Source of the DNA: a virus
Lineage: Duplodnaviria > Caudoviricetes
Strand: one strand, 5' to 3'
IMG/VR virus record: IMGVR_UViG_3300050132_000191
Coordinates: 1-57,665 of that record
DNA length: 57,665 nt
The position numbers and the translations under genes were made by a program. Positions 1 through 57,665 of this stretch are shown here, piece by piece. The first letter of the stretch is position 1. Each line of letters starts with the position of its first letter. Under the pieces are notes generated by a model. The model did not search any database and was not told the DNA's origin. It was given only the letters and a program-made list of their open reading frames with translations.

Positions 1-158
1 AGCCTGCGCCGGCCTATGCACCCCCGCCCGCCCCGGTGCCGCAACCCGCAGCTCCAGGGGCACCCGCAACGCCGCCCTGGATGAACGCCCCCGCCCCCGG
101 TGCCGCAGGAGCGCCCCCGCCCTGGGCTACAGCAGCGCCAGCAGCGCCAGCAGCCTGA
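1..158 (+). CDS. 3' end of DUF669-like ssDNA-binding protein (continues from 57170 across the window junction)
   Basis: Frame from nt 3 reads PAPAYAPPPAPVPQPAAPGAPATPPWMNAPAPGAAGAPPPWATAAPAAPAA* (TGA 156-158); same Pro/Ala/Trp composition and phase as the open ORF at the window end. Confidence 0.8.
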   Translation, partial: PAPAYAPPPAPVPQPAAPGAPATPPWMNAPAPGAAGAPPPWATAAPAAPAA

Positions 159-175
159 GCAAATTGATGCAAGCC

Positions 176-206
176 TAAAGGACGCACAGGATGCGTCCTT
201 TATTTT
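176..206 (+). terminator. Rho-independent terminator
   Basis: TAAAGGACGCA-cagga-TGCGTCCTTTA perfect stem followed by TTTT, just after the SSB-like stop. Confidence 0.7.
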
Positions 207-217
207 AGGATTACACT

Positions 218-406
218 ATGGATGACGCGGATAGAGCTCAATCGGATATTGACAAGCTCGGTAAATCGGACGTTGATAGGGTTCGTACGCGGGCATCGCT
301 AATTCCAAATGGTGAGCCAGGAGAATGCGATTATTGCGGCGAGCAGAGCTTGCGGCTAGTCTGCGGGAACTGCGCTCGGTGCAGAGATAAATATAAGCTA
401 CCTTGA
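218..406 (+). CDS. DksA/TraR-type C4 zinc-finger protein
   Basis: N-terminal MDDADRAQ (DxxDxA) and CDYC...CARC; SD-like AGGA upstream. Confidence 0.7.
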   Translation: MDDADRAQSDIDKLGKSDVDRVRTRASLIPNGEPGECDYCGEQSLRLVCGNCARCRDKYKLP

Positions 407-415
407 AAGAAGAAA

Positions 416-1348
416 ATGGCTCAAATTCGAAAAGCTACGCTGACGCTCAAAGCAATTGATGACGCGATTGCAGCGGATCAGGGTGGAGCATGGCGTCAGC
501 ACCTTCAAAAAGTGTTGCCCGCTATGGGAGACGCTTATCGGGGCAAGGAAGACAACCCCTTCAGAACTCACTTGGGCGCCAGCGTTATTGGCGGCGGATG
601 TGCTCGCGCCATTTGGTACGGATTCCACTGGGCGACACGCCCAACATTCAGCGGGCGCATTCTTCGGCTTTTTAATCGCGGTCACCTTGAAGAAGCAAGG
701 GTGATTTCCGCGCTGCTCACAATCGGTGTCCAAATATTCCAGCAAGACGAAAATGGAAATCAGTTTCGCATCAGCGATGTCGGCGGTCACTTTGGTGGCA
801 GCGGCGATGGCGTAGCTGTGGGAATCCCGGATTTGCCACAGGGTATGCCCTGCCTGCTTGAGTTCAAGACGCACAATGATGCATCATTCAAGAAGTTGCA
901 GAAAGTAGGCGTCCGTGAAGCAAAGTTCGAACACTTTGTCCAGATGCAGGTTTACATGAGAAAAATGGGTTTGACGGTTGCGCTGTACGGGTCAGTGAAC
1001 AAGAATGATGACGACTATTACATGGAAATCATTGAACTGGACACGTCGGTTGGCGATCAGTTTATTGACCGGGGACGTCAAATTATTTTGATGAATCAAG
1101 CCCCAGCAAAGATCAGCGAGTCGCCCGGCTGGTTTGATTGCAAGTGGTGCGATCACAAGCCTGTCTGCCATTTGAAAGTGGCTCCCGAACGCAACTGCCG
1201 GACTTGCAAACATAGCGAAGCGAATGAGGATGGGAATTGGTATTGTAACGTCCCGTCTATGCCAGACGACGGAGGGCTGTCAAGAGTGGATGCCCCGCTC
1301 ACCAAAGAAGAACAGTTTGCAGCGTGCCCGGAATACGCACAGTTCTGA
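416..1348 (+). CDS. Cas4-like PD-(D/E)xK exonuclease
   Basis: ASVIGGGCAR, DG...EFKT, QMQVY, C-terminal CKWCDHKPVC cysteine cluster plus an extra CxxC..C..C. Confidence 0.8.
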   Translation: MAQIRKATLTLKAIDDAIAADQGGAWRQHLQKVLPAMGDAYRGKEDNPFRTHLGASVIGGGCARAIWYGFHWATRPTFSGRILRLFNRGHLEEARVISALLTIGVQIFQQDENGNQFRISDVGGHFGGSGDGVAVGIPDLPQGMPCLLEFKTHNDASFKKLQKVGVREAKFEHFVQMQVYMRKMGLTVALYGSVNKNDDDYYMEIIELDTSVGDQFIDRGRQIILMNQAPAKISESPGWFDCKWCDHKPVCHLKVAPERNCRTCKHSEANEDGNWYCNVPSMPDDGGLSRVDAPLTKEEQFAACPEYAQF

Positions 1349-1350
1349 AC

Positions 1351-3066
1351 ATGAAAATCGAGCCCAGATCCTACCAAATAGAAGCGGTTCGAAGTGTATG
1401 GGACTACTTTCTGGTCAAGCAAGGGAACCCGGTTCTTGCGCTCCCCACCGGCTCGGGCAAATCCATTATTCTGGCGATGTTGCTGGAGTTGATATATTCT
1501 CAGTACCCAAACCAGCGGGTGATGGTTCTAACGCACGCCAAAGAATTGCTAGTACAGGACATGGACAAACTGCTTACAGTGTGGCCATCTGCGCCCGCGG
1601 GGCTCTACAGTGCGGGGCTCAACAAGAAAGAATCCCACAAGAAAATCACATTCGCTGGGGTTGGTTCTGTAGCGAAGAAAGCGGATCTCTTTGGCCACAT
1701 TGACATGGTGTTCATTGACGAAGCGCACCTTGTGAGCCCTAGCGAGGAAACCCTATACCAGAAGTTCCTTGGCGCATTAAAGAAGCGCAACCCCCTCCTG
1801 AAGATTGTGGGGTTAACCGCAACCCCATGGCGCCTCGGAACCGGAAAGATAACGGAGGACGGAATTTTCACGGATGTCTGCTTTGATATAACTGGGATGG
1901 AAGCGTTCAACCGTTTGATCGCGGAAGGGTACATGGCCCCGCTCATCCCGCGCCAGCCAGTGCAGCTCCTGGACACCACGGGCGTCCACTTGCGGGGAGG
2001 GGAGTTCATTGCGTCGGAACTTCAGAGTGCAGTCAATAAACAAGATATCACTTACGCGGCACTGAAAGAGGCGCTGGAGCTTGCACACGACCGGGAGCAT
2101 TGGCTTGTCTTTGCGTCGGGTGTTGAGCACGCTTGCAACATTGCGGATATGCTGAACGACATGGGTGTCAGCGCCATAGCTATCCACAGTAAGATGGGTG
2201 ATGCGGCGCGGGATATTGCAATCGCCGATTTCAAGGCAGGGAAATACCGCGTTGCTGTCAACAATAACATCCTAACGACTGGGATAGACTTCCCTGCAAT
2301 TGATTGCATTGTTATGCTCCGTCCTACCGCTTCAACTGTTCTCTGGATTCAAATGATCGGGCGAGGTACACGGCCATTTCCAGGAAAATTAAATTGCCTC
2401 GTCCTCGACTTCGCTGGGAACACCCGCAGGCTCGGGCCGATCAATGACCCTGTAATCCCGCGTAAGAAGGGCGAAGGTAGCGGGGAAGCTCCTGTCAAGC
2501 TCTGTGACGCTTGCTCAACCTACAACCACGCGAGCGCCCGAGTCTGTTGCTGCTGTGGCGCCGAGTTCAGCTTCAAGGTAAAGATTCAGCAGACCGCTGG
2601 GAGCCTTGCACTGCTCCGCGGGGACGCGCCCGTGGAAACAGTGTTTACAGTTGACCATATTACCTATTCTCGTCATGAAAAGCTCGGGCGTCCGCCAATG
2701 GTCAAGGTGACCTACTATTGCGGGCTCCGTAGCTTTTCCGAGTACGTCTGCATTGAACATGAAGGTTTCGCGCAGCGTAAGGCAAGGCAATGGTGGCGTG
2801 AGCGCAGCTCGTTTAATTCAAATGATAAAGGTTCCCCGTTTCCAATCAGCACTGATGCAGCGTTAGAACAAAGTTCAGCATTATTCACAGCAACTCACCT
2901 TCGAGTGTGGGTGAATAAGCAGTATCCGGAAATCCTTGCACACTGCTTTGACGGAACTGCTTTCGGGAAGCAAGTGGAGCCTGCATCAGCGCCTTCAACT
3001 AATACATACAGCAAGCCCGCGTACCAGTACGGGCCCCACGCCCAACCGGCGGACATACCGTTCTGA
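1351..3066 (+). CDS. SF2 DEAH-box helicase with zinc ribbon
   Basis: PTGSGKS Walker A, DEAH, TAT, QMIGRGTR, CDAC/CCCC; start taken at ATG 1351 (MKIEPRSYQ); ends ADIPF. Confidence 0.9.
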   Translation: MKIEPRSYQIEAVRSVWDYFLVKQGNPVLALPTGSGKSIILAMLLELIYSQYPNQRVMVLTHAKELLVQDMDKLLTVWPSAPAGLYSAGLNKKESHKKITFAGVGSVAKKADLFGHIDMVFIDEAHLVSPSEETLYQKFLGALKKRNPLLKIVGLTATPWRLGTGKITEDGIFTDVCFDITGMEAFNRLIAEGYMAPLIPRQPVQLLDTTGVHLRGGEFIASELQSAVNKQDITYAALKEALELAHDREHWLVFASGVEHACNIADMLNDMGVSAIAIHSKMGDAARDIAIADFKAGKYRVAVNNNILTTGIDFPAIDCIVMLRPTASTVLWIQMIGRGTRPFPGKLNCLVLDFAGNTRRLGPINDPVIPRKKGEGSGEAPVKLCDACSTYNHASARVCCCCGAEFSFKVKIQQTAGSLALLRGDAPVETVFTVDHITYSRHEKLGRPPMVKVTYYCGLRSFSEYVCIEHEGFAQRKARQWWRERSSFNSNDKGSPFPISTDAALEQSSALFTATHLRVWVNKQYPEILAHCFDGTAFGKQVEPASAPSTNTYSKPAYQYGPHAQPADIPF

Positions 3067-3104
3067 CGTCTTTACACAATCTTTACAATTCTTTTGACAG
3101 AAAG

Positions 3105-3134
3105 TTGGGAAAGATCTGAAATGAGCACTATACT
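3105..3134 (+). promoter_or_regulatory. Putative sigma70-type promoter
   Basis: TTGGGA-18-TATACT, preceded by a TTTACA direct repeat (3071-3091). Confidence 0.4.
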
Positions 3135-3199
3135 TTGACCCCATGCACATAAACGAAGGTGCAAAGAAGTTAACCCTCAACCAGCGTAAAGGATTCAAA

Positions 3200-3913
3200 A
3201 TGGCAATCGTAACCATACAATTCGCCCTCATGGGCAAAGAAGAACTCCGCGCCGCTTGCCGAGCTGCGGGCATCAGCTACAACAAGTTGAACAATGACGG
3301 GATGCGTGCTGCGCTTATTGCTGCGGAAATTGCCGATGCAGCTGAAAACGAAAGCTTCACACCCTGCGGGCAAGTTCTTCCAAGAGAAAAACTGCGCGGT
3401 ACTTCCCCTCCCTCAGTGGTTGTTGACGAAAAAGCTCTGCTCAAAGAAGGTATGCGGGAAAACACTGAGGCTGACGCAGAAGACGAAGCTGACTCCGCTG
3501 TCAGCGCCAACGTATTTGGTTCGATGTTTGGTGCGCCAGTTCGCCCTGCTGCGGAGTGTGGCCAGCTTCGTAAAGTAGTTGATGGCAAAGTGTCCAGCGG
3601 TGAAACGAAAACCGTCAAAGTTGTTACGCCCCGGGCACCAGTAGCCGCAAAGGTTCCCGCCCCAGTGCTAGCCAAGGTGATCCGCAAGGGCTACAAAATT
3701 CAAAAGGACCGGGAAGAACGCAACGGTGTCAAGAAACCGTCGGAAGGTGGCCTTTGCTATGCTGTCTGGGATAAGCTGGATAAAAGTCTCAACGTGAAGG
3801 CTAGCGACTTGCAAGCGATTGCTGATGCTAATGGTTGGAACCGCACCAACGTCCTCTGCGAGTTCTACAATTGGCGCCGGTTCAACGGTATCACTGGTCG
3901 TTCTGCAAAATGA
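3200..3913 (+). CDS. Hypothetical protein, C-terminal domain paralogous to 5122..5700
   Basis: SD AAAGGA before ATG 3200; C-terminus ERNGVKKP..G.C..VW....N..NV..EF..WRRFNGITGR. Confidence 0.75.
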   Translation: MAIVTIQFALMGKEELRAACRAAGISYNKLNNDGMRAALIAAEIADAAENESFTPCGQVLPREKLRGTSPPSVVVDEKALLKEGMRENTEADAEDEADSAVSANVFGSMFGAPVRPAAECGQLRKVVDGKVSSGETKTVKVVTPRAPVAAKVPAPVLAKVIRKGYKIQKDREERNGVKKPSEGGLCYAVWDKLDKSLNVKASDLQAIADANGWNRTNVLCEFYNWRRFNGITGRSAK

Positions 3914-4080
3914 GAATTCTGCTGCTTCTAGTTGCTCTGTGCGGATGCACGGGGCAACCAGAAAACTGTAAAGTAACCGGGGAGCAGGGTGAACAGATTG
4001 CGGGGCGTGCATACGCGCCACCCCGCACTATTTATTCCTGTGATGGGAAAATTGTTTACAAACCAAAGGAAATAAAATGA
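3910..4080 (+). CDS. Small lipoprotein
   Basis: ATGA overlap; MRILLLLVALCG-C lipobox-like sequence, two further Cys. Confidence 0.6.
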   Translation: MRILLLLVALCGCTGQPENCKVTGEQGEQIAGRAYAPPRTIYSCDGKIVYKPKEIK

Positions 4081-4469
4081 AAACTACTTTTAATAAAATC
4101 CGCACCTGTCCACCTTGTGAGTCGGGCTGGAAAAAACTACTCGCCCATTTGGGCAAGACTAAGGCTGATGACGAATCCGTGTCAATCCTCACTATCCTCG
4201 ACAGCAACGGTCTGGATGGCGCGCTCTGGTGTCTGCAAGCTGTCAAAGGCCGGGACCGTGAGATTAGACTGTTTGGCGTCTGGTGCGCTCGACAAGTACA
4301 GCACCTGATGACAGACCGACGCAGTCTTGATGCTCTAGATGTGGTTGAGCGGTTCGCTAATGGTGAGGCCGATCAAACAGAGTGGGATGCGGCAAGGGAT
4401 GCGGCAAGGGCTGCGGCAAGGGATGCCCAAGAAAAACGCTTGCGCGAACTCTGTGCGGAATGTGAGTGA
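4077..4469 (+). CDS. Phage hypothetical protein with AARD repeats
   Basis: SD AAGGA; PCxxGW motif; 12-nt tandem repeats encode DAARDAARAAARDA. Confidence 0.75.
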   Translation: MKTTFNKIRTCPPCESGWKKLLAHLGKTKADDESVSILTILDSNGLDGALWCLQAVKGRDREIRLFGVWCARQVQHLMTDRRSLDALDVVERFANGEADQTEWDAARDAARAAARDAQEKRLRELCAECE

Positions 4470-4473
4470 TAAA

Positions 4474-5019
4474 ATGTACGTCCTAATTGACCGCGAGAAC
4501 ATGGTGTTCCGCCATAAGCACCCCGAGCACGCGGTAGTGAGCGACCTTGCAACAATTGAAGTGGCGCACTGTGCAGTCACTATCCTTCCAATTTTGGATA
4601 ATGGGATTGGGTTCTTCGACTTCACGGACTTGGAACTCAAGCTCCTCTACCAGAATACCACCGGGCTCAAATTTACGGGATTTTCACGCTTACACTTGCT
4701 CGAGCTTACGCTTGCCACTGCAAGGTGCCTTCCCGTATCCGATGTCAAGCCCTTGGAAGTACGCCAGCAAGCAATGAAGATCAAGTTCGAGGACTCAGGG
4801 TTCTATCGTTACACTCGCGGCGCATATACAGCAAAGCGGCAAGAGGATCTTTTCGAACCTACCGCGCTTGTCGTTCTGCCGCGTGCAATACCAGACGCCG
4901 TTATCGCTGGGCCTGTAGCAGTGCCCAAGGCCACTAACCCGCCCCCGACTGCTCCTGTTTTCACCCAGCCCTTGCCAGTATGGCATCCACTGTATAAAGC
5001 ACAGCGGGCCGGCCTGTAG
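4474..5019 (+). CDS. Hypothetical protein
   Basis: ATG 4474 (MYVLIDREN) right after the previous stop; Pro-rich tail. Confidence 0.65.
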   Translation: MYVLIDRENMVFRHKHPEHAVVSDLATIEVAHCAVTILPILDNGIGFFDFTDLELKLLYQNTTGLKFTGFSRLHLLELTLATARCLPVSDVKPLEVRQQAMKIKFEDSGFYRYTRGAYTAKRQEDLFEPTALVVLPRAIPDAVIAGPVAVPKATNPPPTAPVFTQPLPVWHPLYKAQRAGL

Positions 5020-5053
5020 CGTCTGCCTCTTTCTGACAGAACTGAAAAATTAT

Positions 5054-5082
5054 TTTACAAACCGTTCCAGGTTTGCTATATT
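5054..5082 (+). promoter_or_regulatory. Sigma70-type promoter
   Basis: TTTACA-17-TATATT with TGn extension, in an AT-rich intergenic gap. Confidence 0.65.
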
Positions 5083-5121
5083 ATGAACTTCTTAACTTCC
5101 TTTAGCTACTGAGAGATTGAT

Positions 5122-5700
5122 ATGACACAAAAAACTAATCCCGCTACTCCCGCCACTCCTACCATTCCGGCTGTGGCTCAAACTGCGGAGCAAATTGCTG
5201 CCGCTGCAAAGGCGAAGGCTGACGCTGCTGCTGCGAAAGCTGCCAAGGACGCGAAAGCTGTCGAAGCGAAAGCCAAGAAGGATGCTGATGCTGTTGCCGC
5301 TAAGGCGAAGAAAGATGCCGACGCTGCCGCCAAAGCCGAAAAGAAAGCTGAAGCTGAAAAGGCTGTTGCCGAAAAGAAAGCCAAAGCCGAAGCCGACAAG
5401 AAAGCCAAAGCCGAAGCTGCCGCAGCCGAAAAAGCTGCCAAAGCTGCCATCAAGCAACCAGAGCAGAACGGCGTCCGCCGTCCGAAACCCGATGGCGCGT
5501 GCGGTAAGGTGTGGGCGCTGGCTGACCAGTTGTCTGCGAACCTTGGCACACCTGTTCCCGCTGCTGACTTGGTTACTGCCGGAACCGCCGCTGGCCTCAA
5601 CCCCAGCAATGTCCGCGCTGAATACGCTTCATGGAAAAAGTTTCATGGTCTGACGGGCCGGCTTGCTTTGCCTGTTGCGAAGGAAGCTGCACCCGCGTAA
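5122..5700 (+). CDS. Ala/Lys-rich (histone H1-like composition) protein with C-terminal domain paralogous to 3200..3913
   Basis: Long AK/E low-complexity helix followed by EQNGVRRP..G.CGKVW...N.SNV..EY..WKKFHGLTGR; own promoter and terminator. Confidence 0.85.
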   Translation: MTQKTNPATPATPTIPAVAQTAEQIAAAAKAKADAAAAKAAKDAKAVEAKAKKDADAVAAKAKKDADAAAKAEKKAEAEKAVAEKKAKAEADKKAKAEAAAAEKAAKAAIKQPEQNGVRRPKPDGACGKVWALADQLSANLGTPVPAADLVTAGTAAGLNPSNVRAEYASWKKFHGLTGRLALPVAKEAAPA

Positions 5701-5720
5701 ATTGTCTTTCTCCCGCTAAC

Positions 5721-5750
5721 GGAGCCGCTTACCTTAGCGGCTCCTTTTTT
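5721..5750 (+). terminator. Rho-independent terminator
   Basis: GGAGCCGCT-tacctt-AGCGGCTCC followed by T6. Confidence 0.85.
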
Positions 5751-5757
5751 GAAAAAT

Positions 5758-6492
5758 ATGGTTATGAATACTCAACCCATTGAAAAACGTATTGACTCGG
5801 GCTCCGATCAACTGGAAGTCCATTCCATCTTTCGCACCATACAAGGCGAGGGGCCATTCACCGGGCGCCCCGCAATCTTCATTCGGCTCGCAGGTTGCAA
5901 TTTGCAATGTCCGGGATGCGACACAGAATACACGAGCAACCGCCGCCGCCTGTCCGTCTCCCGCATCCTTACAGAGCTCGTTTCGTTCATGCAGCTTGAA
6001 TATGGAATAGAACTAATAGTCATCACTGGCGGGGAGCCGTTCCGCCAAGATATTTATCCTCTCGTATTGGGGTTGATACACTTAGGATTCACAGTACAGG
6101 TTGAAACAAACGGCACACTCCCCCCATCAGTGAATTTCCATAGGTTGTGCTCAAAAGATTTCAGCGAACTGCTCAAGTGCTTTATCGTATGCAGCCCAAA
6201 GACAGGAAGCGTGAACAAACTATTGCTCCCGCTGGTCTGTGCCTACAAGTATGTCATGACAGCCGGGCAAGTTGACGCCGAAGACGGGTTGCCTACACTC
6301 GCGCTTGGGCACAGTGCTGCTCCGCGTGTTGCACGCCCGCACGCTGGGTTCAATGGCCCTATTTATGTGCAGCCCTATGACAGCGGAGCTCTGTTTCCCA
6401 ATTCGGAAAATTTAATTGCGTGCATCAGGTCAGTGATGAAGCATAACTATACGCTCCAACTTCAAGTCCATAAAATTATCGGATTGGAATAA
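5758..6492 (+). CDS. queE: 7-carboxy-7-deazaguanine synthase (radical SAM); start 5758 or 5764
   Basis: IFRTIQGEG, FIRLAGCNLQCPGCDT (CxxxCxxC), VITGGEP, ETNG, QLQVHK. Confidence 0.92.
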   Translation: MVMNTQPIEKRIDSGSDQLEVHSIFRTIQGEGPFTGRPAIFIRLAGCNLQCPGCDTEYTSNRRRLSVSRILTELVSFMQLEYGIELIVITGGEPFRQDIYPLVLGLIHLGFTVQVETNGTLPPSVNFHRLCSKDFSELLKCFIVCSPKTGSVNKLLLPLVCAYKYVMTAGQVDAEDGLPTLALGHSAAPRVARPHAGFNGPIYVQPYDSGALFPNSENLIACIRSVMKHNYTLQLQVHKIIGLE

Positions 6493-6494
6493 TC

Positions 6495-7880
6495 ATGTGC
6501 TCAATCCTTGGTGCAGTGCTCCACGATGTGGACAACAATACGAAACGCCGGCAGGTGAATGCTATCCTTGACTATATCTGGACCACCAGCCAGGAACGAG
6601 GGCGTGATGGGCGCGGGTATGTGAGTTTTGACAGCTTCGGCCATAGCGGGGACTTCGTTTTCCATAGCGAGGAGCGTCGGGACCCGACACGCTGTTCTTC
6701 GGTGGATCTTAACGCGCCTATGGTAATGGGTTTATGCCCACGGATGACAGTGGTCGGGAATATGCGGGCGGAGCCGACTACCGAATATGTTTCCGTCAAA
6801 CGGAGAAGCGATCAGCAACCGTACACCTGCGGGGGCTGGTCAATTGTGCATAACGGAACAATCGCCAACGACAAGGAACTCCGAACTCATGCTCTTCCCA
6901 CTAGCATTGACAGCGCATCAATCGCCGAACTGCTGGCCCCTATGCGACCCACGTTGGACAACTTTGCGGGAGTGATCCGCAAGCTGAAGGGAAGTTTCGC
7001 AATTCTTGCGACTCACGAAAACTGCCAGACATCAATCTTCGTTGCCGCGAATTACCGCCCAATTTGGTACATTGAAACGGAGTTCGGATATTTCTTCGCA
7101 AGCGCCAGGAACTACCTGCCCATCGCTTGGGCGCCGCGAATGCTTACGCCATACACTGTTGCAGAGTTTGGCGAGTGCGTGCGATCGTTCCCCCTATACA
7201 AGTCGGAGCAAAGTGACACAGCCCTTGTCGTATGCAGCGGGGGCCTGGACAGTGTGGTCAGTGCTGCCTACGCTCAGAAGAAACTTGGTTATAAGTTACA
7301 CCTCATTCACTTCCTGTACGGGAGCCGAGCGGAAGGCCCCGAGGTCATAGCTGTGCGAGCTGTGGCGCGGGCGCTTGGGGCCGAGATCACTTTGTTCCCA
7401 TTACCAGTGTACCAGAAAGGGGATTCGCCGCTGCTGGACCCCGATAGCAAAGTGGCTGGCGGGGAAGCAGGCGCCGAATTTGCTCATGAATGGGTGCCAG
7501 CTCGAAACTTGCTTCTTCTTAGCGTTGCAACTGCATTCGCGGAAGCTCGCGGCATCAGCGTGATCGTGTTGGGGAACAACCTCGAAGAGGCTGGCGCGTA
7601 CCCTGATAATGAACCCGAATTCATTGCGAAATTTAATGACTTGCTTCCCTTTGCAGTTGGTGACGGAAAGCGAATGAAAGTTATAATGCCTGTAGGCAAT
7701 ATGATGAAACATGAGATCGTCGCACTCGGAAAAGAAGTTGGGGCCCCGATGGAGCTGACATGGAGCTGCTATCGGGCTGGCGAGTTGCATTGTGGAAAAT
7801 GCGGCCCTTGTTTTATGAGACGCCGCGCTTTTGAAATTAACGGGTTTCCTGAAGTTATTCAATACAAGGATCAACAATGA
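6495..7880 (+). CDS. queC: Class II glutamine amidotransferase-QueC fusion (Gat-QueC)
   Basis: N-terminal MCSILG (Ntn Cys), RGRD, VHNGTI, IDS; C-terminal SGGLDS, VPARN, YPD, SCY..CGKCGPC. Confidence 0.92.
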   Translation: MCSILGAVLHDVDNNTKRRQVNAILDYIWTTSQERGRDGRGYVSFDSFGHSGDFVFHSEERRDPTRCSSVDLNAPMVMGLCPRMTVVGNMRAEPTTEYVSVKRRSDQQPYTCGGWSIVHNGTIANDKELRTHALPTSIDSASIAELLAPMRPTLDNFAGVIRKLKGSFAILATHENCQTSIFVAANYRPIWYIETEFGYFFASARNYLPIAWAPRMLTPYTVAEFGECVRSFPLYKSEQSDTALVVCSGGLDSVVSAAYAQKKLGYKLHLIHFLYGSRAEGPEVIAVRAVARALGAEITLFPLPVYQKGDSPLLDPDSKVAGGEAGAEFAHEWVPARNLLLLSVATAFAEARGISVIVLGNNLEEAGAYPDNEPEFIAKFNDLLPFAVGDGKRMKVIMPVGNMMKHEIVALGKEVGAPMELTWSCYRAGELHCGKCGPCFMRRRAFEINGFPEVIQYKDQQ

Positions 7881-8332
7881 CATTCAAATCAACGAAAACT
7901 TATGGGGCGAATATAGGCCTCAGCGCCTGCTTCCGTCAATGGAAAGCTGAAAGCCACTGCAAGCTGTTGCACGGGTATGCCCTTGAAATCAGTTTTGAAT
8001 TTGAGACTGAAGAGCTAGACATCCGAAATTGGTGCGTCGACTTTGGCAGCATGAAGTCCCTGAAGGCGATGCTCGAGAACACGTTTGACCACACGCTGCT
8101 CGTCGCCGTGGATGACCCGCATCTTGAAACTCTTCTTCTTCTTGGCAAGCTCGGCATCGCTCGCGTGGTGGTGGTGCAGGCCACGGGCTGCGAAAAGTTC
8201 GCGGAGCTTATTTATGAATGCGCCGAACAGTGGCTCAAGGACAACGGCTACGCCCCGCGCTGCAAACTTGCGAAAGTTGAAGTTCGGGAGCACGCGGGCA
8301 ACTCAGCAATTTACACGAGGACAGCGGTATGA
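7877..8332 (+). CDS. queD: 6-carboxytetrahydropterin synthase
   Basis: SHCKLLHGY, VDFG, FDHT, VEVRE; position within the que cluster. Confidence 0.9.
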   Translation: MTFKSTKTYGANIGLSACFRQWKAESHCKLLHGYALEISFEFETEELDIRNWCVDFGSMKSLKAMLENTFDHTLLVAVDDPHLETLLLLGKLGIARVVVVQATGCEKFAELIYECAEQWLKDNGYAPRCKLAKVEVREHAGNSAIYTRTAV

Positions 8333-9741
8333 AATCAGTGGATCAGAAATGGAAAGACGAGCAGATTATTCGTAACCTGCTCAAGCTCATTTGCCCGAAC
8401 CATGATCGGGAAGGCCTACTGGAAACACCTGAACGGGTTGCCAAAGCCTGGGAGCATTGGTGCAGCGGGTACTCCGTGGATATTGGCAAACTGCTCAAGT
8501 GTTTCAAGGATGGGGGCGAGCGATACGACCAGATGGTTCTTGTCAAAGACATACCAATCTATTCAAAATGTGTAATTGGCTCAACCTTCGTGGAGACACC
8601 GAAAGGGAGAATCCCAATTAGCAGGTTGAAGGATGGGGACTGGATCTACACCATGTCCCCTATGACACAGGAGCTTAAAATCACCCGATGTGTCAACCCA
8701 AGAATCACCCAAAGAAACGCAAATCTTTTGGCGGTACATACCGATAACGATACGTTGATTTGTACCCCGGATCACAGAGTCCTTACTACGGACGGTGAAT
8801 GGATAGAAGCACAGGATTTAAAGAACGGTCAACGCTTGGCTTCCCTTTATCGTGCGGCTGAAACAATGTTCAGCGGGAAGCAATCCTATTCAAAACTAAT
8901 TGCTTCCCGATATACAAGGTGGCACGACGGAATTAAAATAGATGGTGCCTCTCACGGTGTTTTAGAACACCAATTCGTCAAACAACAAATTGACGGAATT
9001 GATTACAAGGACGGACGTAGATTTGTAACGCATCATTTGGATGAAAATCTTTGGAATAATCTGCCAGAAAACCTTGAAATCCTTTCAATAGCAGACCATA
9101 ACAGAGCACACGAAAGAACTCAAAAACTCGCCCACAGTCAGGTTCGAAAGGACGCTGCTGCAATTGCTAGTGGAAGGGCGGAAGTTCGTGCAAAGCGTTC
9201 AGCTTCTGTTAAGGCTCATTGGGACAAACTGAAAGCAAGCCCTGAAGAATATCAGAAGAGAACGCAAGCTATGAGCGATGGTATTTGGGCACAAGGGGCT
9301 CGCAACCATGTTGTAATCGGCGTCGAGGTATTGGATTACACAGAGGACGTCTGGTGCATGACAGTTCCAGAAACCGAATTGTTCTTTGCTAACGGTATCG
9401 CGGTTCATAACTGTGAACATCACTTGGCGGATATCTTTGGGACTTGCTCAATCGCATATATTCCAAACGGTAAAATCGTGGGCCTGAGTAAACTGTCCCG
9501 CCTTGCTGATGCTTTCGCTCGCCGCCTACAAGTTCAAGAACGGCTCACGGATCAGATCGCCGATGCTTTAGTGGAGCACCTACAACCTGTCGGTGTGGGT
9601 GTTTTAATCCGCGCTCGCCATATGTGCATGGAATCGAGGGGCGTCTGCCAGCAGGGGCACCATACAGTGACCACAGCCCTTCGCGGCGCGATAAAGGACG
9701 AGCCACAAACTCGCTCCGAATTCCTCCTCCTTGCCAAGTAG
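8329..9741 (+). CDS. folE: GTP cyclohydrolase I precursor interrupted by an intein (about 189 aa after splicing)
   Basis: REGLLETPERVA, CEHH, GLSKLSR, RRLQVQERLT, HMCMESRGV. Confidence 0.93.
   Translation: MKSVDQKWKDEQIIRNLLKLICPNHDREGLLETPERVAKAWEHWCSGYSVDIGKLLKCFKDGGERYDQMVLVKDIPIYSKCVIGSTFVETPKGRIPISRLKDGDWIYTMSPMTQELKITRCVNPRITQRNANLLAVHTDNDTLICTPDHRVLTTDGEWIEAQDLKNGQRLASLYRAAETMFSGKQSYSKLIASRYTRWHDGIKIDGASHGVLEHQFVKQQIDGIDYKDGRRFVTHHLDENLWNNLPENLEILSIADHNRAHERTQKLAHSQVRKDAAAIASGRAEVRAKRSASVKAHWDKLKASPEEYQKRTQAMSDGIWAQGARNHVVIGVEVLDYTEDVWCMTVPETELFFANGIAVHNCEHHLADIFGTCSIAYIPNGKIVGLSKLSRLADAFARRLQVQERLTDQIADALVEHLQPVGVGVLIRARHMCMESRGVCQQGHHTVTTALRGAIKDEPQTRSEFLLLAK
8569..9411 (+). mobile_element. 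Intein (281 aa) with HNH-type homing endonuclease
   Basis: Starts CVIGSTFV, block B CTPDHRV, ends FANGIAVHN followed by extein Cys of CEHH; internal HHLDENLWNNLPENL..H HNH motif. Confidence 0.92.
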
Positions 9742-9759
9742 TTTGAACGATTGTAAAAT
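9731..9759 (+). promoter_or_regulatory. Sigma70-type promoter, possibly giving a leaderless mRNA
   Basis: TTGCCA-17-TAAAAT; ATG 9766 lies 6 nt after the -10 element with no SD. Confidence 0.55.
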
Positions 9760-9765
9760 TGCTGC

Positions 9766-10689
9766 ATGAACCTCTATTGCGCCGCGGTTTTCAGTAACAA
9801 TTACAAACCCGGTCAGAATCGGTATTTGAAGCTGACGGATCACGAAAAGACTCTAGTTCAGAATATCCCAAATATCTTGGAAAGCTGGCACTATGTCGGG
9901 AAACAAAAGTTCGTGGATGAAATGCGTGCGGACAGCGCCCAAATTTTTCTCGACTCTGGAGCGTTCTCTGCTTACACGTTGGGCGTTGATTTGAAGGTCC
10001 CGGATTACTGCGCTTACATTCAGCGGAACCTGGATATCATACGCCGGGACGGCAATGTGGTTATGGCATCCGTGCTGGATGGCATTGGTGACCCTCTTAA
10101 GACATATCAGAACCAGATGGAGATGGAAGCCCGCGGGTGCAGGCCTTTGCCCTGTTTCCATGCTGGCGAAGATGAAAGGTATTTGGAATTTTATGTCAAG
10201 AACTACGAATATATCACGCTCGGCGGGATGGTTGGCAGTTCCACGAAACAACTCTGCATTTGGTTGGACCGTATTTGGGACAGATTTCTGACAGATGGGA
10301 GCGGTCGCCCGCGGCTTAAAGTTCATGGCTTCGGCATCACGGCTATTCCGATCATGGAGCGTTACCCATGGCATAGCGTTGATTCTTCGTCGTGGATCCA
10401 GGGAGCTGCGTTTGGCAGCATTATGACTCCCCAATGGGGACCGCTATCCGTATCAGAAAAAAGCCCGAGCAGGCACGACGCTGGTCAACATGCGACGACA
10501 TTGACAGCGGTGGAGCAAGATATGGTGTTTCGAATGCTGGAGGAGCAAGGGTTCACTTATGAGCGCCTGTCAACTGTTTACGAGTCCAGAGCAGCTTATA
10601 ATTTATGGGCTTACGGTGTAATCAATGAAATGATGAACGCTGCCAACAATTATGAAAAATTTCGTAGCCACGTTCAGGAGCTTTATTAA
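9766..10689 (+). CDS. dpdA: TGT-fold DNA transglycosylase (DpdA-like 7-deazaguanine insertion enzyme)
   Basis: FLDSGAFS, PCFH, YITLGG, VHGFG, SVDSSSW motifs; directly after the preQ0/G+ pathway genes. Confidence 0.75.
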   Translation: MNLYCAAVFSNNYKPGQNRYLKLTDHEKTLVQNIPNILESWHYVGKQKFVDEMRADSAQIFLDSGAFSAYTLGVDLKVPDYCAYIQRNLDIIRRDGNVVMASVLDGIGDPLKTYQNQMEMEARGCRPLPCFHAGEDERYLEFYVKNYEYITLGGMVGSSTKQLCIWLDRIWDRFLTDGSGRPRLKVHGFGITAIPIMERYPWHSVDSSSWIQGAAFGSIMTPQWGPLSVSEKSPSRHDAGQHATTLTAVEQDMVFRMLEEQGFTYERLSTVYESRAAYNLWAYGVINEMMNAANNYEKFRSHVQELY

Positions 10690-11643
10690 ATGCTTTCAAA
10701 ATTAAAGTTCGTTCAGGGTTCGATCGCCAAGAAGGATTTTGTACCTGCTCTCACGCATTTCTCGATCGAGAATAATACGGTTCGGGGTTATAACGGGATG
10801 CTGGCACTGTGCAGTCCAATCCCCTTCGACATCGAATGCAAACCAAAAGCGGACCCGCTGATCCGTGCCATTGCAAACTGCACGGAAACGGTTTCCCTGT
10901 CCCTCACGCCTGCGGGCCGCTTGTCCATCAAGTCGGGAAAGTTCAAAGCGTTCATCGATTGCATTGAAAGTGATTCGGACTACATTCGGCCTGTAGGCGA
11001 CCCAATGGAAATCGATGGTGCAGCACTGCTCAAGGCGCTGAAAACGATTGCGCCGTTCATTGGAGACGATGCTTCGCGCCCATGGTCGAATGGGGTTCTG
11101 TTGCTGGGGCAAAGTGCATTCGCGACCAACAATGTCACGCTGGTGGAATACTGGGCTGGCACCACTGTGGCCAACCCAATCAACATCCCGCGGGCAGCGA
11201 TCAAAGAAATGCTTCGCATCAACGAGCCCCCTATTTCTGCACAGCTTGCGGAAAATGCGATCACGTTTCACTACACTGGCGACCGCTGGCTTCGCACGCA
11301 ACTGCTCGAAACCAAATGGCCGGATTTGAGAAAAGTCTTAGACCGCCCCAGCAATCCTATTCCGTTGGACGTCGCATTGTTCGAAGCTATTGCAACAATC
11401 AAACCCTTCATGGATAAAATGGGGCGCATACTGTTTCGCGAGGGGCGTATTGCAACTCACGAAAATGAAACCGAAGGGGCAAGCTATGAGGTTGAAGGGT
11501 TTAACCACACTGGCGTCTACCAAGTTGATATGCTGAATCTCCTTAATGGTCCCGCCCAGACAATCGACTGGAGCGGTTATCCGGGCCCCTGTATGTTCTT
11601 TGGCGACCGCTTGCGTGGTGCGATTATTGGGATGCGTGCTTGA
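10690..11643 (+). CDS. Sliding-clamp (beta-clamp-like) protein
   Basis: 317 aa with repeated alpha/beta pattern (D.SRPW.NGV, FATNN, WPDL) recalling DnaN; immediately upstream of the polymerase. Confidence 0.6.
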   Translation: MLSKLKFVQGSIAKKDFVPALTHFSIENNTVRGYNGMLALCSPIPFDIECKPKADPLIRAIANCTETVSLSLTPAGRLSIKSGKFKAFIDCIESDSDYIRPVGDPMEIDGAALLKALKTIAPFIGDDASRPWSNGVLLLGQSAFATNNVTLVEYWAGTTVANPINIPRAAIKEMLRINEPPISAQLAENAITFHYTGDRWLRTQLLETKWPDLRKVLDRPSNPIPLDVALFEAIATIKPFMDKMGRILFREGRIATHENETEGASYEVEGFNHTGVYQVDMLNLLNGPAQTIDWSGYPGPCMFFGDRLRGAIIGMRA

Positions 11644-11644
11644 G

Positions 11645-13627
11645 ATGAGATTCGATTCAATCGGCCTCTGGTGGGAGGACTTCGATAAGGTCAAAGTCCT
11701 GAAGGAAGTCAAGAAGTGCATCCCACCGGAGCGGACTTGGGAATTGGATACTTACCTGCCCGGGTTGGAGGAAGCAAAGGAATTCTGTGTCCCTTTAATG
11801 ACCGAAGTTGAAATTGGATGCGCTGCGGTATTAAAAGAACCACTGATATTTGACGTCGAGTGCTACGCGAATTATTTCCTGGTCGCGTTCATGTCCGTCA
11901 TATCGGGTAAGGTATTTTTCCTGGAGCTATCAGACAGCGTTGCGCTCAACACCGAAAAACTCCGCTGGGTGATGCAGAACTTCTGTGTAGTCAGTTTCAA
12001 CGGGCGCCAGTACGACGTTCCAATCGTGTCGCTTGCTATAGCTGGGAAATCCACCCGGGCAATGAAAGCAGTATCCAATCAAATTATTGTTGAAGAGTTG
12101 CGCCCGAGTGACATACTGCGAACGCAAAAAGTGAAAATGCTCAAGTGTGACCACATTGACTTGATAGAGTTGGCTCCTCTTAATCAAAGTCTGAAAATGT
12201 GTGCGGGCAGGTTGCACGCTCGCAAGATGCAGGACTTGCCGTTTCACCCCGAGAAAGTTTTGAATGAAGACCAAATCACAATCACCCGCTGGTATTGTGT
12301 GAACGACTTGCGGAATACGTTGCTTCTATACCAGGCGCTGAAAGAGGAAATCGATCTTCGCGTAGGCATGGGTAAGGAATACGATTTGGATTTGCGTAGC
12401 AAGTCAGACGCACAGATTGCGGAAGCAGTGATTGGGCATGAGGTGCAAGTTCTGAACGGCCGGCGCCCAGTGGCTCCCACAATCGCCCCGGGCACCCTGT
12501 ACCGTTACAAGGTGCCCGCGTTCCTTGTGTTCCAGTCCGCGTTGCTCCGTTGGGTACTCGAGCTCGTAAGGGATACAATTTTCGTCGTTGGTGATCATGG
12601 GGGCGTTGAAAAGCCAGCAACCCTGAACGGGCTGAAATTTGAAATTGGAAATGGCTCCTACCGCATGGGGATCGGCGGGTTGCACAGTATGGAGAAAGGA
12701 GCGACCCGTAGGGTGGATGGAACTTTCGTGCTCAAGGACATTGACGTTGCTTCCAACTATCCCCGGATTATTCTGAATCAACGCCTGTATCCACAACATC
12801 TCGGGTCCGCTTTCCTAAAGGTTTACCAGCGCATTGTCGACAGGCGCTTGCAAGCGAAAGCCCGTAAGGACGACCTAGTCGCGGGGTCTTTGAAAATTGT
12901 CGTGAACGGATCCTACGGCAAGTTGGGAAGCAAATACTCAATTCTGTATTCCCCGGACCTGTTGATACAAGTCACGCTCACAGGCCAGCTCGCGTTGTTG
13001 ATGCTCATTGAGCGCCTGGAGCTTGCCGGGATATCCGTCGTCAGCGCGAACACTGACGGGATTGTGGTCAAGTGCCCCGTCGGTCTGCAAGCGTTGCTGG
13101 CGCAAATTGTGGCGCAGTGGTGCAAAGACACAAACTTCGAGACAGAAGAAATGGAATACCTTGCTCTTTATAGCAGGGACGTGAATAATTACATAGCGGT
13201 GAAAAAAGACGGAACGTTCAAATCCAAGGGGGCCTATGCAGAGATGGGCATTGATAAGAACGCGACGGGGCAGATCAGCGTTGACGCGGTGACTGCTTTG
13301 CTCGTCAAAGGAATACCAATTCGGGAGTCCGTTCGCACTTGCAAGGATATCCGAAAGTTCGTATTCGTTCGCACTGTGAACGGTGGGGCTGTGAAGGACG
13401 GCCAATACCTAGGCAAAGCAGTCCGCTGGTATTATGCGGAAGGGGAGGAGGGGGACATCATTTACGCTCGCAGCGGAAATCGTGTACCGCGTTCCGAGGG
13501 GGCGAGGCCACTGATGGAGCTGCCCGACACGTTTCCAGCGGACGTGGACTTCTCCTGGTACGAAGCGGAAGCTGAGAAAATGCTGGCGAGCATTGGGGTG
13601 AGCATTGGGGCCAATGCTACTGTATAG
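11645..13627 (+). CDS. Family B-type DNA polymerase with 3'-5' exonuclease domain
   Basis: Exo motifs FDVE, FNG..YD, YC.ND; polymerase motifs DVASNYP, KIVVNGSYGK, SANTDG; start taken at ATG 11645. Confidence 0.9.
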   Translation: MRFDSIGLWWEDFDKVKVLKEVKKCIPPERTWELDTYLPGLEEAKEFCVPLMTEVEIGCAAVLKEPLIFDVECYANYFLVAFMSVISGKVFFLELSDSVALNTEKLRWVMQNFCVVSFNGRQYDVPIVSLAIAGKSTRAMKAVSNQIIVEELRPSDILRTQKVKMLKCDHIDLIELAPLNQSLKMCAGRLHARKMQDLPFHPEKVLNEDQITITRWYCVNDLRNTLLLYQALKEEIDLRVGMGKEYDLDLRSKSDAQIAEAVIGHEVQVLNGRRPVAPTIAPGTLYRYKVPAFLVFQSALLRWVLELVRDTIFVVGDHGGVEKPATLNGLKFEIGNGSYRMGIGGLHSMEKGATRRVDGTFVLKDIDVASNYPRIILNQRLYPQHLGSAFLKVYQRIVDRRLQAKARKDDLVAGSLKIVVNGSYGKLGSKYSILYSPDLLIQVTLTGQLALLMLIERLELAGISVVSANTDGIVVKCPVGLQALLAQIVAQWCKDTNFETEEMEYLALYSRDVNNYIAVKKDGTFKSKGAYAEMGIDKNATGQISVDAVTALLVKGIPIRESVRTCKDIRKFVFVRTVNGGAVKDGQYLGKAVRWYYAEGEEGDIIYARSGNRVPRSEGARPLMELPDTFPADVDFSWYEAEAEKMLASIGVSIGANATV

Positions 13628-13692
13628 GTGGCACGCTGATCTCAGCCCCTGCCGCCATCTAGTGCGTGTAAACTATTGGAAAAGGAGTTACT

Positions 13693-13956
13693 ATGGGTGA
13701 TATGGCGGAAGTGTTTAGTGATTTACGGAAAGCGAGGAAAGAAGAGCGGGAGGTCCGGGCAACTGTGAATATCAGTAAGCTACAGGAACTCCGCATTCCA
13801 GCATTCGAGCAGTCCAAGAACGTGTTCCGAATTGACACGGAGCAAGGGGCGGTGATGTATTATCCGTCAAGCGCCACGTGGCAGCACAAAGGGAAAATAA
13901 TGCGGGGTAATACTCGGGCGTTGAAGGATTGGATTACCAGAAACGGGTTGCTGTGA
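13693..13956 (+). CDS. Hypothetical protein
   Basis: Strong SD AAGGAG; 87 aa. Confidence 0.75.
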   Translation: MGDMAEVFSDLRKARKEEREVRATVNISKLQELRIPAFEQSKNVFRIDTEQGAVMYYPSSATWQHKGKIMRGNTRALKDWITRNGLL

Positions 13957-14147
13957 AGGACCATTTCTATGAGGCGTTAGCCATTGCAGCCGGTCTGGTT
14001 ACGGGGGCTTTCGTGAGCGAAAAGGATGCTCGGGTACAGCAGGAACAGGACGCAAAGTATTGTCAGCAAGTCGAGCGGGGTGCCTGGCCCGATTACGAGA
14101 AGCAATACTCCGAACTTTGCAAACAAAAAGACGCCCCTGCACGGTAA
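13953..14147 (+). CDS. Small membrane-anchored hypothetical protein
   Basis: GTGA overlap; hydrophobic N-terminus, YC...WPDY...C. Confidence 0.55.
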   Translation: MKDHFYEALAIAAGLVTGAFVSEKDARVQQEQDAKYCQQVERGAWPDYEKQYSELCKQKDAPAR

Positions 14148-14159
14148 TGCGGGAGCGTC
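14125..14159 (-). terminator. Terminator where the two transcription arms converge
   Basis: Imperfect stem GACGCCCCTGCA/TGCGGGAGCGTC with A5 on its left (U-tract on the - strand). Confidence 0.55.
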
Positions 14160-14210
14160 GAACCGCGAGGGAGAGTGGCCCGCGGGTCCGTTAGGACTCT
14201 TTAACCGACT

Positions 14211-14486
14211 TTAAACTGTCGGTGTTGTTGTATCAGCGGGTGCCGCTGCGGCAGTTTTCGTCAACGCAATCAGCGGGGTCAACACTGTTCCGATCACTGG
14301 CTTCGCTTGGGCATACAAGTTCACCAGCGTGGGCTCTTGCGCCACAGCGGTGTCAATAACGCTAAGTAGGGCAGTGAGCTTGGAGGCGCCAGCGTTCGGG
14401 AAAGCAGCCTGGAGGCCTTTGATGGTAGTTTCAATCAGCGGCCAGAGACCGAAGATGACTTTGAGGGCGGCGAGGAATTGAAGCAT
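14211..14486 (-). CDS. Amphipathic small protein of the lysis module
   Basis: 91 aa hydrophobic helical ORF, last gene of the late arm. Confidence 0.65.
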   Translation of the reverse strand: MLQFLAALKVIFGLWPLIETTIKGLQAAFPNAGASKLTALLSVIDTAVAQEPTLVNLYAQAKPVIGTVLTPLIALTKTAAAAPADTTTPTV

Positions 14487-14501
14487 GGTAGTTCATTAAG
14501 G

Positions 14502-14867
14502 TTAGTAAGTACAGTGGTATCTCAGAACCCCGCCATCGACCGATGACAGGTAGTTTGAAATTTGGTTAGAAATTGTGTGTGGTATCGAGCCCGTCGAGGA
14601 CGTCTCCGTTAGCAGCGTGCCGGATAGGTGGCACCCAGGCTGTAGGTTTGTCAGGTATGCTTGGCAATCCTGGTTCGCTCGGTACATCTGTTGACTCAGC
14701 CCCTGAAACTGACTGATATGCGGTATTGCCGGCAGGTGACCCGATTGATGACATTCCAAATTTGTCGGTGGACGCAACTGTGGCATGAGCGTTGAACAAC
14801 CCGATAATAGTGAACAAAGTACCAGCGATTTGAGTGATTTGCGTATCGTCGAGCGGGATGTTGACAT
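14502..14867 (-). CDS. Putative lipoprotein (o-spanin-like) overprinted on 14566..15015
   Basis: Basic N-terminus then SLVLCSLLSG-C lipobox; GGAG upstream; extends past the host gene to fill the gap to 14486. Confidence 0.55.
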   Translation of the reverse strand: MSTSRSTIRKSLKSLVLCSLLSGCSTLMPQLRPPTNLECHQSGHLPAIPHISQFQGLSQQMYRANQDCQAYLTNLQPGCHLSGTLLTETSSTGSIPHTISNQISNYLSSVDGGVLRYHCTY

Positions 14868-15015
14868 TGAAGCTCCTCAGCAGCGCCACAACCGCAATCA
14901 GCAGTACGGCGAGCGCGTTGACCGTGAGCTGCGCTTTCTTGAGAAATAATTCGTCGGCTACGGATTGACCGGCTCGATAAACATTGAATAAAGTTTTCAG
15001 TTGATTAAACATCAT
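14566..15015 (-). CDS. Two-TM holin-like membrane protein
   Basis: Two hydrophobic segments; SD GGAG; overlaps the endolysin stop. Confidence 0.65.
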   Translation of the reverse strand: MMFNQLKTLFNVYRAGQSVADELFLKKAQLTVNALAVLLIAVVALLRSFNVNIPLDDTQITQIAGTLFTIIGLFNAHATVASTDKFGMSSIGSPAGNTAYQSVSGAESTDVPSEPGLPSIPDKPTAWVPPIRHAANGDVLDGLDTTHNF

Positions 15016-15484
15016 CGGCTCCAAATTTAAGGTTAGCTGCAATGCGGCGTGTCCATCCGCGTGATGCGTTGGGCCAGTTTTGAAGGTTTGTCATGAAGAT
15101 CAGCCTCTCCCCTAGGAATCTCATAATCAGGTCATGGGGCTCGGCGGCTTTAATGGCTGTGAGAGTGACCGGCCCAATGTGGCCATCATCGGCCACTGCC
15201 ACGGCACGCTGCAATGCACGCAGAGCCGTCCCTGCGCCAGAGTTGACCGCGAAGTCAAGCAACTGGAATCCAACGCCTTCGGGCAAGGTGTCCCCGTCAA
15301 TTGGGGCCCAGAAATCGCGGTGGTAGAGTGCAATTGCTTGCTCACGTGTGAGCGCCCGAATGTCGAGTTTTGGGTAGCTCCGCTGGCTGATGCCCCATTT
15401 CGTCAGCCCGCCGGGGTCAGCGGGGTTGTCCACAAGCCCGCCTTCGGTGCCCAATACCCGATTGATAGCAATTTCAAACGTCAT
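15005..15484 (-). CDS. Endolysin, glycoside hydrolase family 108
   Basis: EGG..DNPADPGGLTKWGI, DFAVNSG, DGHIGPVT, GWTRR. Confidence 0.9.
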   Translation of the reverse strand: MTFEIAINRVLGTEGGLVDNPADPGGLTKWGISQRSYPKLDIRALTREQAIALYHRDFWAPIDGDTLPEGVGFQLLDFAVNSGAGTALRALQRAVAVADDGHIGPVTLTAIKAAEPHDLIMRFLGERLIFMTNLQNWPNASRGWTRRIAANLKFGADDV

Positions 15485-15582
15485 TATAACCACCATTCCA
15501 TTATTTCATACACCAATTTGTCAAACTCGTTGAGGGCCGCGTTGGTCCACTGCTGCCAAAACTTTACGAAATAATCTGTCAC
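15484..15582 (-). CDS. Unannotated 32-aa Trp-rich peptide
   Basis: MTDYFVKFWQQWTNAALNEFDKLVYEIMEWWL; GTGA overlap upstream and TAATG overlap downstream. Confidence 0.55.
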   Translation of the reverse strand: MTDYFVKFWQQWTNAALNEFDKLVYEIMEWWL

Positions 15583-15836
15583 TTCCCGCCCCAGAATTCG
15601 GAACCTTTGGCGCCAGCGGCACCGGGATCGCCTTTCGAGCCTTTAGCCCCTCTGGCCCCTTGATCGCCTACCGCCCCAGTATCGCCAACCCCACCAGTCG
15701 ACCCTGTCAAGCCTGTCGCGCCTTGTTGTCCGGGTGGCCCACGATCAAAATCCGGGTGAAACAACACGATCCCGAAAATTACTAGCATACAGGCTATAAA
15801 GAGTATCAACAACCAGTTGAAAGTACGATACATCAT
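15579..15836 (-). CDS. Membrane-anchored collagen-repeat protein
   Basis: N-terminal TM followed by about 15 Gly-X-Y triplets. Confidence 0.75.
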   Translation of the reverse strand: MMYRTFNWLLILFIACMLVIFGIVLFHPDFDRGPPGQQGATGLTGSTGGVGDTGAVGDQGARGAKGSKGDPGAAGAKGSEFWGGK

Positions 15837-16042
15837 TTAAGGTGGCCGGTCACAAAATTAAAAATCCAGGACCCCATTCCCAGAATACCAAGCCCTAGGG
15901 TGATAATCCCCCATTTGAGACCCGCTGTACGTTCATCCGCCAGCTCTTTGATTCGGAGGTCCGTGGCAATCATATGCGCCTCTACTTGTTCACGCCATTG
16001 CTTTATAAGTGCAAGCTGGACTTCTGGTGATTCATTTGCCAT
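15833..16042 (-). CDS. Small coiled-coil plus C-terminal TM protein (holin/XhlA-like architecture)
   Basis: 69 aa, helical N-terminus, one TM, heads the lysis cassette. Confidence 0.65.
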   Translation of the reverse strand: MANESPEVQLALIKQWREQVEAHMIATDLRIKELADERTAGLKWGIITLGLGILGMGSWIFNFVTGHLK

Positions 16043-16051
16043 GGAATACTT

Positions 16052-16561
16052 TCAAGAGTTTGTGATCAACGTGCAAGGAGCACAGAGCGATTCTGCAGCT
16101 CTCACCACCGCGGAAGGGGTGGCACGGGCGCCCAGATCGACGCCTGCTACGTGCAGCACGTCGATCACCATACCCGCACACTCAGTCGAGTCGCCGTGCT
16201 CCCAAGGCGTGTACAGAGCCCGCATAGCTTTCATTTGGCTGTACTCCTGCCCGACGTGCCTCATTGCGAATTCTTCCGCGGCTTGCGTCCACTCCACACC
16301 AAGAGGCAACCAATAAGCGTCCTCACCTTCGAGCAGCGCATTGGAAAGTGGATAGATGCGAACTTTCGGAACCACCGCTTCAATAAGAAACACACGATTC
16401 GCGGCAACCCATACAACCCCAACGTGGCTAAACTCGGACTTCGTAAACATCCGAACCAGGCCCACCTTAAAACTGTACCAGTCATGGAACAGGGGCTGGC
16501 GATAGCTGAAAGCGATAAGGTCCCCTGACCTTATTTTATTGCGGACGCTTAAATAGTTCAT
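16052..16561 (-). CDS. Permuted papain-like (YiiX/NlpC-P60-type) enzyme
   Basis: IRSGDLIAF, SEFSHVG (His), IEA, VGQEY, ECA (Cys after His), ATPS. Confidence 0.75.
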   Translation of the reverse strand: MNYLSVRNKIRSGDLIAFSYRQPLFHDWYSFKVGLVRMFTKSEFSHVGVVWVAANRVFLIEAVVPKVRIYPLSNALLEGEDAYWLPLGVEWTQAAEEFAMRHVGQEYSQMKAMRALYTPWEHGDSTECAGMVIDVLHVAGVDLGARATPSAVVRAAESLCAPCTLITNS

Positions 16562-16585
16562 TTGTGGCTCTTGGGTACTGGACTT

Positions 16586-17167
16586 CTAATAACCAATTGC
16601 AAACCATTTGAAGGTGCAAGTCTGATTAAAAGTTGTAAAACCCAAAACGTCAAGGACAGCAGAAAATCCGCTAAGTGTGTGGGATGGAGCCGCGAATACT
16701 GGGAATCCACCCGCGGAAGTATTTGCGTTGCCGTTGGGGGCTCCGGTGATACTGGCCACAGCGGAGGTGAAAGCAATAGGGAAAAACACGGATACAGAAG
16801 AGGTACTCACCCCTGAGGCCGGGGCGGTTTCCGTTCCCCATTGGAGTATCAGACCACCCGAAAGTTTATGATATCCGTTCGGGGAAAGGGCTTGCCCCGG
16901 GCCTTGCGTAGCAATTTTCAAATTTGCCAGAAGAGTAGCGGTAGTCCCGTCGTCTATTGCATCAGCACCGCTGAGATCCGAAATAAATTGTGCGAGCACA
17001 GCCGCCATTATGCTACTCTGCCTCCAGACCTTATTGAGCTGTACGCTTGGAGCAACCCCTGCGGTGAACCCCGTGGAAATAAGGGCGGGCAACGCTTCAT
17101 ATTGAACCTGAGTGAGCACGTTAGCACCAAGGCCAGAAGCGAAGGGTTTAAAATTGTTGACGGTCAT
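16586..17167 (-). CDS. Short tail fibre / baseplate-attached protein
   Basis: N-terminal NNFKPFA...LNKVWRQSS anchor; C-terminal NGY.KL.GGLILQWG...WFAIGY domain. Confidence 0.8.
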   Translation of the reverse strand: MTVNNFKPFASGLGANVLTQVQYEALPALISTGFTAGVAPSVQLNKVWRQSSIMAAVLAQFISDLSGADAIDDGTTATLLANLKIATQGPGQALSPNGYHKLSGGLILQWGTETAPASGVSTSSVSVFFPIAFTSAVASITGAPNGNANTSAGGFPVFAAPSHTLSGFSAVLDVLGFTTFNQTCTFKWFAIGY

Positions 17168-17178
17168 TTAATAATCTC

Positions 17179-17904
17179 CTAAGTAACGGTAATAGTTGCC
17201 CAGCTTGCAGTATCAAAACCCGCAAAATGTGCATTGTGTAAATTGAACGCGAACATTGGGTTATTGCCCGACTGCGTAAGGTATCCCGCTACTTTAACAG
17301 TGGCGGGTTTAATATCTAGTTTCCCCGTTGTAAGCAGTGCCATCACGATACCAGATGGCGGAGTAGAACCTGCCAAACCGATGTAAACGGATAAGTTAGA
17401 GAGGTCTTCGATAAATATAAAGTACCCAAAGGAACTGAAAACTATGTTTGCCAAGGTGTAAGCGTCAGGCGAGGAACCATCCCAGTAGTTATCCAGGATA
17501 CGGGATTCAATTAAAACTCGATAATATTGGTCAGGGAGCTGAATTAGCCCCGTCTCCAAGTCGTAGGGTCCTAACCACAAACCTTCATCCAGCCCCACAG
17601 TTGGGAGATCAAATGAAAAGTAAACCCCCGTAAGGGGTGTGGTCAGTTGTCTGTCCACACCCACCCATTGCCCAATTGTATCTAGCTGGCTACCCACAGC
17701 AATTCGCAAGTCGTACGCGGATGCTATGTTGTGGTAAAGGAGCGATAAATCCGCTGCCGGGAGCAACGAAGCCGCAACCATTGCCATGAAATTGGGTTTG
17801 CTTACGTGCTCGCTTGTAATTCTGTTCAACCACGTTGATACAGTGTACGGGGAGGAATCCACGTACCCTGGAGCCCAATAATTGTCTTCGCTGTAAGTGA
17901 GCAT
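17179..17904 (-). CDS. Baseplate wedge protein (DUF2612-like)
   Basis: ITSEH..KP.F, AVG.QLD.IGQWVG, N.WDG. Confidence 0.8.
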   Translation of the reverse strand: MLTYSEDNYWAPGYVDSSPYTVSTWLNRITSEHVSKPNFMAMVAASLLPAADLSLLYHNIASAYDLRIAVGSQLDTIGQWVGVDRQLTTPLTGVYFSFDLPTVGLDEGLWLGPYDLETGLIQLPDQYYRVLIESRILDNYWDGSSPDAYTLANIVFSSFGYFIFIEDLSNLSVYIGLAGSTPPSGIVMALLTTGKLDIKPATVKVAGYLTQSGNNPMFAFNLHNAHFAGFDTASWATITVT

Positions 17905-17916
17905 AAAAGTTTAAAT

Positions 17917-19173
17917 TTAAGTTGCGCTCATATACCAACCGGACACATGACCATTTCCGACCACACAGGGGCTCTGCAGCGACCCGGCACCTGTGATTGT
18001 CATGTAATTTAGGTTGCCCGCGTCAAAGATGCCCGAGAGCCCAAAGGAGCTGCTAACTCCAGAAGCCGCCCCAAAGGCCGTCGAAGTTGCCGTAGTTGGG
18101 AGCCCGATATGCAAGTTTCCTGTGGCCGACCCCACCGTGGTGATGGAGTAGAAAACATCAAAGTAAACAAGATTTCCCACTCGATATGTGTAGGCGGACA
18201 CAATGGCAGCAGTTGACAGCGCTCCCGCTGACGACGCAATTGAAGATGTGTATGCTGATTCAGCCGCCGGCAGATTTGACCCTTGGAGATTCCCAGTTGC
18301 AATCACATTCCCAGTGACCCCAAGGCCATAAGCCCCAAGCACCGCCCTGTTGGTGCTTGAAACGTTAAAGAATATAGCCGAAGAGTTTGTCGAAATCCCA
18401 TGCCCGGATTGAAACTGAATATCGTAGCCGTGGTAGGCCCCTTTGGATAGGTCAAGCCCAATTTGCCACCCCCCAGCGACTGCATAGGCTGCGTAGGCCG
18501 CGTAGGTTGTTTGTTGCGCCCCAGTCGCATAGGACATCACACCATAGGATGCGTAGCGGTTATCAGCTGCCTTCTTATCAACAATAAAAAGTCCAGCGGT
18601 CATGGGGGCAGCTACCGCCGCGTTCGTCCCATCGTAGTCGTGTACTTGGATGCCTACCCCTTCCAGGTAGTTTCCAGCAGTTCCGACGTAGAGGTTAGTT
18701 GAAAAGCCACCCATCTCTTGATATGCTGGGTCTGTAGGAACCCCACTAGTCATGAGGGCCCCAGGCGCCCAGGGGCCCGCTGGGATACTCGTCAGCGGGG
18801 TAAGCCCGGCGGGGATCACTCCGTATGCGTAGTTAAACTGGAAATGCGAGTTTGCCATCGCGTTGCTGGTTGTAGCGACGGTGAGCTGGGCGTTGACATA
18901 CGACCCCCACAGGTCCGCCGCCGTCTTACCAGCTCGGTTTGTCAGACCTGTCCCTGGGTAATACCCTGTGTGGTAGTTCAGATTCCCCCCACCAGTTAGC
19001 GCTGCTGGGGTCCAGGCTACCCCCGCCCCATTCGTAACTACGCGCCCCCAGGCGTTTCCAGTGTAGTTGCTATCGGTTGCTGTATATTTAACATCATTTA
19101 CCTGAAAGGTTCCTGTAAAGGGTGTTGTAATTGCAGTATTTATAAGCTGGGATTGACCGAAGGTTTTAGTCAT
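17917..19173 (-). CDS. Putative tail fibre/spike receptor-binding protein
   Basis: Gly/Thr/Ala/Ser-rich beta-type sequence; C-terminal Y.RVGNLV...GLP domain; ATG 19173. Confidence 0.65.
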   Translation of the reverse strand: MTKTFGQSQLINTAITTPFTGTFQVNDVKYTATDSNYTGNAWGRVVTNGAGVAWTPAALTGGGNLNYHTGYYPGTGLTNRAGKTAADLWGSYVNAQLTVATTSNAMANSHFQFNYAYGVIPAGLTPLTSIPAGPWAPGALMTSGVPTDPAYQEMGGFSTNLYVGTAGNYLEGVGIQVHDYDGTNAAVAAPMTAGLFIVDKKAADNRYASYGVMSYATGAQQTTYAAYAAYAVAGGWQIGLDLSKGAYHGYDIQFQSGHGISTNSSAIFFNVSSTNRAVLGAYGLGVTGNVIATGNLQGSNLPAAESAYTSSIASSAGALSTAAIVSAYTYRVGNLVYFDVFYSITTVGSATGNLHIGLPTTATSTAFGAASGVSSSFGLSGIFDAGNLNYMTITGAGSLQSPCVVGNGHVSGWYMSAT

Positions 19174-19208
19174 AAACTCTTTCACTGTAAGCAATTAAAC
19201 CAAGTTCC

Positions 19209-19787
19209 TTAAACATAAAGACCCGCGTTGTAGCCTGCTGGCGGGGTATAGGTTAGGGGGGTTGCGCCGAAGTTGGCGGTAGCGGACATAAAATTGTTGC
19301 TTCCAACCATCGCAAACAACGCCTGCCCGTTTAGGCCATAGGTTGCTAGGGTCAGCGCTCCTTGGAGCCCACCATTTTTATAGAAACTCACAGCCCCGGC
19401 TGCTTGGTCCAACGCGATGCCTATAACGTCAGTTGAGATATACGCCGAGTAAGTAGCAATGCTTCCCCCGCTAACTCGTACATGTCCGTCATTACAATAA
19501 CCTAGCGCGTTGGCGTCGGCCCCAACGTATGTAAATGCCGCGGACGCGGTTGCTATGCCCACGGATACCGTTCCGCCAGTTTGCGCGTTGGTATTTTCCC
19601 AATACCATTTGCCCGCGGTTTTATTAATGGTTGACCTCACGCCATTGGTAAAGCCTGTTGGCGCTGTGGCTACGAGATCCCCTGCAGACAGCGTTATAGT
19701 GGTGGCTTTATCCGCAGGATTCCAGGTGGCGTAAGTGATTGCAGGCGCGGCGCCCCTACCCATCAGCATCATCGTTTGCCCAAGCAT
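19209..19787 (-). CDS. SPRY/ConA-like beta-sandwich virion protein
   Basis: ATWNPAD, GKWYWE, DVIGIALD, FYKNG, ANFG; TAATG overlap with the fibre gene. Confidence 0.75.
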   Translation of the reverse strand: MLGQTMMLMGRGAAPAITYATWNPADKATTITLSAGDLVATAPTGFTNGVRSTINKTAGKWYWENTNAQTGGTVSVGIATASAAFTYVGADANALGYCNDGHVRVSGGSIATYSAYISTDVIGIALDQAAGAVSFYKNGGLQGALTLATYGLNGQALFAMVGSNNFMSATANFGATPLTYTPPAGYNAGLYV

Positions 19788-21703
19788 TATGCAACCCCCA
19801 CAAGGCGCCACTTGCTTGTATCAGCTCGCCACACAAAGCCCATGTCAAGCCTTGCTGTTGTTACTGTCGTAGTAGGTAGAGCCACAGTGGAGGCCTCAAA
19901 GGCGGTGCCCCATGTCAATGCTCTTGCGGCAGTTCCGGTGACGGCAATCCATAGTGGCTGTCCGTCCGTTGGCGTGCCCGATGGGTTGTTGAACAACAAT
20001 GCCCCGGCCTGCGCTGTGACAATATAAATATCAGTCACGTCCCCATTGATTGTCGTGCTGGTCGTGTAACTCGTGCCAGTCACTGCCCTTGGTGTGTACC
20101 GCTTATTAGTCAGCGTGTCCGTGCTGGCTCTGCCAACAAGCGTGTCGGTAGTAGCCGGCATCGTTAATGTTGTTGCGTCAGTGCCCGCCAAGATTAAGGA
20201 GTTGCTGACGGTTAGTGTTTTTCCGTCAGCAATAGTTAAAGTCGCACCAGTAGCCGGGGCACTGATTGCTACTTTATTAATGCTGGTTGCGGAAGCAACA
20301 CCCAGCGTAGGGGTCCCCAGTGTTGGGGAACTGGCAAGGACAACACTGCCAGTTCCGGTGACTGAAAGTTCTTCCGCCGCCCCCACCCCTGCCGTAGCAC
20401 GCCCTAGCACCTTCGCGGTGGACATTGTAAGTCCATTGGCGGAGGCATAAGCGCTGGGCGCTACATAATCCGTTCCCGCGGCTGCGGCACTGAAAGAAGC
20501 TCCATTGCCCTTTACAAGCCCTGCGACACTGGTTGTCAGGGTGATTGCCGGGGTGGTTGTCGGAGTTGCAACTGTGCCAGCGAGGCCATTGACTGTAACC
20601 ACAGAGACAGACGTGACTGTCCCAGTGCCTCCACCGGCCGGAGTAGCAAATACCCCGTCCCCCCGCAGAAATGTCGTCGTATTGTTTGGCGGTGTGGGGA
20701 CTGCCCCACCCACAGTGGCGGACATCGTGGGTAGGTCCGAGTTGGCGGCGATCGACAACGCTCCTGTTGAAGTGGTGGACTTCAACAGTCCCGTCATAAG
20801 CGCCGCAGTGCCGATTGAATAATCCGTTCCGGCAGTTGCTGCTGACAGCGCTGCGCCATTGCCTTTGGCAATTCCCGTCACGCTCGTTGTAATGGTGATA
20901 ACAGGTGTTGTCGTTGGGGTGGCGACGGTCCCAGCAAAGCCGTTCGCTGTGGCGACGGACGCGCTAGTAACTGTCCCGGTTCCTAGCCCGTCCACGCCTT
21001 TGGGGACCCCGAAGTTAAACACTGCGGCGGAAGAAGTACCCACGTTTGTTACCGTAGCGGGAGACCCAGCGGCAATTGTTGTTGTAGTTCCTACCGCAAT
21101 GGTTGCCGCTGGTCCCGCTGGTCCAGTTACACCAGAAAACGTAAATGCTTCAACTAAATCATTAAGTGCTGCGCCGACGGTGAGCGAGAAGCTTGTGGGG
21201 CTTGTTTCTATGAAGTCAGCGGGGGAAAGGTGCACCCCGTTTATAAATAGCTGAAGGTTATGGCTTCCTGGTGTATAAGTGAAACTGACGGAAAAGGCTG
21301 TTTGGTTGAGGGTTGCGGTTGTCGGACTATAGTTTGTCGTAGGAGTACCCCCACCCCCACCCCCACCCCCACCCCCACCCCCACCCCCGCCCCCGCCAAT
21401 AGCAGCATACAGGGTGTCCCCATAGGCCTTGAATCCAGCTTTAATGATTGCCCAGGTGACTTCTTTTAGCGAAAACAGGTCTTCACTGTCCGCGATTGCA
21501 AATCCGTCTCCGTTGACCAGAATTGGCTTAAGTGCTGCCGCGTGGGTTTGAGCAATTGCGGCATCCCCCGCAGTTTGCACAGCGTGAGCAATCGCTACTT
21601 CGTTAGTATTAGCTGCGTTGGCGAGCCCCTGGAAATTACCGTCAACCTGCCCCCATGTGAGTTCAGTGCTTTGAGCGGAACGGAGGTCTGGTGTAAAAGG
21701 CAT
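19787..21703 (-). CDS. Long tail fibre-like protein
   Basis: 638 aa Thr/Gly/Ala-rich; Gly17 linker, short collagen motif, internal ~55-aa duplication. Confidence 0.75.
   Translation of the reverse strand: MPFTPDLRSAQSTELTWGQVDGNFQGLANAANTNEVAIAHAVQTAGDAAIAQTHAAALKPILVNGDGFAIADSEDLFSLKEVTWAIIKAGFKAYGDTLYAAIGGGGGGGGGGGGGGGGGTPTTNYSPTTATLNQTAFSVSFTYTPGSHNLQLFINGVHLSPADFIETSPTSFSLTVGAALNDLVEAFTFSGVTGPAGPAATIAVGTTTTIAAGSPATVTNVGTSSAAVFNFGVPKGVDGLGTGTVTSASVATANGFAGTVATPTTTPVITITTSVTGIAKGNGAALSAATAGTDYSIGTAALMTGLLKSTTSTGALSIAANSDLPTMSATVGGAVPTPPNNTTTFLRGDGVFATPAGGGTGTVTSVSVVTVNGLAGTVATPTTTPAITLTTSVAGLVKGNGASFSAAAAGTDYVAPSAYASANGLTMSTAKVLGRATAGVGAAEELSVTGTGSVVLASSPTLGTPTLGVASATSINKVAISAPATGATLTIADGKTLTVSNSLILAGTDATTLTMPATTDTLVGRASTDTLTNKRYTPRAVTGTSYTTSTTINGDVTDIYIVTAQAGALLFNNPSGTPTDGQPLWIAVTGTAARALTWGTAFEASTVALPTTTVTTARLDMGFVWRADTSKWRLVGVA
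20465..20983 (-). repeat. Internal ~55-aa duplication in the fibre gene (approximate ends)
   Basis: GTGTVTS.SV.T.NG.AGTVATPTTTP.IT.TTSV.G..KGNGA..SAA.AGTDY occurs twice. Confidence 0.8.
21347..21397 (-). repeat. (GGGGGT)n hexamer microsatellite encoding 17 Gly
   Basis: (CCCCCA)n run visible on the + strand. Confidence 0.95.
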
Positions 21704-22891
21704 TTAAATCACCGTAAGCGTAATGTCAGCAGCCAGGGATGAGGCAGCTTGATTGAAAAGAATGACCAGCGGCGTTGTACCTGTTGGGGCAGGGGAAATT
21801 CCTAACGCAAAAGCGGTCACATAAAAAGTCTGCCCGACTCCCAATGTAATAAGAGAAGCGGCGGCTTGCGCCTGCGCCGTGTACACATCCTCCCCAATTG
21901 CTAACTCATTTGTGAAAGCAGCGAGCGCGTTAATAATTGAAACACCTGTTGAAGAAACATAACCAGGCAGGGCTTTGATGGTTATTGCGTAATAAATAGG
22001 GACCGGCGCGAGCACAAAGTAGTTGACCACAGCGGACAAACCATAGGTCCCGTACACAATCACGCTGGTTGTCCCAAATGTTTGGGCCCCAATACTTTTC
22101 TTGCTTGAAATGGCTGCACCAATGGCCGCACTATCTCCCCCCTGCACCACCACAGCAAGAGAATGCGCGGGGATTCCGTTCGCGTCGGTTGCTGAAGTAT
22201 CGTTTTCCAGGCATATATAACGGGTGACCCCGGGGACATTCCCAATCGCAGCAGACATGGACTCCAGGATGGTAAGAGCAGGCAACGCGGTCGAAGTAGT
22301 CTGGCGAAGACGCAATTCAGCATCGGACTCCACAGCAGCCCCTGGCGTGGCGTCCGCCGTGCTGGTGAAGGTTTGCCATCCGAGTTGGGGCGTGGCAATA
22401 GAGTTGATTGTTCCAGACGGGGCAACCGTTGCCCCCGGTTTCTGTGAGGTGACGGTGGCAGTTACGCTTCCGCCAATCGGAACTATCACAACTGGTGGGA
22501 GGTTCCAGGAGTTCCCGGAAATGTCTTTCACGACCCCCGAAGTGATAACCGTACCCGCGACACCGATCACTGTTCCCGGGGCTGTAGACAAGGATGATGA
22601 TTTGCGGGTGAGACCGTTGATCAAGGTGAGGGCGGATAGACCCGCGCCTTGTGCATAAGTTGGGGAGAAAGAAAGGAAGCAGGCGATTGCTGCCTGATTG
22701 GATTCATAAATGGCGAGAGCGAGAACTGCAATCCATTGCCCGTCCTGGGAATCCGCCGTAACATACACTCCGGAACCGTAAATCAATCTAAATGAAGCGA
22801 GCAGGCTTTGATAGATGTCTTCATAGGAAGGCGCGGAGATGCCCGTGCTATCAATTGTGGGCGCCAGCGTTGCAAGAGGGTAGGAACTCAT
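21704..22891 (-). CDS. Baseplate J/gp47-like protein
   Basis: DSQDGQ, G..VESDAELRLR, ENDT..TD.NGIPAHS. Confidence 0.9.
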   Translation of the reverse strand: MSSYPLATLAPTIDSTGISAPSYEDIYQSLLASFRLIYGSGVYVTADSQDGQWIAVLALAIYESNQAAIACFLSFSPTYAQGAGLSALTLINGLTRKSSSLSTAPGTVIGVAGTVITSGVVKDISGNSWNLPPVVIVPIGGSVTATVTSQKPGATVAPSGTINSIATPQLGWQTFTSTADATPGAAVESDAELRLRQTTSTALPALTILESMSAAIGNVPGVTRYICLENDTSATDANGIPAHSLAVVVQGGDSAAIGAAISSKKSIGAQTFGTTSVIVYGTYGLSAVVNYFVLAPVPIYYAITIKALPGYVSSTGVSIINALAAFTNELAIGEDVYTAQAQAAASLITLGVGQTFYVTAFALGISPAPTGTTPLVILFNQAASSLAADITLTVI

Positions 22892-23241
22892 AGACTAGTT
22901 GATAGCGTTGTTTGCCCGTAAATCGTATCGATGGTGCAGTTAACACCAGCGGCTCTAGAACTCGAATCCACTTGACTGGAGTATGAAACAATCCGCGTCA
23001 CACCATTAGTATTCAGAATCACCTCCTGAATAGCCTGGTCATACTGCGAAACTGTTCCAGCGCCCAATATGCGCGAATTGTACGGGGTCCCCTGCGAAGT
23101 GTCAAGAAACCACTCCCCTTCTATCAACCCTAGCCTGGTCTTCACAGCCTGACCAACTGCTTCGGGGGAATCCGTGAAAAAGTTTCCGGAGCCTTGGCCG
23201 AATGTGTAATCGCCGTTTGCGTCTAATTTCCGATAATTCAT
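22888..23241 (-). CDS. Baseplate wedge protein (gp25/gp46-like)
   Basis: YRKLD.NGDYTFG, TRL.L..GEWFLD, IDTIYG. Confidence 0.85.
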   Translation of the reverse strand: MNYRKLDANGDYTFGQGSGNFFTDSPEAVGQAVKTRLGLIEGEWFLDTSQGTPYNSRILGAGTVSQYDQAIQEVILNTNGVTRIVSYSSQVDSSSRAAGVNCTIDTIYGQTTLSTSL

Positions 23242-23894
23242 GTTGGTCCCCCTGTGCTAGATCCGCCCGAAGCAACGCCACCGTGAACGTGCGTGCTTCC
23301 AATGTTGACGCCATTATTGTGAAGTGCCCCTGTGATGGAAACATCCCCAATAAGTGCTATTGAGGGGGCGGTGATGGAAGCGGAACCTGGAGTCACCACC
23401 TTGACAGCGGTTCCGTCAATTTCAATATAAACCGTTCCAGCATTATTTCTCAACTGAACTGCATTCGTGGATAAATTTGGTTGAACGTGGGGGGTCGAAC
23501 TTATGCCAGCAAATACAAATCCGTCAGAAAGATCATGCATCCGAGTGGCGGCTTGGATATCAATCCCCCCGCTTTGCCACCATGCGTCAATGCAACGCGA
23601 AGAAAATACCACAAGGCATTCGTCACCCGCTGTGATTGGGAATGTAAGGGTGTACCCGCCACCTGACGGAAAGTACACCGGGCAATCCAGAAGTAGCGGA
23701 AGCGATACCCAGCTCTTGCTCCCGTCAGCCGCAGTCACACGGGCTTGGATTGTGGGCTGTACAGTGCAGGTTTTGGCCACAGGGTCATAGCTCTGCACAA
23801 TACCGGGCAGCGCGGTCCATACGTCCGCCTGCCAGCCCTGTAGCATGGACATTAGAGCTTCCTGCGGGCTTTCAAATCGTTCGAGTCTGTTCAT
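23238..23894 (-). CDS. Baseplate central spike
   Basis: TALPGIV, GDECLVVF..RCID.WW, RMHDLSD, C-terminal THVH metal-binding tip. Confidence 0.88.
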   Translation of the reverse strand: MNRLERFESPQEALMSMLQGWQADVWTALPGIVQSYDPVAKTCTVQPTIQARVTAADGSKSWVSLPLLLDCPVYFPSGGGYTLTFPITAGDECLVVFSSRCIDAWWQSGGIDIQAATRMHDLSDGFVFAGISSTPHVQPNLSTNAVQLRNNAGTVYIEIDGTAVKVVTPGSASITAPSIALIGDVSITGALHNNGVNIGSTHVHGGVASGGSSTGGPT

Positions 23895-24892
23895 TGTGGA
23901 ATCACCCCTTTATCCGCTGGGACCGTCATATCGACCGCCAGGCCAATGATATTCGTGTACCAATTATGGCCCCGGGAATCGCCTTCGTGCTCTACCACGA
24001 AGGCGCGATATACCCCGTCCGCGGACAGCGGCGCAATGTTCTGGAATGCTGCCCATTGGTTATATGCAATGGGTGCGGCGTTGGAATCGCGCTGCATCGT
24101 CTGCACGATTTCGGAATTATTAAGCTGTACCAGCGCCCCAATTCTTATCCGGCTATTGAGGAGGCACTGAATCTTAATCCCTTCCCCTGTCTGCTCCGGT
24201 AAACCGATAAGCCCCGTGGCTACATTTATCTTGACAGCGGTGCCCTCTTGATACCCTTCATTGGCTGTGACTACCACCTTGCCATCCTGAATTGACCAGC
24301 TTGCATCCAGATTGGAAGTTAGATTGCGAAGTCTTGCGCGTGCCATCCCGAATAGTACAGTCCCCCGGATACTCGGGATATGTTGCTTGTCGATTTTCAG
24401 TGCCCCCGTATCCATGTCAGCTATGCCGGGCATGGCGCCTGCGGCCGTTTGCATTGCAGTGTAAGCCGTGGTGCCCTTCGCAAGGGATGCGCGAACGATG
24501 CCTTGGTTGTATCCAATATCACCGTCAGCGGCAAAGATGTCAAGGTAACTGTCTTTCGCATTCTCACGGCCGACGCGGAATTGCTTAATGGAGCCCTGAA
24601 AAATTACACCATAATTTCCCCCTTCATAACCAGCGTTGAGAACGACACCAGTGAATTCTCCTTTGCCGGTTATCTGGGCAATAGTTTTGTCTGCTAAGTT
24701 GTAAACACGAATGGAACAGTTGTTCGGGGATTCCGTATCCGTGTTCTGCGTCTGAAAGCGAATGCGGAAAGCGCCCAGCTCCAGACCTTTATCCCCACCC
24801 TGGAGCAACAAGCTAACGCGGCGAATCCATTGCGTGTTGTTTTGCCGTTTGCCTGTCGCAGTGGCGGGTGCGAGGACTGTTGGATCGCTCAT
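23891..24892 (-). CDS. Baseplate hub protein
   Basis: PN...IRVYNL, L.AGY, IFQGSI, WSIQDG, TGLIG.P; synteny. Confidence 0.85.
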   Translation of the reverse strand: MSDPTVLAPATATGKRQNNTQWIRRVSLLLQGGDKGLELGAFRIRFQTQNTDTESPNNCSIRVYNLADKTIAQITGKGEFTGVVLNAGYEGGNYGVIFQGSIKQFRVGRENAKDSYLDIFAADGDIGYNQGIVRASLAKGTTAYTAMQTAAGAMPGIADMDTGALKIDKQHIPSIRGTVLFGMARARLRNLTSNLDASWSIQDGKVVVTANEGYQEGTAVKINVATGLIGLPEQTGEGIKIQCLLNSRIRIGALVQLNNSEIVQTMQRDSNAAPIAYNQWAAFQNIAPLSADGVYRAFVVEHEGDSRGHNWYTNIIGLAVDMTVPADKGVIPQ

Positions 24893-25200
24893 GGTGTTAC
24901 AAAATAAAGGTGGCTGGTTATACCAAGATTCTCATAAGTTGGGGGCTCGTTCGAAGCATTGTCCGTCTGAGCAATCAGCTGGCCCCCGAAATTCATGTAC
25001 CCGTATGGAGCCAGCAAATCGACGTTAGCAACGAGCGGGAGACCCGCCAATAGGGGAGTGCCGACTAGCGTTGCTATGTCCAGCACCCAAGCACCTACCG
25101 CGCTGCTCCAGCGTACAGTAAGCCTATAGGAGGTCCCTGCCAGCGCAATCGTAAAGGTCTGCGAATCCGGGGTCAACGGGATTTCGAAAGTTGCCATCAT
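24889..25200 (-). CDS. Small baseplate protein
   Basis: EIPLTP..Q.F.I.L, PLV..VDLL..Y; synteny. Confidence 0.8.
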   Translation of the reverse strand: MMATFEIPLTPDSQTFTIALAGTSYRLTVRWSSAVGAWVLDIATLVGTPLLAGLPLVANVDLLAPYGYMNFGGQLIAQTDNASNEPPTYENLGITSHLYFVTP

Positions 25201-25883
25201 TTCCCCGATCGAGTTGACTGCTGGCCGTTGTCAACTGTCGAAGCGGTAAGCTCCGGTGACGCCTGGTATTTCTTGTCGAGTTGCACTGTCTGAGTTCCCA
25301 CGAGGATCACCTGCTGGCATACCATTTTGATTGGGAGGGAATTAGCCGATTTGTAATCCGATTCTGTGGATAGTGACTTACAGACCATATTCGTATAGAA
25401 ACGCTTGCCTGTATAAATCGAGAACAGGGCGCGAGTCATTTGCAAGTTCAGGAGGCTTGCATAAATAATTTTGATCTGAGCAATACCGTCGCCGTTCAGG
25501 TTACTCTGGACCCCGAGCGCACCTTGCACAATGCTGCCGACATTAGCCAGATTTTTTGCTAACGGTGATATTGCTGCGGCTGCACCGATAAGTTGGTTGA
25601 CAAGCGAGCCGGAGGAAGAAGGGGAATTAGACCACCCCAAATGAAGCGTCACTTCCGCGGGTCGCTTATATGCGTGATCCGCAATCGACGCACCTTGCTC
25701 AACGGGGTGCTCCGTGATCTCTAATGTGTCAACATGGGCTTCCTCAATCACCGCCTGAGCAGTGATATCAGGAAGCGAGGAACCATCCGCCAGTTTAATG
25801 TTCCTGAACCCCCGCTGGGGTTTGATGACAATAGACTGGAGCCCTAGTTGGAGCCCGGCGTTAACGAAACCTGAAAAGTTCAT
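25197..25883 (-). CDS. Tail tube initiator / Dit-like baseplate protein
   Basis: EE.H.D.LEITEHPVEQGA.IADHAY, TGKR.Y.NM. Confidence 0.82.
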   Translation of the reverse strand: MNFSGFVNAGLQLGLQSIVIKPQRGFRNIKLADGSSLPDITAQAVIEEAHVDTLEITEHPVEQGASIADHAYKRPAEVTLHLGWSNSPSSSGSLVNQLIGAAAAISPLAKNLANVGSIVQGALGVQSNLNGDGIAQIKIIYASLLNLQMTRALFSIYTGKRFYTNMVCKSLSTESDYKSANSLPIKMVCQQVILVGTQTVQLDKKYQASPELTASTVDNGQQSTRSGK

Positions 25884-27283
25884 TCGACTGCTCCTCTCAG
25901 ATTGCGAACGAGGTCCGCATTCACTCTCGTCTGTTGTTCAGCAACAGATTTTCCTGTGGCATCCGCATTGGAGCCATTGACAGTGATGGTCGTCGTCTGC
26001 GTCATTGCAACGGCGGGACTTCCACCAGCGCCAAGGCGAGCTCCAGTAAGAGAAGCCACATAATTTTGCGTCTCCGCTGGGATTGCTTGCCCTTTGGCGC
26101 CCTTTCCAGTGCGAAGGTACGCATCCATATTCCCCTCGCCCCAATTGTAAGCAGCGAGAGCCTTTCCAGTGTCCCCGTATTTGTGAATCAGGTACTGCAT
26201 CATTTTGGATGCGCCAGCCGAAGATTGCTCCAGGTTGTTCGGATCCGTCACGCCATATTGCTTTGCAGTGGCGTCCATGAAACCGAAATGCCCCTTGGCG
26301 CCCGCGGGGCTGACCATGTGCTTACCGCGGCCTGATTCCTGATTCCACATTTTATCAAGTAGGCCCGTAGGGAGCCCATACTGATTTTCCAAGGTCCCGA
26401 AACCCTGGGATCCTCCGCTCTGGTCCGTTATTTTACCGGAAACAGAACGACCGAGTTTTGGGCGAGCAACAATGGGGCTCCCAGTATTCGCCCAACGACG
26501 AGCGAGTTCCGCGGATTCATTTTTCTGCGCCTGCGGGTCATTTGGATTCAGATCCGTCTGCATCATATCAAGGAGGTTGCTTAACCCCTGGCTAATAACT
26601 TTGAAGACAGGAGCGAATTTCATCAGCAAAGATTGACCAAGGAGGGACAATTTGCTTTCCAGTACATCCATCGACGTCGCATATTCCAACATCGTTTTTT
26701 TCGCGGCATCCGGATCAACGCCTGAGTTCTTATACATATCAAGCATTGTTTGGCGTGCAGCATTAAATTCATTTTGGTGGGTTGTCATTTGCAGATAGTC
26801 GTCGGGGGTTATGCCGAACAGTCCTGCATATTGTGTTCCCACATACACAGGGAGTTTGCTAAGAGCAGCGACATAATCTTTCATCACATCACTAGTGTCA
26901 CGCCCTGTAACCTTTACCCCGAAGCTTTCAATCAAGCCTTGCAATCCAGGGTTCAAGCGCATCGCCTGCGCCATACCGTGGATAGAGCTTGCCATACTGT
27001 CGCCAGTGATGCCAATCTGCTTCCCAGCAAATTCCATCGCTTTCAAGTTCTTGACAGTTGAATCAGATAACTCGGATTGGAAATAGATTTTCCGCATTGA
27101 ATATGCGAATGCAGCGGAAGCAGCTTCGACGCTCGCCACGACCCCAGCCACAGCAACGCCAACGCCCAGCACCTTCTTGCCTGTCGCGCTGAGGGTGTTC
27201 TCAAACTTGCGAAGGGAAATGGCGTCGGTCTGAAAGCCAATTGAAACGAGGTATTCCTGAAGGACTTCTGCGGTGCCAGCCAT
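25880..27283 (-). CDS. Tape measure protein with C-terminal lytic transglycosylase (SLT) domain
   Basis: N-terminal EYLVSIGF helical region; QESG, SPAGAKG.FGFM, ALAAYNWG, ET.NYV. Confidence 0.88.
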   Translation of the reverse strand: MAGTAEVLQEYLVSIGFQTDAISLRKFENTLSATGKKVLGVGVAVAGVVASVEAASAAFAYSMRKIYFQSELSDSTVKNLKAMEFAGKQIGITGDSMASSIHGMAQAMRLNPGLQGLIESFGVKVTGRDTSDVMKDYVAALSKLPVYVGTQYAGLFGITPDDYLQMTTHQNEFNAARQTMLDMYKNSGVDPDAAKKTMLEYATSMDVLESKLSLLGQSLLMKFAPVFKVISQGLSNLLDMMQTDLNPNDPQAQKNESAELARRWANTGSPIVARPKLGRSVSGKITDQSGGSQGFGTLENQYGLPTGLLDKMWNQESGRGKHMVSPAGAKGHFGFMDATAKQYGVTDPNNLEQSSAGASKMMQYLIHKYGDTGKALAAYNWGEGNMDAYLRTGKGAKGQAIPAETQNYVASLTGARLGAGGSPAVAMTQTTTITVNGSNADATGKSVAEQQTRVNADLVRNLRGAVE

Positions 27284-27284
27284 G

Positions 27285-27503
27285 TTATTTCAGCCTTTTT
27301 CTGTTCTCGGTTTCAACATCCATAGCCTCGTTCATCTTCGCAATGTCCAACAACCCTAAGGCACCGTTGCGGAGGGATTCATATTTGCAAAGCCCCCTCA
27401 GCACTGGCCGCAGTAGCCAGTCTTCCTGGCCTGCCATTGTGACTAAAGCTACGCCTCCGCCCCCGGCACCTTCGCTAGATTGCCAAGGGCGGTACGAAAA
27501 AAA
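27285..27503 (-). CDS. Tail assembly chaperone -1 frameshift extension (alternatively own ATG at 27437)
   Basis: Open -1 frame from the T7 slippery run (27497-27503): SYRPWQ...MAGQEDWLLRPVLRGLCKYESL...ENRKRLK*. Confidence 0.7.
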   Translation of the reverse strand, partial: FFSYRPWQSSEGAGGGGVALVTMAGQEDWLLRPVLRGLCKYESLRNGALGLLDIAKMNEAMDVETENRKRLK

Positions 27504-27859
27504 TCGCCCAGGTTCTCCTCGATAACTGCAATCGCAAGTTGAAGCATATCCATCATTGGGATGTCGTCAAACATCAAACACCCGTCCGGGGCCTGGATCT
27601 TGGCGAACTTCCCGCTCTCCTGGCGCCGCTGCACCACGGACAGGCACTTGTGGATCACGAACTCCGTGTCAGCGTCGCTGATGTGGGAAAAGATAAGGAC
27701 AGTCAGAATCCCCTTATCTTTGTCCGCGTTCTCAGTAGCCACAAGGCCCTCCACCAATGGGAGCGCTGGGCCCATCTTTCGTGCGATGTGCAATTGGCTG
27801 AAAGCGTCAAGGCGCGTGGCGCCCGTGGTGTAAGCGTGCCCGGAAAGATCGAGTTCCAT
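27449..27859 (-). CDS. Tail assembly chaperone
   Basis: Between tube and tape measure; LDAF.QLHIARK, ENLGDFF. Confidence 0.85.
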   Translation of the reverse strand: MELDLSGHAYTTGATRLDAFSQLHIARKMGPALPLVEGLVATENADKDKGILTVLIFSHISDADTEFVIHKCLSVVQRRQESGKFAKIQAPDGCLMFDDIPMMDMLQLAIAVIEENLGDFFRTALGNLAKVPGAEA

Positions 27860-28302
27860 TATGTCGTACTGCCCAGAGCACGGTCAATGATGCCCGCGTT
27901 GAACACCCATTCATTCGTCCCGCCTTCTTTGGCGTAAGCAATCTTCGGAGCCCGCTTGAATGCGACAAGCTGGCAAGTGATTGCGTCCTGCGTTGCGGTG
28001 TTGCCAATTGAAATGGTGTTCTGCCCGTGGTTGCTGCCAGCAGCAGTCTGGAAGCTGTACATCTGCATCAGCTTCTGATTCACCGGGGAAGTCTTCAGCA
28101 AGCGCACCGTCACAGTGCCGCTCTTGTTCGCGTGCAAGCTGTGCATTGGCGTTCCGTCTGCGCCAATCGCCATGCTGCCAATATCTTCGGATGGTTCAAT
28201 ATCAATACCTTCCTCAGCAGCCCCAGCACCTTGGCCCAGATTGATTGCACCGCCAGGGCCCACAATGGAGGCCTGCGTATCGAGAAATGAATAAGTCGCC
28301 AT
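27859..28302 (-). CDS. Tail tube protein (DUF3277-like)
   Basis: TYSFLD, AEEGI, IGADG, LLKTSP.N; follows the sheath gene. Confidence 0.85.
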   Translation of the reverse strand: MATYSFLDTQASIVGPGGAINLGQGAGAAEEGIDIEPSEDIGSMAIGADGTPMHSLHANKSGTVTVRLLKTSPVNQKLMQMYSFQTAAGSNHGQNTISIGNTATQDAITCQLVAFKRAPKIAYAKEGGTNEWVFNAGIIDRALGSTT

Positions 28303-28311
28303 GAATACTCC

Positions 28312-29799
28312 TTATCTGTTTACGTTAATAATTACATCTACGGAATGGATTGCCCCAGCAAGCTTCGCCGCAATCTGAATCGGAACAGACTTACGAGCAG
28401 CACGATCCGCTGGATTTTGCTGTGCAATGGGCGGAGCGAAGACGTAGAAGCCTTTCGGTAGAAAATCATTCTGTTGTAATGCACCGAATCCGCCGGCTTG
28501 CCACACGCCCGGCGCCAGTAAGCCGTTGCGACCTGCGCGGGAGCATTCCGCTTCAATTGTTGTAACGATGAGCTGGTTCCCTTGATCCGTCTGCGGGATT
28601 TTGGTTGTCGTGGTGTAGAGCAGGTTGTAAACTGAAGTCTGAATACTCAGCGCGAGCCAATCTGTACCCGTAATGACGTCAAGGAAGTCCCCGCTGGATA
28701 CGACGCCGGGTTCAATGATTGCGGTTGAATTGTTGTACGCGACAAATACATTGCAGCCTTTAGCTTCGAGCGCCGTGATTTGCGATACGTTCAACGTCTC
28801 CGCTGCAATCCCGGGCTCTTGCTTATACATCAGGGTGATGACCGTGTTGTTCCCGTTGTAATCCGTGGTCAGGATACGCCCGAGCAGACTGCACACCGCG
28901 TAAGCGTTGGAGCTGGAATACTGCACGACGGTCCGCTTGTAAGCGAGCTGGCGGAGTTGGTAGGCGATGTCCGTCGTACTGACTGCGGAAATGGTGCCTG
29001 CCGCTTGCGTGCTGACGCCATAAACATGCTTGGAAGTTGCCCCTTCAATGTACGGAGCAATCGCAAGGTGATCCGCATCCGCTGCCCCGAGTACAGTGAG
29101 CCCGTACCAGTTCTGTCCGTAGTTCTGGTCAAACAGTGTTACCGCTGCCAGTGCAGTTTCAGCAACCACCCCGTTCGCAGCGTATGCACCGCTGGAGGTA
29201 CTGAGCCCGCCCAACATCGCGGAAATATCAACCCCGGAAGCGGGCGCAGTCAAGAAGCTGACCGTGGAAGAAGCGCCCGAAGTGGTTGACGTGAACTCGA
29301 AGCGGTTGTAAGTTGCATTCCAGACGCAAGTGGCGGACCCCGCAAGCGCGGTTTGGATAACGGAAGCAACGCCGTTCAGATTTGTCTGCAGATGGAAGTC
29401 CAGTGAAGCCAGCGTTTTAAGAACCCCGTCCACAGTAACCTTGAAAGCACCCGTGGTGATCGCTGTCCAGGTCGCCAGAAGCTGTTGGGCTGCGGATAGC
29501 GTGGCGCCAAGTAACTTGCCATAAGTGTCCGTCTTTGCCCAACGTCCAATCTGCAAAGACACGGGTTGCGGCGCTTGTTGGAACCAAAGATTGGCGGCGT
29601 AGTATTCCGACGCCGTGGTGCCGAAGTCGGCAGCAACCCCATCCAGGCCGGTATAACTACGGAAACGCTCGACTGTGTCAATAACACCCCCGGTCGAGCC
29701 CAGAATCAAGAGCGTTGAAATGTTCTGCATCTGCGCCGCAAGCGGGGACAGGTTAACTTGGACATTTACCAGGCGATTTATCGCTAGCGCGTTTGTCAT
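28312..29799 (-). CDS. Tail sheath protein (DUF3383-like)
   Basis: 495 aa; V.V.VNLSP, IGRW, YKQEPG, KIPQTD.G, KLAGAIH. Confidence 0.88.
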   Translation of the reverse strand: MTNALAINRLVNVQVNLSPLAAQMQNISTLLILGSTGGVIDTVERFRSYTGLDGVAADFGTTASEYYAANLWFQQAPQPVSLQIGRWAKTDTYGKLLGATLSAAQQLLATWTAITTGAFKVTVDGVLKTLASLDFHLQTNLNGVASVIQTALAGSATCVWNATYNRFEFTSTTSGASSTVSFLTAPASGVDISAMLGGLSTSSGAYAANGVVAETALAAVTLFDQNYGQNWYGLTVLGAADADHLAIAPYIEGATSKHVYGVSTQAAGTISAVSTTDIAYQLRQLAYKRTVVQYSSSNAYAVCSLLGRILTTDYNGNNTVITLMYKQEPGIAAETLNVSQITALEAKGCNVFVAYNNSTAIIEPGVVSSGDFLDVITGTDWLALSIQTSVYNLLYTTTTKIPQTDQGNQLIVTTIEAECSRAGRNGLLAPGVWQAGGFGALQQNDFLPKGFYVFAPPIAQQNPADRAARKSVPIQIAAKLAGAIHSVDVIINVNR

Positions 29800-29808
29800 G
29801 AATTACTC

Positions 29809-30390
29809 CTAGATGACTGTAATCGTTTCCACATAATGAACATTATCCAGTTCTATACCCGAGCTCAGTATATTCCGGACTGCGTAATCACTCACAAGTT
29901 GCCGCCGGATACTGAACGTGAATGTCGCACCCGGATACCACTTGTCTTTCACCTGTTCCGGGCTAGTCATGATATCACCGCTCTCAACTAACCCCATATT
30001 ATTCAATGACAGAATTTCCCGATTCTGTGCAACTTGCATCCCTTCCCGCAATCGCCTAGCATACGCATTTCGATTTGGGCCATAGAATGTAGCAGCAAGG
30101 AATAGAACCTCATGCCTGCGCGTCTGATTATAGCCCGGATCTGACGCGTTATGGACTTCCGCCGCATAGGTATCTGTCAACCTCCTAATGATACCGAAAG
30201 CCAACCAGTTCACATTCTCTGCGGGGATATTGGCTGGCTCCGGTTGCCAGCGCGGGCGCACATTCGCATTATCAATTCCACTTATCCCGACGACCCAATC
30301 GTGCAGGAAGTCCGTCAGCGCGTCATCTTCGAGCTGAGAGGGGGAAGGGGCGGGGGCAAGATAACCCCCGGTGGCGCTGGAGTTGGGCAT
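29809..30390 (-). CDS. Neck / tail terminator protein
   Basis: NSSATGGYL, VRPRWQ, FYGP; directly upstream of the sheath. Confidence 0.75.
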   Translation of the reverse strand: MPNSSATGGYLAPAPSPSQLEDDALTDFLHDWVVGISGIDNANVRPRWQPEPANIPAENVNWLAFGIIRRLTDTYAAEVHNASDPGYNQTRRHEVLFLAATFYGPNRNAYARRLREGMQVAQNREILSLNNMGLVESGDIMTSPEQVKDKWYPGATFTFSIRRQLVSDYAVRNILSSGIELDNVHYVETITVI

Positions 30391-30629
30391 TAACTCAGAC
30401 TCCAGCTATAGGAACCGCCCTGCCCTGTTTTACCCGCATAAACTTTGAAGCCTTCTACTGTACCGTTCACAACATTATTGGCGGACACTTTAGAGCAAAC
30501 AAGATCCGCACCAGCTTCGGACAGTCCACCGGAAATCAACGCTTTTTTCAATTCAGCTTTTCCAAAGGAATTACCACTTGACACAGCATCTCTCGTCCGC
30601 CCTAAATGCACGTGAATATGAGTTGCCAT
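30390..30629 (-). CDS. Small protein with HxH leader (putative internal head cargo)
   Basis: MATHIHVHLGRTRD-A...; 79 aa; tightly coupled to neighbouring genes. Confidence 0.7.
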   Translation of the reverse strand: MATHIHVHLGRTRDAVSSGNSFGKAELKKALISGGLSEAGADLVCSKVSANNVVNGTVEGFKVYAGKTGQGGSYSWSLS

Positions 30630-30631
30630 GA

Positions 30632-30961
30632 TCACCACTCCCGCACAGTAAACACATCCGCCGCAGTGCCCAGAACGCTAATCGCGCCCACACCGACCGG
30701 GAATCCCAGCGGAGGGAAGGTTGCCCCGGGCGCTATTGCAAAGCTCCCAGCGCCTACCGTTGCTGTGCCCAGTTCATTCACGTACATCGGATTCACGCCT
30801 CTGTTCTGCATGATCCAACCGCTGCGAAACGTGTTTGCGTCGAGAAGAACCTGCGCCACCGCAGTTGTTGCAATGGTTCCACTGTGGTCAACTACCGCTT
30901 CCTGCGTTCGGAAAATGACGGTCTGTTGCACGCCAAGTGAATCAACGATTTTGAGTAGCAT
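30632..30961 (-). CDS. Small beta-rich putative virion protein
   Basis: 109 aa; AN..R.GW..QN...PMYV pattern; SD AAGGA. Confidence 0.7.
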   Translation of the reverse strand: MLLKIVDSLGVQQTVIFRTQEAVVDHSGTIATTAVAQVLLDANTFRSGWIMQNRGVNPMYVNELGTATVGAGSFAIAPGATFPPLGFPVGVGAISVLGTAADVFTVREW

Positions 30962-30963
30962 GG

Positions 30964-31413
30964 CTATCCTTGGAAAATAGAATAAGTTGAATTCGCTGCG
31001 ACGTTGAAAGCGAGCTGAGGTATCAAACCTGATTGCAACGCATTGTCCGTCTTGTTCATACTGCTACATTCAGCCTGGAAAAACCCAGCGCCGAAATGTG
31101 GATAAAGATCTACGTGCTTGACAAGGAAATTAGATCCGCGCCATACCACAATATCAGGCTGAGAATCTGTCGTTTCACCTCTCAGCGCAAACCTGCAAAC
31201 GACCGTGATAGAACGACTCATTGTTTGATAGTCTTCCTTACGGTCCAAGTCGCTAGGACTGTTCGCAGTGACCACCCCTATCACGGGTGAAAACGTCTGC
31301 TCCGTCGGTACGCTGCGCCCGTGCGAATCAATCACATCCGTCCGACGGCGCACAGCAAAGCTATCCGCGAAATCCGGATCGGTTAGGATTTGGGTGACGT
31401 CGAGGAGGGGCAT
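30964..31413 (-). CDS. Head-tail joining (head closure) protein
   Basis: MPLLDVT..L.DPDF, PDIVVWRG; synteny. Confidence 0.75.
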   Translation of the reverse strand: MPLLDVTQILTDPDFADSFAVRRRTDVIDSHGRSVPTEQTFSPVIGVVTANSPSDLDRKEDYQTMSRSITVVCRFALRGETTDSQPDIVVWRGSNFLVKHVDLYPHFGAGFFQAECSSMNKTDNALQSGLIPQLAFNVAANSTYSIFQG

Positions 31414-31631
31414 TAAATTCTATCCAAGATCCCGCTGGCCTGGCGAAATGGTGCTGCGGCTTTATCAATGTTGGCCGCTTTCGTAGGGCTGTCCGTTTCC
31501 GCTTCCATGCAAGCCCGCATCCCTGCGGAAGCGGCTTCCTTTGCGCGGCGGATGTTTTCACGGAACTCCCGATCAGTTTGATTGCCGTCTTTTACTTTCT
31601 TCGAGCCCAGCTGAATGTGCAGTGTTGTCAT
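31413..31631 (-). CDS. Small helical protein with HxH-like leader (putative internal head cargo)
   Basis: MTTLHIQLGSKKVKD-G...; 72 aa. Confidence 0.7.
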   Translation of the reverse strand: MTTLHIQLGSKKVKDGNQTDREFRENIRRAKEAASAGMRACMEAETDSPTKAANIDKAAAPFRQASGILDRI

Positions 31632-32186
31632 TTATTTCTTCCTAATCACGAAATTTATTGAATTGCGAAGCTGCCCCGTCTGCACCAAAGGCTTGGCAAG
31701 GTCCATGCCCGGAGCATTACCTTCTGCACGCGACGCAAGCTCGGCCTTAGCGCCCTTTACCGCCTTGCCGCTCCGTATGCGAGCGCGAAGTGTGCTGTCG
31801 GCAAGCGGGGGCGCTATGCCGGCGTTGATCACTGAGCGGATCGAGGACTGAGCAATCATTCCCGCCTTGGTCAATGCTGCGCCAATTTCACCGTCGTTTG
31901 CGTGCAAGCAATTCTGAGCCGCCTTTTTGAACTGGATTACAATCCCGGGCTTCGCATTTTGAATTCCAGGCACCATGAAAGGTCGGGCGGGAATGTTTGC
32001 AGCAGGCGAGCCTCTATCATGAATAAAGGCCATGGTGGCGTTGTTCATTAGTTGTTTGTCTTCAACGTCCTTGCGAGGAGCTTCTTCCTGTGGCACGCCC
32101 ACCAGCACGTCGCTCTTCGATAGCTTTGCAAACGAAGTCTTCAACTTCGGAAGCTTGTCGAGAACGAGGCGAGCGGGGTTTTTCAT
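31632..32186 (-). CDS. Neck / tail completion protein
   Basis: VLVGVP, IH..GSP..NIPARPF, KPL..TGQLRNSI. Confidence 0.82.
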   Translation of the reverse strand: MKNPARLVLDKLPKLKTSFAKLSKSDVLVGVPQEEAPRKDVEDKQLMNNATMAFIHDRGSPAANIPARPFMVPGIQNAKPGIVIQFKKAAQNCLHANDGEIGAALTKAGMIAQSSIRSVINAGIAPPLADSTLRARIRSGKAVKGAKAELASRAEGNAPGMDLAKPLVQTGQLRNSINFVIRKK

Positions 32187-32408
32187 TTAGCGTTCCGCTT
32201 TGATATTTCGAATAGCTACGTTTAAAGAACCCTGTGCTTTGGCAATAAGGCTCTGCGCATCATCCACCATACGTTCAGCGGCCCCTTTGCTCAAAGGGTT
32301 CAGCTTGTTGTAAATTTGATCAAGCTCGCGAATAGCAGATTCCAGTTTTTCAATAGTTGGGTCTGCATCCCGTGTCTTACCCGCGTGAATGTAAATGTGT
32401 GTTGTCAT
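32187..32408 (-). CDS. Small helical protein with HxH leader (putative internal head cargo)
   Basis: MTTHIYIHAGKTRD-A...; 73 aa; SD AGGA. Confidence 0.72.
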   Translation of the reverse strand: MTTHIYIHAGKTRDADPTIEKLESAIRELDQIYNKLNPLSKGAAERMVDDAQSLIAKAQGSLNVAIRNIKAER

Positions 32409-32417
32409 TGCAAATCC

Positions 32418-32882
32418 TTAGAAGTTACTAAAACCAGGCGTCGTCAAAGGACCGGGCCACCCCTGTCCGCCGTTGCTCGGAACTGCACCGATGCCAATTT
32501 GAATGCCACCAGCGCCAAACATCTTCGCCATGCGAATAAATCGCGTGCCATAAACTGTCAAATTCCAGTCACCAGCGCCTTCAACTGTGCCGGATCCAAC
32601 GTCATATCCTACAGACACTTTATCCACGGATTTGGAAGCAATGGGCCCGACTTGTTGACCGGGAATACCACCATTAGCGGATTCGGCCTGCGCCCGTGCT
32701 TCAATAGCCACATTGTGAGCAGCGTAAAGCTCCGCTCCGATGTCGATCTGCCTGCCCCAGCGTTGCGTATTCAGAAAGCTGTACGCGGTGTTCAACCAAA
32801 ATTGAACCTGCGAAGTGGTGAACTGCGTGCTGGACGCAAACTCAGGGAAGTCTGCGCGGAACTGTTGGACGGAGATGGTCAT
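32418..32882 (-). CDS. Head-tail adaptor (DUF4054-like)
   Basis: FRADFPEF, LYAAH, SKSVDKVSV.YD, WNLT.YG. Confidence 0.85.
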   Translation of the reverse strand: MTISVQQFRADFPEFASSTQFTTSQVQFWLNTAYSFLNTQRWGRQIDIGAELYAAHNVAIEARAQAESANGGIPGQQVGPIASKSVDKVSVGYDVGSGTVEGAGDWNLTVYGTRFIRMAKMFGAGGIQIGIGAVPSNGGQGWPGPLTTPGFSNF

Positions 32883-32884
32883 AA

Positions 32885-33610
32885 CTAGCGGATCTGAAAG
32901 GCGTACTTGCGAGCAGCGTCAATTAAGTTTTCCAGCTTTTCGCATTTGTCCATCCCGTCCGCGTCGAGTTGGTTGCTCAGGGATTCGCACTTGCGTGCAG
33001 CGTCTGTCAACACCGAATTGATTTCACCGACCTTGGTTTTGAATTGCGATTCGGTCAACGCTGCATCCTTCGTCCCTTTCAACTCCTCTTTCAAGCGGTT
33101 GATTTTCTCCATCACCTCGGTCGGGATGCGCTTGTTGGCGTTCGTGTGACCGAGCCCAACCGCTTCCGCATTTTTCAATTCAAACTGAACGTCGCTCCTG
33201 CTGCGTGCGTCTTTGGTGTCCGGGCGCACTGGTTCGCGGCGTTCTGCTTTCAAATCAGTAAGCTCGCGTCTGAGTTGCATCAACTTCTGCCCTGACGCAG
33301 TTTTCATTTCCTGCACGCACGCTTGAATTTTGCGGTCCAGTTCTACAGCGCCACCGGAGGTATTTGCGTCTTTGGAATTGCCAAGCGCCTTGCTTGCCTC
33401 TTCCTTCGTGGTGTGAATTTGGGATTCAGGGATGCTGATTGTTGAGTTCCCGACTTTGACGTCGTATCTCCCAGGCTGACCCTTTTCGGGGCCTATAACA
33501 GTCGCAGCCATTGCGACATTGCGGTGGCTGGTGAATACAGTTGCTCCCGATTGGAAGGACGCATCCCGCGCCGTACTCCCATCCAGCCAAATATGCACAG
33601 TCTTTCTCAT
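32885..33610 (-). CDS. Putative polyprotein of four small modules separated by xKD/xRD motifs
   Basis: SD AGGAGG before ATG 33610; MRKTVHIWLDGSTARD-A, then SKD-A, TKD-A, TKD-A. Confidence 0.75.
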   Translation of the reverse strand: MRKTVHIWLDGSTARDASFQSGATVFTSHRNVAMAATVIGPEKGQPGRYDVKVGNSTISIPESQIHTTKEEASKALGNSKDANTSGGAVELDRKIQACVQEMKTASGQKLMQLRRELTDLKAERREPVRPDTKDARSRSDVQFELKNAEAVGLGHTNANKRIPTEVMEKINRLKEELKGTKDAALTESQFKTKVGEINSVLTDAARKCESLSNQLDADGMDKCEKLENLIDAARKYAFQIR

Positions 33611-33780
33611 GATTGTTCTCCTCCTGCGTTTTTCCAATACTTGCGATTTTGCTCGTTGAGCGTTGCAAGTGTAACTGATTCAGGAAGGACACTGACAGCG
33701 ATAGGGACGTACTGATCGTCGACTGTGAGTGGCGCTGGGGTTTCGGTCTCTTCGTTAGAAGAACTTTGTTCGTTTGGCAT
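33607..33780 (-). CDS. Unannotated 57-aa protein resembling the scaffold C-terminus
   Basis: MPNEQSSSNEETETPAPLTVDDQYVPIAVSVLPESVTLATLNEQNRKYWKNAGGEQS; AGGA upstream; ATGA overlap with the next gene. Confidence 0.65.
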   Translation of the reverse strand: MPNEQSSSNEETETPAPLTVDDQYVPIAVSVLPESVTLATLNEQNRKYWKNAGGEQS

Positions 33781-33830
33781 TAGGAGGGTTCCTGGAAAAG
33801 GCTTGCTGAATGGGCATTGCAGACCGGGGG

Positions 33831-34175
33831 TTAGGACTTTTTCGGATCGTAAATTCGGACGCCGTTTGCGTGGCTGTACCAGTGGGCCGCGTGGGCGCGT
33901 TCCATTTCTTGGACACCTGCTTTGAAAGTGATTTCACGGAAATTGTCAATGCGGAGCTTGAACGCTTTCGGGACCGTTGCTGTCACCGTATCTACCAGTT
34001 CGTCAGCGACTTCCACCACCTCTTTGGCTTCAGCAAAGAGCGTCGGAGCGGGGTCGGCAGCGTCCACCACTACGCTCGCGCTTTCGGGGGTAGGTGCTGC
34101 GGGCGCAGTTTGCGCGGCCCAAGGTGCTGGGAAGGGTGTTGGGGCGGTTGTAGCGGGTTTTTCTTGGGTATCCAT
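33831..34175 (-). CDS. Head-associated hypothetical protein
   Basis: SD AGGAG; Pro/Ala-rich N-terminus and compact C-terminal domain (VPKAF.L...HWY..ANG); follows the capsid gene. Confidence 0.75.
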   Translation of the reverse strand: MDTQEKPATTAPTPFPAPWAAQTAPAAPTPESASVVVDAADPAPTLFAEAKEVVEVADELVDTVTATVPKAFKLRIDNFREITFKAGVQEMERAHAAHWYSHANGVRIYDPKKS

Positions 34176-34276
34176 TTTCGTAATCTCCTAAAGTAATCCC
34201 GCCAGCTGGTGAGACCTACAATGCGTCCCCGCGGAACGGAGGCGCATTAGAGGGTCACTTAGTTCAACAATTCAAC

Positions 34277-35389
34277 TTACAGACCGTCGTAGTAGCCGAT
34301 GCACTCCGGATATACGACTTCCGTGGAGCCAAGACGACAGAAGTAGGTCGTTTTGTGGTAGATGCTGTCGAACTGGATTGGAGTGCGTTGCAGCAAAGTC
34401 ATCGGGAAGCGGATGCGGTTCTTTTCTTTCGTGTAAACCACAGCCCGGTCCACCGTCCCAGTGGTGCCGATTGTGCCACCAACACCGGCGCCGATGCACC
34501 ATTTCAACGGCAGAATTTCCAGCTTGCCCTTGCCCGATGTGGTCAGTAGGTTGTTGTCCTGGATGTACTTCAGGATGGAGCAATTACCGGCGCTGGATAC
34601 CTTTTGCGTGCTAATGAACCCGAACTGCGCGGGAGGGAGCATTAGGCGACCCGGAATCACAGCCCAAGCGGAAGCGGCCCACACAGATGTCAGCATGGTG
34701 TTCACATCCGCCAGAATTTCGTCCGGCGTCTTGCGTGCCCAATCCGTGTGGCCAGAAACGCCAGGTGCCAAGTTGGACACGTTGCTCACCAGTGCGTTGT
34801 TCACCAGCCCAGTGTCGCCCATGCTCGTGTCTCCGATGTAAACCTGTTCGTCGATGTCCATCTGATGCTTCAGTTGCAAGCCTTCAAACTTCTGTTGGTC
34901 CACAGGACGGCCCAAGCGTGCAGCACTTTCCAGTTCCAGGATGGTGTACTTCATTTCCATCGCCCAGGGACGCAGTTGATGCGGGATCTTGGCAATGTCG
35001 GCACTCACACCGGAGATCTGGTTCGTGTCTTTGCCGATCCAGGCCTTGCCGTTGCCGATACCGTTGCCGGTTCCCAAGCCACCGGAGGCGCCGAACGTGC
35101 TCAACGTAAAGCTGGACACTTCGTCCGCAATCGTCACGTCTTCGCGGAGGTCAATGTCCCGGCCCCATGTCACAGCAGCCAGCGGCTCATGCAGCGTCAA
35201 GTCCAAGCGTTCCAGCTCGCCAACCAGGAAGGCGCCAGTGCTGTCCACAGTGCGTCCGTCGTGCATCTTGTACGCGGTGCCCAGTGGTTTGCCCAACATA
35301 TTGCCCTTGGCGTCAATGGTGCGATAGCCGGAGTCGAAAGTCATCACGTCACGTGTTTTCATACGACGGGGAAGAATCAATTTGCTCAT
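34277..35389 (-). CDS. Major capsid protein (DUF2184-like, HK97 fold)
   Basis: 370 aa; DS.GAFL.GELERLD, TWGRDI, YTI.ELE, MDIDEQVYIGD, GL.N; SD AAGGA. Confidence 0.9.
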   Translation of the reverse strand: MSKLILPRRMKTRDVMTFDSGYRTIDAKGNMLGKPLGTAYKMHDGRTVDSTGAFLVGELERLDLTLHEPLAAVTWGRDIDLREDVTIADEVSSFTLSTFGASGGLGTGNGIGNGKAWIGKDTNQISGVSADIAKIPHQLRPWAMEMKYTILELESAARLGRPVDQQKFEGLQLKHQMDIDEQVYIGDTSMGDTGLVNNALVSNVSNLAPGVSGHTDWARKTPDEILADVNTMLTSVWAASAWAVIPGRLMLPPAQFGFISTQKVSSAGNCSILKYIQDNNLLTTSGKGKLEILPLKWCIGAGVGGTIGTTGTVDRAVVYTKEKNRIRFPMTLLQRTPIQFDSIYHKTTYFCRLGSTEVVYPECIGYYDGL

Positions 35390-35420
35390 TTTGTTTCCTT
35401 GAAGTTATGCGGCGAGCGGG

Positions 35421-35963
35421 TTAGATATTGAACGCAATTTCCGTGGCACCGGACGCATCCGAGCCGCCGTTGAAAGTCGCATTGGCCAGTTTCGTAGTAT
35501 TGCCCGAGCTATACACCGCCTCAAAGCCACCCAGCGTGTGAGTGCCTGTGCTGGCCTCTGACCACACATATACCGGGGCACCCTTCACCGCAGTTCCTAC
35601 CACCAGCGCCATGATGTACCCTGCTCGCAGCACGTCCATCACACCAGTGACGGGCGGTGTAGCGGCACCGAAAGAAGCAGCGCCAAAGTTGCTGGCGCTG
35701 GATTGTTGGAACGGATACGGGCGAACCGTAATACCATAACCCGAAGCAACCGTATCGGACTGGTCACCGGAAGCGTAGGGGCGAACCCCTTGGGTCGTTG
35801 CGTCCACCAGCACGGCCTGGCCATAAGCGGTAGGGGGTGCAGAAGCGTCAATGAGGCAGGGCTCAATACTGGCGGGGTGCGTGCGGTTCACGTCGCCAGG
35901 GAATCCCGCGCCCATGCGGAACGGGAAAGCGGCGTCATGTGTTTTCATGCGAATGGTTTTCAT
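35421..35963 (-). CDS. Capsid decoration/cement protein
   Basis: RM.AG.PG.V.R, GI.VRPYP, D.LR.GY, EIAFNI; between protease and MCP; SD GGAG. Confidence 0.8.
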   Translation of the reverse strand: MKTIRMKTHDAAFPFRMGAGFPGDVNRTHPASIEPCLIDASAPPTAYGQAVLVDATTQGVRPYASGDQSDTVASGYGITVRPYPFQQSSASNFGAASFGAATPPVTGVMDVLRAGYIMALVVGTAVKGAPVYVWSEASTGTHTLGGFEAVYSSGNTTKLANATFNGGSDASGATEIAFNI

Positions 35964-36003
35964 TTGCTATTGCTCCAAGAGTTTTGGCGTGAGGTTGAGA
36001 AAC

Positions 36004-37353
36004 TTACTGATCGGCGTACCGTTTGCGGTTCGCGGCATTCAAGTCCGCGATCGACATGGGGCCAGCCTTCCTTCCCCCATCCAGCACAGCCTTACCGGCC
36101 GTATTGTTCTGATTGTTCTCACTGCGCTTCATTGCTGAAGCAGAGCGGAATAGAGTGCGAATTGCATCGCACGTCATATGCTTGGTGTCGAGTGGCTGAC
36201 CGCCAAGCACGTCGTCCACAATGGCGCGGGTGCCGGGCTGTGCATAAGCAAGGTCCAACGCCTGGCGGCGGAAGCCGCAGATCTTCTTAAACGTGATGCT
36301 GACAGACTGCGCGGCGTCGAATGTCGGAATGCGGATCCCCGGCACCAGAATCTCGGCTTGCGCCACAGTGTCGCGGAAGCTGTCGCCAAGGTATGCGCTG
36401 TCCTTCGCCTTGGAGGCTTCTTCTTTCAGCTCCTCGGGTACTTCGTCCATCGCTTCCTTCTTCACCGCTTCCTCCTCTTCCGCGTCCTTGGTCTTCTTGT
36501 CGTCAGTGTCCCCACCAGCCACCAGCTTTTCCAACGCTTCAATCCGAGCAAACATTTCAGCGTGTTCGGTTTCGTTCTTGTCGACGTGGGCTTGGAAGTC
36601 GTCGTCCTTGGTAAACGAACCACCTTGGTCACCAGCTTCCCCTGCATGGATGTGGACGTGGGTTTCTCCACCCTCGCCTTCTTCTGCAGCGTCCTTGACT
36701 TCTTCCGCCAGCTTTTCAACTTCGGCAGCGTCCTTGGCCTTGAACGCTTTCATCAAAGCATCAAGGATTTTGGAAGGTTTATTTTTCATGGGAGTTTCCT
36801 CTTTTACGGTGATTGATTTGTGGTCGGCGATGGCGCAACGTGGTCCGCAACGCCCTTGCTCAACGAGAGCAATGTGGTTGATAATAATGTTGGACTGGCG
36901 CCCCATCCCGGGCGCTGTTTCCGTGTAGTCCGCTTCATAGCCCAGACTCACTTCCCGCTTGCCACTTTTCACAGCAGCAATCCCCTCGGGTGTCGTAATG
37001 AGCATATCGCCCAGCAGCAGGTCGTCCATTGCGCCAATACCCCGACGCACATTCATCAGAATACCATGCGTCAAGTCTTTCCAGACATCCGGCGTCACGT
37101 CGTCATCAGGGTGGTCATTTGTAACAGGCTTGCCCTGGGCGCTTGCAATGGTCTCGAAGCGAAAAATATCCATGTCCTCACGGAAAATCTTCACAATCCC
37201 TTCGGGGCCGGCTTCAATGGGAGTTTCGTCAGGCCCATACACCATCATCCCCGAACGCGCCACTGGCACCTCCTCACATAACAGAAACCCTTCCGGGGTC
37301 AGGCTCTGTTTGGGACCAATCTTTTCGGTCGTATAGAATAAACCGCGTGCCAT
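36004..37353 (-). CDS. Prohead protease (DUF2213-like) fused to scaffold
   Basis: TPEGFL, GKPVT.DHP, REVSLGY, NHIALV..GRCG; acidic helical C-terminal half. Confidence 0.88.
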   Translation of the reverse strand: MARGLFYTTEKIGPKQSLTPEGFLLCEEVPVARSGMMVYGPDETPIEAGPEGIVKIFREDMDIFRFETIASAQGKPVTNDHPDDDVTPDVWKDLTHGILMNVRRGIGAMDDLLLGDMLITTPEGIAAVKSGKREVSLGYEADYTETAPGMGRQSNIIINHIALVEQGRCGPRCAIADHKSITVKEETPMKNKPSKILDALMKAFKAKDAAEVEKLAEEVKDAAEEGEGGETHVHIHAGEAGDQGGSFTKDDDFQAHVDKNETEHAEMFARIEALEKLVAGGDTDDKKTKDAEEEEAVKKEAMDEVPEELKEEASKAKDSAYLGDSFRDTVAQAEILVPGIRIPTFDAAQSVSITFKKICGFRRQALDLAYAQPGTRAIVDDVLGGQPLDTKHMTCDAIRTLFRSASAMKRSENNQNNTAGKAVLDGGRKAGPMSIADLNAANRKRYADQ

Positions 37354-37389
37354 GGTGTTGTAAGGTGCTAAATGGTGGCTGGGGCCGAA

Positions 37390-38193
37390 TTATTGTTGTA
37401 CGTAGCTAAGGACGCCAGCCACGCTGGTTGTCGCTGCTGTAGTAAGGCATAATTGGAAGCCCGAAGCGGTTGTCATCACAGCGCCGGGGGTTGCATAGGA
37501 CAGCACCCCAACGGTCGCGGAGGGTTGCATTGCGCCAGTTAGTGCAGCCGCAGTCGTATCACAGTCAGCAGAAACGTGCGTACCCGAAGTGATTGTGACT
37601 GTGGGCGTGGTGCCCGCTGCTGTCATGCTATAGCCACAGACGTAGATGGATTTCCCCGCAGAAGCGTCAACCACCTTAGTCGTCGCGCTGGCGCCCTGGG
37701 CAATAACGGCGCTGGACTTGGCAATGCTATCAGACAAGCAAGGGTCAACCACTGGTCGCAAAGCAATTGCGGGCGCAGAGGTTCCGCTCATCCCGATAGT
37801 GCAGGTGGCAGTCAGCGCGGTGATGTGCAAGCGGGTTTGGCCATAACCCGCTGTGTCAATTCGCCAAGTGCCGGCAGCTCCAACGCTTGCAACCGATGCG
37901 CCACCCACAATCGGGTAAGCTCGCAGGGTGACCCAGACAGGAGCTCCCGTAACTTGGCTGGAACCTTGTACCGTGCCAACCAACCCGGTACAAGTACCGC
38001 TGACTTGGAGAACTGCGGTGCCCACATTGCTGGTGGTGAACGTGTAATCAGCGGGAGCGCTGTAGACAGCAGCGGGGCTGATCGCTGTGCCGATGTACGT
38101 CGGGTTCGTGTAGGGATACGCCGCATCCGCGAATACGGAGCTGGAGAAGCTCGCAGCGAGCGCCACAAGCGCAAGAGAAAGAAGTTTCTTCAT
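37390..38193 (-). CDS. Signal-peptide-bearing beta-rich protein
   Basis: MKKLLSLALVALAASFSSSVFA-D Sec-type signal; Thr/Ala/Gly-rich, 6 Cys. Confidence 0.8.
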   Translation of the reverse strand: MKKLLSLALVALAASFSSSVFADAAYPYTNPTYIGTAISPAAVYSAPADYTFTTSNVGTAVLQVSGTCTGLVGTVQGSSQVTGAPVWVTLRAYPIVGGASVASVGAAGTWRIDTAGYGQTRLHITALTATCTIGMSGTSAPAIALRPVVDPCLSDSIAKSSAVIAQGASATTKVVDASAGKSIYVCGYSMTAAGTTPTVTITSGTHVSADCDTTAAALTGAMQPSATVGVLSYATPGAVMTTASGFQLCLTTAATTSVAGVLSYVQQ

Positions 38194-38254
38194 AAAAAGA
38201 TTCCTTGAAGCAGTTGAATAAATGTGTTACGCTAAGGCGGGGTCGAACGATGTG

Positions 38255-38284
38255 ATTATAATAAGGTTGAGGTTGATAATACAA
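38255..38284 (-). promoter_or_regulatory. Putative sigma70-type promoter for 37390..38193
   Basis: TTGTAT-18-TATAAT in an AT-rich 120-bp gap. Confidence 0.5.
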
Positions 38285-38314
38285 TCGATAGTGACAGAGT
38301 ATCAAGGTCAATAA

Positions 38315-39091
38315 TTATTCCTCAATAAACACGGGCTCTGGATAGCAACGGCAATTCGGAAACATTCCGGCGTGCGTCTGCGTGCCGTCGGATAATATAG
38401 GTGCGGTATGCCAAGGGATCACTGCGCCATTCATTTCCTTATGGGACTTGCGAACATCGGCATCCCCGGAAGTCCGCCATACATAATGCGTCACGCCAAC
38501 GTGAAGGCTGCGGGCCATTGTCAGACCTGAAGCAGTGCGAGCCACCTCGGTCCTCGCAATCAATTTGGCGCGGGATTCTGTCACCTTACCCGTAGCAAGA
38601 ATATCCTTCGCAATCTCCTCCGCTCTGCGCCCGCTTGTCAGGCCTTCGAGCGTCAACTTATGCACGCGATTCGCAGCGTCAAGAGGTAGGGACGTGATGA
38701 GTATCACTTGTTCGTTCAGAAACTCACGGAGGAATTGGCCTGTTGGCGCGTCTTGCAGTTCCTTGCGTAACTCACGCCCCATACTGCGCCCCATCTGAAT
38801 CCAGGCGTTCTCCCCCTGCCGTGCTATGCGCCCCAACATCTTTTCAGCAACACTGCGGGCCCAGGGTTCAATTGTCTGGCTGTACGCCCTCAGAACCTTC
38901 TCGAGCTCCGCACTGTTCCTGACCACACCACCGGGTGCCATACCTTTCACAATGTGGTCAACTTGCCGCGTTAAATGGCGCAGGGCTCTCAGGTATTCCG
39001 CTTCCAACCTTTCAGCCAGGTGAAATCGCTCGCGAGCTTTCCTTCGCTGCTCGTTATCAGTTTCCGCGGGGCGGGGTTTGACAGTTGCCAT
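38315..39091 (-). CDS. MuF / SPP1 gp7-like head morphogenesis protein
   Basis: RAKLIARTE, YVWRTSGD..VR.SH, PNCRC. Confidence 0.9.
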   Translation of the reverse strand: MATVKPRPAETDNEQRRKARERFHLAERLEAEYLRALRHLTRQVDHIVKGMAPGGVVRNSAELEKVLRAYSQTIEPWARSVAEKMLGRIARQGENAWIQMGRSMGRELRKELQDAPTGQFLREFLNEQVILITSLPLDAANRVHKLTLEGLTSGRRAEEIAKDILATGKVTESRAKLIARTEVARTASGLTMARSLHVGVTHYVWRTSGDADVRKSHKEMNGAVIPWHTAPILSDGTQTHAGMFPNCRCYPEPVFIEE

Positions 39092-39164
39092 ACGGGTTAG
39101 ACGGGTATGAGCGGGCGCGTGCCAGTTTGGCCCCGGCTATTACCGAAAATGAGTGCCATGCTAG

Positions 39165-41003
39165 TTAACTCAGTTTACGCATTGTGACTAAAACTTCGCG
39201 AAGTGCTGGGTGCAGCGTCAATCGGTTCGCTTCCGCAAGCGTTGCCCAATGGGAGTCCGAGGATTCATTGTTAATCCGGACGTCGAACTCGTCCACATCC
39301 GCTTCGTACGTTGTGAACCCGTCCACGCTCACTACAGGCCGAAGCGGGCCAGTGTAATCAAACCCTGTCTCCTCCAACGTCTCGCGCCGTGCTGCATCAA
39401 TTTCGGATTCGTTTGCTTCGACGTGCCCCGCAGGGAGTGCCCAGTAACCGGGATAGTCCCCACCCGTTCCGCGCTTCAGCAATAACAAGCGCCCATCGGG
39501 GGTCCAGAAAATAATTCCGGAGCTGCGTGGCATGGCGTCCTTCGCTTTACCGTTGGCGGTGTTGTCAGCTTTGATTTCAGCAATTTCCACGTCTTCGGGA
39601 AGTGGTGGGGGTTCGCTTTCTGCTTCCTTGATTGCGTCGTCGGTGATGTTCGTGAAGATCCCTGTCACGTGGCTACTCTGACGCAATTCCTTCAGCGCAG
39701 TCACTCTGTCAATCAGCCCACCTTCTTCGGCCTTCGTAATCGTATCACCGACTGACTGGGCAATGGTGGCCTTCTGTACGTCGTCCAGTTGCCACAGTGA
39801 GCGGAAGTCTAGGCGTGTTCCGTCAGGAACCTGTATCCCCTCGCTTGCTGCCATTGCCCTGTAAATTGTGGTCAGCGGGACTCGGAGCTGCTGCTCCTGT
39901 TGCTGCTTGATGGTGTCATAATAGTTACGCAAGTCCGCGTCACCGCTGCTAAACCCGGCCGGGGACTGCCCAAACAGGCGTACAAGCGGGATCTGCAGGG
40001 CGCCCGATAGTTGCTGGCCAAACTGCACCAGCGCATCGCTAAGGCCCCCAAAGGCGCTATGCCCCTGGGCTGCAAAATCATCTTCCGCATCAAGAAGCGT
40101 GATTCCCTCGATTCCTTGGAAGCGGCGCATCATGTCCACGTATGAGGTTAGCCCAGCCAGCGCGTCACCCCCTGCCGCGACTACTTGCCGCAGGTCTTTG
40201 ATCTTGTAGGTCCGGAGGTAGGACTTATAGACAAGCTGCGCCGCGCCAGTAGTGGCGCTATCGAATGCAATCATGCGGTCATACAGTCGCTCCAGAACCG
40301 ACAAGCCCCAAAGGTTCTCCATCAACCTCTGCCAGTAAGGCAAGCGAATCCCTTCCAGTCGCAAGCATCGGGAGTAATGAATTTTTTGGCTGGAAAGGGC
40401 GGGCGCTTGCGCTGTTACGCGGTAGAACTTTGGCTGTCCTAGGGCTGGCCCATATTCTGTCACAAGATCGTTGAGCTGCGGCTCCACCATCCATCGGTCC
40501 AAGGACAGGAGACCCCGAAACTGACCCTTTCTGATTGTGTTGAGTCGTAAAGGCGTTCCGGGGTCCTGGCCATCAATCAAAATCACAGCAAGGGCGCCAC
40601 CGTACAGCCGCGCCCACTTAATCGTATCACCAATTGTATTCCAGATGCCAAGCTCTGTTGACACCTCGTCAAGCCGGGAAATGTCTTCGGGTTTTATTTC
40701 GCCTTTGAGCTCGACGCCTGCGCGTGTCATGTCATCGGCGACCACGTCCACAGCGATGCCGCCAATCCAAGACCCGCGATGTACCCACTCAAGAAGTGTT
40801 CTGTTTCTCGTTATCGGATTAAATCCGTAGGAGGCTGTGGTGAGCGGGTTGTCTGCCCCTATTCCCAAATTGTGCGCGAAATTTGTGAAACTGTCGAGGG
40901 TAGTTCCGTTCTTCGCAGCTTCCTCACGAACTTTCGTGTCAGCTTTCAATGCGCTGGCGGAGTCGCGCTGCACGCTCTTAGTCCGTTGCGGTTGCGTTGC
41001 CAT
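39165..41003 (-). CDS. Portal protein (DUF1073-like) with C-terminal Nudix hydrolase domain
   Basis: VD..ADDMTR, WARLYGG, IHYSR, IPLVRLFGQSPAG; then GHVEANESEIDAARRETLEETGF matches the Nudix box GX5EX7REUXEEXGU. Confidence 0.9.
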   Translation of the reverse strand: MATQPQRTKSVQRDSASALKADTKVREEAAKNGTTLDSFTNFAHNLGIGADNPLTTASYGFNPITRNRTLLEWVHRGSWIGGIAVDVVADDMTRAGVELKGEIKPEDISRLDEVSTELGIWNTIGDTIKWARLYGGALAVILIDGQDPGTPLRLNTIRKGQFRGLLSLDRWMVEPQLNDLVTEYGPALGQPKFYRVTAQAPALSSQKIHYSRCLRLEGIRLPYWQRLMENLWGLSVLERLYDRMIAFDSATTGAAQLVYKSYLRTYKIKDLRQVVAAGGDALAGLTSYVDMMRRFQGIEGITLLDAEDDFAAQGHSAFGGLSDALVQFGQQLSGALQIPLVRLFGQSPAGFSSGDADLRNYYDTIKQQQEQQLRVPLTTIYRAMAASEGIQVPDGTRLDFRSLWQLDDVQKATIAQSVGDTITKAEEGGLIDRVTALKELRQSSHVTGIFTNITDDAIKEAESEPPPLPEDVEIAEIKADNTANGKAKDAMPRSSGIIFWTPDGRLLLLKRGTGGDYPGYWALPAGHVEANESEIDAARRETLEETGFDYTGPLRPVVSVDGFTTYEADVDEFDVRINNESSDSHWATLAEANRLTLHPALREVLVTMRKLS

Positions 41004-41117
41004 GGGTAAGTATGCTCCGTCGCCTGTAGGGGGTGTTTGAGCGGCGATGTGCCGCACGCAATGGAGCGGAGTATAACGGGGGGCGCCCCAGCAATCAAGC
41101 TGGGTGGGTGAACGGTG

Positions 41118-42080
41118 TCAAGGTACTGCGACATCCTTGCTCAGATAGTTTACTTGGTCTTTGAGTGCCAGCTTTTGGTTATGTGCTTGCTTGCGTTCTG
41201 CTTTGTTCACGTTGTTCGCTAGATCAGCAGCGATCCAGTCGGCTTCGGTGGGCTGTGGCTTGGGTTGTTCTGTTTGCATGGGTGCATTGTAGGTGATAAT
41301 AACCGCTCTACCAGGGCGCCAGCCTTGCGGAATATCAGCATCCGGTTTGATAAGTTTAGAATTCTGCCCGTCCGTAACCCATTTTCTGCCAGCCCTATTA
41401 GCACTCTTTCTTTCACGCTCCGCAGGGTTACTCCAACGATTTTTCGCCGCGTTGCTCATCTTTACCAACTCTCCAGGTTTAGCCCAGCGTGCGATTGCGG
41501 AAATACTTACTTTCTCACGCTCTTCCACTTTAGAAAATCTTGTTTTGGCGGAAATACTATTCTTTAGTCTCGCTTCGGGTGAGCTTAGTACAGCAGTTCT
41601 ATTGCGTTGACTTTCCGGAGTGTGCATTTGAGCCACCCGGAGATGAAACGCTTCCGGGTGCTTCCTTATTGTTTCTTTAGCCGCTTTGCTTTGTTTTAAT
41701 TTAGTTTCCGGTTTATCCATACCAGCTTGATACTTTGCTCGGCAGACAGGATCTGCCCATGGGGTAGTCACAAGAGTTTTTAATGTTTGTCTTGTCTGCT
41801 CGCTATGCTTACATCCAGAAGAACCCTCGCCTCCATCCGTGCGATTTGTGAGTTTGCACCCCATCCTACGAAAGCAACCCATCAAGAAAATTTCGTGCTC
41901 AAAAGCCTCGACTTCTAACTCCCAGCGAGCAACAATTTCCACCTTTATCCCATACTTAGCGACAGTATTTTTCCAGTAAGGGTTCCTACCTCCTGGGTCA
42001 TGCGCCCGTCGTCCCTTGCCCTTCCCAATATAGAAAACTGCATTGTCAGATTCGCGGCGGTGTAAATAGGTGTAGAACAT
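41118..42080 (-). mobile_element. Free-standing GIY-YIG-type homing endonuclease with NUMOD3-like repeats
   Basis: FYTY...FYIGKG..RRA, LTN.TDGGEG..G.KHSEQTR, repeated basic helices; visibly more AT-rich; sits between terL and portal. Confidence 0.82.
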
Positions 42081-42094
42081 GACTTTATTTTAAC

Positions 42095-43522
42095 TTATTT
42101 TCCAAGTTTTGCCCACGTCGATAAAGTCGTGTTATTCACGAGCTCGTTGAACGCCCGAGAAGTGGCGTCAACTTGATCGTCGTACTTCCCGTGGTCAAAC
42201 TCGCACAGTTCGTCAAGGTACTCTGTATTCCAGTCACCTTCCAAAATATCAACATTACCAGCCTCCGCCTGAGCTGCCATGGGGAGTGCCCGTATCCATT
42301 TCGAGCCGCTCTCCGTGCTGCTCGCAACAATGTACCCAGCAAGCTGGCCGACCTGATAGGTGGCCTGCGCCTTCCCCGCTGCACCCGGATCTTGTGGGAA
42401 ACTCTGGGCGCAAGTATATCCGTCCTGGGACGCGGTGGATTTGATTAGTCTGTCAACACCAGCTGGCGAAAGTTGTGCTCTGGTGGCATTCACAATGATG
42501 AAGCGCCCCTCCTTCGTGCGCCCCAGCTTCACTCCCGCAGTGTAATCGCCAGCCCCTTCCGTTGCAGCGAAGTCCCAACCCCGAATCATCTTCGTTCCCA
42601 GCGGCACAGCTTGCACGACGTTGAACCAGTGCCGTTTATACAGCCCGCCACCGCGTGGCGCTGGACGTTGCTGAAGCTGCCCAGCGGTTGCATAGCTCCC
42701 CATCTGCTTTTCAAGCGCCTTGACTGTGACTTCGCTAAACCGTTCAGGAAACAGTAGTTCCCCTTCCACCTTGCGTGGATCCGTAAACCCCAGGAACGTG
42801 GTGCATCTGCGTTCTGCTTCAAATCGCATCGGCAGCATCAAGTGAGTATATCCGAGGTCCTCGTTAAGAATAATCCCGGAGGTATCCTTTTCATTCAGCC
42901 GCTGCATAATGACCACAATGGCTGACGCTTCGTTGTTCACCCGCGTTGGCAATGCTTCCGTGAATGTGAGCCTTGCAGCTTCCAAGTCCGCATCACTGTT
43001 CGCGCTGTCAACCGATAAGGGGTCATCCAGCAACACCCTGTCACCCCGCGAACCCGTCATGGAGCCAAAGGGCATACACTCACGGAACCCCGTTTGGTCG
43101 TTCTCGAACTTTGTCTTCGCGTTCTGGTCGCCCGTAAACTTGATGGGCCAGCGGGCTTGATACCATTCGGACTGAAGGAGGCGCCGGCACTTTAAGTTAT
43201 CACGGACTGCTAGGGTTTCTTTGTGAGCGGTGCCAAGATAGCGATAGGAGGGATGCTCCTTCGGTCCCCATTCCCAGGCGGGCCAGAACACACCAACGAG
43301 CAGGGACTTCATGCACCCTGGCGGGACATTCATGAGGAGCTTGAGAATGTCCCCATTCGTTACCGCTTCAAGGTGCTGGCAAATTGCGTCAAGTGACCAG
43401 CCCCATCTAAGTGGCGCGGCGGGCTCCAGGACGTGCCAAGCCGCACGCACGAACCCAGCGAAGGACCGAGCTGCGATTGCCCGGTCTAGTTCAATCTCAC
43501 TTGGGAGCAGCATCAGGGGCAC
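42095..43522 (-). CDS. terL: Terminase large subunit
   Basis: NVPPGCMKS Walker A, VLLDDP Walker B, IMQRL, WDFA, DYTAG, DDQVDA nuclease motifs. Confidence 0.93.
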   Translation of the reverse strand: MPLMLLPSEIELDRAIAARSFAGFVRAAWHVLEPAAPLRWGWSLDAICQHLEAVTNGDILKLLMNVPPGCMKSLLVGVFWPAWEWGPKEHPSYRYLGTAHKETLAVRDNLKCRRLLQSEWYQARWPIKFTGDQNAKTKFENDQTGFRECMPFGSMTGSRGDRVLLDDPLSVDSANSDADLEAARLTFTEALPTRVNNEASAIVVIMQRLNEKDTSGIILNEDLGYTHLMLPMRFEAERRCTTFLGFTDPRKVEGELLFPERFSEVTVKALEKQMGSYATAGQLQQRPAPRGGGLYKRHWFNVVQAVPLGTKMIRGWDFAATEGAGDYTAGVKLGRTKEGRFIIVNATRAQLSPAGVDRLIKSTASQDGYTCAQSFPQDPGAAGKAQATYQVGQLAGYIVASSTESGSKWIRALPMAAQAEAGNVDILEGDWNTEYLDELCEFDHGKYDDQVDATSRAFNELVNNTTLSTWAKLGK

Positions 43523-43973
43523 CGAACATCTTGCGCTTGATTTCTTCCAAGTCCTCGATACTCAGATGCGAAGTGTCAGGCCCCTTGGCGGTCACAGTCA
43601 CCGCCTGCTCAGTTTTGATAGGTGCGTCGTTCCCTGTGATCTTGGAAATCTGTGTAAACGCTGCTACGCGAGCAGCACCGGAGTTGAACTTGCTGTTCGC
43701 TTCCCGGTACAGTCCAGCGAGGATTTTCTGCTTGTGACTTATCGGGTCAGCCAGGATGCCCAGTGACGCCCCGTCTTCAGCGATCAGCTTTCTGACAAAG
43801 GGTTCCTCCATGAACTGCGCTGCATATTGTGCAGCGTACCCCTTAGCGAACCCAATGCGAATGGCAGCGCCCAGCGGGTCATAGTCAACAAGGTACTCCT
43901 GGACGAAGCGCCTGCGCTGCGCCTGCTCGTCCTCGGATAGTGTACTCGCTAACTCGATGTCGTTCCCTGCCAC
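43497..43973 (-). CDS. terS: Terminase small subunit
   Basis: RFVQEYLVD....AAIRIGF HTH pattern; overlaps the terL start. Confidence 0.8.
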   Translation of the reverse strand: MAGNDIELASTLSEDEQAQRRRFVQEYLVDYDPLGAAIRIGFAKGYAAQYAAQFMEEPFVRKLIAEDGASLGILADPISHKQKILAGLYREANSKFNSGAARVAAFTQISKITGNDAPIKTEQAVTVTAKGPDTSHLSIEDLEEIKRKMFGAPDAAPK

Positions 43974-44046
43974 GCTATAAGCCCCATTGTGTCAATAATA
44001 GGCGTAGTATAGCGGAAAGGACTGAAGGTGTGACGTGATGGAGCTA

Positions 44047-44508
44047 TCAAACCCTCGGTCGCTCACCAGCGGACAGCCTTGCGTGAACCCACAACGCGAA
44101 CCAGTTGAGGAACTGTGGCCAATCAATTTCCATCAGGACGCGGACGGAACTGCTGATTGAATGCGGGCCCGCGGGGAGCACTGCTTCGCCGTACATCACG
44201 CATCTCCACTTCTTTCCGTTCTGGCGGTATAGCAACACAGGACGTTCATTGTTCGGGATAGCGGACGCTTCGCACTGCTTCCACCATGTGGCCACACTGA
44301 GTTGCTCCTGCCGCTTCACTTCAATCGACAGCCCAAATGTATTGCTCAGATCGCTGCCACCCACCGCGGACTGGTTCTGATTGCGCTGCACGATTGCGAC
44401 TGCTGGCGCTGGGATTTCAAGTGCCAGCATGGACTCACGAATAATCGCTTCCAACGCTTTCGCGACTTCGGTTTCCCCGCTGGCTCCTTTGGCTCGGATG
44501 TTAATCAT
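44047..44508 (-). CDS. Holliday junction resolvase-like PD-(D/E)xK nuclease
   Basis: MINIRAKGASGE.EV, GGSDL, IEVKR, WWKQ; start taken at ATG 44508. Confidence 0.78.
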   Translation of the reverse strand: MINIRAKGASGETEVAKALEAIIRESMLALEIPAPAVAIVQRNQNQSAVGGSDLSNTFGLSIEVKRQEQLSVATWWKQCEASAIPNNERPVLLYRQNGKKWRCVMYGEAVLPAGPHSISSSVRVLMEIDWPQFLNWFALWVHARLSAGERPRV

Positions 44509-44636
44509 CAGAAGATCCTCATTGTAAGCAGTGCCGCAGCCAGGAACATAACACCCAGTATACCCGTTCCAATGCGACCGGAAATTGGTTGAAGAAAGAT
44601 GCAAGCAATCAGAAGGCCGAATTGAGCGGTTGTCAT
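44508..44636 (-). CDS. Unannotated 42-aa membrane peptide
   Basis: MTTAQFGLLIACIFLQPISGRIGTGILGVMFLAAALLTMRIF; ATGA and TGATG overlaps on both sides. Confidence 0.55.
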   Translation of the reverse strand: MTTAQFGLLIACIFLQPISGRIGTGILGVMFLAAALLTMRIF

Positions 44637-45031
44637 TTTGGTTTCCCCATCATGTATTCAATCATTGCCTTCGCTTGATCAGCTGTGAACAAGTTTATCC
44701 CTACAGGCCAGCAGTCGTCATGGATTTGCGAGAACTTGACACCGCAGTTTGGATGGAAGTCCTTTGGTAGTGGCCATTGAAGGAACCTGTCAACCATCGT
44801 GGGGATGTACTTCTGTTCGCGCTCACTCCTTTCCTGTTCAGCTTGCAAAGCGTCAATCAAAGCGCTGTGAACGTATTTCATGATTGCAAGTTCCCGCTTA
44901 AGGCGTTCGATGTGAGCCTGTTGCGGGTCTATTGCTTCCGGGTTCATTGCGTCCGCGAGGTCATCCCAAGCCATCACCCGCACCGCCTTATCCTTTGTAT
45001 TCAGGGAGTTGAGTGCTTTGTCTATTCTCAT
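44633..45031 (-). CDS. Hypothetical protein
   Basis: SD GGAG; VDRFL.WPLP.DF.P.CG...WP.G.NL motif. Confidence 0.7.
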   Translation of the reverse strand: MRIDKALNSLNTKDKAVRVMAWDDLADAMNPEAIDPQQAHIERLKRELAIMKYVHSALIDALQAEQERSEREQKYIPTMVDRFLQWPLPKDFHPNCGVKFSQIHDDCWPVGINLFTADQAKAMIEYMMGKPK

Positions 45032-45258
45032 TTCGCTTCTCCAGTTAATTTACTTGGGCAAACACCGTCAAGCAACTTGGGCGGGTACTGCCAGGAGGCA
45101 CCTTTAGGAAGCTGCTCACAGGAAAGAGCCACGTGTCTTGTGCAAAACCGGCAGCGACCCGGTTCCATAGCATCTTCGGAACGGAACACGCAGACAGCAA
45201 TCTTTATCCTCTGGGGAGGATTGGGAGCAATGGTTCTTGTTAAACCGAATGCCATCAC
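45028..45258 (-). CDS. Cys-rich hypothetical protein
   Basis: Coupled overlaps; CRFC and other Cys. Confidence 0.55.
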   Translation of the reverse strand: MMAFGLTRTIAPNPPQRIKIAVCVFRSEDAMEPGRCRFCTRHVALSCEQLPKGASWQYPPKLLDGVCPSKLTGEAK

Positions 45259-45383
45259 GCCACCTGGACGTCAATGCGCCCAGCCTCCGGAAAGCGGTCC
45301 ATCGCGTCCATCGTTGCGTCAAACGAGGAAGCGAAGGGGCCTGAATAAGTGGTTCCGTCCACAGTGATTTTAAAGTTTTTCAT
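45255..45383 (-). CDS. Unannotated 42-aa protein
   Basis: MKNFKITVDGTTYSGPFASSFDATMDAMDRFPEAGRIDVQVA; SD GGAG. Confidence 0.55.
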   Translation of the reverse strand: MKNFKITVDGTTYSGPFASSFDATMDAMDRFPEAGRIDVQVA

Positions 45384-45399
45384 TGTTTCTCCAGTTGCA

Positions 45400-45777
45400 T
45401 TATTTTACAGTCGAATCCTTGATGTCGTTTGCTTTTATGGGTGCATTCATGAAAAGAGGGGCACGGCAAACAACCATGTATCCAGGTTTCTTCGCTCTCG
45501 AGTCGGTGTACCAAGGGGAACACGCTGCCCGCATCTCCGCTTCAACCTCCGTGCGGGCCAGTGTAACGGCTGTGCGGGCTTGCAATCGAGCAGCACTCGA
45601 CGCCCTCGCTGCGCCCTCGCTAACCCCTTGCTTATATACAAGCGGCCCGCACAATAGCCCCAACACGCACAGCAGCACAACGAGTGACCACAAGGAGATC
45701 ACCTCAGAACGCTTGACCAACATGAGCGGCCCGTCAAGTCGAATGCGAACGGTGATCGTGTCGATTAAGCGAGCCAT
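45400..45777 (-). CDS. Single-TM hypothetical protein
   Basis: SD AAGGA; one hydrophobic segment. Confidence 0.65.
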   Translation of the reverse strand: MARLIDTITVRIRLDGPLMLVKRSEVISLWSLVVLLCVLGLLCGPLVYKQGVSEGAARASSAARLQARTAVTLARTEVEAEMRAACSPWYTDSRAKKPGYMVVCRAPLFMNAPIKANDIKDSTVK

Positions 45778-45780
45778 TGT

Positions 45781-45951
45781 TCATCCTTTCACAGTTTCAA
45801 GAGAAGCAATGATCAGTCCGACATTGGACAGACCATAAGCAAAGTATACAATCGCTAGTCCCCATTTATGTTGATACGCCATACCGCATCCCGTGATGGC
45901 GTACAGGATGCCCGCTGCGGCGACAGTGTATTCGGGTAACGTCCAAGTCAT
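45781..45951 (-). CDS. Unannotated 56-aa two-TM protein
   Basis: MTWTLPEYTVAAAGILYAITGCGMAYQHKWGLAIVYFAYGLSNVGLIIASLETVKG; ATGA overlap. Confidence 0.6.
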   Translation of the reverse strand: MTWTLPEYTVAAAGILYAITGCGMAYQHKWGLAIVYFAYGLSNVGLIIASLETVKG

Positions 45952-46103
45952 TGCCGCCCCCTAGGGAGTCTCTTTTTCAGAGCTTCCATTTCTTTGACAG
46001 CTTGCCTGTAGTGCATTCTGGCGGAGCCCACTTCCATCCACCAATAAATCAAACCAAAGAAAAGAAAACCACCTAGGAGCCAGCCAACAATTTTATAATC
46101 CAT
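45948..46103 (-). CDS. Unannotated 51-aa single-TM protein
   Basis: MDYKIVGWLLGGFLFFGLIYWWMEVG...; SD AAGGA. Confidence 0.6.
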   Translation of the reverse strand: MDYKIVGWLLGGFLFFGLIYWWMEVGSARMHYRQAVKEMEALKKRLPRGRQ

Positions 46104-46105
46104 CG

Positions 46106-46219
46106 TTATTCCTTCGCAAAGATGAAAGCGAAGCCAGCAGCTAAGAACGCCAGCATCGCAGGGATGAACCGCCCCAGCATGAACAGGGTGGTGCCAAAGG
46201 CGAGGAGTTTCGGGCCCAT
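46106..46219 (-). CDS. Unannotated 37-aa hydrophobic peptide
   Basis: MGPKLLAFGTTLFMLGRFIPAMLAFLAAGFAFIFAKE; fills the gap exactly. Confidence 0.5.
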   Translation of the reverse strand: MGPKLLAFGTTLFMLGRFIPAMLAFLAAGFAFIFAKE

Positions 46220-46220
46220 C

Positions 46221-46985
46221 TTAGCACCCGAGGCGTGGTGCGGATGAACTGGAACCTGTCACACCCCGCGTGCTTACGTTGACGGACTTACCGTCACAGA
46301 TGCCGCTGCTGTAGGCGTCGTCCGTGCTGATGGTGCTTGAACTGTATTTGACTTTCTGCTCGCCAAACCGTTCTGCCACCAATTGCGCCTTAATCACCAT
46401 CAGCGAGGTACTCGAGGAGCTTGCTCGAACTTCCTTAGCCTTTTCCGCTGTCAGTGCCCGCAGGCTGCTGCTGATGCCAGTTGTGACACCCAGGCGATAA
46501 CTGTTCGCGGATGCGCGGCCCAGCACTGCATAATCATCCGTCTTCAGGTAAACCTTAACCAGCCGGTTCACTGTTGCGACTAAGTAGTTGAACATATATA
46601 CAGCTACCTTGACGTCAGCATCAAACCCGTAGAAGCGCACCACAGCAACTTTGTCAGGACGCGGGATTTTGCAGCGGCAGTCATTCGCCTTTGCAATTTG
46701 CAGCGCAAGGATGCTGGCCCAGGTGGGGACTTCCGGGTGGGCTGTCTCATTCGTGTTCGGTGCTGCCACGCAATCTCCCTCAGCCATATCGTTGCCAGCT
46801 TTGAGCGAGGCAACAATCACATCGGCGTGCTCGAGTTGATACTCCCGCATGATGCGCTCTGCCATCCCTGCCGCTGCGCTTGCTTCTTCAGGATTAGCGC
46901 GGTCGTCACCCGCAATGGCGAGCAGCTTGGCAATGCGACGCATCACGCTGTCTAGGTTTTCTGGGGTTGTTTGTTCGGTAGTCAT
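46221..46985 (-). CDS. DUF2786-like protein
   Basis: RIAKLLAIA.....NPEEA..A...AERIM..Y; SYRLG; SD AAGGA before ATG 46985. Confidence 0.8.
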   Translation of the reverse strand: MTTEQTTPENLDSVMRRIAKLLAIAGDDRANPEEASAAAGMAERIMREYQLEHADVIVASLKAGNDMAEGDCVAAPNTNETAHPEVPTWASILALQIAKANDCRCKIPRPDKVAVVRFYGFDADVKVAVYMFNYLVATVNRLVKVYLKTDDYAVLGRASANSYRLGVTTGISSSLRALTAEKAKEVRASSSSTSLMVIKAQLVAERFGEQKVKYSSSTISTDDAYSSGICDGKSVNVSTRGVTGSSSSAPRLGC

Positions 46986-47015
46986 TTGGAGTTCCTTTGC
47001 AGTTGTTGATGAGTT

Positions 47016-47068
47016 AATGTAGCACCAATTCAGGAACTTCCCAGAAAGGAATTGTAAAGTTATGTAAA
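47016..47068 (-). promoter_or_regulatory. Extended -10 promoter with upstream TTTACA repeat
   Basis: TGcTACATT; TTTACAtaacTTTACAATTC resembles 3071-3091. Confidence 0.5.
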
Positions 47069-47070
47069 AA

Positions 47071-47397
47071 CTAGAACGGAATATCGTCGTCAAAATCATC
47101 GAAGCCAGACTTGAGAGCAGGCTTGGGCGCTGCCCGCAGTGCAACCACGGCTGGCGCTCGGTTGTCTTCGAATGGTACCGCATCAACGTCGTCTTCATCA
47201 AACTGCGGACACCCGAAAGCAATGACGCGGGCTGGAGGGCGGACAGGTGGGTGCACTTGGCCACAGGTTTCCGTCGCCTCATCAAACCTCTTGCAGTTCA
47301 GACAAGTTGACGTCAACTCAGCTTCCTCCATCACTTGCTGGAGCACGCCCAGGAGTTCCAAGCGGAATTCTTGTATTACAGTTGGCAGGGATTTCAT
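47071..47397 (-). CDS. Cys4 protein ending in an SSB-like acidic tail
   Basis: CLNC..C..C and C-terminus GFDDFDDDIPF. Confidence 0.75.
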   Translation of the reverse strand: MKSLPTVIQEFRLELLGVLQQVMEEAELTSTCLNCKRFDEATETCGQVHPPVRPPARVIAFGCPQFDEDDVDAVPFEDNRAPAVVALRAAPKPALKSGFDDFDDDIPF

Positions 47398-47585
47398 AGT
47401 TGCACCCTACACGTCAAGTGCGCCGCGTCATCATCCTTGCGGAACAAGTGGGGATACATATTTCTCGCGTCAATATGCAGTCGGTCAATCGCGGCAAGGT
47501 TCTTCCAATTCCCGGCGGTGATGAGTGCAACGCGCACCAGTGGCGGAAGGATTTCCGCGGGTTGGATGTCTTTTGGTTCTTTCAT
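47394..47585 (-). CDS. Hypothetical protein
   Basis: SD GAGGA; 63 aa. Confidence 0.65.
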   Translation of the reverse strand: MKEPKDIQPAEILPPLVRVALITAGNWKNLAAIDRLHIDARNMYPHLFRKDDDAAHLTCRVQL

Positions 47586-47615
47586 TTTGTTTCCTCAAAG
47601 GGTTTGATTAAAGCG

Positions 47616-47768
47616 TTAAACATGATTGGTTCCTTGATGTTTTTGGATCTCCAACTCTGCTGGCGTCTTGAATTGCCACAGCATCGTGTCAACGCCATGC
47701 AGGGTAATAATCGCCTCGCAGACAACAAATACAGCGCACAGCAGCCAGAAGGCTGACCACCCGCTCAT
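47616..47768 (-). CDS. Unannotated 50-aa single-TM protein
   Basis: MSGWSAFWLLCAVFVVCEAIITLHG...; SD GGAGG; ATGA overlap. Confidence 0.6.
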   Translation of the reverse strand: MSGWSAFWLLCAVFVVCEAIITLHGVDTMLWQFKTPAELEIQKHQGTNHV

Positions 47769-48346
47769 GTCGCCTCCTGCCCCTCCAGTGCCGCGAGCTT
47801 GGCGCGGAGTTCGTCGCGCTCGGCTGCTGCGCTCTCACTTATTAGCCGATGCACCTCCGCTACCGGATCGCCTTCTTCTTCCATGCCCAGCGCGGTTAGG
47901 ATCCGGCAGTAATTGTTTGCGTCCTCTGCGGTACCGTGGGGCACGGCTGCGCTCTCACTGGCTTGCAGGGCGTCGGCGGCTTCTTCAGCAGCATGCGCCA
48001 AATCATAGCAACTGCTCGCCACTATATCGTCGCGGGTATCGTGTGTAATACCAACTCGCAGTCTCTCAATCAGCTCTGCACGCTCACCGCTTGGTGGCGG
48101 GGCGTTGTACTGCTCTTCAGTAATAGCTTCTGCTGCCACGAGTACGTCGCGCCACTCCCAATCATCCTGTTCCATGACGGCGTTCATAGCAGCGCTTGGC
48201 GTTAGTGGGACTGAAGCAAACCCTACCGGCTCCACCGTCCGCGCTTCCTCGCGTTCAATGGCTTCATCAAGTTTTCTAGTGGCGGGCCAGTACAAGCCCT
48301 CCTTAATATATTTTTTGACCTGCTTCATCGCGTCGATTGTGTTCAT
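47765..48346 (-). CDS. Hypothetical protein
   Basis: ATGA overlap; 193 aa acidic helical. Confidence 0.7.
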   Translation of the reverse strand: MNTIDAMKQVKKYIKEGLYWPATRKLDEAIEREEARTVEPVGFASVPLTPSAAMNAVMEQDDWEWRDVLVAAEAITEEQYNAPPPSGERAELIERLRVGITHDTRDDIVASSCYDLAHAAEEAADALQASESAAVPHGTAEDANNYCRILTALGMEEEGDPVAEVHRLISESAAAERDELRAKLAALEGQEAT

Positions 48347-48633
48347 TTCAGTTCCTTGATTGCGTTGTCTAAATTCGGGTAGGTCCGCCTGAATACCTCA
48401 AGTGCCCTGGCGTTCATGAACAGAAATCCGTGTTCACAGTCAGCGTGCCACGCATCCGCCAGATTAGCTGCCGCCTCTTCCAGAGCCACCTTCCGCGCAT
48501 GGGCTGCTCGGGTGTCGCCGTAGGCTTGCAACTGTTGTGCGCTGAAGGTATCAGGCCAGAATGATCCAGCATCCTCATGTTCGGCGCTGTACGGCGCAGG
48601 CAGGGGCGGCAGGCTCTGGTTGTCGGTGGTCAT
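48343..48633 (-). CDS. Hypothetical protein
   Basis: LPPLP...FSA.Q.QAY pattern; ATGA overlap. Confidence 0.7.
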   Translation of the reverse strand: MTTDNQSLPPLPAPYSAEHEDAGSFWPDTFSAQQLQAYGDTRAAHARKVALEEAAANLADAWHADCEHGFLFMNARALEVFRRTYPNLDNAIKELK

Positions 48634-48842
48634 GCTTCACCCACTTTCTGAACAGTCACCTGCACGCACTTGATCAGACCCTTGCGGCGGCGACGGTCAA
48701 TCTCTTTAGTCCACTCTGGTGTTGCTTTGTCATAAGCAGTAGCCCATGCCGCACGGCGCGTAGTACGGATGCTGGAATAGTGAATCCACGGCTTGGCGCG
48801 TTTGCTGAATGGATGGTACTCCATCGCCCAGTAGGTGGTCAT
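48630..48842 (-). CDS. Basic hypothetical protein
   Basis: ATG 48842 (MTTYWAME) in ATGA overlap. Confidence 0.6.
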   Translation of the reverse strand: MTTYWAMEYHPFSKRAKPWIHYSSIRTTRRAAWATAYDKATPEWTKEIDRRRRKGLIKCVQVTVQKVGEA

Positions 48843-49057
48843 GATGCGGCCTTTCCTACTTCGCAATCACACCGACCACGCCACTCTCCGTCAGCAGAGT
48901 GAACATCCCCAGTTCCATCGCAGTATTCGCAAGTTGCGGCCGGGATTTTGGACCGCGCCGCTTGCCCCGCCAGCGACTTAAGCGCCCGTGCTGTAGTCCC
49001 GTGATCCAGCGCATGCCCCATCATTTCGCGGGCCTGTTGTGGTGTGTAGTCGGTCAT
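48839..49057 (-). CDS. Small zinc-finger protein
   Basis: CEYCDGTG...GEWRG.CDC. Confidence 0.65.
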   Translation of the reverse strand: MTDYTPQQAREMMGHALDHGTTARALKSLAGQAARSKIPAATCEYCDGTGDVHSADGEWRGRCDCEVGKAAS

Positions 49058-49266
49058 ATCCCTGCTCCTTGATAAGCACCTTTATGATTCAGCGCGTTCG
49101 AAATTGTTGATGAGACAACGCCGAGTGCGGCGGCGATCTCGCGCATGGTGCGGCCCTCTTTCCTCATCCTAGCCACAGTCCTCAGTTTTTCCGAGTCTAT
49201 TGCAGGTGGTACATGGTGGCGGCGCTTGCCCCCATTGCTGGGCCGTGTGTAATCCCGTTCAGGCAT
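49054..49266 (-). CDS. Helix-turn-helix protein
   Basis: G.TMREIAAALGV.SSTIS. Confidence 0.75.
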   Translation of the reverse strand: MPERDYTRPSNGGKRRHHVPPAIDSEKLRTVARMRKEGRTMREIAAALGVVSSTISNALNHKGAYQGAGI

Positions 49267-49399
49267 TTAGAGTCCCCATTAGTAGTAAAGCATTCGCTAA
49301 CCCTTTCTCGTTACCGTCACGCTACTTTAACACGCGGGAATCGGGATGGAAAAGAAAATTTCCTGATAGAACGCAAGCGGGAGCAGCGACCACAGTGTT

Positions 49400-49980
49400 G
49401 AGCATTAGCTCCGACTTGAACGACGGAACTGCGAAAATAGGATAAATAGGAGAAATTTAAAATACCCTAATAAACGAATCAGTGTGAGCTTATTTTGCAG
49501 TAGGGCCTAGGAGTGAGGTAATGGCATTTCAGGTAAGCTACCCATGCAAGAAAAAATAAATTACCCACAACCCATCATTAAAGGCGATTTGCAAGGTTCG
49601 GCGCCCTATTTTCCTATTTTCCGAATTTATAATTTCTTACCGCTTGCTTACGGTGTGCTTAAAATTTGCACAGTTCAAAGCAAAGAAATAGGCCGGGAAA
49701 TTTGGTTTTCCTAAACCTGTTACTACACTGTATAAACAATATATATAAGCATAATAATAATAATAAAATAGGGTAAATGGGAAAACATTTTTTTTCTTTA
49801 TGGGTATATGTGTAGAGGAAATAAAAAGCTCTACACACACACTTAATGCAAGACTCACACTTGCTTATACGTCGCTATTTTCCTATTTTCGTTTTCATTA
49901 TTTTAACGACACTCCAATTCAACGTCACTATACCTGACATTAAATAAAATGTCATACACACCACCGTTTAATCCCATACA
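49400..49980. other. AT-rich divergent intergenic region, candidate replication origin / control region
   Basis: Largest non-coding gap, strand switch, repeated AAATAGG/CCTATTTT units, (AAT)n run. Confidence 0.55.
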
Positions 49981-50013
49981 ATGCACCATCATTCACAAAC
50001 CAGGACCCCCACA

Positions 50014-51063
50014 ATGCCAACCCAAGAACCTAAGCCCCTCCCTTTCGACTGGATAAATTTCGACGCCCCTAAACTGGAGCAGTGTCCAAATTGCTCGGGT
50101 ACGGGTAACAATCTCGTCCACGGAACAGAAGAGCCCTTGGAAGGGACTTGCCCGCAATGCAATGGTATGGGCAAAGCAGTACCAGCAAACCCAGCAAGCG
50201 CCCCGCAGGAGCCCCCTACAGCAAGCGCAACGGGCGCACCCCTTACTCCCCTAAGGACAACCCCGGATCCCAGCCCCACGGAGCCCCTGCCCGTCATTGG
50301 CCCCTTGCCGCCAGAGGATGTAACTTCCCGTCTTGCAGTCTGCAAACCTGTTCCAAATTTCCCGTACTACAAGTCAAAGGAAATAGGGGAGCAATACTTC
50401 CAAGCCTATCTCCCAATCGTGGGCGCCAAAATTATGGAATTGGGGTTCCCGGAAGACCTGTGGCCAACGCACACTGATGTCGTCAGGGGTTGGGTTTTTC
50501 AAGCTGTGAGCACTGGGAAAATTCCTAATGAGCTCAACTTCAGCGGATCCGAAGGCGTTGAACGGGAGTTTGATAGAACAACACTTGTGAACAAAGCCCA
50601 CGAAAATATTGAGTACACATTTAAGAAGGAACTCCCATTCAGGCAATACGCATCCTATGTCTTTACAGACGGCGAGGAATGGTGGGACGGGCCTGAGCAG
50701 TGGTTCGCGTGCGATATGCAAACTGTTCAGGACGCTTACAAATATCTCCGCTGCATCGGGCCTCGAACCAGTGCGGAACTAAGACAAGAAATAATGTCGT
50801 TTGGAAAATCGAAATCAAGGGGCAGACCCTCGCTTCCCGTGTCCCCGGAAAAGCAAGCGGCGTCGACTGCTTATCGTGAATGGGTTGAATCGTGCAGGCA
50901 ATACAATGCGGACGTTCTGCAGGCGAAAGCTGCTTACAAGGAGGAACGGCGGCTTTGCTTTGCAGAGCTGGAAGCGGTGAAAGCTAAGTATGAATCCAGG
51001 TTGGAGGAATTGAGCAGTCGTGTCACCGAACTAATTGCCCAGGGCACCCCCCGTCGGCCATAA
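50014..51063 (+). CDS. Hypothetical protein: DnaJ-type Zn finger, Pro-rich linker, AT-hook-like RGRP, C-terminal coiled coil
   Basis: CPNCSGTG/CPQCNGMG; SRGRPS; AGGA before ATG 50014. Confidence 0.75.
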   Translation: MPTQEPKPLPFDWINFDAPKLEQCPNCSGTGNNLVHGTEEPLEGTCPQCNGMGKAVPANPASAPQEPPTASATGAPLTPLRTTPDPSPTEPLPVIGPLPPEDVTSRLAVCKPVPNFPYYKSKEIGEQYFQAYLPIVGAKIMELGFPEDLWPTHTDVVRGWVFQAVSTGKIPNELNFSGSEGVEREFDRTTLVNKAHENIEYTFKKELPFRQYASYVFTDGEEWWDGPEQWFACDMQTVQDAYKYLRCIGPRTSAELRQEIMSFGKSKSRGRPSLPVSPEKQAASTAYREWVESCRQYNADVLQAKAAYKEERRLCFAELEAVKAKYESRLEELSSRVTELIAQGTPRRP

Positions 51064-51128
51064 ACGCTCGTCACTTTCATACTTACTTTCGTTTACACTG
51101 CACAATCGACAAAATAATCGGACAGACA

Positions 51129-51386
51129 ATGCCAACGCCCACTCAAACTGAATTTGACAAGAAGTATATCTCCAGCTCAGAGATTATGAGCACTTGCGGG
51201 GTCACACGGACTGCGGTGTTCGCGGCGCGGAAGAAGGGGAAGCTCCCGGATCCCATTTACATTCAGGGGCAGATTTACATTTGGGAGCGGGCCATGGTGC
51301 AGGACTATCTTAATGCTTGGCGCATCATAATTGATACGCGGCGAGCAACAACCCATGCGGCTGAACGCGCATTCATACAACAATGA
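51129..51386 (+). CDS. AlpA/Xis-like winged HTH protein
   Basis: YISSSEI...GVTRTAV....KKGKLPDPI....IW. Confidence 0.7.
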   Translation: MPTPTQTEFDKKYISSSEIMSTCGVTRTAVFAARKKGKLPDPIYIQGQIYIWERAMVQDYLNAWRIIIDTRRATTHAAERAFIQQ

Positions 51387-53659
51387 ACGCTCTTTGGGGT
51401 TCAATCCCACAAGAATTGCAACTGGTTCAGAAATGGTGCGTTGCGGGGAAAGATAAATCCCCGTACACGCACACCGGGCATCGGGCAAGCGTAACGGACC
51501 CTGAGTGCTGGGGCGATTGGTATAGCGTGACCACAGTGGCGCAGGAGGGCGGGGCGCATATTGGCTTCGTATTGGGGGAGGATGATCCCTATACTTGCAT
51601 CGACTTGGATGTCAAAGAAGACACGCCGCCGGAGCAACTTGCTTTCTTCCACAAAGTGATTGAGCACTTTGACAGTTACACGGAGTATTCCCGTAGCGGT
51701 AAAGGTTTCCACATCTGGATCCGTGGGTCGATTGGCGCAGGGTGCAGGCAGAATGGAATGGAAATTTATTCCCAGGAGCGATTTATCATCTGCACTGGGA
51801 ACACGTTCCGCTCAGGGCCAATCGAGGAGCGCCAGGAGCAGCTTGACGCGGTGATGGCGCAGTTGCGGACAAACAAGGCGCCGGGCGTTGCGTTGGAGGA
51901 AGTGGGCGCGGTGTTGACGGACGAGGCGTTGTGGGAAAAGGCAAGCAATGCTGCGAACGGGGAAAAGTTCTTAAAGCTGTGGGCGGGGAATTGGAAAGAG
52001 CTGGGTTATCCTTCACAATCCGAAGCGGATAGCGCACTGGTTCAGTTCCTTTGTTTTCTTAGCCCGGCGAATGAACAAGTCCGCAGGATGTTTCGTTTCA
52101 GCGAGCTGGGTAAGAGGGAGAAAGCGACGAAGAACGACCGTTATATCAATCTCACCCTCGCCCACGAGCGGTCCTTGTTGGCACGCGATGCAAAGCGGGA
52201 AGCGAAACAGAATGAGGTGGGGCGGGCACTAGCTGAAAAGCTGATGAGCAGGGTTGACGAAACCCCTCATAAAAATAGTGTTCAGCTTCTCGACGTTCCG
52301 ACACGCCCAAAACCTTCGCAAATAGAATGGCCCCCGGGGCTCGTCGGTGTAATCGCACAGTGGATGTATAGCATCGCCCCGCGCCCAGTGCGGGAGGTCG
52401 CGATTGTGTCCGCCCTAGGTGTTGTGGCCGGGCTTTGCGGTCGCGCTTATAACATCAGCGGGAGCGGGTTAAACTTGTATATTGTGCTGGTGGCTCGCAG
52501 TGGAGTGGGCAAGGAGGCAATGCACAGCGGCATCAGCAAGCTCGTTCATTCCCTTGCGGGAGGGGGTACAGCACTATTCACAAAGTTTATAAACTTCAGC
52601 GACTTCGCATCCGGGCCTGCCCTTATTAAATCCTTCGGAAAGGAAGAGATAAACAGTTTCCTGAACGTGGCGGGTGAATGGGGGCGCAAGTTGCGAGGGA
52701 TGGCGGAGGATGGGGGTAGCAGTGCCCACGCATCACTCCGCACCGCCTTGACTAATTTATATCAAAAGTCGTCCGCTGGAACTATTGTTGGTGGCATTGG
52801 GTACAGTGATAAGGAAAAGGATGTTGACGCGACGAATGGGATTGCTTATAGCATGGTAGGCGAAACGACACCGGACACGTTCTATGAGGCACTTACCGAC
52901 ACAATGATGCAGGATGGCTTCATGTCCCGGTTTGTTGTGATTGAGTATGCGGGGGAACGGCCACCCCTCAGCGCTATTCCCCCAATCCCTTTCCCGGAGG
53001 AAGCTAAGGCGACACTGACAGCAATGACTCAAGTCGCGTGGTACTTTTGTCAGGAGAAAGCGGCGGGGGCTGTGGAGGTACAGCAGAACGAAGGAGCTGC
53101 GAAAATACTTTATGACTTTGACAAGCATTGTGACGCTGAAATCAACAGGTCGGACGACGAAGCGTGGCGTCAGATGTGGAACCGGGCGCACTTAAAGGCG
53201 CTGAAGATTGCGGCGTTGCTGTGTATTGGTGACAACCCGGATTTTCCTGTAGTGGCGGAGGTTCACGCCCAATGGGCGCTGGATGTGGTTAATCGGGACA
53301 TCCGCATTATGAGCCACAAAATTATGGACGGGGATGTTGGCAATGGAGACATGAATCGCGAGCGGAAGCTGCTGAGTGTGATGCGCGAATACTTGCGAGC
53401 GCCGATTGCTGTTGGCTATAAGCTCCCGGACGAGATGCGCCAGCAGGGCATAGTGGCTCGCAAGTTCCTACAGAACCGGGTGCAGCGTGTCAACTCCTTC
53501 ACTGGGCATAGGTTAGGCCAATCACAGGCGCTTGATAGTGCGTTGCGGAGTTTGGCGGATAGCGGGCACATTGTGGAAATGAGCAAGGATAAGATTCCCG
53601 CGGAATGGGTGTTCTCCGGCAAGTGCTATCGCATTCTTGCTCTCCCTGATGTGGGTTGA
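51383..53659 (+). CDS. Primase-polymerase fused to helicase-like (DUF3987-like) domain
   Basis: IDLD, YTEYSRSGKGFHI, EIYSQERF, SQSEAD; P-loop-like ARSGVGKE, GFMSRF. Confidence 0.85.
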   Translation: MNALWGSIPQELQLVQKWCVAGKDKSPYTHTGHRASVTDPECWGDWYSVTTVAQEGGAHIGFVLGEDDPYTCIDLDVKEDTPPEQLAFFHKVIEHFDSYTEYSRSGKGFHIWIRGSIGAGCRQNGMEIYSQERFIICTGNTFRSGPIEERQEQLDAVMAQLRTNKAPGVALEEVGAVLTDEALWEKASNAANGEKFLKLWAGNWKELGYPSQSEADSALVQFLCFLSPANEQVRRMFRFSELGKREKATKNDRYINLTLAHERSLLARDAKREAKQNEVGRALAEKLMSRVDETPHKNSVQLLDVPTRPKPSQIEWPPGLVGVIAQWMYSIAPRPVREVAIVSALGVVAGLCGRAYNISGSGLNLYIVLVARSGVGKEAMHSGISKLVHSLAGGGTALFTKFINFSDFASGPALIKSFGKEEINSFLNVAGEWGRKLRGMAEDGGSSAHASLRTALTNLYQKSSAGTIVGGIGYSDKEKDVDATNGIAYSMVGETTPDTFYEALTDTMMQDGFMSRFVVIEYAGERPPLSAIPPIPFPEEAKATLTAMTQVAWYFCQEKAAGAVEVQQNEGAAKILYDFDKHCDAEINRSDDEAWRQMWNRAHLKALKIAALLCIGDNPDFPVVAEVHAQWALDVVNRDIRIMSHKIMDGDVGNGDMNRERKLLSVMREYLRAPIAVGYKLPDEMRQQGIVARKFLQNRVQRVNSFTGHRLGQSQALDSALRSLADSGHIVEMSKDKIPAEWVFSGKCYRILALPDVG

Positions 53660-53667
53660 ATTAAATG

Positions 53668-53696
53668 TTGCGTGTCAACCTGTGTCAACTTAAAAT
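53668..53696 (+). promoter_or_regulatory. Sigma70-type promoter with tandem GTGTCAAC repeat
   Basis: TTGCGT-17-TAAAAT; GTGTCAAC at 53672 and 53682. Confidence 0.6.
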
Positions 53697-53727
53697 TACA
53701 AACGTGCTAACAAATTAGAGGACGGAG

Positions 53728-53832
53728 ATGCGCCATACCAAATCTATCAACCTTTCAATTTCGGAATTGCTCCATGCGATGGAAGACAAGCGGGCGGAGG
53801 ACGAAGCCGTTTCGTTCGCACGACTCCCTTGA
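53728..53832 (+). CDS. Unannotated 34-aa ORF
   Basis: GAGGA/GGAG upstream; MRHTKSINLSISELLHAMEDKRAEDEAVSFARLP. Confidence 0.4.
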   Translation: MRHTKSINLSISELLHAMEDKRAEDEAVSFARLP

Positions 53833-53866
53833 ATTCCTCAATCGTTTAATTCCACGAGAGCAAACA

Positions 53867-54301
53867 ATGACAAACATTCCAGAAAATACAGTCTCGCAGG
53901 AGGACCTGAACAAATGGTACACCACGCAGGCGGAACTCAAAGCACTCAAGATTTCCGAGATGCTGCTGCGGCAAAAGATTTTCAAGTTCTATTTCCCTGT
54001 CCCGGCGGAGGGCACCAATACTGCACCGCTGGCCGAGGGCTGGGTGTTGAAAGGGACGTACCCGATCACCCGGGAAATCGACGATGGGGCGCTAGGGGCG
54101 ATGAAACAGACGTTGGCGGATGCTGGTATCCGTGCAGACGATTTGGTGAAGTACAAGGCGTCCCTCGTTGCAGCGGAATATAAGACGCTGACCGCGGAGC
54201 AGACGCAGCTCTTCGACCAGTGCCTTATTATCAAGCCAGGGTCACCAGCCTTGGGGATTGTGCTACCCGCGAAAGCGAAGAAAGCAGGAAAAACCACATG
54301 A
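53867..54301 (+). CDS. Phage hypothetical protein
   Basis: ATG 53867; EM.LR..IF, EGTN, IKPGSP.L. Confidence 0.75.
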   Translation: MTNIPENTVSQEDLNKWYTTQAELKALKISEMLLRQKIFKFYFPVPAEGTNTAPLAEGWVLKGTYPITREIDDGALGAMKQTLADAGIRADDLVKYKASLVAAEYKTLTAEQTQLFDQCLIIKPGSPALGIVLPAKAKKAGKTT

Positions 54302-54516
54302 AGAAACTCGCAGTCACTATTATTGACCTTGGCACCTTGCAACTTAACCTGGAGAGCGCAACACGGCAACTCAAAGCCGCGCAACGTGCCAAGCTCCGCG
54401 CTGATCAGGAACACGAGCGGGCGCTGGAAGCTCACGAGCGTGCTCGCGTCTGTTTGAATGCGGGCATTGCTACGCTAAAATCCTCCACAGTAGTGAGCAA
54501 TCTGTATGCAAGTTAA
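54298..54516 (+). CDS. Small coiled-coil protein
   Basis: ATGA overlap; SD AGGA. Confidence 0.65.
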   Translation: MKKLAVTIIDLGTLQLNLESATRQLKAAQRAKLRADQEHERALEAHERARVCLNAGIATLKSSTVVSNLYAS

Positions 54517-55282
54517 CACCAAAAAAGTTCTCGACCACGGTTTCGTTACGCTGCGAAATCTAGCTGGGCCGACGCGTCGGATTCTTAAACCTTGTACGGG
54601 CAACGAGTTTGATGTCGTTGTTGATAATACGGGGGACGAGGAGGACATGGTAATGTTTCGGGACTTCGATGCTGACGATACGGACGTTGCCAATTCTGCG
54701 CGCATGAGCTTTGATGGCATGGATGCGGAGCGCAGCTACGAAATCGAAATGAAGCTCATGCGTTACTTGCTTCAGAATAAGCATATGACGCCGTTTGAGT
54801 CCATTGAGGTGTGGTTGGAAATGAAGTTGCCCATTTTTGTCGCCCGGCAATTCGTTCGCCACCGCACAGCAACTCTCAACGAGGTGAGTGGCCGCTATGT
54901 TACGCTTCCGGCCGAATGGTACATCCCGGGAACCGTTGGTGGTAAAGCTGCTGACAAGAAACAAGGGCAGGGTGACAACTTGGATGCGGCTACACAAAGA
55001 GCTTTCAAATCGGTACTTCACGAGCACTGTAAAGACGGATACGATAGCTATACACGTGCAATTGAAAGCGGTGTGGCTCCCGAGCACGCTCGCCTATTCC
55101 TGTCCCTGAACCACTACACGCATTGGATCTGGAAACAGGACCTTCGGAACCTTATGCACTTCCTGGCGCTGCGTGACCACAGCCACGCACAAATCGAGGC
55201 GCAGCTATATGCACGCGCCATTACAGAACTGCTGGAACCACACATCCCGGGTCTGGTTGCACTGTTCAAGGAGCTCCGCTAA
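54506..55282 (+). CDS. thyX: FAD-dependent thymidylate synthase
   Basis: H.TPFE, PIFVARQFVRHR, NEVSGRY (RHRX7S), APE.AR, HAQ.E. Confidence 0.93.
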   Translation: MQVNTKKVLDHGFVTLRNLAGPTRRILKPCTGNEFDVVVDNTGDEEDMVMFRDFDADDTDVANSARMSFDGMDAERSYEIEMKLMRYLLQNKHMTPFESIEVWLEMKLPIFVARQFVRHRTATLNEVSGRYVTLPAEWYIPGTVGGKAADKKQGQGDNLDAATQRAFKSVLHEHCKDGYDSYTRAIESGVAPEHARLFLSLNHYTHWIWKQDLRNLMHFLALRDHSHAQIEAQLYARAITELLEPHIPGLVALFKELR

Positions 55283-56190
55283 TGCTGCCCATGCTCGCCA
55301 CGGATTTTAAGGAATCCAAACTCAAATTCCCTCTGTGGTCGCAGCCAAAAATCGACGGCGTGAGGGGCTTGCATTTAAGCGGTGTACTAACTGGCCGCAG
55401 TTTGAAAACGCATAAGAACAGATACACGACCGGGCTGTATTCCAATGAACTTTTTTCTGGGTTTGATGGGGAACTGGCAGCGGAGCATGAAACTCACCCG
55501 GCGTTATGCAGGTTGACTACTTCGGCGCTCAACACCATTGACGGTGAGCCCTATACGTTGTGGCACCTGTTTGACTGCATAACGGAAGGAACGAAGAAAC
55601 TTCCGTATGAAGCACGCTATATGACAATGCTTCATAGAGTCTCCCTCATCATCAAAATGTCCTTCCTTGGTGCATCAAGAATTCGCATCGTCCCTTACAC
55701 CCTCTGCAACACCCTGGAGGACTTGCTCGCAGCTGATACCAAGTATCTCAAACTAGGTTACGAAGGAACAATCATTCGCAACCCCGCTGGGATTTACAAG
55801 GAAGGGCGCAGCACAGTGGCCGAAGGTGGGCTACTGCGAATCAAACGGTTCACGGAAGAAGAAGCGGTTGTCAAGGGTATTGTAGAAGGACAACAAAATA
55901 CGAACGCAAGTGTGGTCAATGAAACTGGTCACACTTCCCGCAGCACGCACGCCGAGAACATGATTCCGAACGGGATGGTCGGCTCGCTGCTATGCCAGGA
56001 CGTCAAGACCGGGCAGGGGATCACTGTTGCGGCTGGGTGTATGCCTCACGCTGACAGAATGATGTATTTCCAGCACCCTGAAATGATTACGGGACAGACA
56101 ATCAAATACAAAACTTTCAAGCATGGGAAAAAAGATCTGCCACGTTTCCCCACATTTCAATCCATTCGTGCAGCGAGTGATATTGGCTAA
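55282..56190 (+). CDS. ATP-dependent DNA ligase
   Basis: PMLA, QPKIDGVR (KxDG), FDGE, FD, YEG.I.R, LLRIK, PRFP. Confidence 0.92.
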   Translation: MLPMLATDFKESKLKFPLWSQPKIDGVRGLHLSGVLTGRSLKTHKNRYTTGLYSNELFSGFDGELAAEHETHPALCRLTTSALNTIDGEPYTLWHLFDCITEGTKKLPYEARYMTMLHRVSLIIKMSFLGASRIRIVPYTLCNTLEDLLAADTKYLKLGYEGTIIRNPAGIYKEGRSTVAEGGLLRIKRFTEEEAVVKGIVEGQQNTNASVVNETGHTSRSTHAENMIPNGMVGSLLCQDVKTGQGITVAAGCMPHADRMMYFQHPEMITGQTIKYKTFKHGKKDLPRFPTFQSIRAASDIG

Positions 56191-56249
56191 TCTTTCACAC
56201 TTTTTCTATTAAAATAATGCACCCCTCTAAAATGCGGGGGAGGAATCAA

Positions 56250-57089
56250 ATGTCAATTTTACAAAATGTCACAACTGGTGTTTCAAGCACTGGCATCCGC
56301 ATGATAATCGCGGGAGTCGAGAAGATGGGGAAAACAACTTTTTCATCCGGTGCGCCTGCCGCATTGCTTGTCCCGCTGGAGGTCGGATACGCTGGTGTCA
56401 ACGTGGCAAAGACGCCCATGCTCCAGACATATGAGGAGGTTCTAGCTTTCCTTTTTGAAGTAACACAACTCGCACAGCGCGGTCAGTTCCCGTACAAAAC
56501 AATCATATTCGACAGTGCGACAGCACTGGAACGTCATATCCATGACTATGTGCTCCGCTTGGACCCTACATACAAGGCAGGGGAGAGCAAGACGGCGACG
56601 ATGGAGAGTGCTCACGGAGGGTACGGTAAAGGATACACACTGGCAAATTCCATTCTGGACGGCCTGCTGAAACAGTTTGACATGCTGGCGGTGAATGCTG
56701 GTATCAACATAGTGCTCACCTGCCACGTGTTCAGCTCTAAAATCACCGATCCAACTGTAGGTGAATATGACTCTTGGGACCTGCTACTGCATAGCCCCAA
56801 GAATCAGAAGACCTACGGCAAGCGGGAGCTCCTAACGCAATGGGCTGACGTGATTGGTTTCCTTTATGACCCGGTGTTCTTAGTTACTGCGGTTAAGAGC
56901 AACATGACACGCGCTATGTCACAGAACAAAGGGCGCATCCTGGGTCTATCCCGGACCCCTGCATACACTGCGGGCAATCGCTTCGGGATTATTGGAGAAA
57001 TTTCTGTGCCAGCGCCACCAGCCAACGGTTGGAACGCTTTCGCGGAATGCTTGTATAAGACTTGCGGGGTCGATGTTTACACTCGCTGA
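56250..57089 (+). CDS. AAA-24/Sak4-like ATPase
   Basis: GVEKMGKTT, IIFDS, GGYGKGY, WADVIGF; SD GGAGGA before ATG 56250. Confidence 0.8.
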   Translation: MSILQNVTTGVSSTGIRMIIAGVEKMGKTTFSSGAPAALLVPLEVGYAGVNVAKTPMLQTYEEVLAFLFEVTQLAQRGQFPYKTIIFDSATALERHIHDYVLRLDPTYKAGESKTATMESAHGGYGKGYTLANSILDGLLKQFDMLAVNAGINIVLTCHVFSSKITDPTVGEYDSWDLLLHSPKNQKTYGKRELLTQWADVIGFLYDPVFLVTAVKSNMTRAMSQNKGRILGLSRTPAYTAGNRFGIIGEISVPAPPANGWNAFAECLYKTCGVDVYTR

Positions 57090-57169
57090 GTCGTTAGTTC
57101 CTAAACACCCTCGTTGATTGACAGTCCAGGCGAAGGTTTTATTTTCAACAACTGTCGTGGAGAATTATT

Positions 57170-57665
57170 TTGGCACAACTCAGTTTTGATGCAACTGGCG
57201 TCAAGCCCGCGGAAGGTGCGCTCGGCGCCATCCCTGCTGGATGGTATAATGTGGTGATCGCAGCTTCTGAAATGAAAGCTGCGAAAGCCGAAGGCAACTA
57301 TTATCTGGAATTGCAACTCCAGGTGATCGATGGCCAGTACGCGAATCGCAAGGTTTACACTCGCCTGAACATCTGCAACGCCAATCCGGTGGCCCAGGAA
57401 ATCGCTTACAGAGAACTGTCCGCCATTTGCCATGCGGTAGGCTTGCTTCAAGTGGGCGACAGCCAGCAGCTCCACGGGCTCCCGTTCAAGGTAAAGGTTT
57501 CGGTTCAGGCCGCGACTGGCGAATATGAAGCTGGAAACAACGTGCGAGCATACAAAAACATCAACGAGAAAGTTGACATGGTTGCTGCACCCGCTGCTCC
57601 GGCAGCTTGGGCCCCGCCTGTTGCGGCTGCACCTGCCGCCCCTGCCGGTTGGACGCCTCCGCCAG
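57170..57665 (+). CDS. DUF669-like ssDNA-binding protein (5' part; continues at nt 1)
   Basis: GGAG then TTG; MAQLSFDA...IPAGWY.V.I..SE.K...G.YL.L...V.DG.Y..RKV..RLN; open to the window end. Confidence 0.8.
   Translation, partial: MAQLSFDATGVKPAEGALGAIPAGWYNVVIAASEMKAAKAEGNYYLELQLQVIDGQYANRKVYTRLNICNANPVAQEIAYRELSAICHAVGLLQVGDSQQLHGLPFKVKVSVQAATGEYEAGNNVRAYKNINEKVDMVAAPAAPAAWAPPVAAAPAAPAGWTPPP

What the first reader, a model, noticed from the sequence alone, without database searches (positions are those of the whole stretch)
32885..33610. Apparent polyprotein: one leader and four small modules joined by xKD|A linkers
Seen: the 241-aa product splits at ARD|A, SKD|A, TKD|A and TKD|A into 16 + 65 + 53 + 48 + 59 aa, matching the 57-65 aa payload sizes of the three single-cargo genes. 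Module 1 has an SH3/Tudor-like beta pattern (FQSGATV..ATV..YDV..IPESQI); modules 2-4 look like helical hairpins. Inference: a concatenated effector array processed in the prohead, implying at least 7 distinct cargo peptides in this genome.
Basis: partly seen in the sequence, partly recalled or inferred. Interest (0 to 1): 0.82.

Follow-up and report, generated by a model that had tools for sequence, protein, structure and literature searches.

The report
Cleavable cargo polyprotein of a phage head
A 241-residue phage head-operon protein looks like a short address tag followed by four small independent domains, each separated by the same probable protease cutting motif, so the phage may load several small proteins into its capsid from one gene.

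Summary
ORF 32885..33610 (minus strand, 241 aa) has [KR]DA at residues 14-16, 79-81, 132-134 and 180-182. This gives 16+65+53+48+59 aa (four or more such motifs in 6 of 100,000 shuffles).

- **Modules recur shuffled.** They appear in other proteins, alone behind the same leader or in other combinations.
- **Module 4 boundary.** It starts exactly at a D|A site in 7 of 7 relatives.
- **Module 1 boundary.** Where module 1 ends in the target is the natural C-terminus in 6 of 7 relatives.
- **Folding.** AlphaFold gives beads on a string (pTM 0.27) with all four sites in linkers. Module 1 alone folds confidently as a Tudor/SH3-like barrel.
- **Motif elsewhere in the head.** T-[KR]-D|A also ends the N-terminal peptides of the capsid and cement proteins. 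It follows the DUF2213 N-domain and precedes a NUDIX domain fused to the portal.
- **Leader.** Its HxHxH motif copies a motif in the DUF2213 scaffold, and the two co-occur (4 of 4 against 0 of 10 phages).

Cleavage, packaging and effector function remain inferred. I class it as a new variant of T4-style capsid-targeted internal proteins and polyvalent proteins.

The parts
32885..33610 (-). Target gene, 241 aa (P0001): leader plus four modules
   Evidence: RBS seen. No Pfam family; one weak PHROG (phrog_1244, E 7e-4).
33563..33610 (-). Leader, aa 1-16 (MRKTVHIWLDGSTARD), a degenerate HxHxH tag ending in RD|A
   Evidence: hhalign aligns the leader with DUF2213 scaffold residues 229-240 (prob 78%, E 1.8e-5). 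pLDDT is below 50.
33368..33562 (-). Module 1, aa 17-81, a small beta-barrel plus helix (Tudor/SH3/chromo-barrel-like); ends ...LGNSKD|A
   Evidence: Folded alone: pLDDT 87.3, pTM 0.67. Foldseek: MRG15 chromo barrel, TMq 0.64, E 0.02. VIA: Z 7.6 PWWP, 7.3 Tudor. Relatives P0006/8/9/10/12/15 end where this module ends.
33209..33367 (-). Module 2, aa 82-134, helical hairpin; ends ...PDTKD|A
   Evidence: Helices 86-104/108-124, pLDDT 92-94. Homologous segment at P0005 residues 139-185, 64% identity.
33065..33208 (-). Module 3, aa 135-182, helical hairpin; ends ...KGTKD|A
   Evidence: Helices 138-154/164-179. Aligned with P0002, P0003 and P0004, and bounded by KDA in P0002 and P0003.
32888..33064 (-). 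Module 4, aa 183-241, helical hairpin with conserved C-terminus ...LIDAARxYAFQIR
   Evidence: Helices 187-212/217-240. Seven of 7 relatives start this module directly after a D|A site. P0011 and P0013 are leader plus module 4 only.
32187..32408 (-). Single-cargo gene, 73 aa: MTTHIYIHAGKTRD|A plus a 59-aa payload
   Evidence: Absent at the same position in syntenic locus L006.
31413..31631 (-). Single-cargo gene, 72 aa, with a weaker leader: MTTLHIQLGSKKVKD|G plus a 57-aa payload
   Evidence: Absent in L006. No Pfam family.
30390..30629 (-). Single-cargo gene, 79 aa: MATHIHVHLGRTRD|A plus a 65-aa payload
   Evidence: Absent in L006.
36004..37353 (-). DUF2213 protein (449 aa): N-domain 17-178 (candidate head protease) plus scaffold part. 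Motif sites at AKD208|A, TKD290|A and AKD318|S.
   Evidence: PF09979, 1.2e-45. PHROGs named 'head maturation protease'. D208 and D318/S319 are conserved in alignments A3/A6.
36646..36660 (-). HVHIH (aa 232-236) in the scaffold part, the motif that the cargo leaders copy
   Evidence: H232/H234/H236 are invariant in 9 of 9. Co-occurs with leader genes in 4 of 4 phages against 0 of 10.
34277..35389 (-). Major capsid protein. N-terminal RRMKTRD14|V lies just before the conserved MTFD core; a second conserved site is YKMHD|GRTVDSTG.
   Evidence: PF09950. The N-terminal motif is kept in 9 of 9 clade MCPs, and as RARTRD in wider relatives.
35421..35963 (-). Cement/decoration protein with N-terminal MKTIRMKTHD10|AAFPFRMG
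   Evidence: PF23982/PF22758. The motif is kept in 10 of 10 clade homologues.
39534..39545 (-). AKD507|A site between the portal domain and a C-terminal NUDIX domain of the 630-aa portal protein (39165..41057)
   Evidence: Phage_portal_3 at 93-440 and NUDIX at 511-623. Site. The same motif is at the junction in 3 of 3 portal-NUDIX fusions and absent from 5 of 5 portals without NUDIX.

Best explanation
The gene encodes a small cargo polyprotein of a DUF2213-type myophage head. The proposed mechanism has three steps, all inferred.

1. **Targeting.** The N-terminal HxHxH-type leader copies a motif of the phage's own DUF2213 scaffold. This brings the protein into the assembling prohead.
2. **Cutting.** The head maturation protease, most likely the DUF2213 N-domain, cuts after Asp in T/A-[K/R]-D|A. 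This removes the leader and separates four 5.4-6.8 kDa domains: one Tudor/SH3-like barrel and three helical hairpins.
3. **Delivery.** The pieces stay in the capsid with the DNA and enter the host at infection, as T4 internal proteins do.

**Shown here at sequence or prediction level:**
- the modular architecture;
- the independence and shuffling of the modules;
- the placement of the sites in linkers;
- the sharing of the motif with other head proteins;
- the link between leader and scaffold motif.

**Inferred:** targeting, cleavage, the enzyme, retention, injection and any effector role.
For: **1. Motif excess.**
- Four [KR]DA in 241 aa; four or more occurred in 6 of 100,000 shuffles.
- Across 36 non-redundant leader proteins, [KRH]D[AGS] occurs 49 times against 19 expected. 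The consensus is K-T/A-K/R-D-A.

**2. Modules are shuffled units.**
- The full-library phmmer search gave 16 hits, all module-wise and at different positions.
- Module 4 follows a D|A cut in 7 of 7 relatives. Two of them (71 and 76 aa) are leader plus module 4 only.
- Module 1 is C-terminal in 6 of 7 relatives and ends where the target has ...LGNSKD|A.
- P0002 and P0003 keep TKDA around module 3.

**3. Structure prediction.**
- Full length: pTM 0.27, with low confidence at 1-36, 66-85 and 127-134, and a loop at 180-186. All four sites are therefore in linkers.
- Module 1 alone: pLDDT 87, pTM 0.67.

**4. The same motif at independent processing-type positions.**
- It sits just before the conserved core of the MCP (9 of 9) and the cement protein (10 of 10).
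- It sits after the DUF2213 N-domain and before its C-domain: D208 is invariant in A3, and D318/S319 are invariant in A6.
- It sits before NUDIX in 3 of 3 portal-NUDIX fusions.
- In the window, 12 of 14 [TAS][KRH]D[AGSV] motifs in 34 late proteins lie in these head proteins.

**5. Leader equals scaffold motif.**
- hhalign of the cargo family against the DUF2213 family aligns only the leader with scaffold residues 229-240.
- All 11 DUF2213 proteins with the scaffold region present in leader loci carry THIHIH.
- Among 14 phages chosen without regard to leaders (13 as DUF2213 hits, PB1 by accession), 4 of 4 with the scaffold motif have a leader gene and 0 of 10 without it do.

**6. Accessory, late-operon behaviour.**
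- 26 of 39 pattern hits are real leader ORFs, and 23 of those 26 lie beside head or tail genes of this clade.
- They are inserted at many different intergenic positions on the late strand.
- The window's three single-cargo genes are missing from syntenic L006.

**7. Cargo domains in relatives fit packaged-effector families.**
- LPD3 in BgManors32 gp73, 9.5e-29.
- Weak ParB-like hits in L024 and L030.
- Module 1 fused to a Peptidase_S78 prohead protease in P0014.

**8. Literature passages.**
- The first 65 aa of the E217 MCP and about 30 aa of the XM1 MCP are not seen and are thought to be cleaved (PMC10329688; PMC10457771).
- The PB1 MCP reads AMD64|S65.
Against: - **No experimental data.** There is no proteomic or biochemical evidence for cleavage or packaging in this clade. 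The E217, XM1, Pam3, MMNM and Pa193 passages I read give no cleavage-site sequence.
- **DUF2213 is not a proven protease.**
  - The Pa193 authors call the homologue a scaffolding protein.
  - The XM1 authors proposed a different gene as the protease.
  - hhalign against an S78 protease found nothing.
  - Only a language-model lead points to Mu-like_Pro (0.90).
- **The cement protein is a puzzle.** It is an external decoration protein in E217 and XM1, yet it carries the motif. That is awkward for a protease acting inside the prohead.
- **Not every junction has the motif.** The module 1 relatives and the module 2 relative (P0005) lack a KDA site at the matching boundaries.
- **The full-length AF2 alignment was shallow.** It had 8 rows and covered only modules 3-4. 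Low pLDDT and pTM may partly reflect that. No PAE was returned.
- **No function for the modules.** No module matches a known effector or anti-defence family.
Confidence: 0.57

Rival explanations
1. It is an auxiliary scaffold or core protein. The helical-hairpin modules help build or line the capsid interior. They are then cut at the KD|A sites so that they can leave the head, or stay bound to the shell. They have no role after injection.
For: - Modules 2-4 are ~50-aa helix-turn-helix hairpins, the shape of coat-binding scaffold domains.
- In Pa193, a helix-turn-helix fragment (residues 286-326) of the DUF2213 homologue gp24 stays bound under the five-fold vertices of mature capsids (PMC11042391 passages; PDB 9B40 match).
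- P0003 has a weak Phage_scaffold hit (E 0.22, far below cut-off).
- The leader copies a scaffold motif.
Against: - The modules show no profile similarity to the DUF2213 scaffold apart from the leader.
- Gene content is highly variable between close relatives, whose MCPs are 60-82% identical: different modules, numbers and positions. The single-cargo genes are absent in L006. That is unusual for assembly factors.
- Relatives carry enzyme-like or polyvalent-protein domains behind the same leader: LPD3, ParB-like and NUDIX.
- Module 1 is a Tudor/SH3-like barrel, not a scaffold-type hairpin.
Confidence: 0.22
2. It is an uncleaved multidomain late protein, in the virion or not. T-K-D-A is then a conserved linker or interaction motif, or a site for a host enzyme, and not a phage-protease site.
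For: - No cleavage data exist.
- DUF2213 is not a proven protease.
- Some module junctions in relatives lack the motif.
- The motif on the external cement protein does not fit a protease confined to the prohead.
Against: - The motif sits just before the conserved mature-looking cores of the MCP and cement protein, and at domain junctions of three other protein families.
- MCP N-termini of related phages are missing from cryo-EM maps.
- Natural C-termini of module 1 relatives and natural starts of single-cargo module 4 coincide with the sites.
Confidence: 0.15
3. The pattern is chance, or the ORF is not a real gene.
For: None beyond the absence of any named family.
Against: - Shuffle test: four or more motifs in 6 of 100,000.
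- RBS and operon position.
- Homologues with the same junction motif in other contigs.
Confidence: 0.02

Closest known systems
T4 internal proteins IPI/IPII/IPIII with an N-terminal capsid targeting sequence, cut by prohead protease gp21 (details recalled; only the titles and abstract openings listed were seen)
   Same: - A short N-terminal tag on small late proteins.
- The tag ends at the prohead-protease motif with an acidic P1 and a small P1' residue.
- The cargo is variable, accessory and non-structural.
- The expected fate is packaging with the DNA and injection.
   Different: - No sequence relation.
- A different head-protein set (DUF2213, PF09950 MCP).
- The tag is an HxHxH strand copied from the scaffold.
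- The motif is T-K/R-D|A, not L/I-x-E|.
- Here several cargo domains are strung on one polypeptide.
Polyvalent proteins of phages and conjugative elements (Iyer et al. 2017, PMC5512222; passages read)
   Same: - Several unrelated domains in one polypeptide, encoded among virion genes.
- Extensive domain shuffling between relatives.
- Predicted release of domains by proteolysis.
- Relatives of the target's leader family carry LPD3 and ParB-like domains.
- NUDIX fused to the portal parallels the MuF and portal fusions described there.
   Different: - Those proteins are large (up to 15 domains) and are thought to be processed by their own zincin-like peptidase domain.
- The target is 241 aa and has no peptidase domain and no LPD domain.
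- It uses a leader plus a head-protease-type motif in its linkers.
- In the passages I read, that paper does not describe an HxHxH leader or a KD|A linker motif.
Multi-site processing of head and ejection proteins in giant phages (phiKZ, SPN3US). Only search listings and abstract openings were seen; the motif is recalled.
   Same: Many internal head proteins are cut by the prohead protease at a short consensus, some at several sites.
   Different: - A different protease family and motif.
- The substrates are large proteins with propeptides, not arrays of ~50-65-aa independent modules.
- No shared N-terminal tag is known to me.
DUF2213 scaffold of Pbunavirus Pa193 (gp24, PDB 9B40; PMC11042391 passages)
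   Same: It is the same family as the window's 36004..37353 protein. A helical-hairpin fragment persists inside the capsid, which shows that pieces of such proteins can remain in the head.
   Different: PB1 gp22, the Pbunavirus DUF2213 homologue translated here, has no HxHxH motif and no KD|A sites, and no leader genes were found in the PB1 region scanned. The target's modules are not similar to the scaffold.

Membership tests
T4-type CTS internal proteins | Short N-terminal targeting peptide removed by the prohead protease | tested here: inconclusive
   A leader ending in the shared motif is present and is conserved across 36 proteins. Targeting and removal cannot be tested with these tools.
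T4-type CTS internal proteins | gp21-type motif (L/I-x-E|) and a T4-like head gene set | tested here: not met
   The motif here is T/A-K/R-D|A. The head genes are DUF2213, PF09950 and PF23982. It works like this family but is not a member.
T4-type CTS internal proteins | Presence in mature virions and injection into the host | not testable with these tools
   No proteomic data were available. The paper searches found none for this clade.
Polyvalent proteins (Iyer 2017) | Two or more distinct domains in one polypeptide, encoded among phage virion genes, with shuffled architectures in relatives | tested here: met
   Four modules of two fold types. Late-operon context. Shuffling.
Polyvalent proteins (Iyer 2017) | Carries catalogued effector or LPD domains and/or a zincin-like peptidase | tested here: not met
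   No Pfam hit in P0001. Only relatives of the leader family have LPD3 or weak ParB-like hits.
Phage scaffolding proteins | Conserved, essential helical protein present in all related phages at a fixed position | tested here: not met
   - Only 2 proteins were found in 5.8 billion clusters by whole-length search.
- No hit in 50,697 phage records.
- Module content varies between close relatives.
- The resident scaffold is the DUF2213 C-part.
Phage scaffolding proteins | Helix-turn-helix coat-binding domain | tested here: inconclusive
   Modules 2-4 are predicted hairpins, but they have no profile similarity to the scaffold. Binding is not testable.
Protease-processed viral polyprotein | Mature units separated by one consensus motif that is also used in the virus's other substrates | tested here: met
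   at sequence level only.
Protease-processed viral polyprotein | Demonstrated cleavage by the viral protease | not testable with these tools
   This needs biochemistry or virion mass spectrometry.

The most novel reading that the evidence does not exclude
This phage clade may run a cassette-based protein delivery system.
- Any small domain can be packaged by giving it an HxHxH leader that mimics the scaffold, possibly pairing strand to strand or through a metal with the scaffold's THIHIH.
- Alternatively it can be fused to the portal.
- Domains can be strung together with T-K-D|A linkers, which an Asp-specific DUF2213 head protease cuts inside the prohead.
- The released 5-7 kDa domains would be injected as first-wave counter-defence factors.

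If true, the leader plus motif would be a sequence-only rule for finding injected proteins in this clade of DUF2213 phages. It would also be a portable tag for loading foreign proteins into capsids.
Probability: 0.3. Interest if true: 0.82.

Novelty: new variant of a known kind. Interest (0 to 1): 0.63.

Why it matters
**DUF2213 heads are common and poorly understood.** They occurred in 484 of 50,697 phage records. Their maturation protease, its specificity and its substrates are undescribed in the papers I could search.

**This locus gives a testable cleavage rule** (T/A-K/R-D|A), a list of predicted substrates, and a predicted capsid-targeting tag whose presence tracks a scaffold motif.

**If confirmed, three things follow.**
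- Packaged and injected proteins could be read from sequence. This is a route to new early-acting anti-defence proteins. The neighbours include Acb1-like and NUDIX domains.
- It would show that phages can deliver arrays of very small domains from one cleavable gene.
- It would offer a compact tag-and-linker system for loading proteins into phage capsids.

Tried and rejected
- **Family searches on P0001.** Pfam gave nothing. PHROGs gave only a weak hit, phrog_1244 at E 7e-4.
- **tblastn of P0001 against 50,697 phage records** found no match.
- **Word-indexed protein search** found only P0002 besides the query itself.
- **Scan of genome contigs with the module 4 alignment** gave 69 pattern hits, none confirmed. 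The viral-contig scan gave one locus, L006.
- **Foldseek of the full-length model against PDB** found nothing at E <= 0.001. For module 1 alone the matches were fold-level only (Tudor, chromo barrel, SH3, KOW) and carry no functional inference.
- **The Atlas search for module 4** found only generic helical hairpins, such as HisKA dimerisation helices.
- **Complex prediction.** I ran complex prediction with the DUF2213 protein and the leader plus module 1. It returned no answer (score 0.00, controls not run). This is neither support nor evidence against.
- **hhalign of the DUF2213 alignment against the S78 protease fusion P0014** found no relation. The catalytic type of DUF2213 therefore stays open. 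The Atlas lead to Mu-like_Pro (0.90) is only a lead.
- **phmmer of the MCP against PDB** matched only 8HDT, and not over the N-terminus. It therefore could not locate a mature N-terminus.
- **A global MAFFT alignment of all 15 relatives** misaligned module 1 relatives onto module 4. I did not use it for folding.
- **Literature.**
  - 'DUF2213' returned 7 papers, none on cleavage (listing only).
  - 'HIHIH' plus 'phage' returned 22 papers. The 10 listed were all about His-tags or unrelated topics.
  - The searches gave no description of this leader or motif.
  - The MMNM and Pam3 passages had nothing on head proteolysis.
  - Supplementary files, such as virion mass-spectrometry tables for Pa193, Pam3 and MMNM, were not available and might hold relevant peptides.
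- **An idea I dropped.** I first took ZHS_4, annotated 'prohead protease', for a second protease. It is an Acb1-like 2H phosphoesterase.
- **The search of earlier findings** had nothing for this genome.
Full report
**What is there.**
The window is a 57.7-kb viral record, about 95% complete by CheckV. Its minus strand carries a head-neck-tail operon of the E217/Pam3/XM1 type:
- portal, 39165..41057;
- MuF-like protein, 38315..39091;
- DUF2213 protein, 36004..37353;
- cement protein, 35421..35963;
- PF09950 major capsid protein (MCP), 34277..35389;
- DUF4054 adaptor, 32418..32882;
- Neck1, 31632..32186;
- sheath, 28312..29799.

The finding is the 241-aa ORF at 32885..33610, which lies between the MCP region and the adaptor gene. 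It has a good RBS. It matches no Pfam family and has only one weak PHROG hit.

**Check of the observation.**
- [KR]DA lies at residues 14-16, 79-81, 132-134 and 180-182. This divides the protein into 16+65+53+48+59 aa, exactly as reported.
- Four or more such motifs arose in 6 of 100,000 shuffles.
- Three small neighbouring genes carry the same kind of N-terminus, with payloads of 59, 65 and 57 aa:
  - MTTHIYIHAGKTRD|A;
  - MATHIHVHLGRTRD|A;
  - the weaker MTTLHIQLGSKKVKD|G.

**Are the pieces real units?**
A phmmer search of 1.84 billion representatives returned 16 proteins at E <= 0.001, counting the query itself. Every match was to one or two modules, at varying positions.
- **Module 4.** It occurs as leader plus module 4 only (P0011, 71 aa; P0013, 76 aa) and behind other modules (P0002, P0003, P0004, P0007, P0016). 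In 7 of 7 relatives it begins directly after a D|A site.
- **Module 1.** It is the C-terminal domain in 6 of 7 relatives. They end at ...GN(S/E) or ...GG, where the target continues ...LGNSKD|A. In the seventh, P0014, it is fused behind a Peptidase_S78 prohead protease.
- **Module 3.** It recurs in P0002, P0003 and P0004, bounded by KDA in P0002 and P0003.
- **Module 2.** It recurs in P0005, where the flanking site is absent.

AlphaFold2 on the full protein gave pTM 0.27. Confident elements were separated by low-confidence stretches at 1-36, 66-85 and 127-134, and a loop at 180-186, so all four sites fall in linkers. That alignment had only 8 rows covering modules 3-4, and no PAE was returned.

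Module 1 folded alone with 8 rows gave pLDDT 87.3 and pTM 0.67. The model is a Tudor/chromo-barrel/SH3-like barrel plus a helix: Foldseek TMq 0.64 to MRG15, and VIA Z 7.6 and 7.3 to PWWP and Tudor domains. These are fold-level matches only.

**Is the motif a processing site?**
I could not test cleavage. The motif does, however, turn up where processing is expected in four other protein families of the same heads.
- **MCP.** The N-termini read ...K-T-R-D just before the conserved MTFD...RTVDSTGAF core in 9 of 9 clade members. Wider relatives read ...RARTRD.
- **Cement protein.** The N-termini read ...K-T-[KRH]-D before the conserved FxFRMGAG core in 10 of 10.
- **DUF2213 protein.** It has AFKAKD|A directly after the N-domain (D208 invariant in 6 of 6). 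It has KAKD|S before its conserved C-domain (D318/S319 invariant in 9 of 9).
- **Portal.** It carries a C-terminal NUDIX domain (PF00293, 2.6e-16) preceded by AKD507|A. All 3 portal-NUDIX fusions examined have the motif there, and the 5 portals without NUDIX lack it.

In the window's 34 late proteins, [TAS][KRH]D[AGSV] occurs 14 times, and 12 of these are in the head proteins above. Over 36 non-redundant leader proteins the motif is 2.6-fold enriched (49 against 19), with consensus K-T/A-K/R-D-A. Leaders without K/R at P2 mostly still have T-x-D|A or S-D|A.

Published cryo-EM passages report that the first 65 residues of the E217 MCP and about 30 of the XM1 MCP are not seen and are probably cleaved. 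The PB1 MCP reads AMD64|S65. I did not verify that PB1 and E217 are identical there.

**The leader.**
A DNA pattern for M-x-K-H-I-H-I-H found 39 viral contigs.
- Of these, 26 carry real leader ORFs. The other 13 are short chance ORFs.
- Of the 26, 23 lie next to head or tail genes of this same clade, with MCPs 60-82% identical to the window's. Of the rest, L010 had no marker in 4.4 kb, and L042 and L046 are doubtful.
- The leader genes sit at many different intergenic places in the late operon, always on the late strand.
- Ten of the 36 non-redundant proteins have two or more sites, for example L013 with four and L017, L035 and L027 with three each.

Profile comparison of the cargo family with the DUF2213 family aligns only the leader with scaffold residues 229-240, (G/D)(D/E)THIHIH (prob 78%, E 1.8e-5). 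That scaffold motif is present in all 11 DUF2213 proteins of leader loci in which the scaffold region is present. H232, H234 and H236 are invariant in alignment A6.

I also looked at 14 phages chosen without regard to leader genes (13 as DUF2213 hits, PB1 by accession).
- Four have the scaffold motif: BgManors32, ZHS, WC36-2 and vB_E192a.
- All four have a leader gene just upstream of, or near, the DUF2213 gene.
- None of the 10 without the motif has one in the region scanned. The 4 vs 0 of 10 split is unlikely by chance (my own Fisher estimate about 0.001, not computed in a call).
- Two of the four leader genes were found by eye, because the regular expression missed them.

**Most likely mechanism (confidence 0.57).**
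1. The leader brings the protein into the prohead by using the same contact as the scaffold's HxHxH segment.
2. The head protease then cuts after Asp at each T-K-D|A, removing the leader and freeing four 5.4-6.8 kDa domains (sizes).
3. The domains remain with the DNA and are injected.

The enzyme is inferred to be the DUF2213 N-domain, for three reasons:
- It is the only protease candidate in the module.
- PHROG names call it a head maturation protease.
- Its own domain junctions carry the motif.

Its catalytic type is unresolved. The variability of cargo between close relatives argues for accessory, conflict-type cargo and against assembly factors. This includes the absence of all three single-cargo genes from syntenic L006. 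The LPD3, ParB-like, NUDIX and neighbouring Acb1-like domains point the same way. No module has a recognised function.

**Rivals.**
- **Auxiliary scaffold or capsid-lining protein (0.22).** In its favour are the hairpin shape of modules 2-4 and the Pa193 result, where a hairpin of the DUF2213 homologue stays under the five-fold vertices. Against it are the lack of similarity to the scaffold beyond the leader and the variability of the genes.
- **Uncleaved protein with a linker motif of another function (0.15).** This stays open because nothing has been shown biochemically. The external cement protein also carries the motif, which I cannot explain.
- **Chance or a non-gene (0.02).** Excluded.

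**Comparison with what is known.**
- **T4 internal proteins.** The system works like these: a capsid targeting sequence, cut by the prohead protease at an acidic P1. The details are recalled; I saw only the listings. It is not a member, because the motif, the tag and the head gene set all differ.
- **Polyvalent proteins (PMC5512222, passages).** It shares shuffled multi-domain architecture in virion gene contexts. It lacks their catalogued domains and their own peptidase.

I therefore class it as a new variant of a known kind, with interest 0.63.

Noticed in passing
window 39165..41057 (-), junction at 39534..39545: The portal protein carries a C-terminal NUDIX domain (PF00293, residues 511-623), separated from the portal domain by ...NGKAKD507|AMPR. 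The same arrangement and motif occur in L025 and L013. Five related portals have neither the NUDIX domain nor the motif. This is probably an eighth cargo, delivered by fusion to the portal.
   Followed up: yes
window 36646..36660 (-); L002, L004, L049, L051 and 11 IMG/VR loci: The scaffold part of the DUF2213 protein has a (G/D)(D/E)THIHIH motif. It is invariant in the clade and is present only in phages that also encode HxHxH-leader proteins: 4 of 4 against 0 of 10 among phages chosen without regard to leaders.
   Followed up: yes
window 35421..35963 (-) and 34277..35389 (-): The cement (decoration) protein and the MCP both start with a short basic peptide ending K-T-[KRH]-D. In ZHS and L024 both have longer, similar, hydrophobic N-terminal peptides ending RARTRD or RARTHD. 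I cannot explain why an external decoration protein would carry the same apparent propeptide and site as the MCP.
   Followed up: partly
P0005, P0008, P0009, P0012, L024, L029, L002 gp73, L004 ZHS_5, L049, L051; P0014: - Many leader proteins have a conserved (E/D)xxHPRxxxG(K/Q/E)FGSGGG motif right after the leader.
- Variants of it (HNHGKGGQF, HKHGKGGKF) flank module 1 in the S78-protease fusion P0014.
- The motif region hits PHROGs of 1119-2434-aa proteins (phrog_30637, 18222, 22591).
- The target itself lacks the motif. Its role is unknown.
   Followed up: partly
L004 2116..2715 (Edwardsiella phage ZHS gene ZHS_4); L024 7999..8715: ZHS_4 is annotated 'prohead protease', but it matches the anti-CBASS protein Acb1 (PF23474, 2.8e-22; 2H phosphoesterase). 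It sits directly upstream of a leader gene. A homologue occupies the same position in L024.
   Followed up: partly
window 37390..38193 (-): This is a 267-aa ORF between the MuF and DUF2213 genes. It has a Sec-type signal peptide (MKKLLSLALVALAASFSSSVFA|D), a Thr/Ala/Gly/Ser-rich sequence, and no Pfam family. It is an odd resident of a head module and may be a moron.
   Followed up: no
L006 (IMG/VR contig) against window 30390..33610: In the syntenic relative, the adaptor, Neck1 and following genes abut each other. All three single-cargo genes of the window are absent, and the polyprotein slot holds a two-module protein (P0007). The cargo genes therefore behave as insertions.
   Followed up: yes
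L047 (Pseudomonas phage PB1) 7218..8366 and 5172..6569: The PB1 MCP reads ...GSAMD64|S65N66. This matches the E217 report that the first 65 residues are not seen. The PB1 DUF2213 protein also contains ...HRAMD|SAEV. This suggests that cleavage after Asp may be general for DUF2213 heads, with a different P2/P3 preference.
   Followed up: partly
L002 8214..8747 (Burkholderia phage BgManors32 gp73): gp73 consists of the leader (MARHLHIFIHTHD|A), the HPR...GEF motif and an LPD3 domain (PF18798, 9.5e-29). This ties the leader family to the polyvalent-protein domain repertoire.
   Followed up: yes
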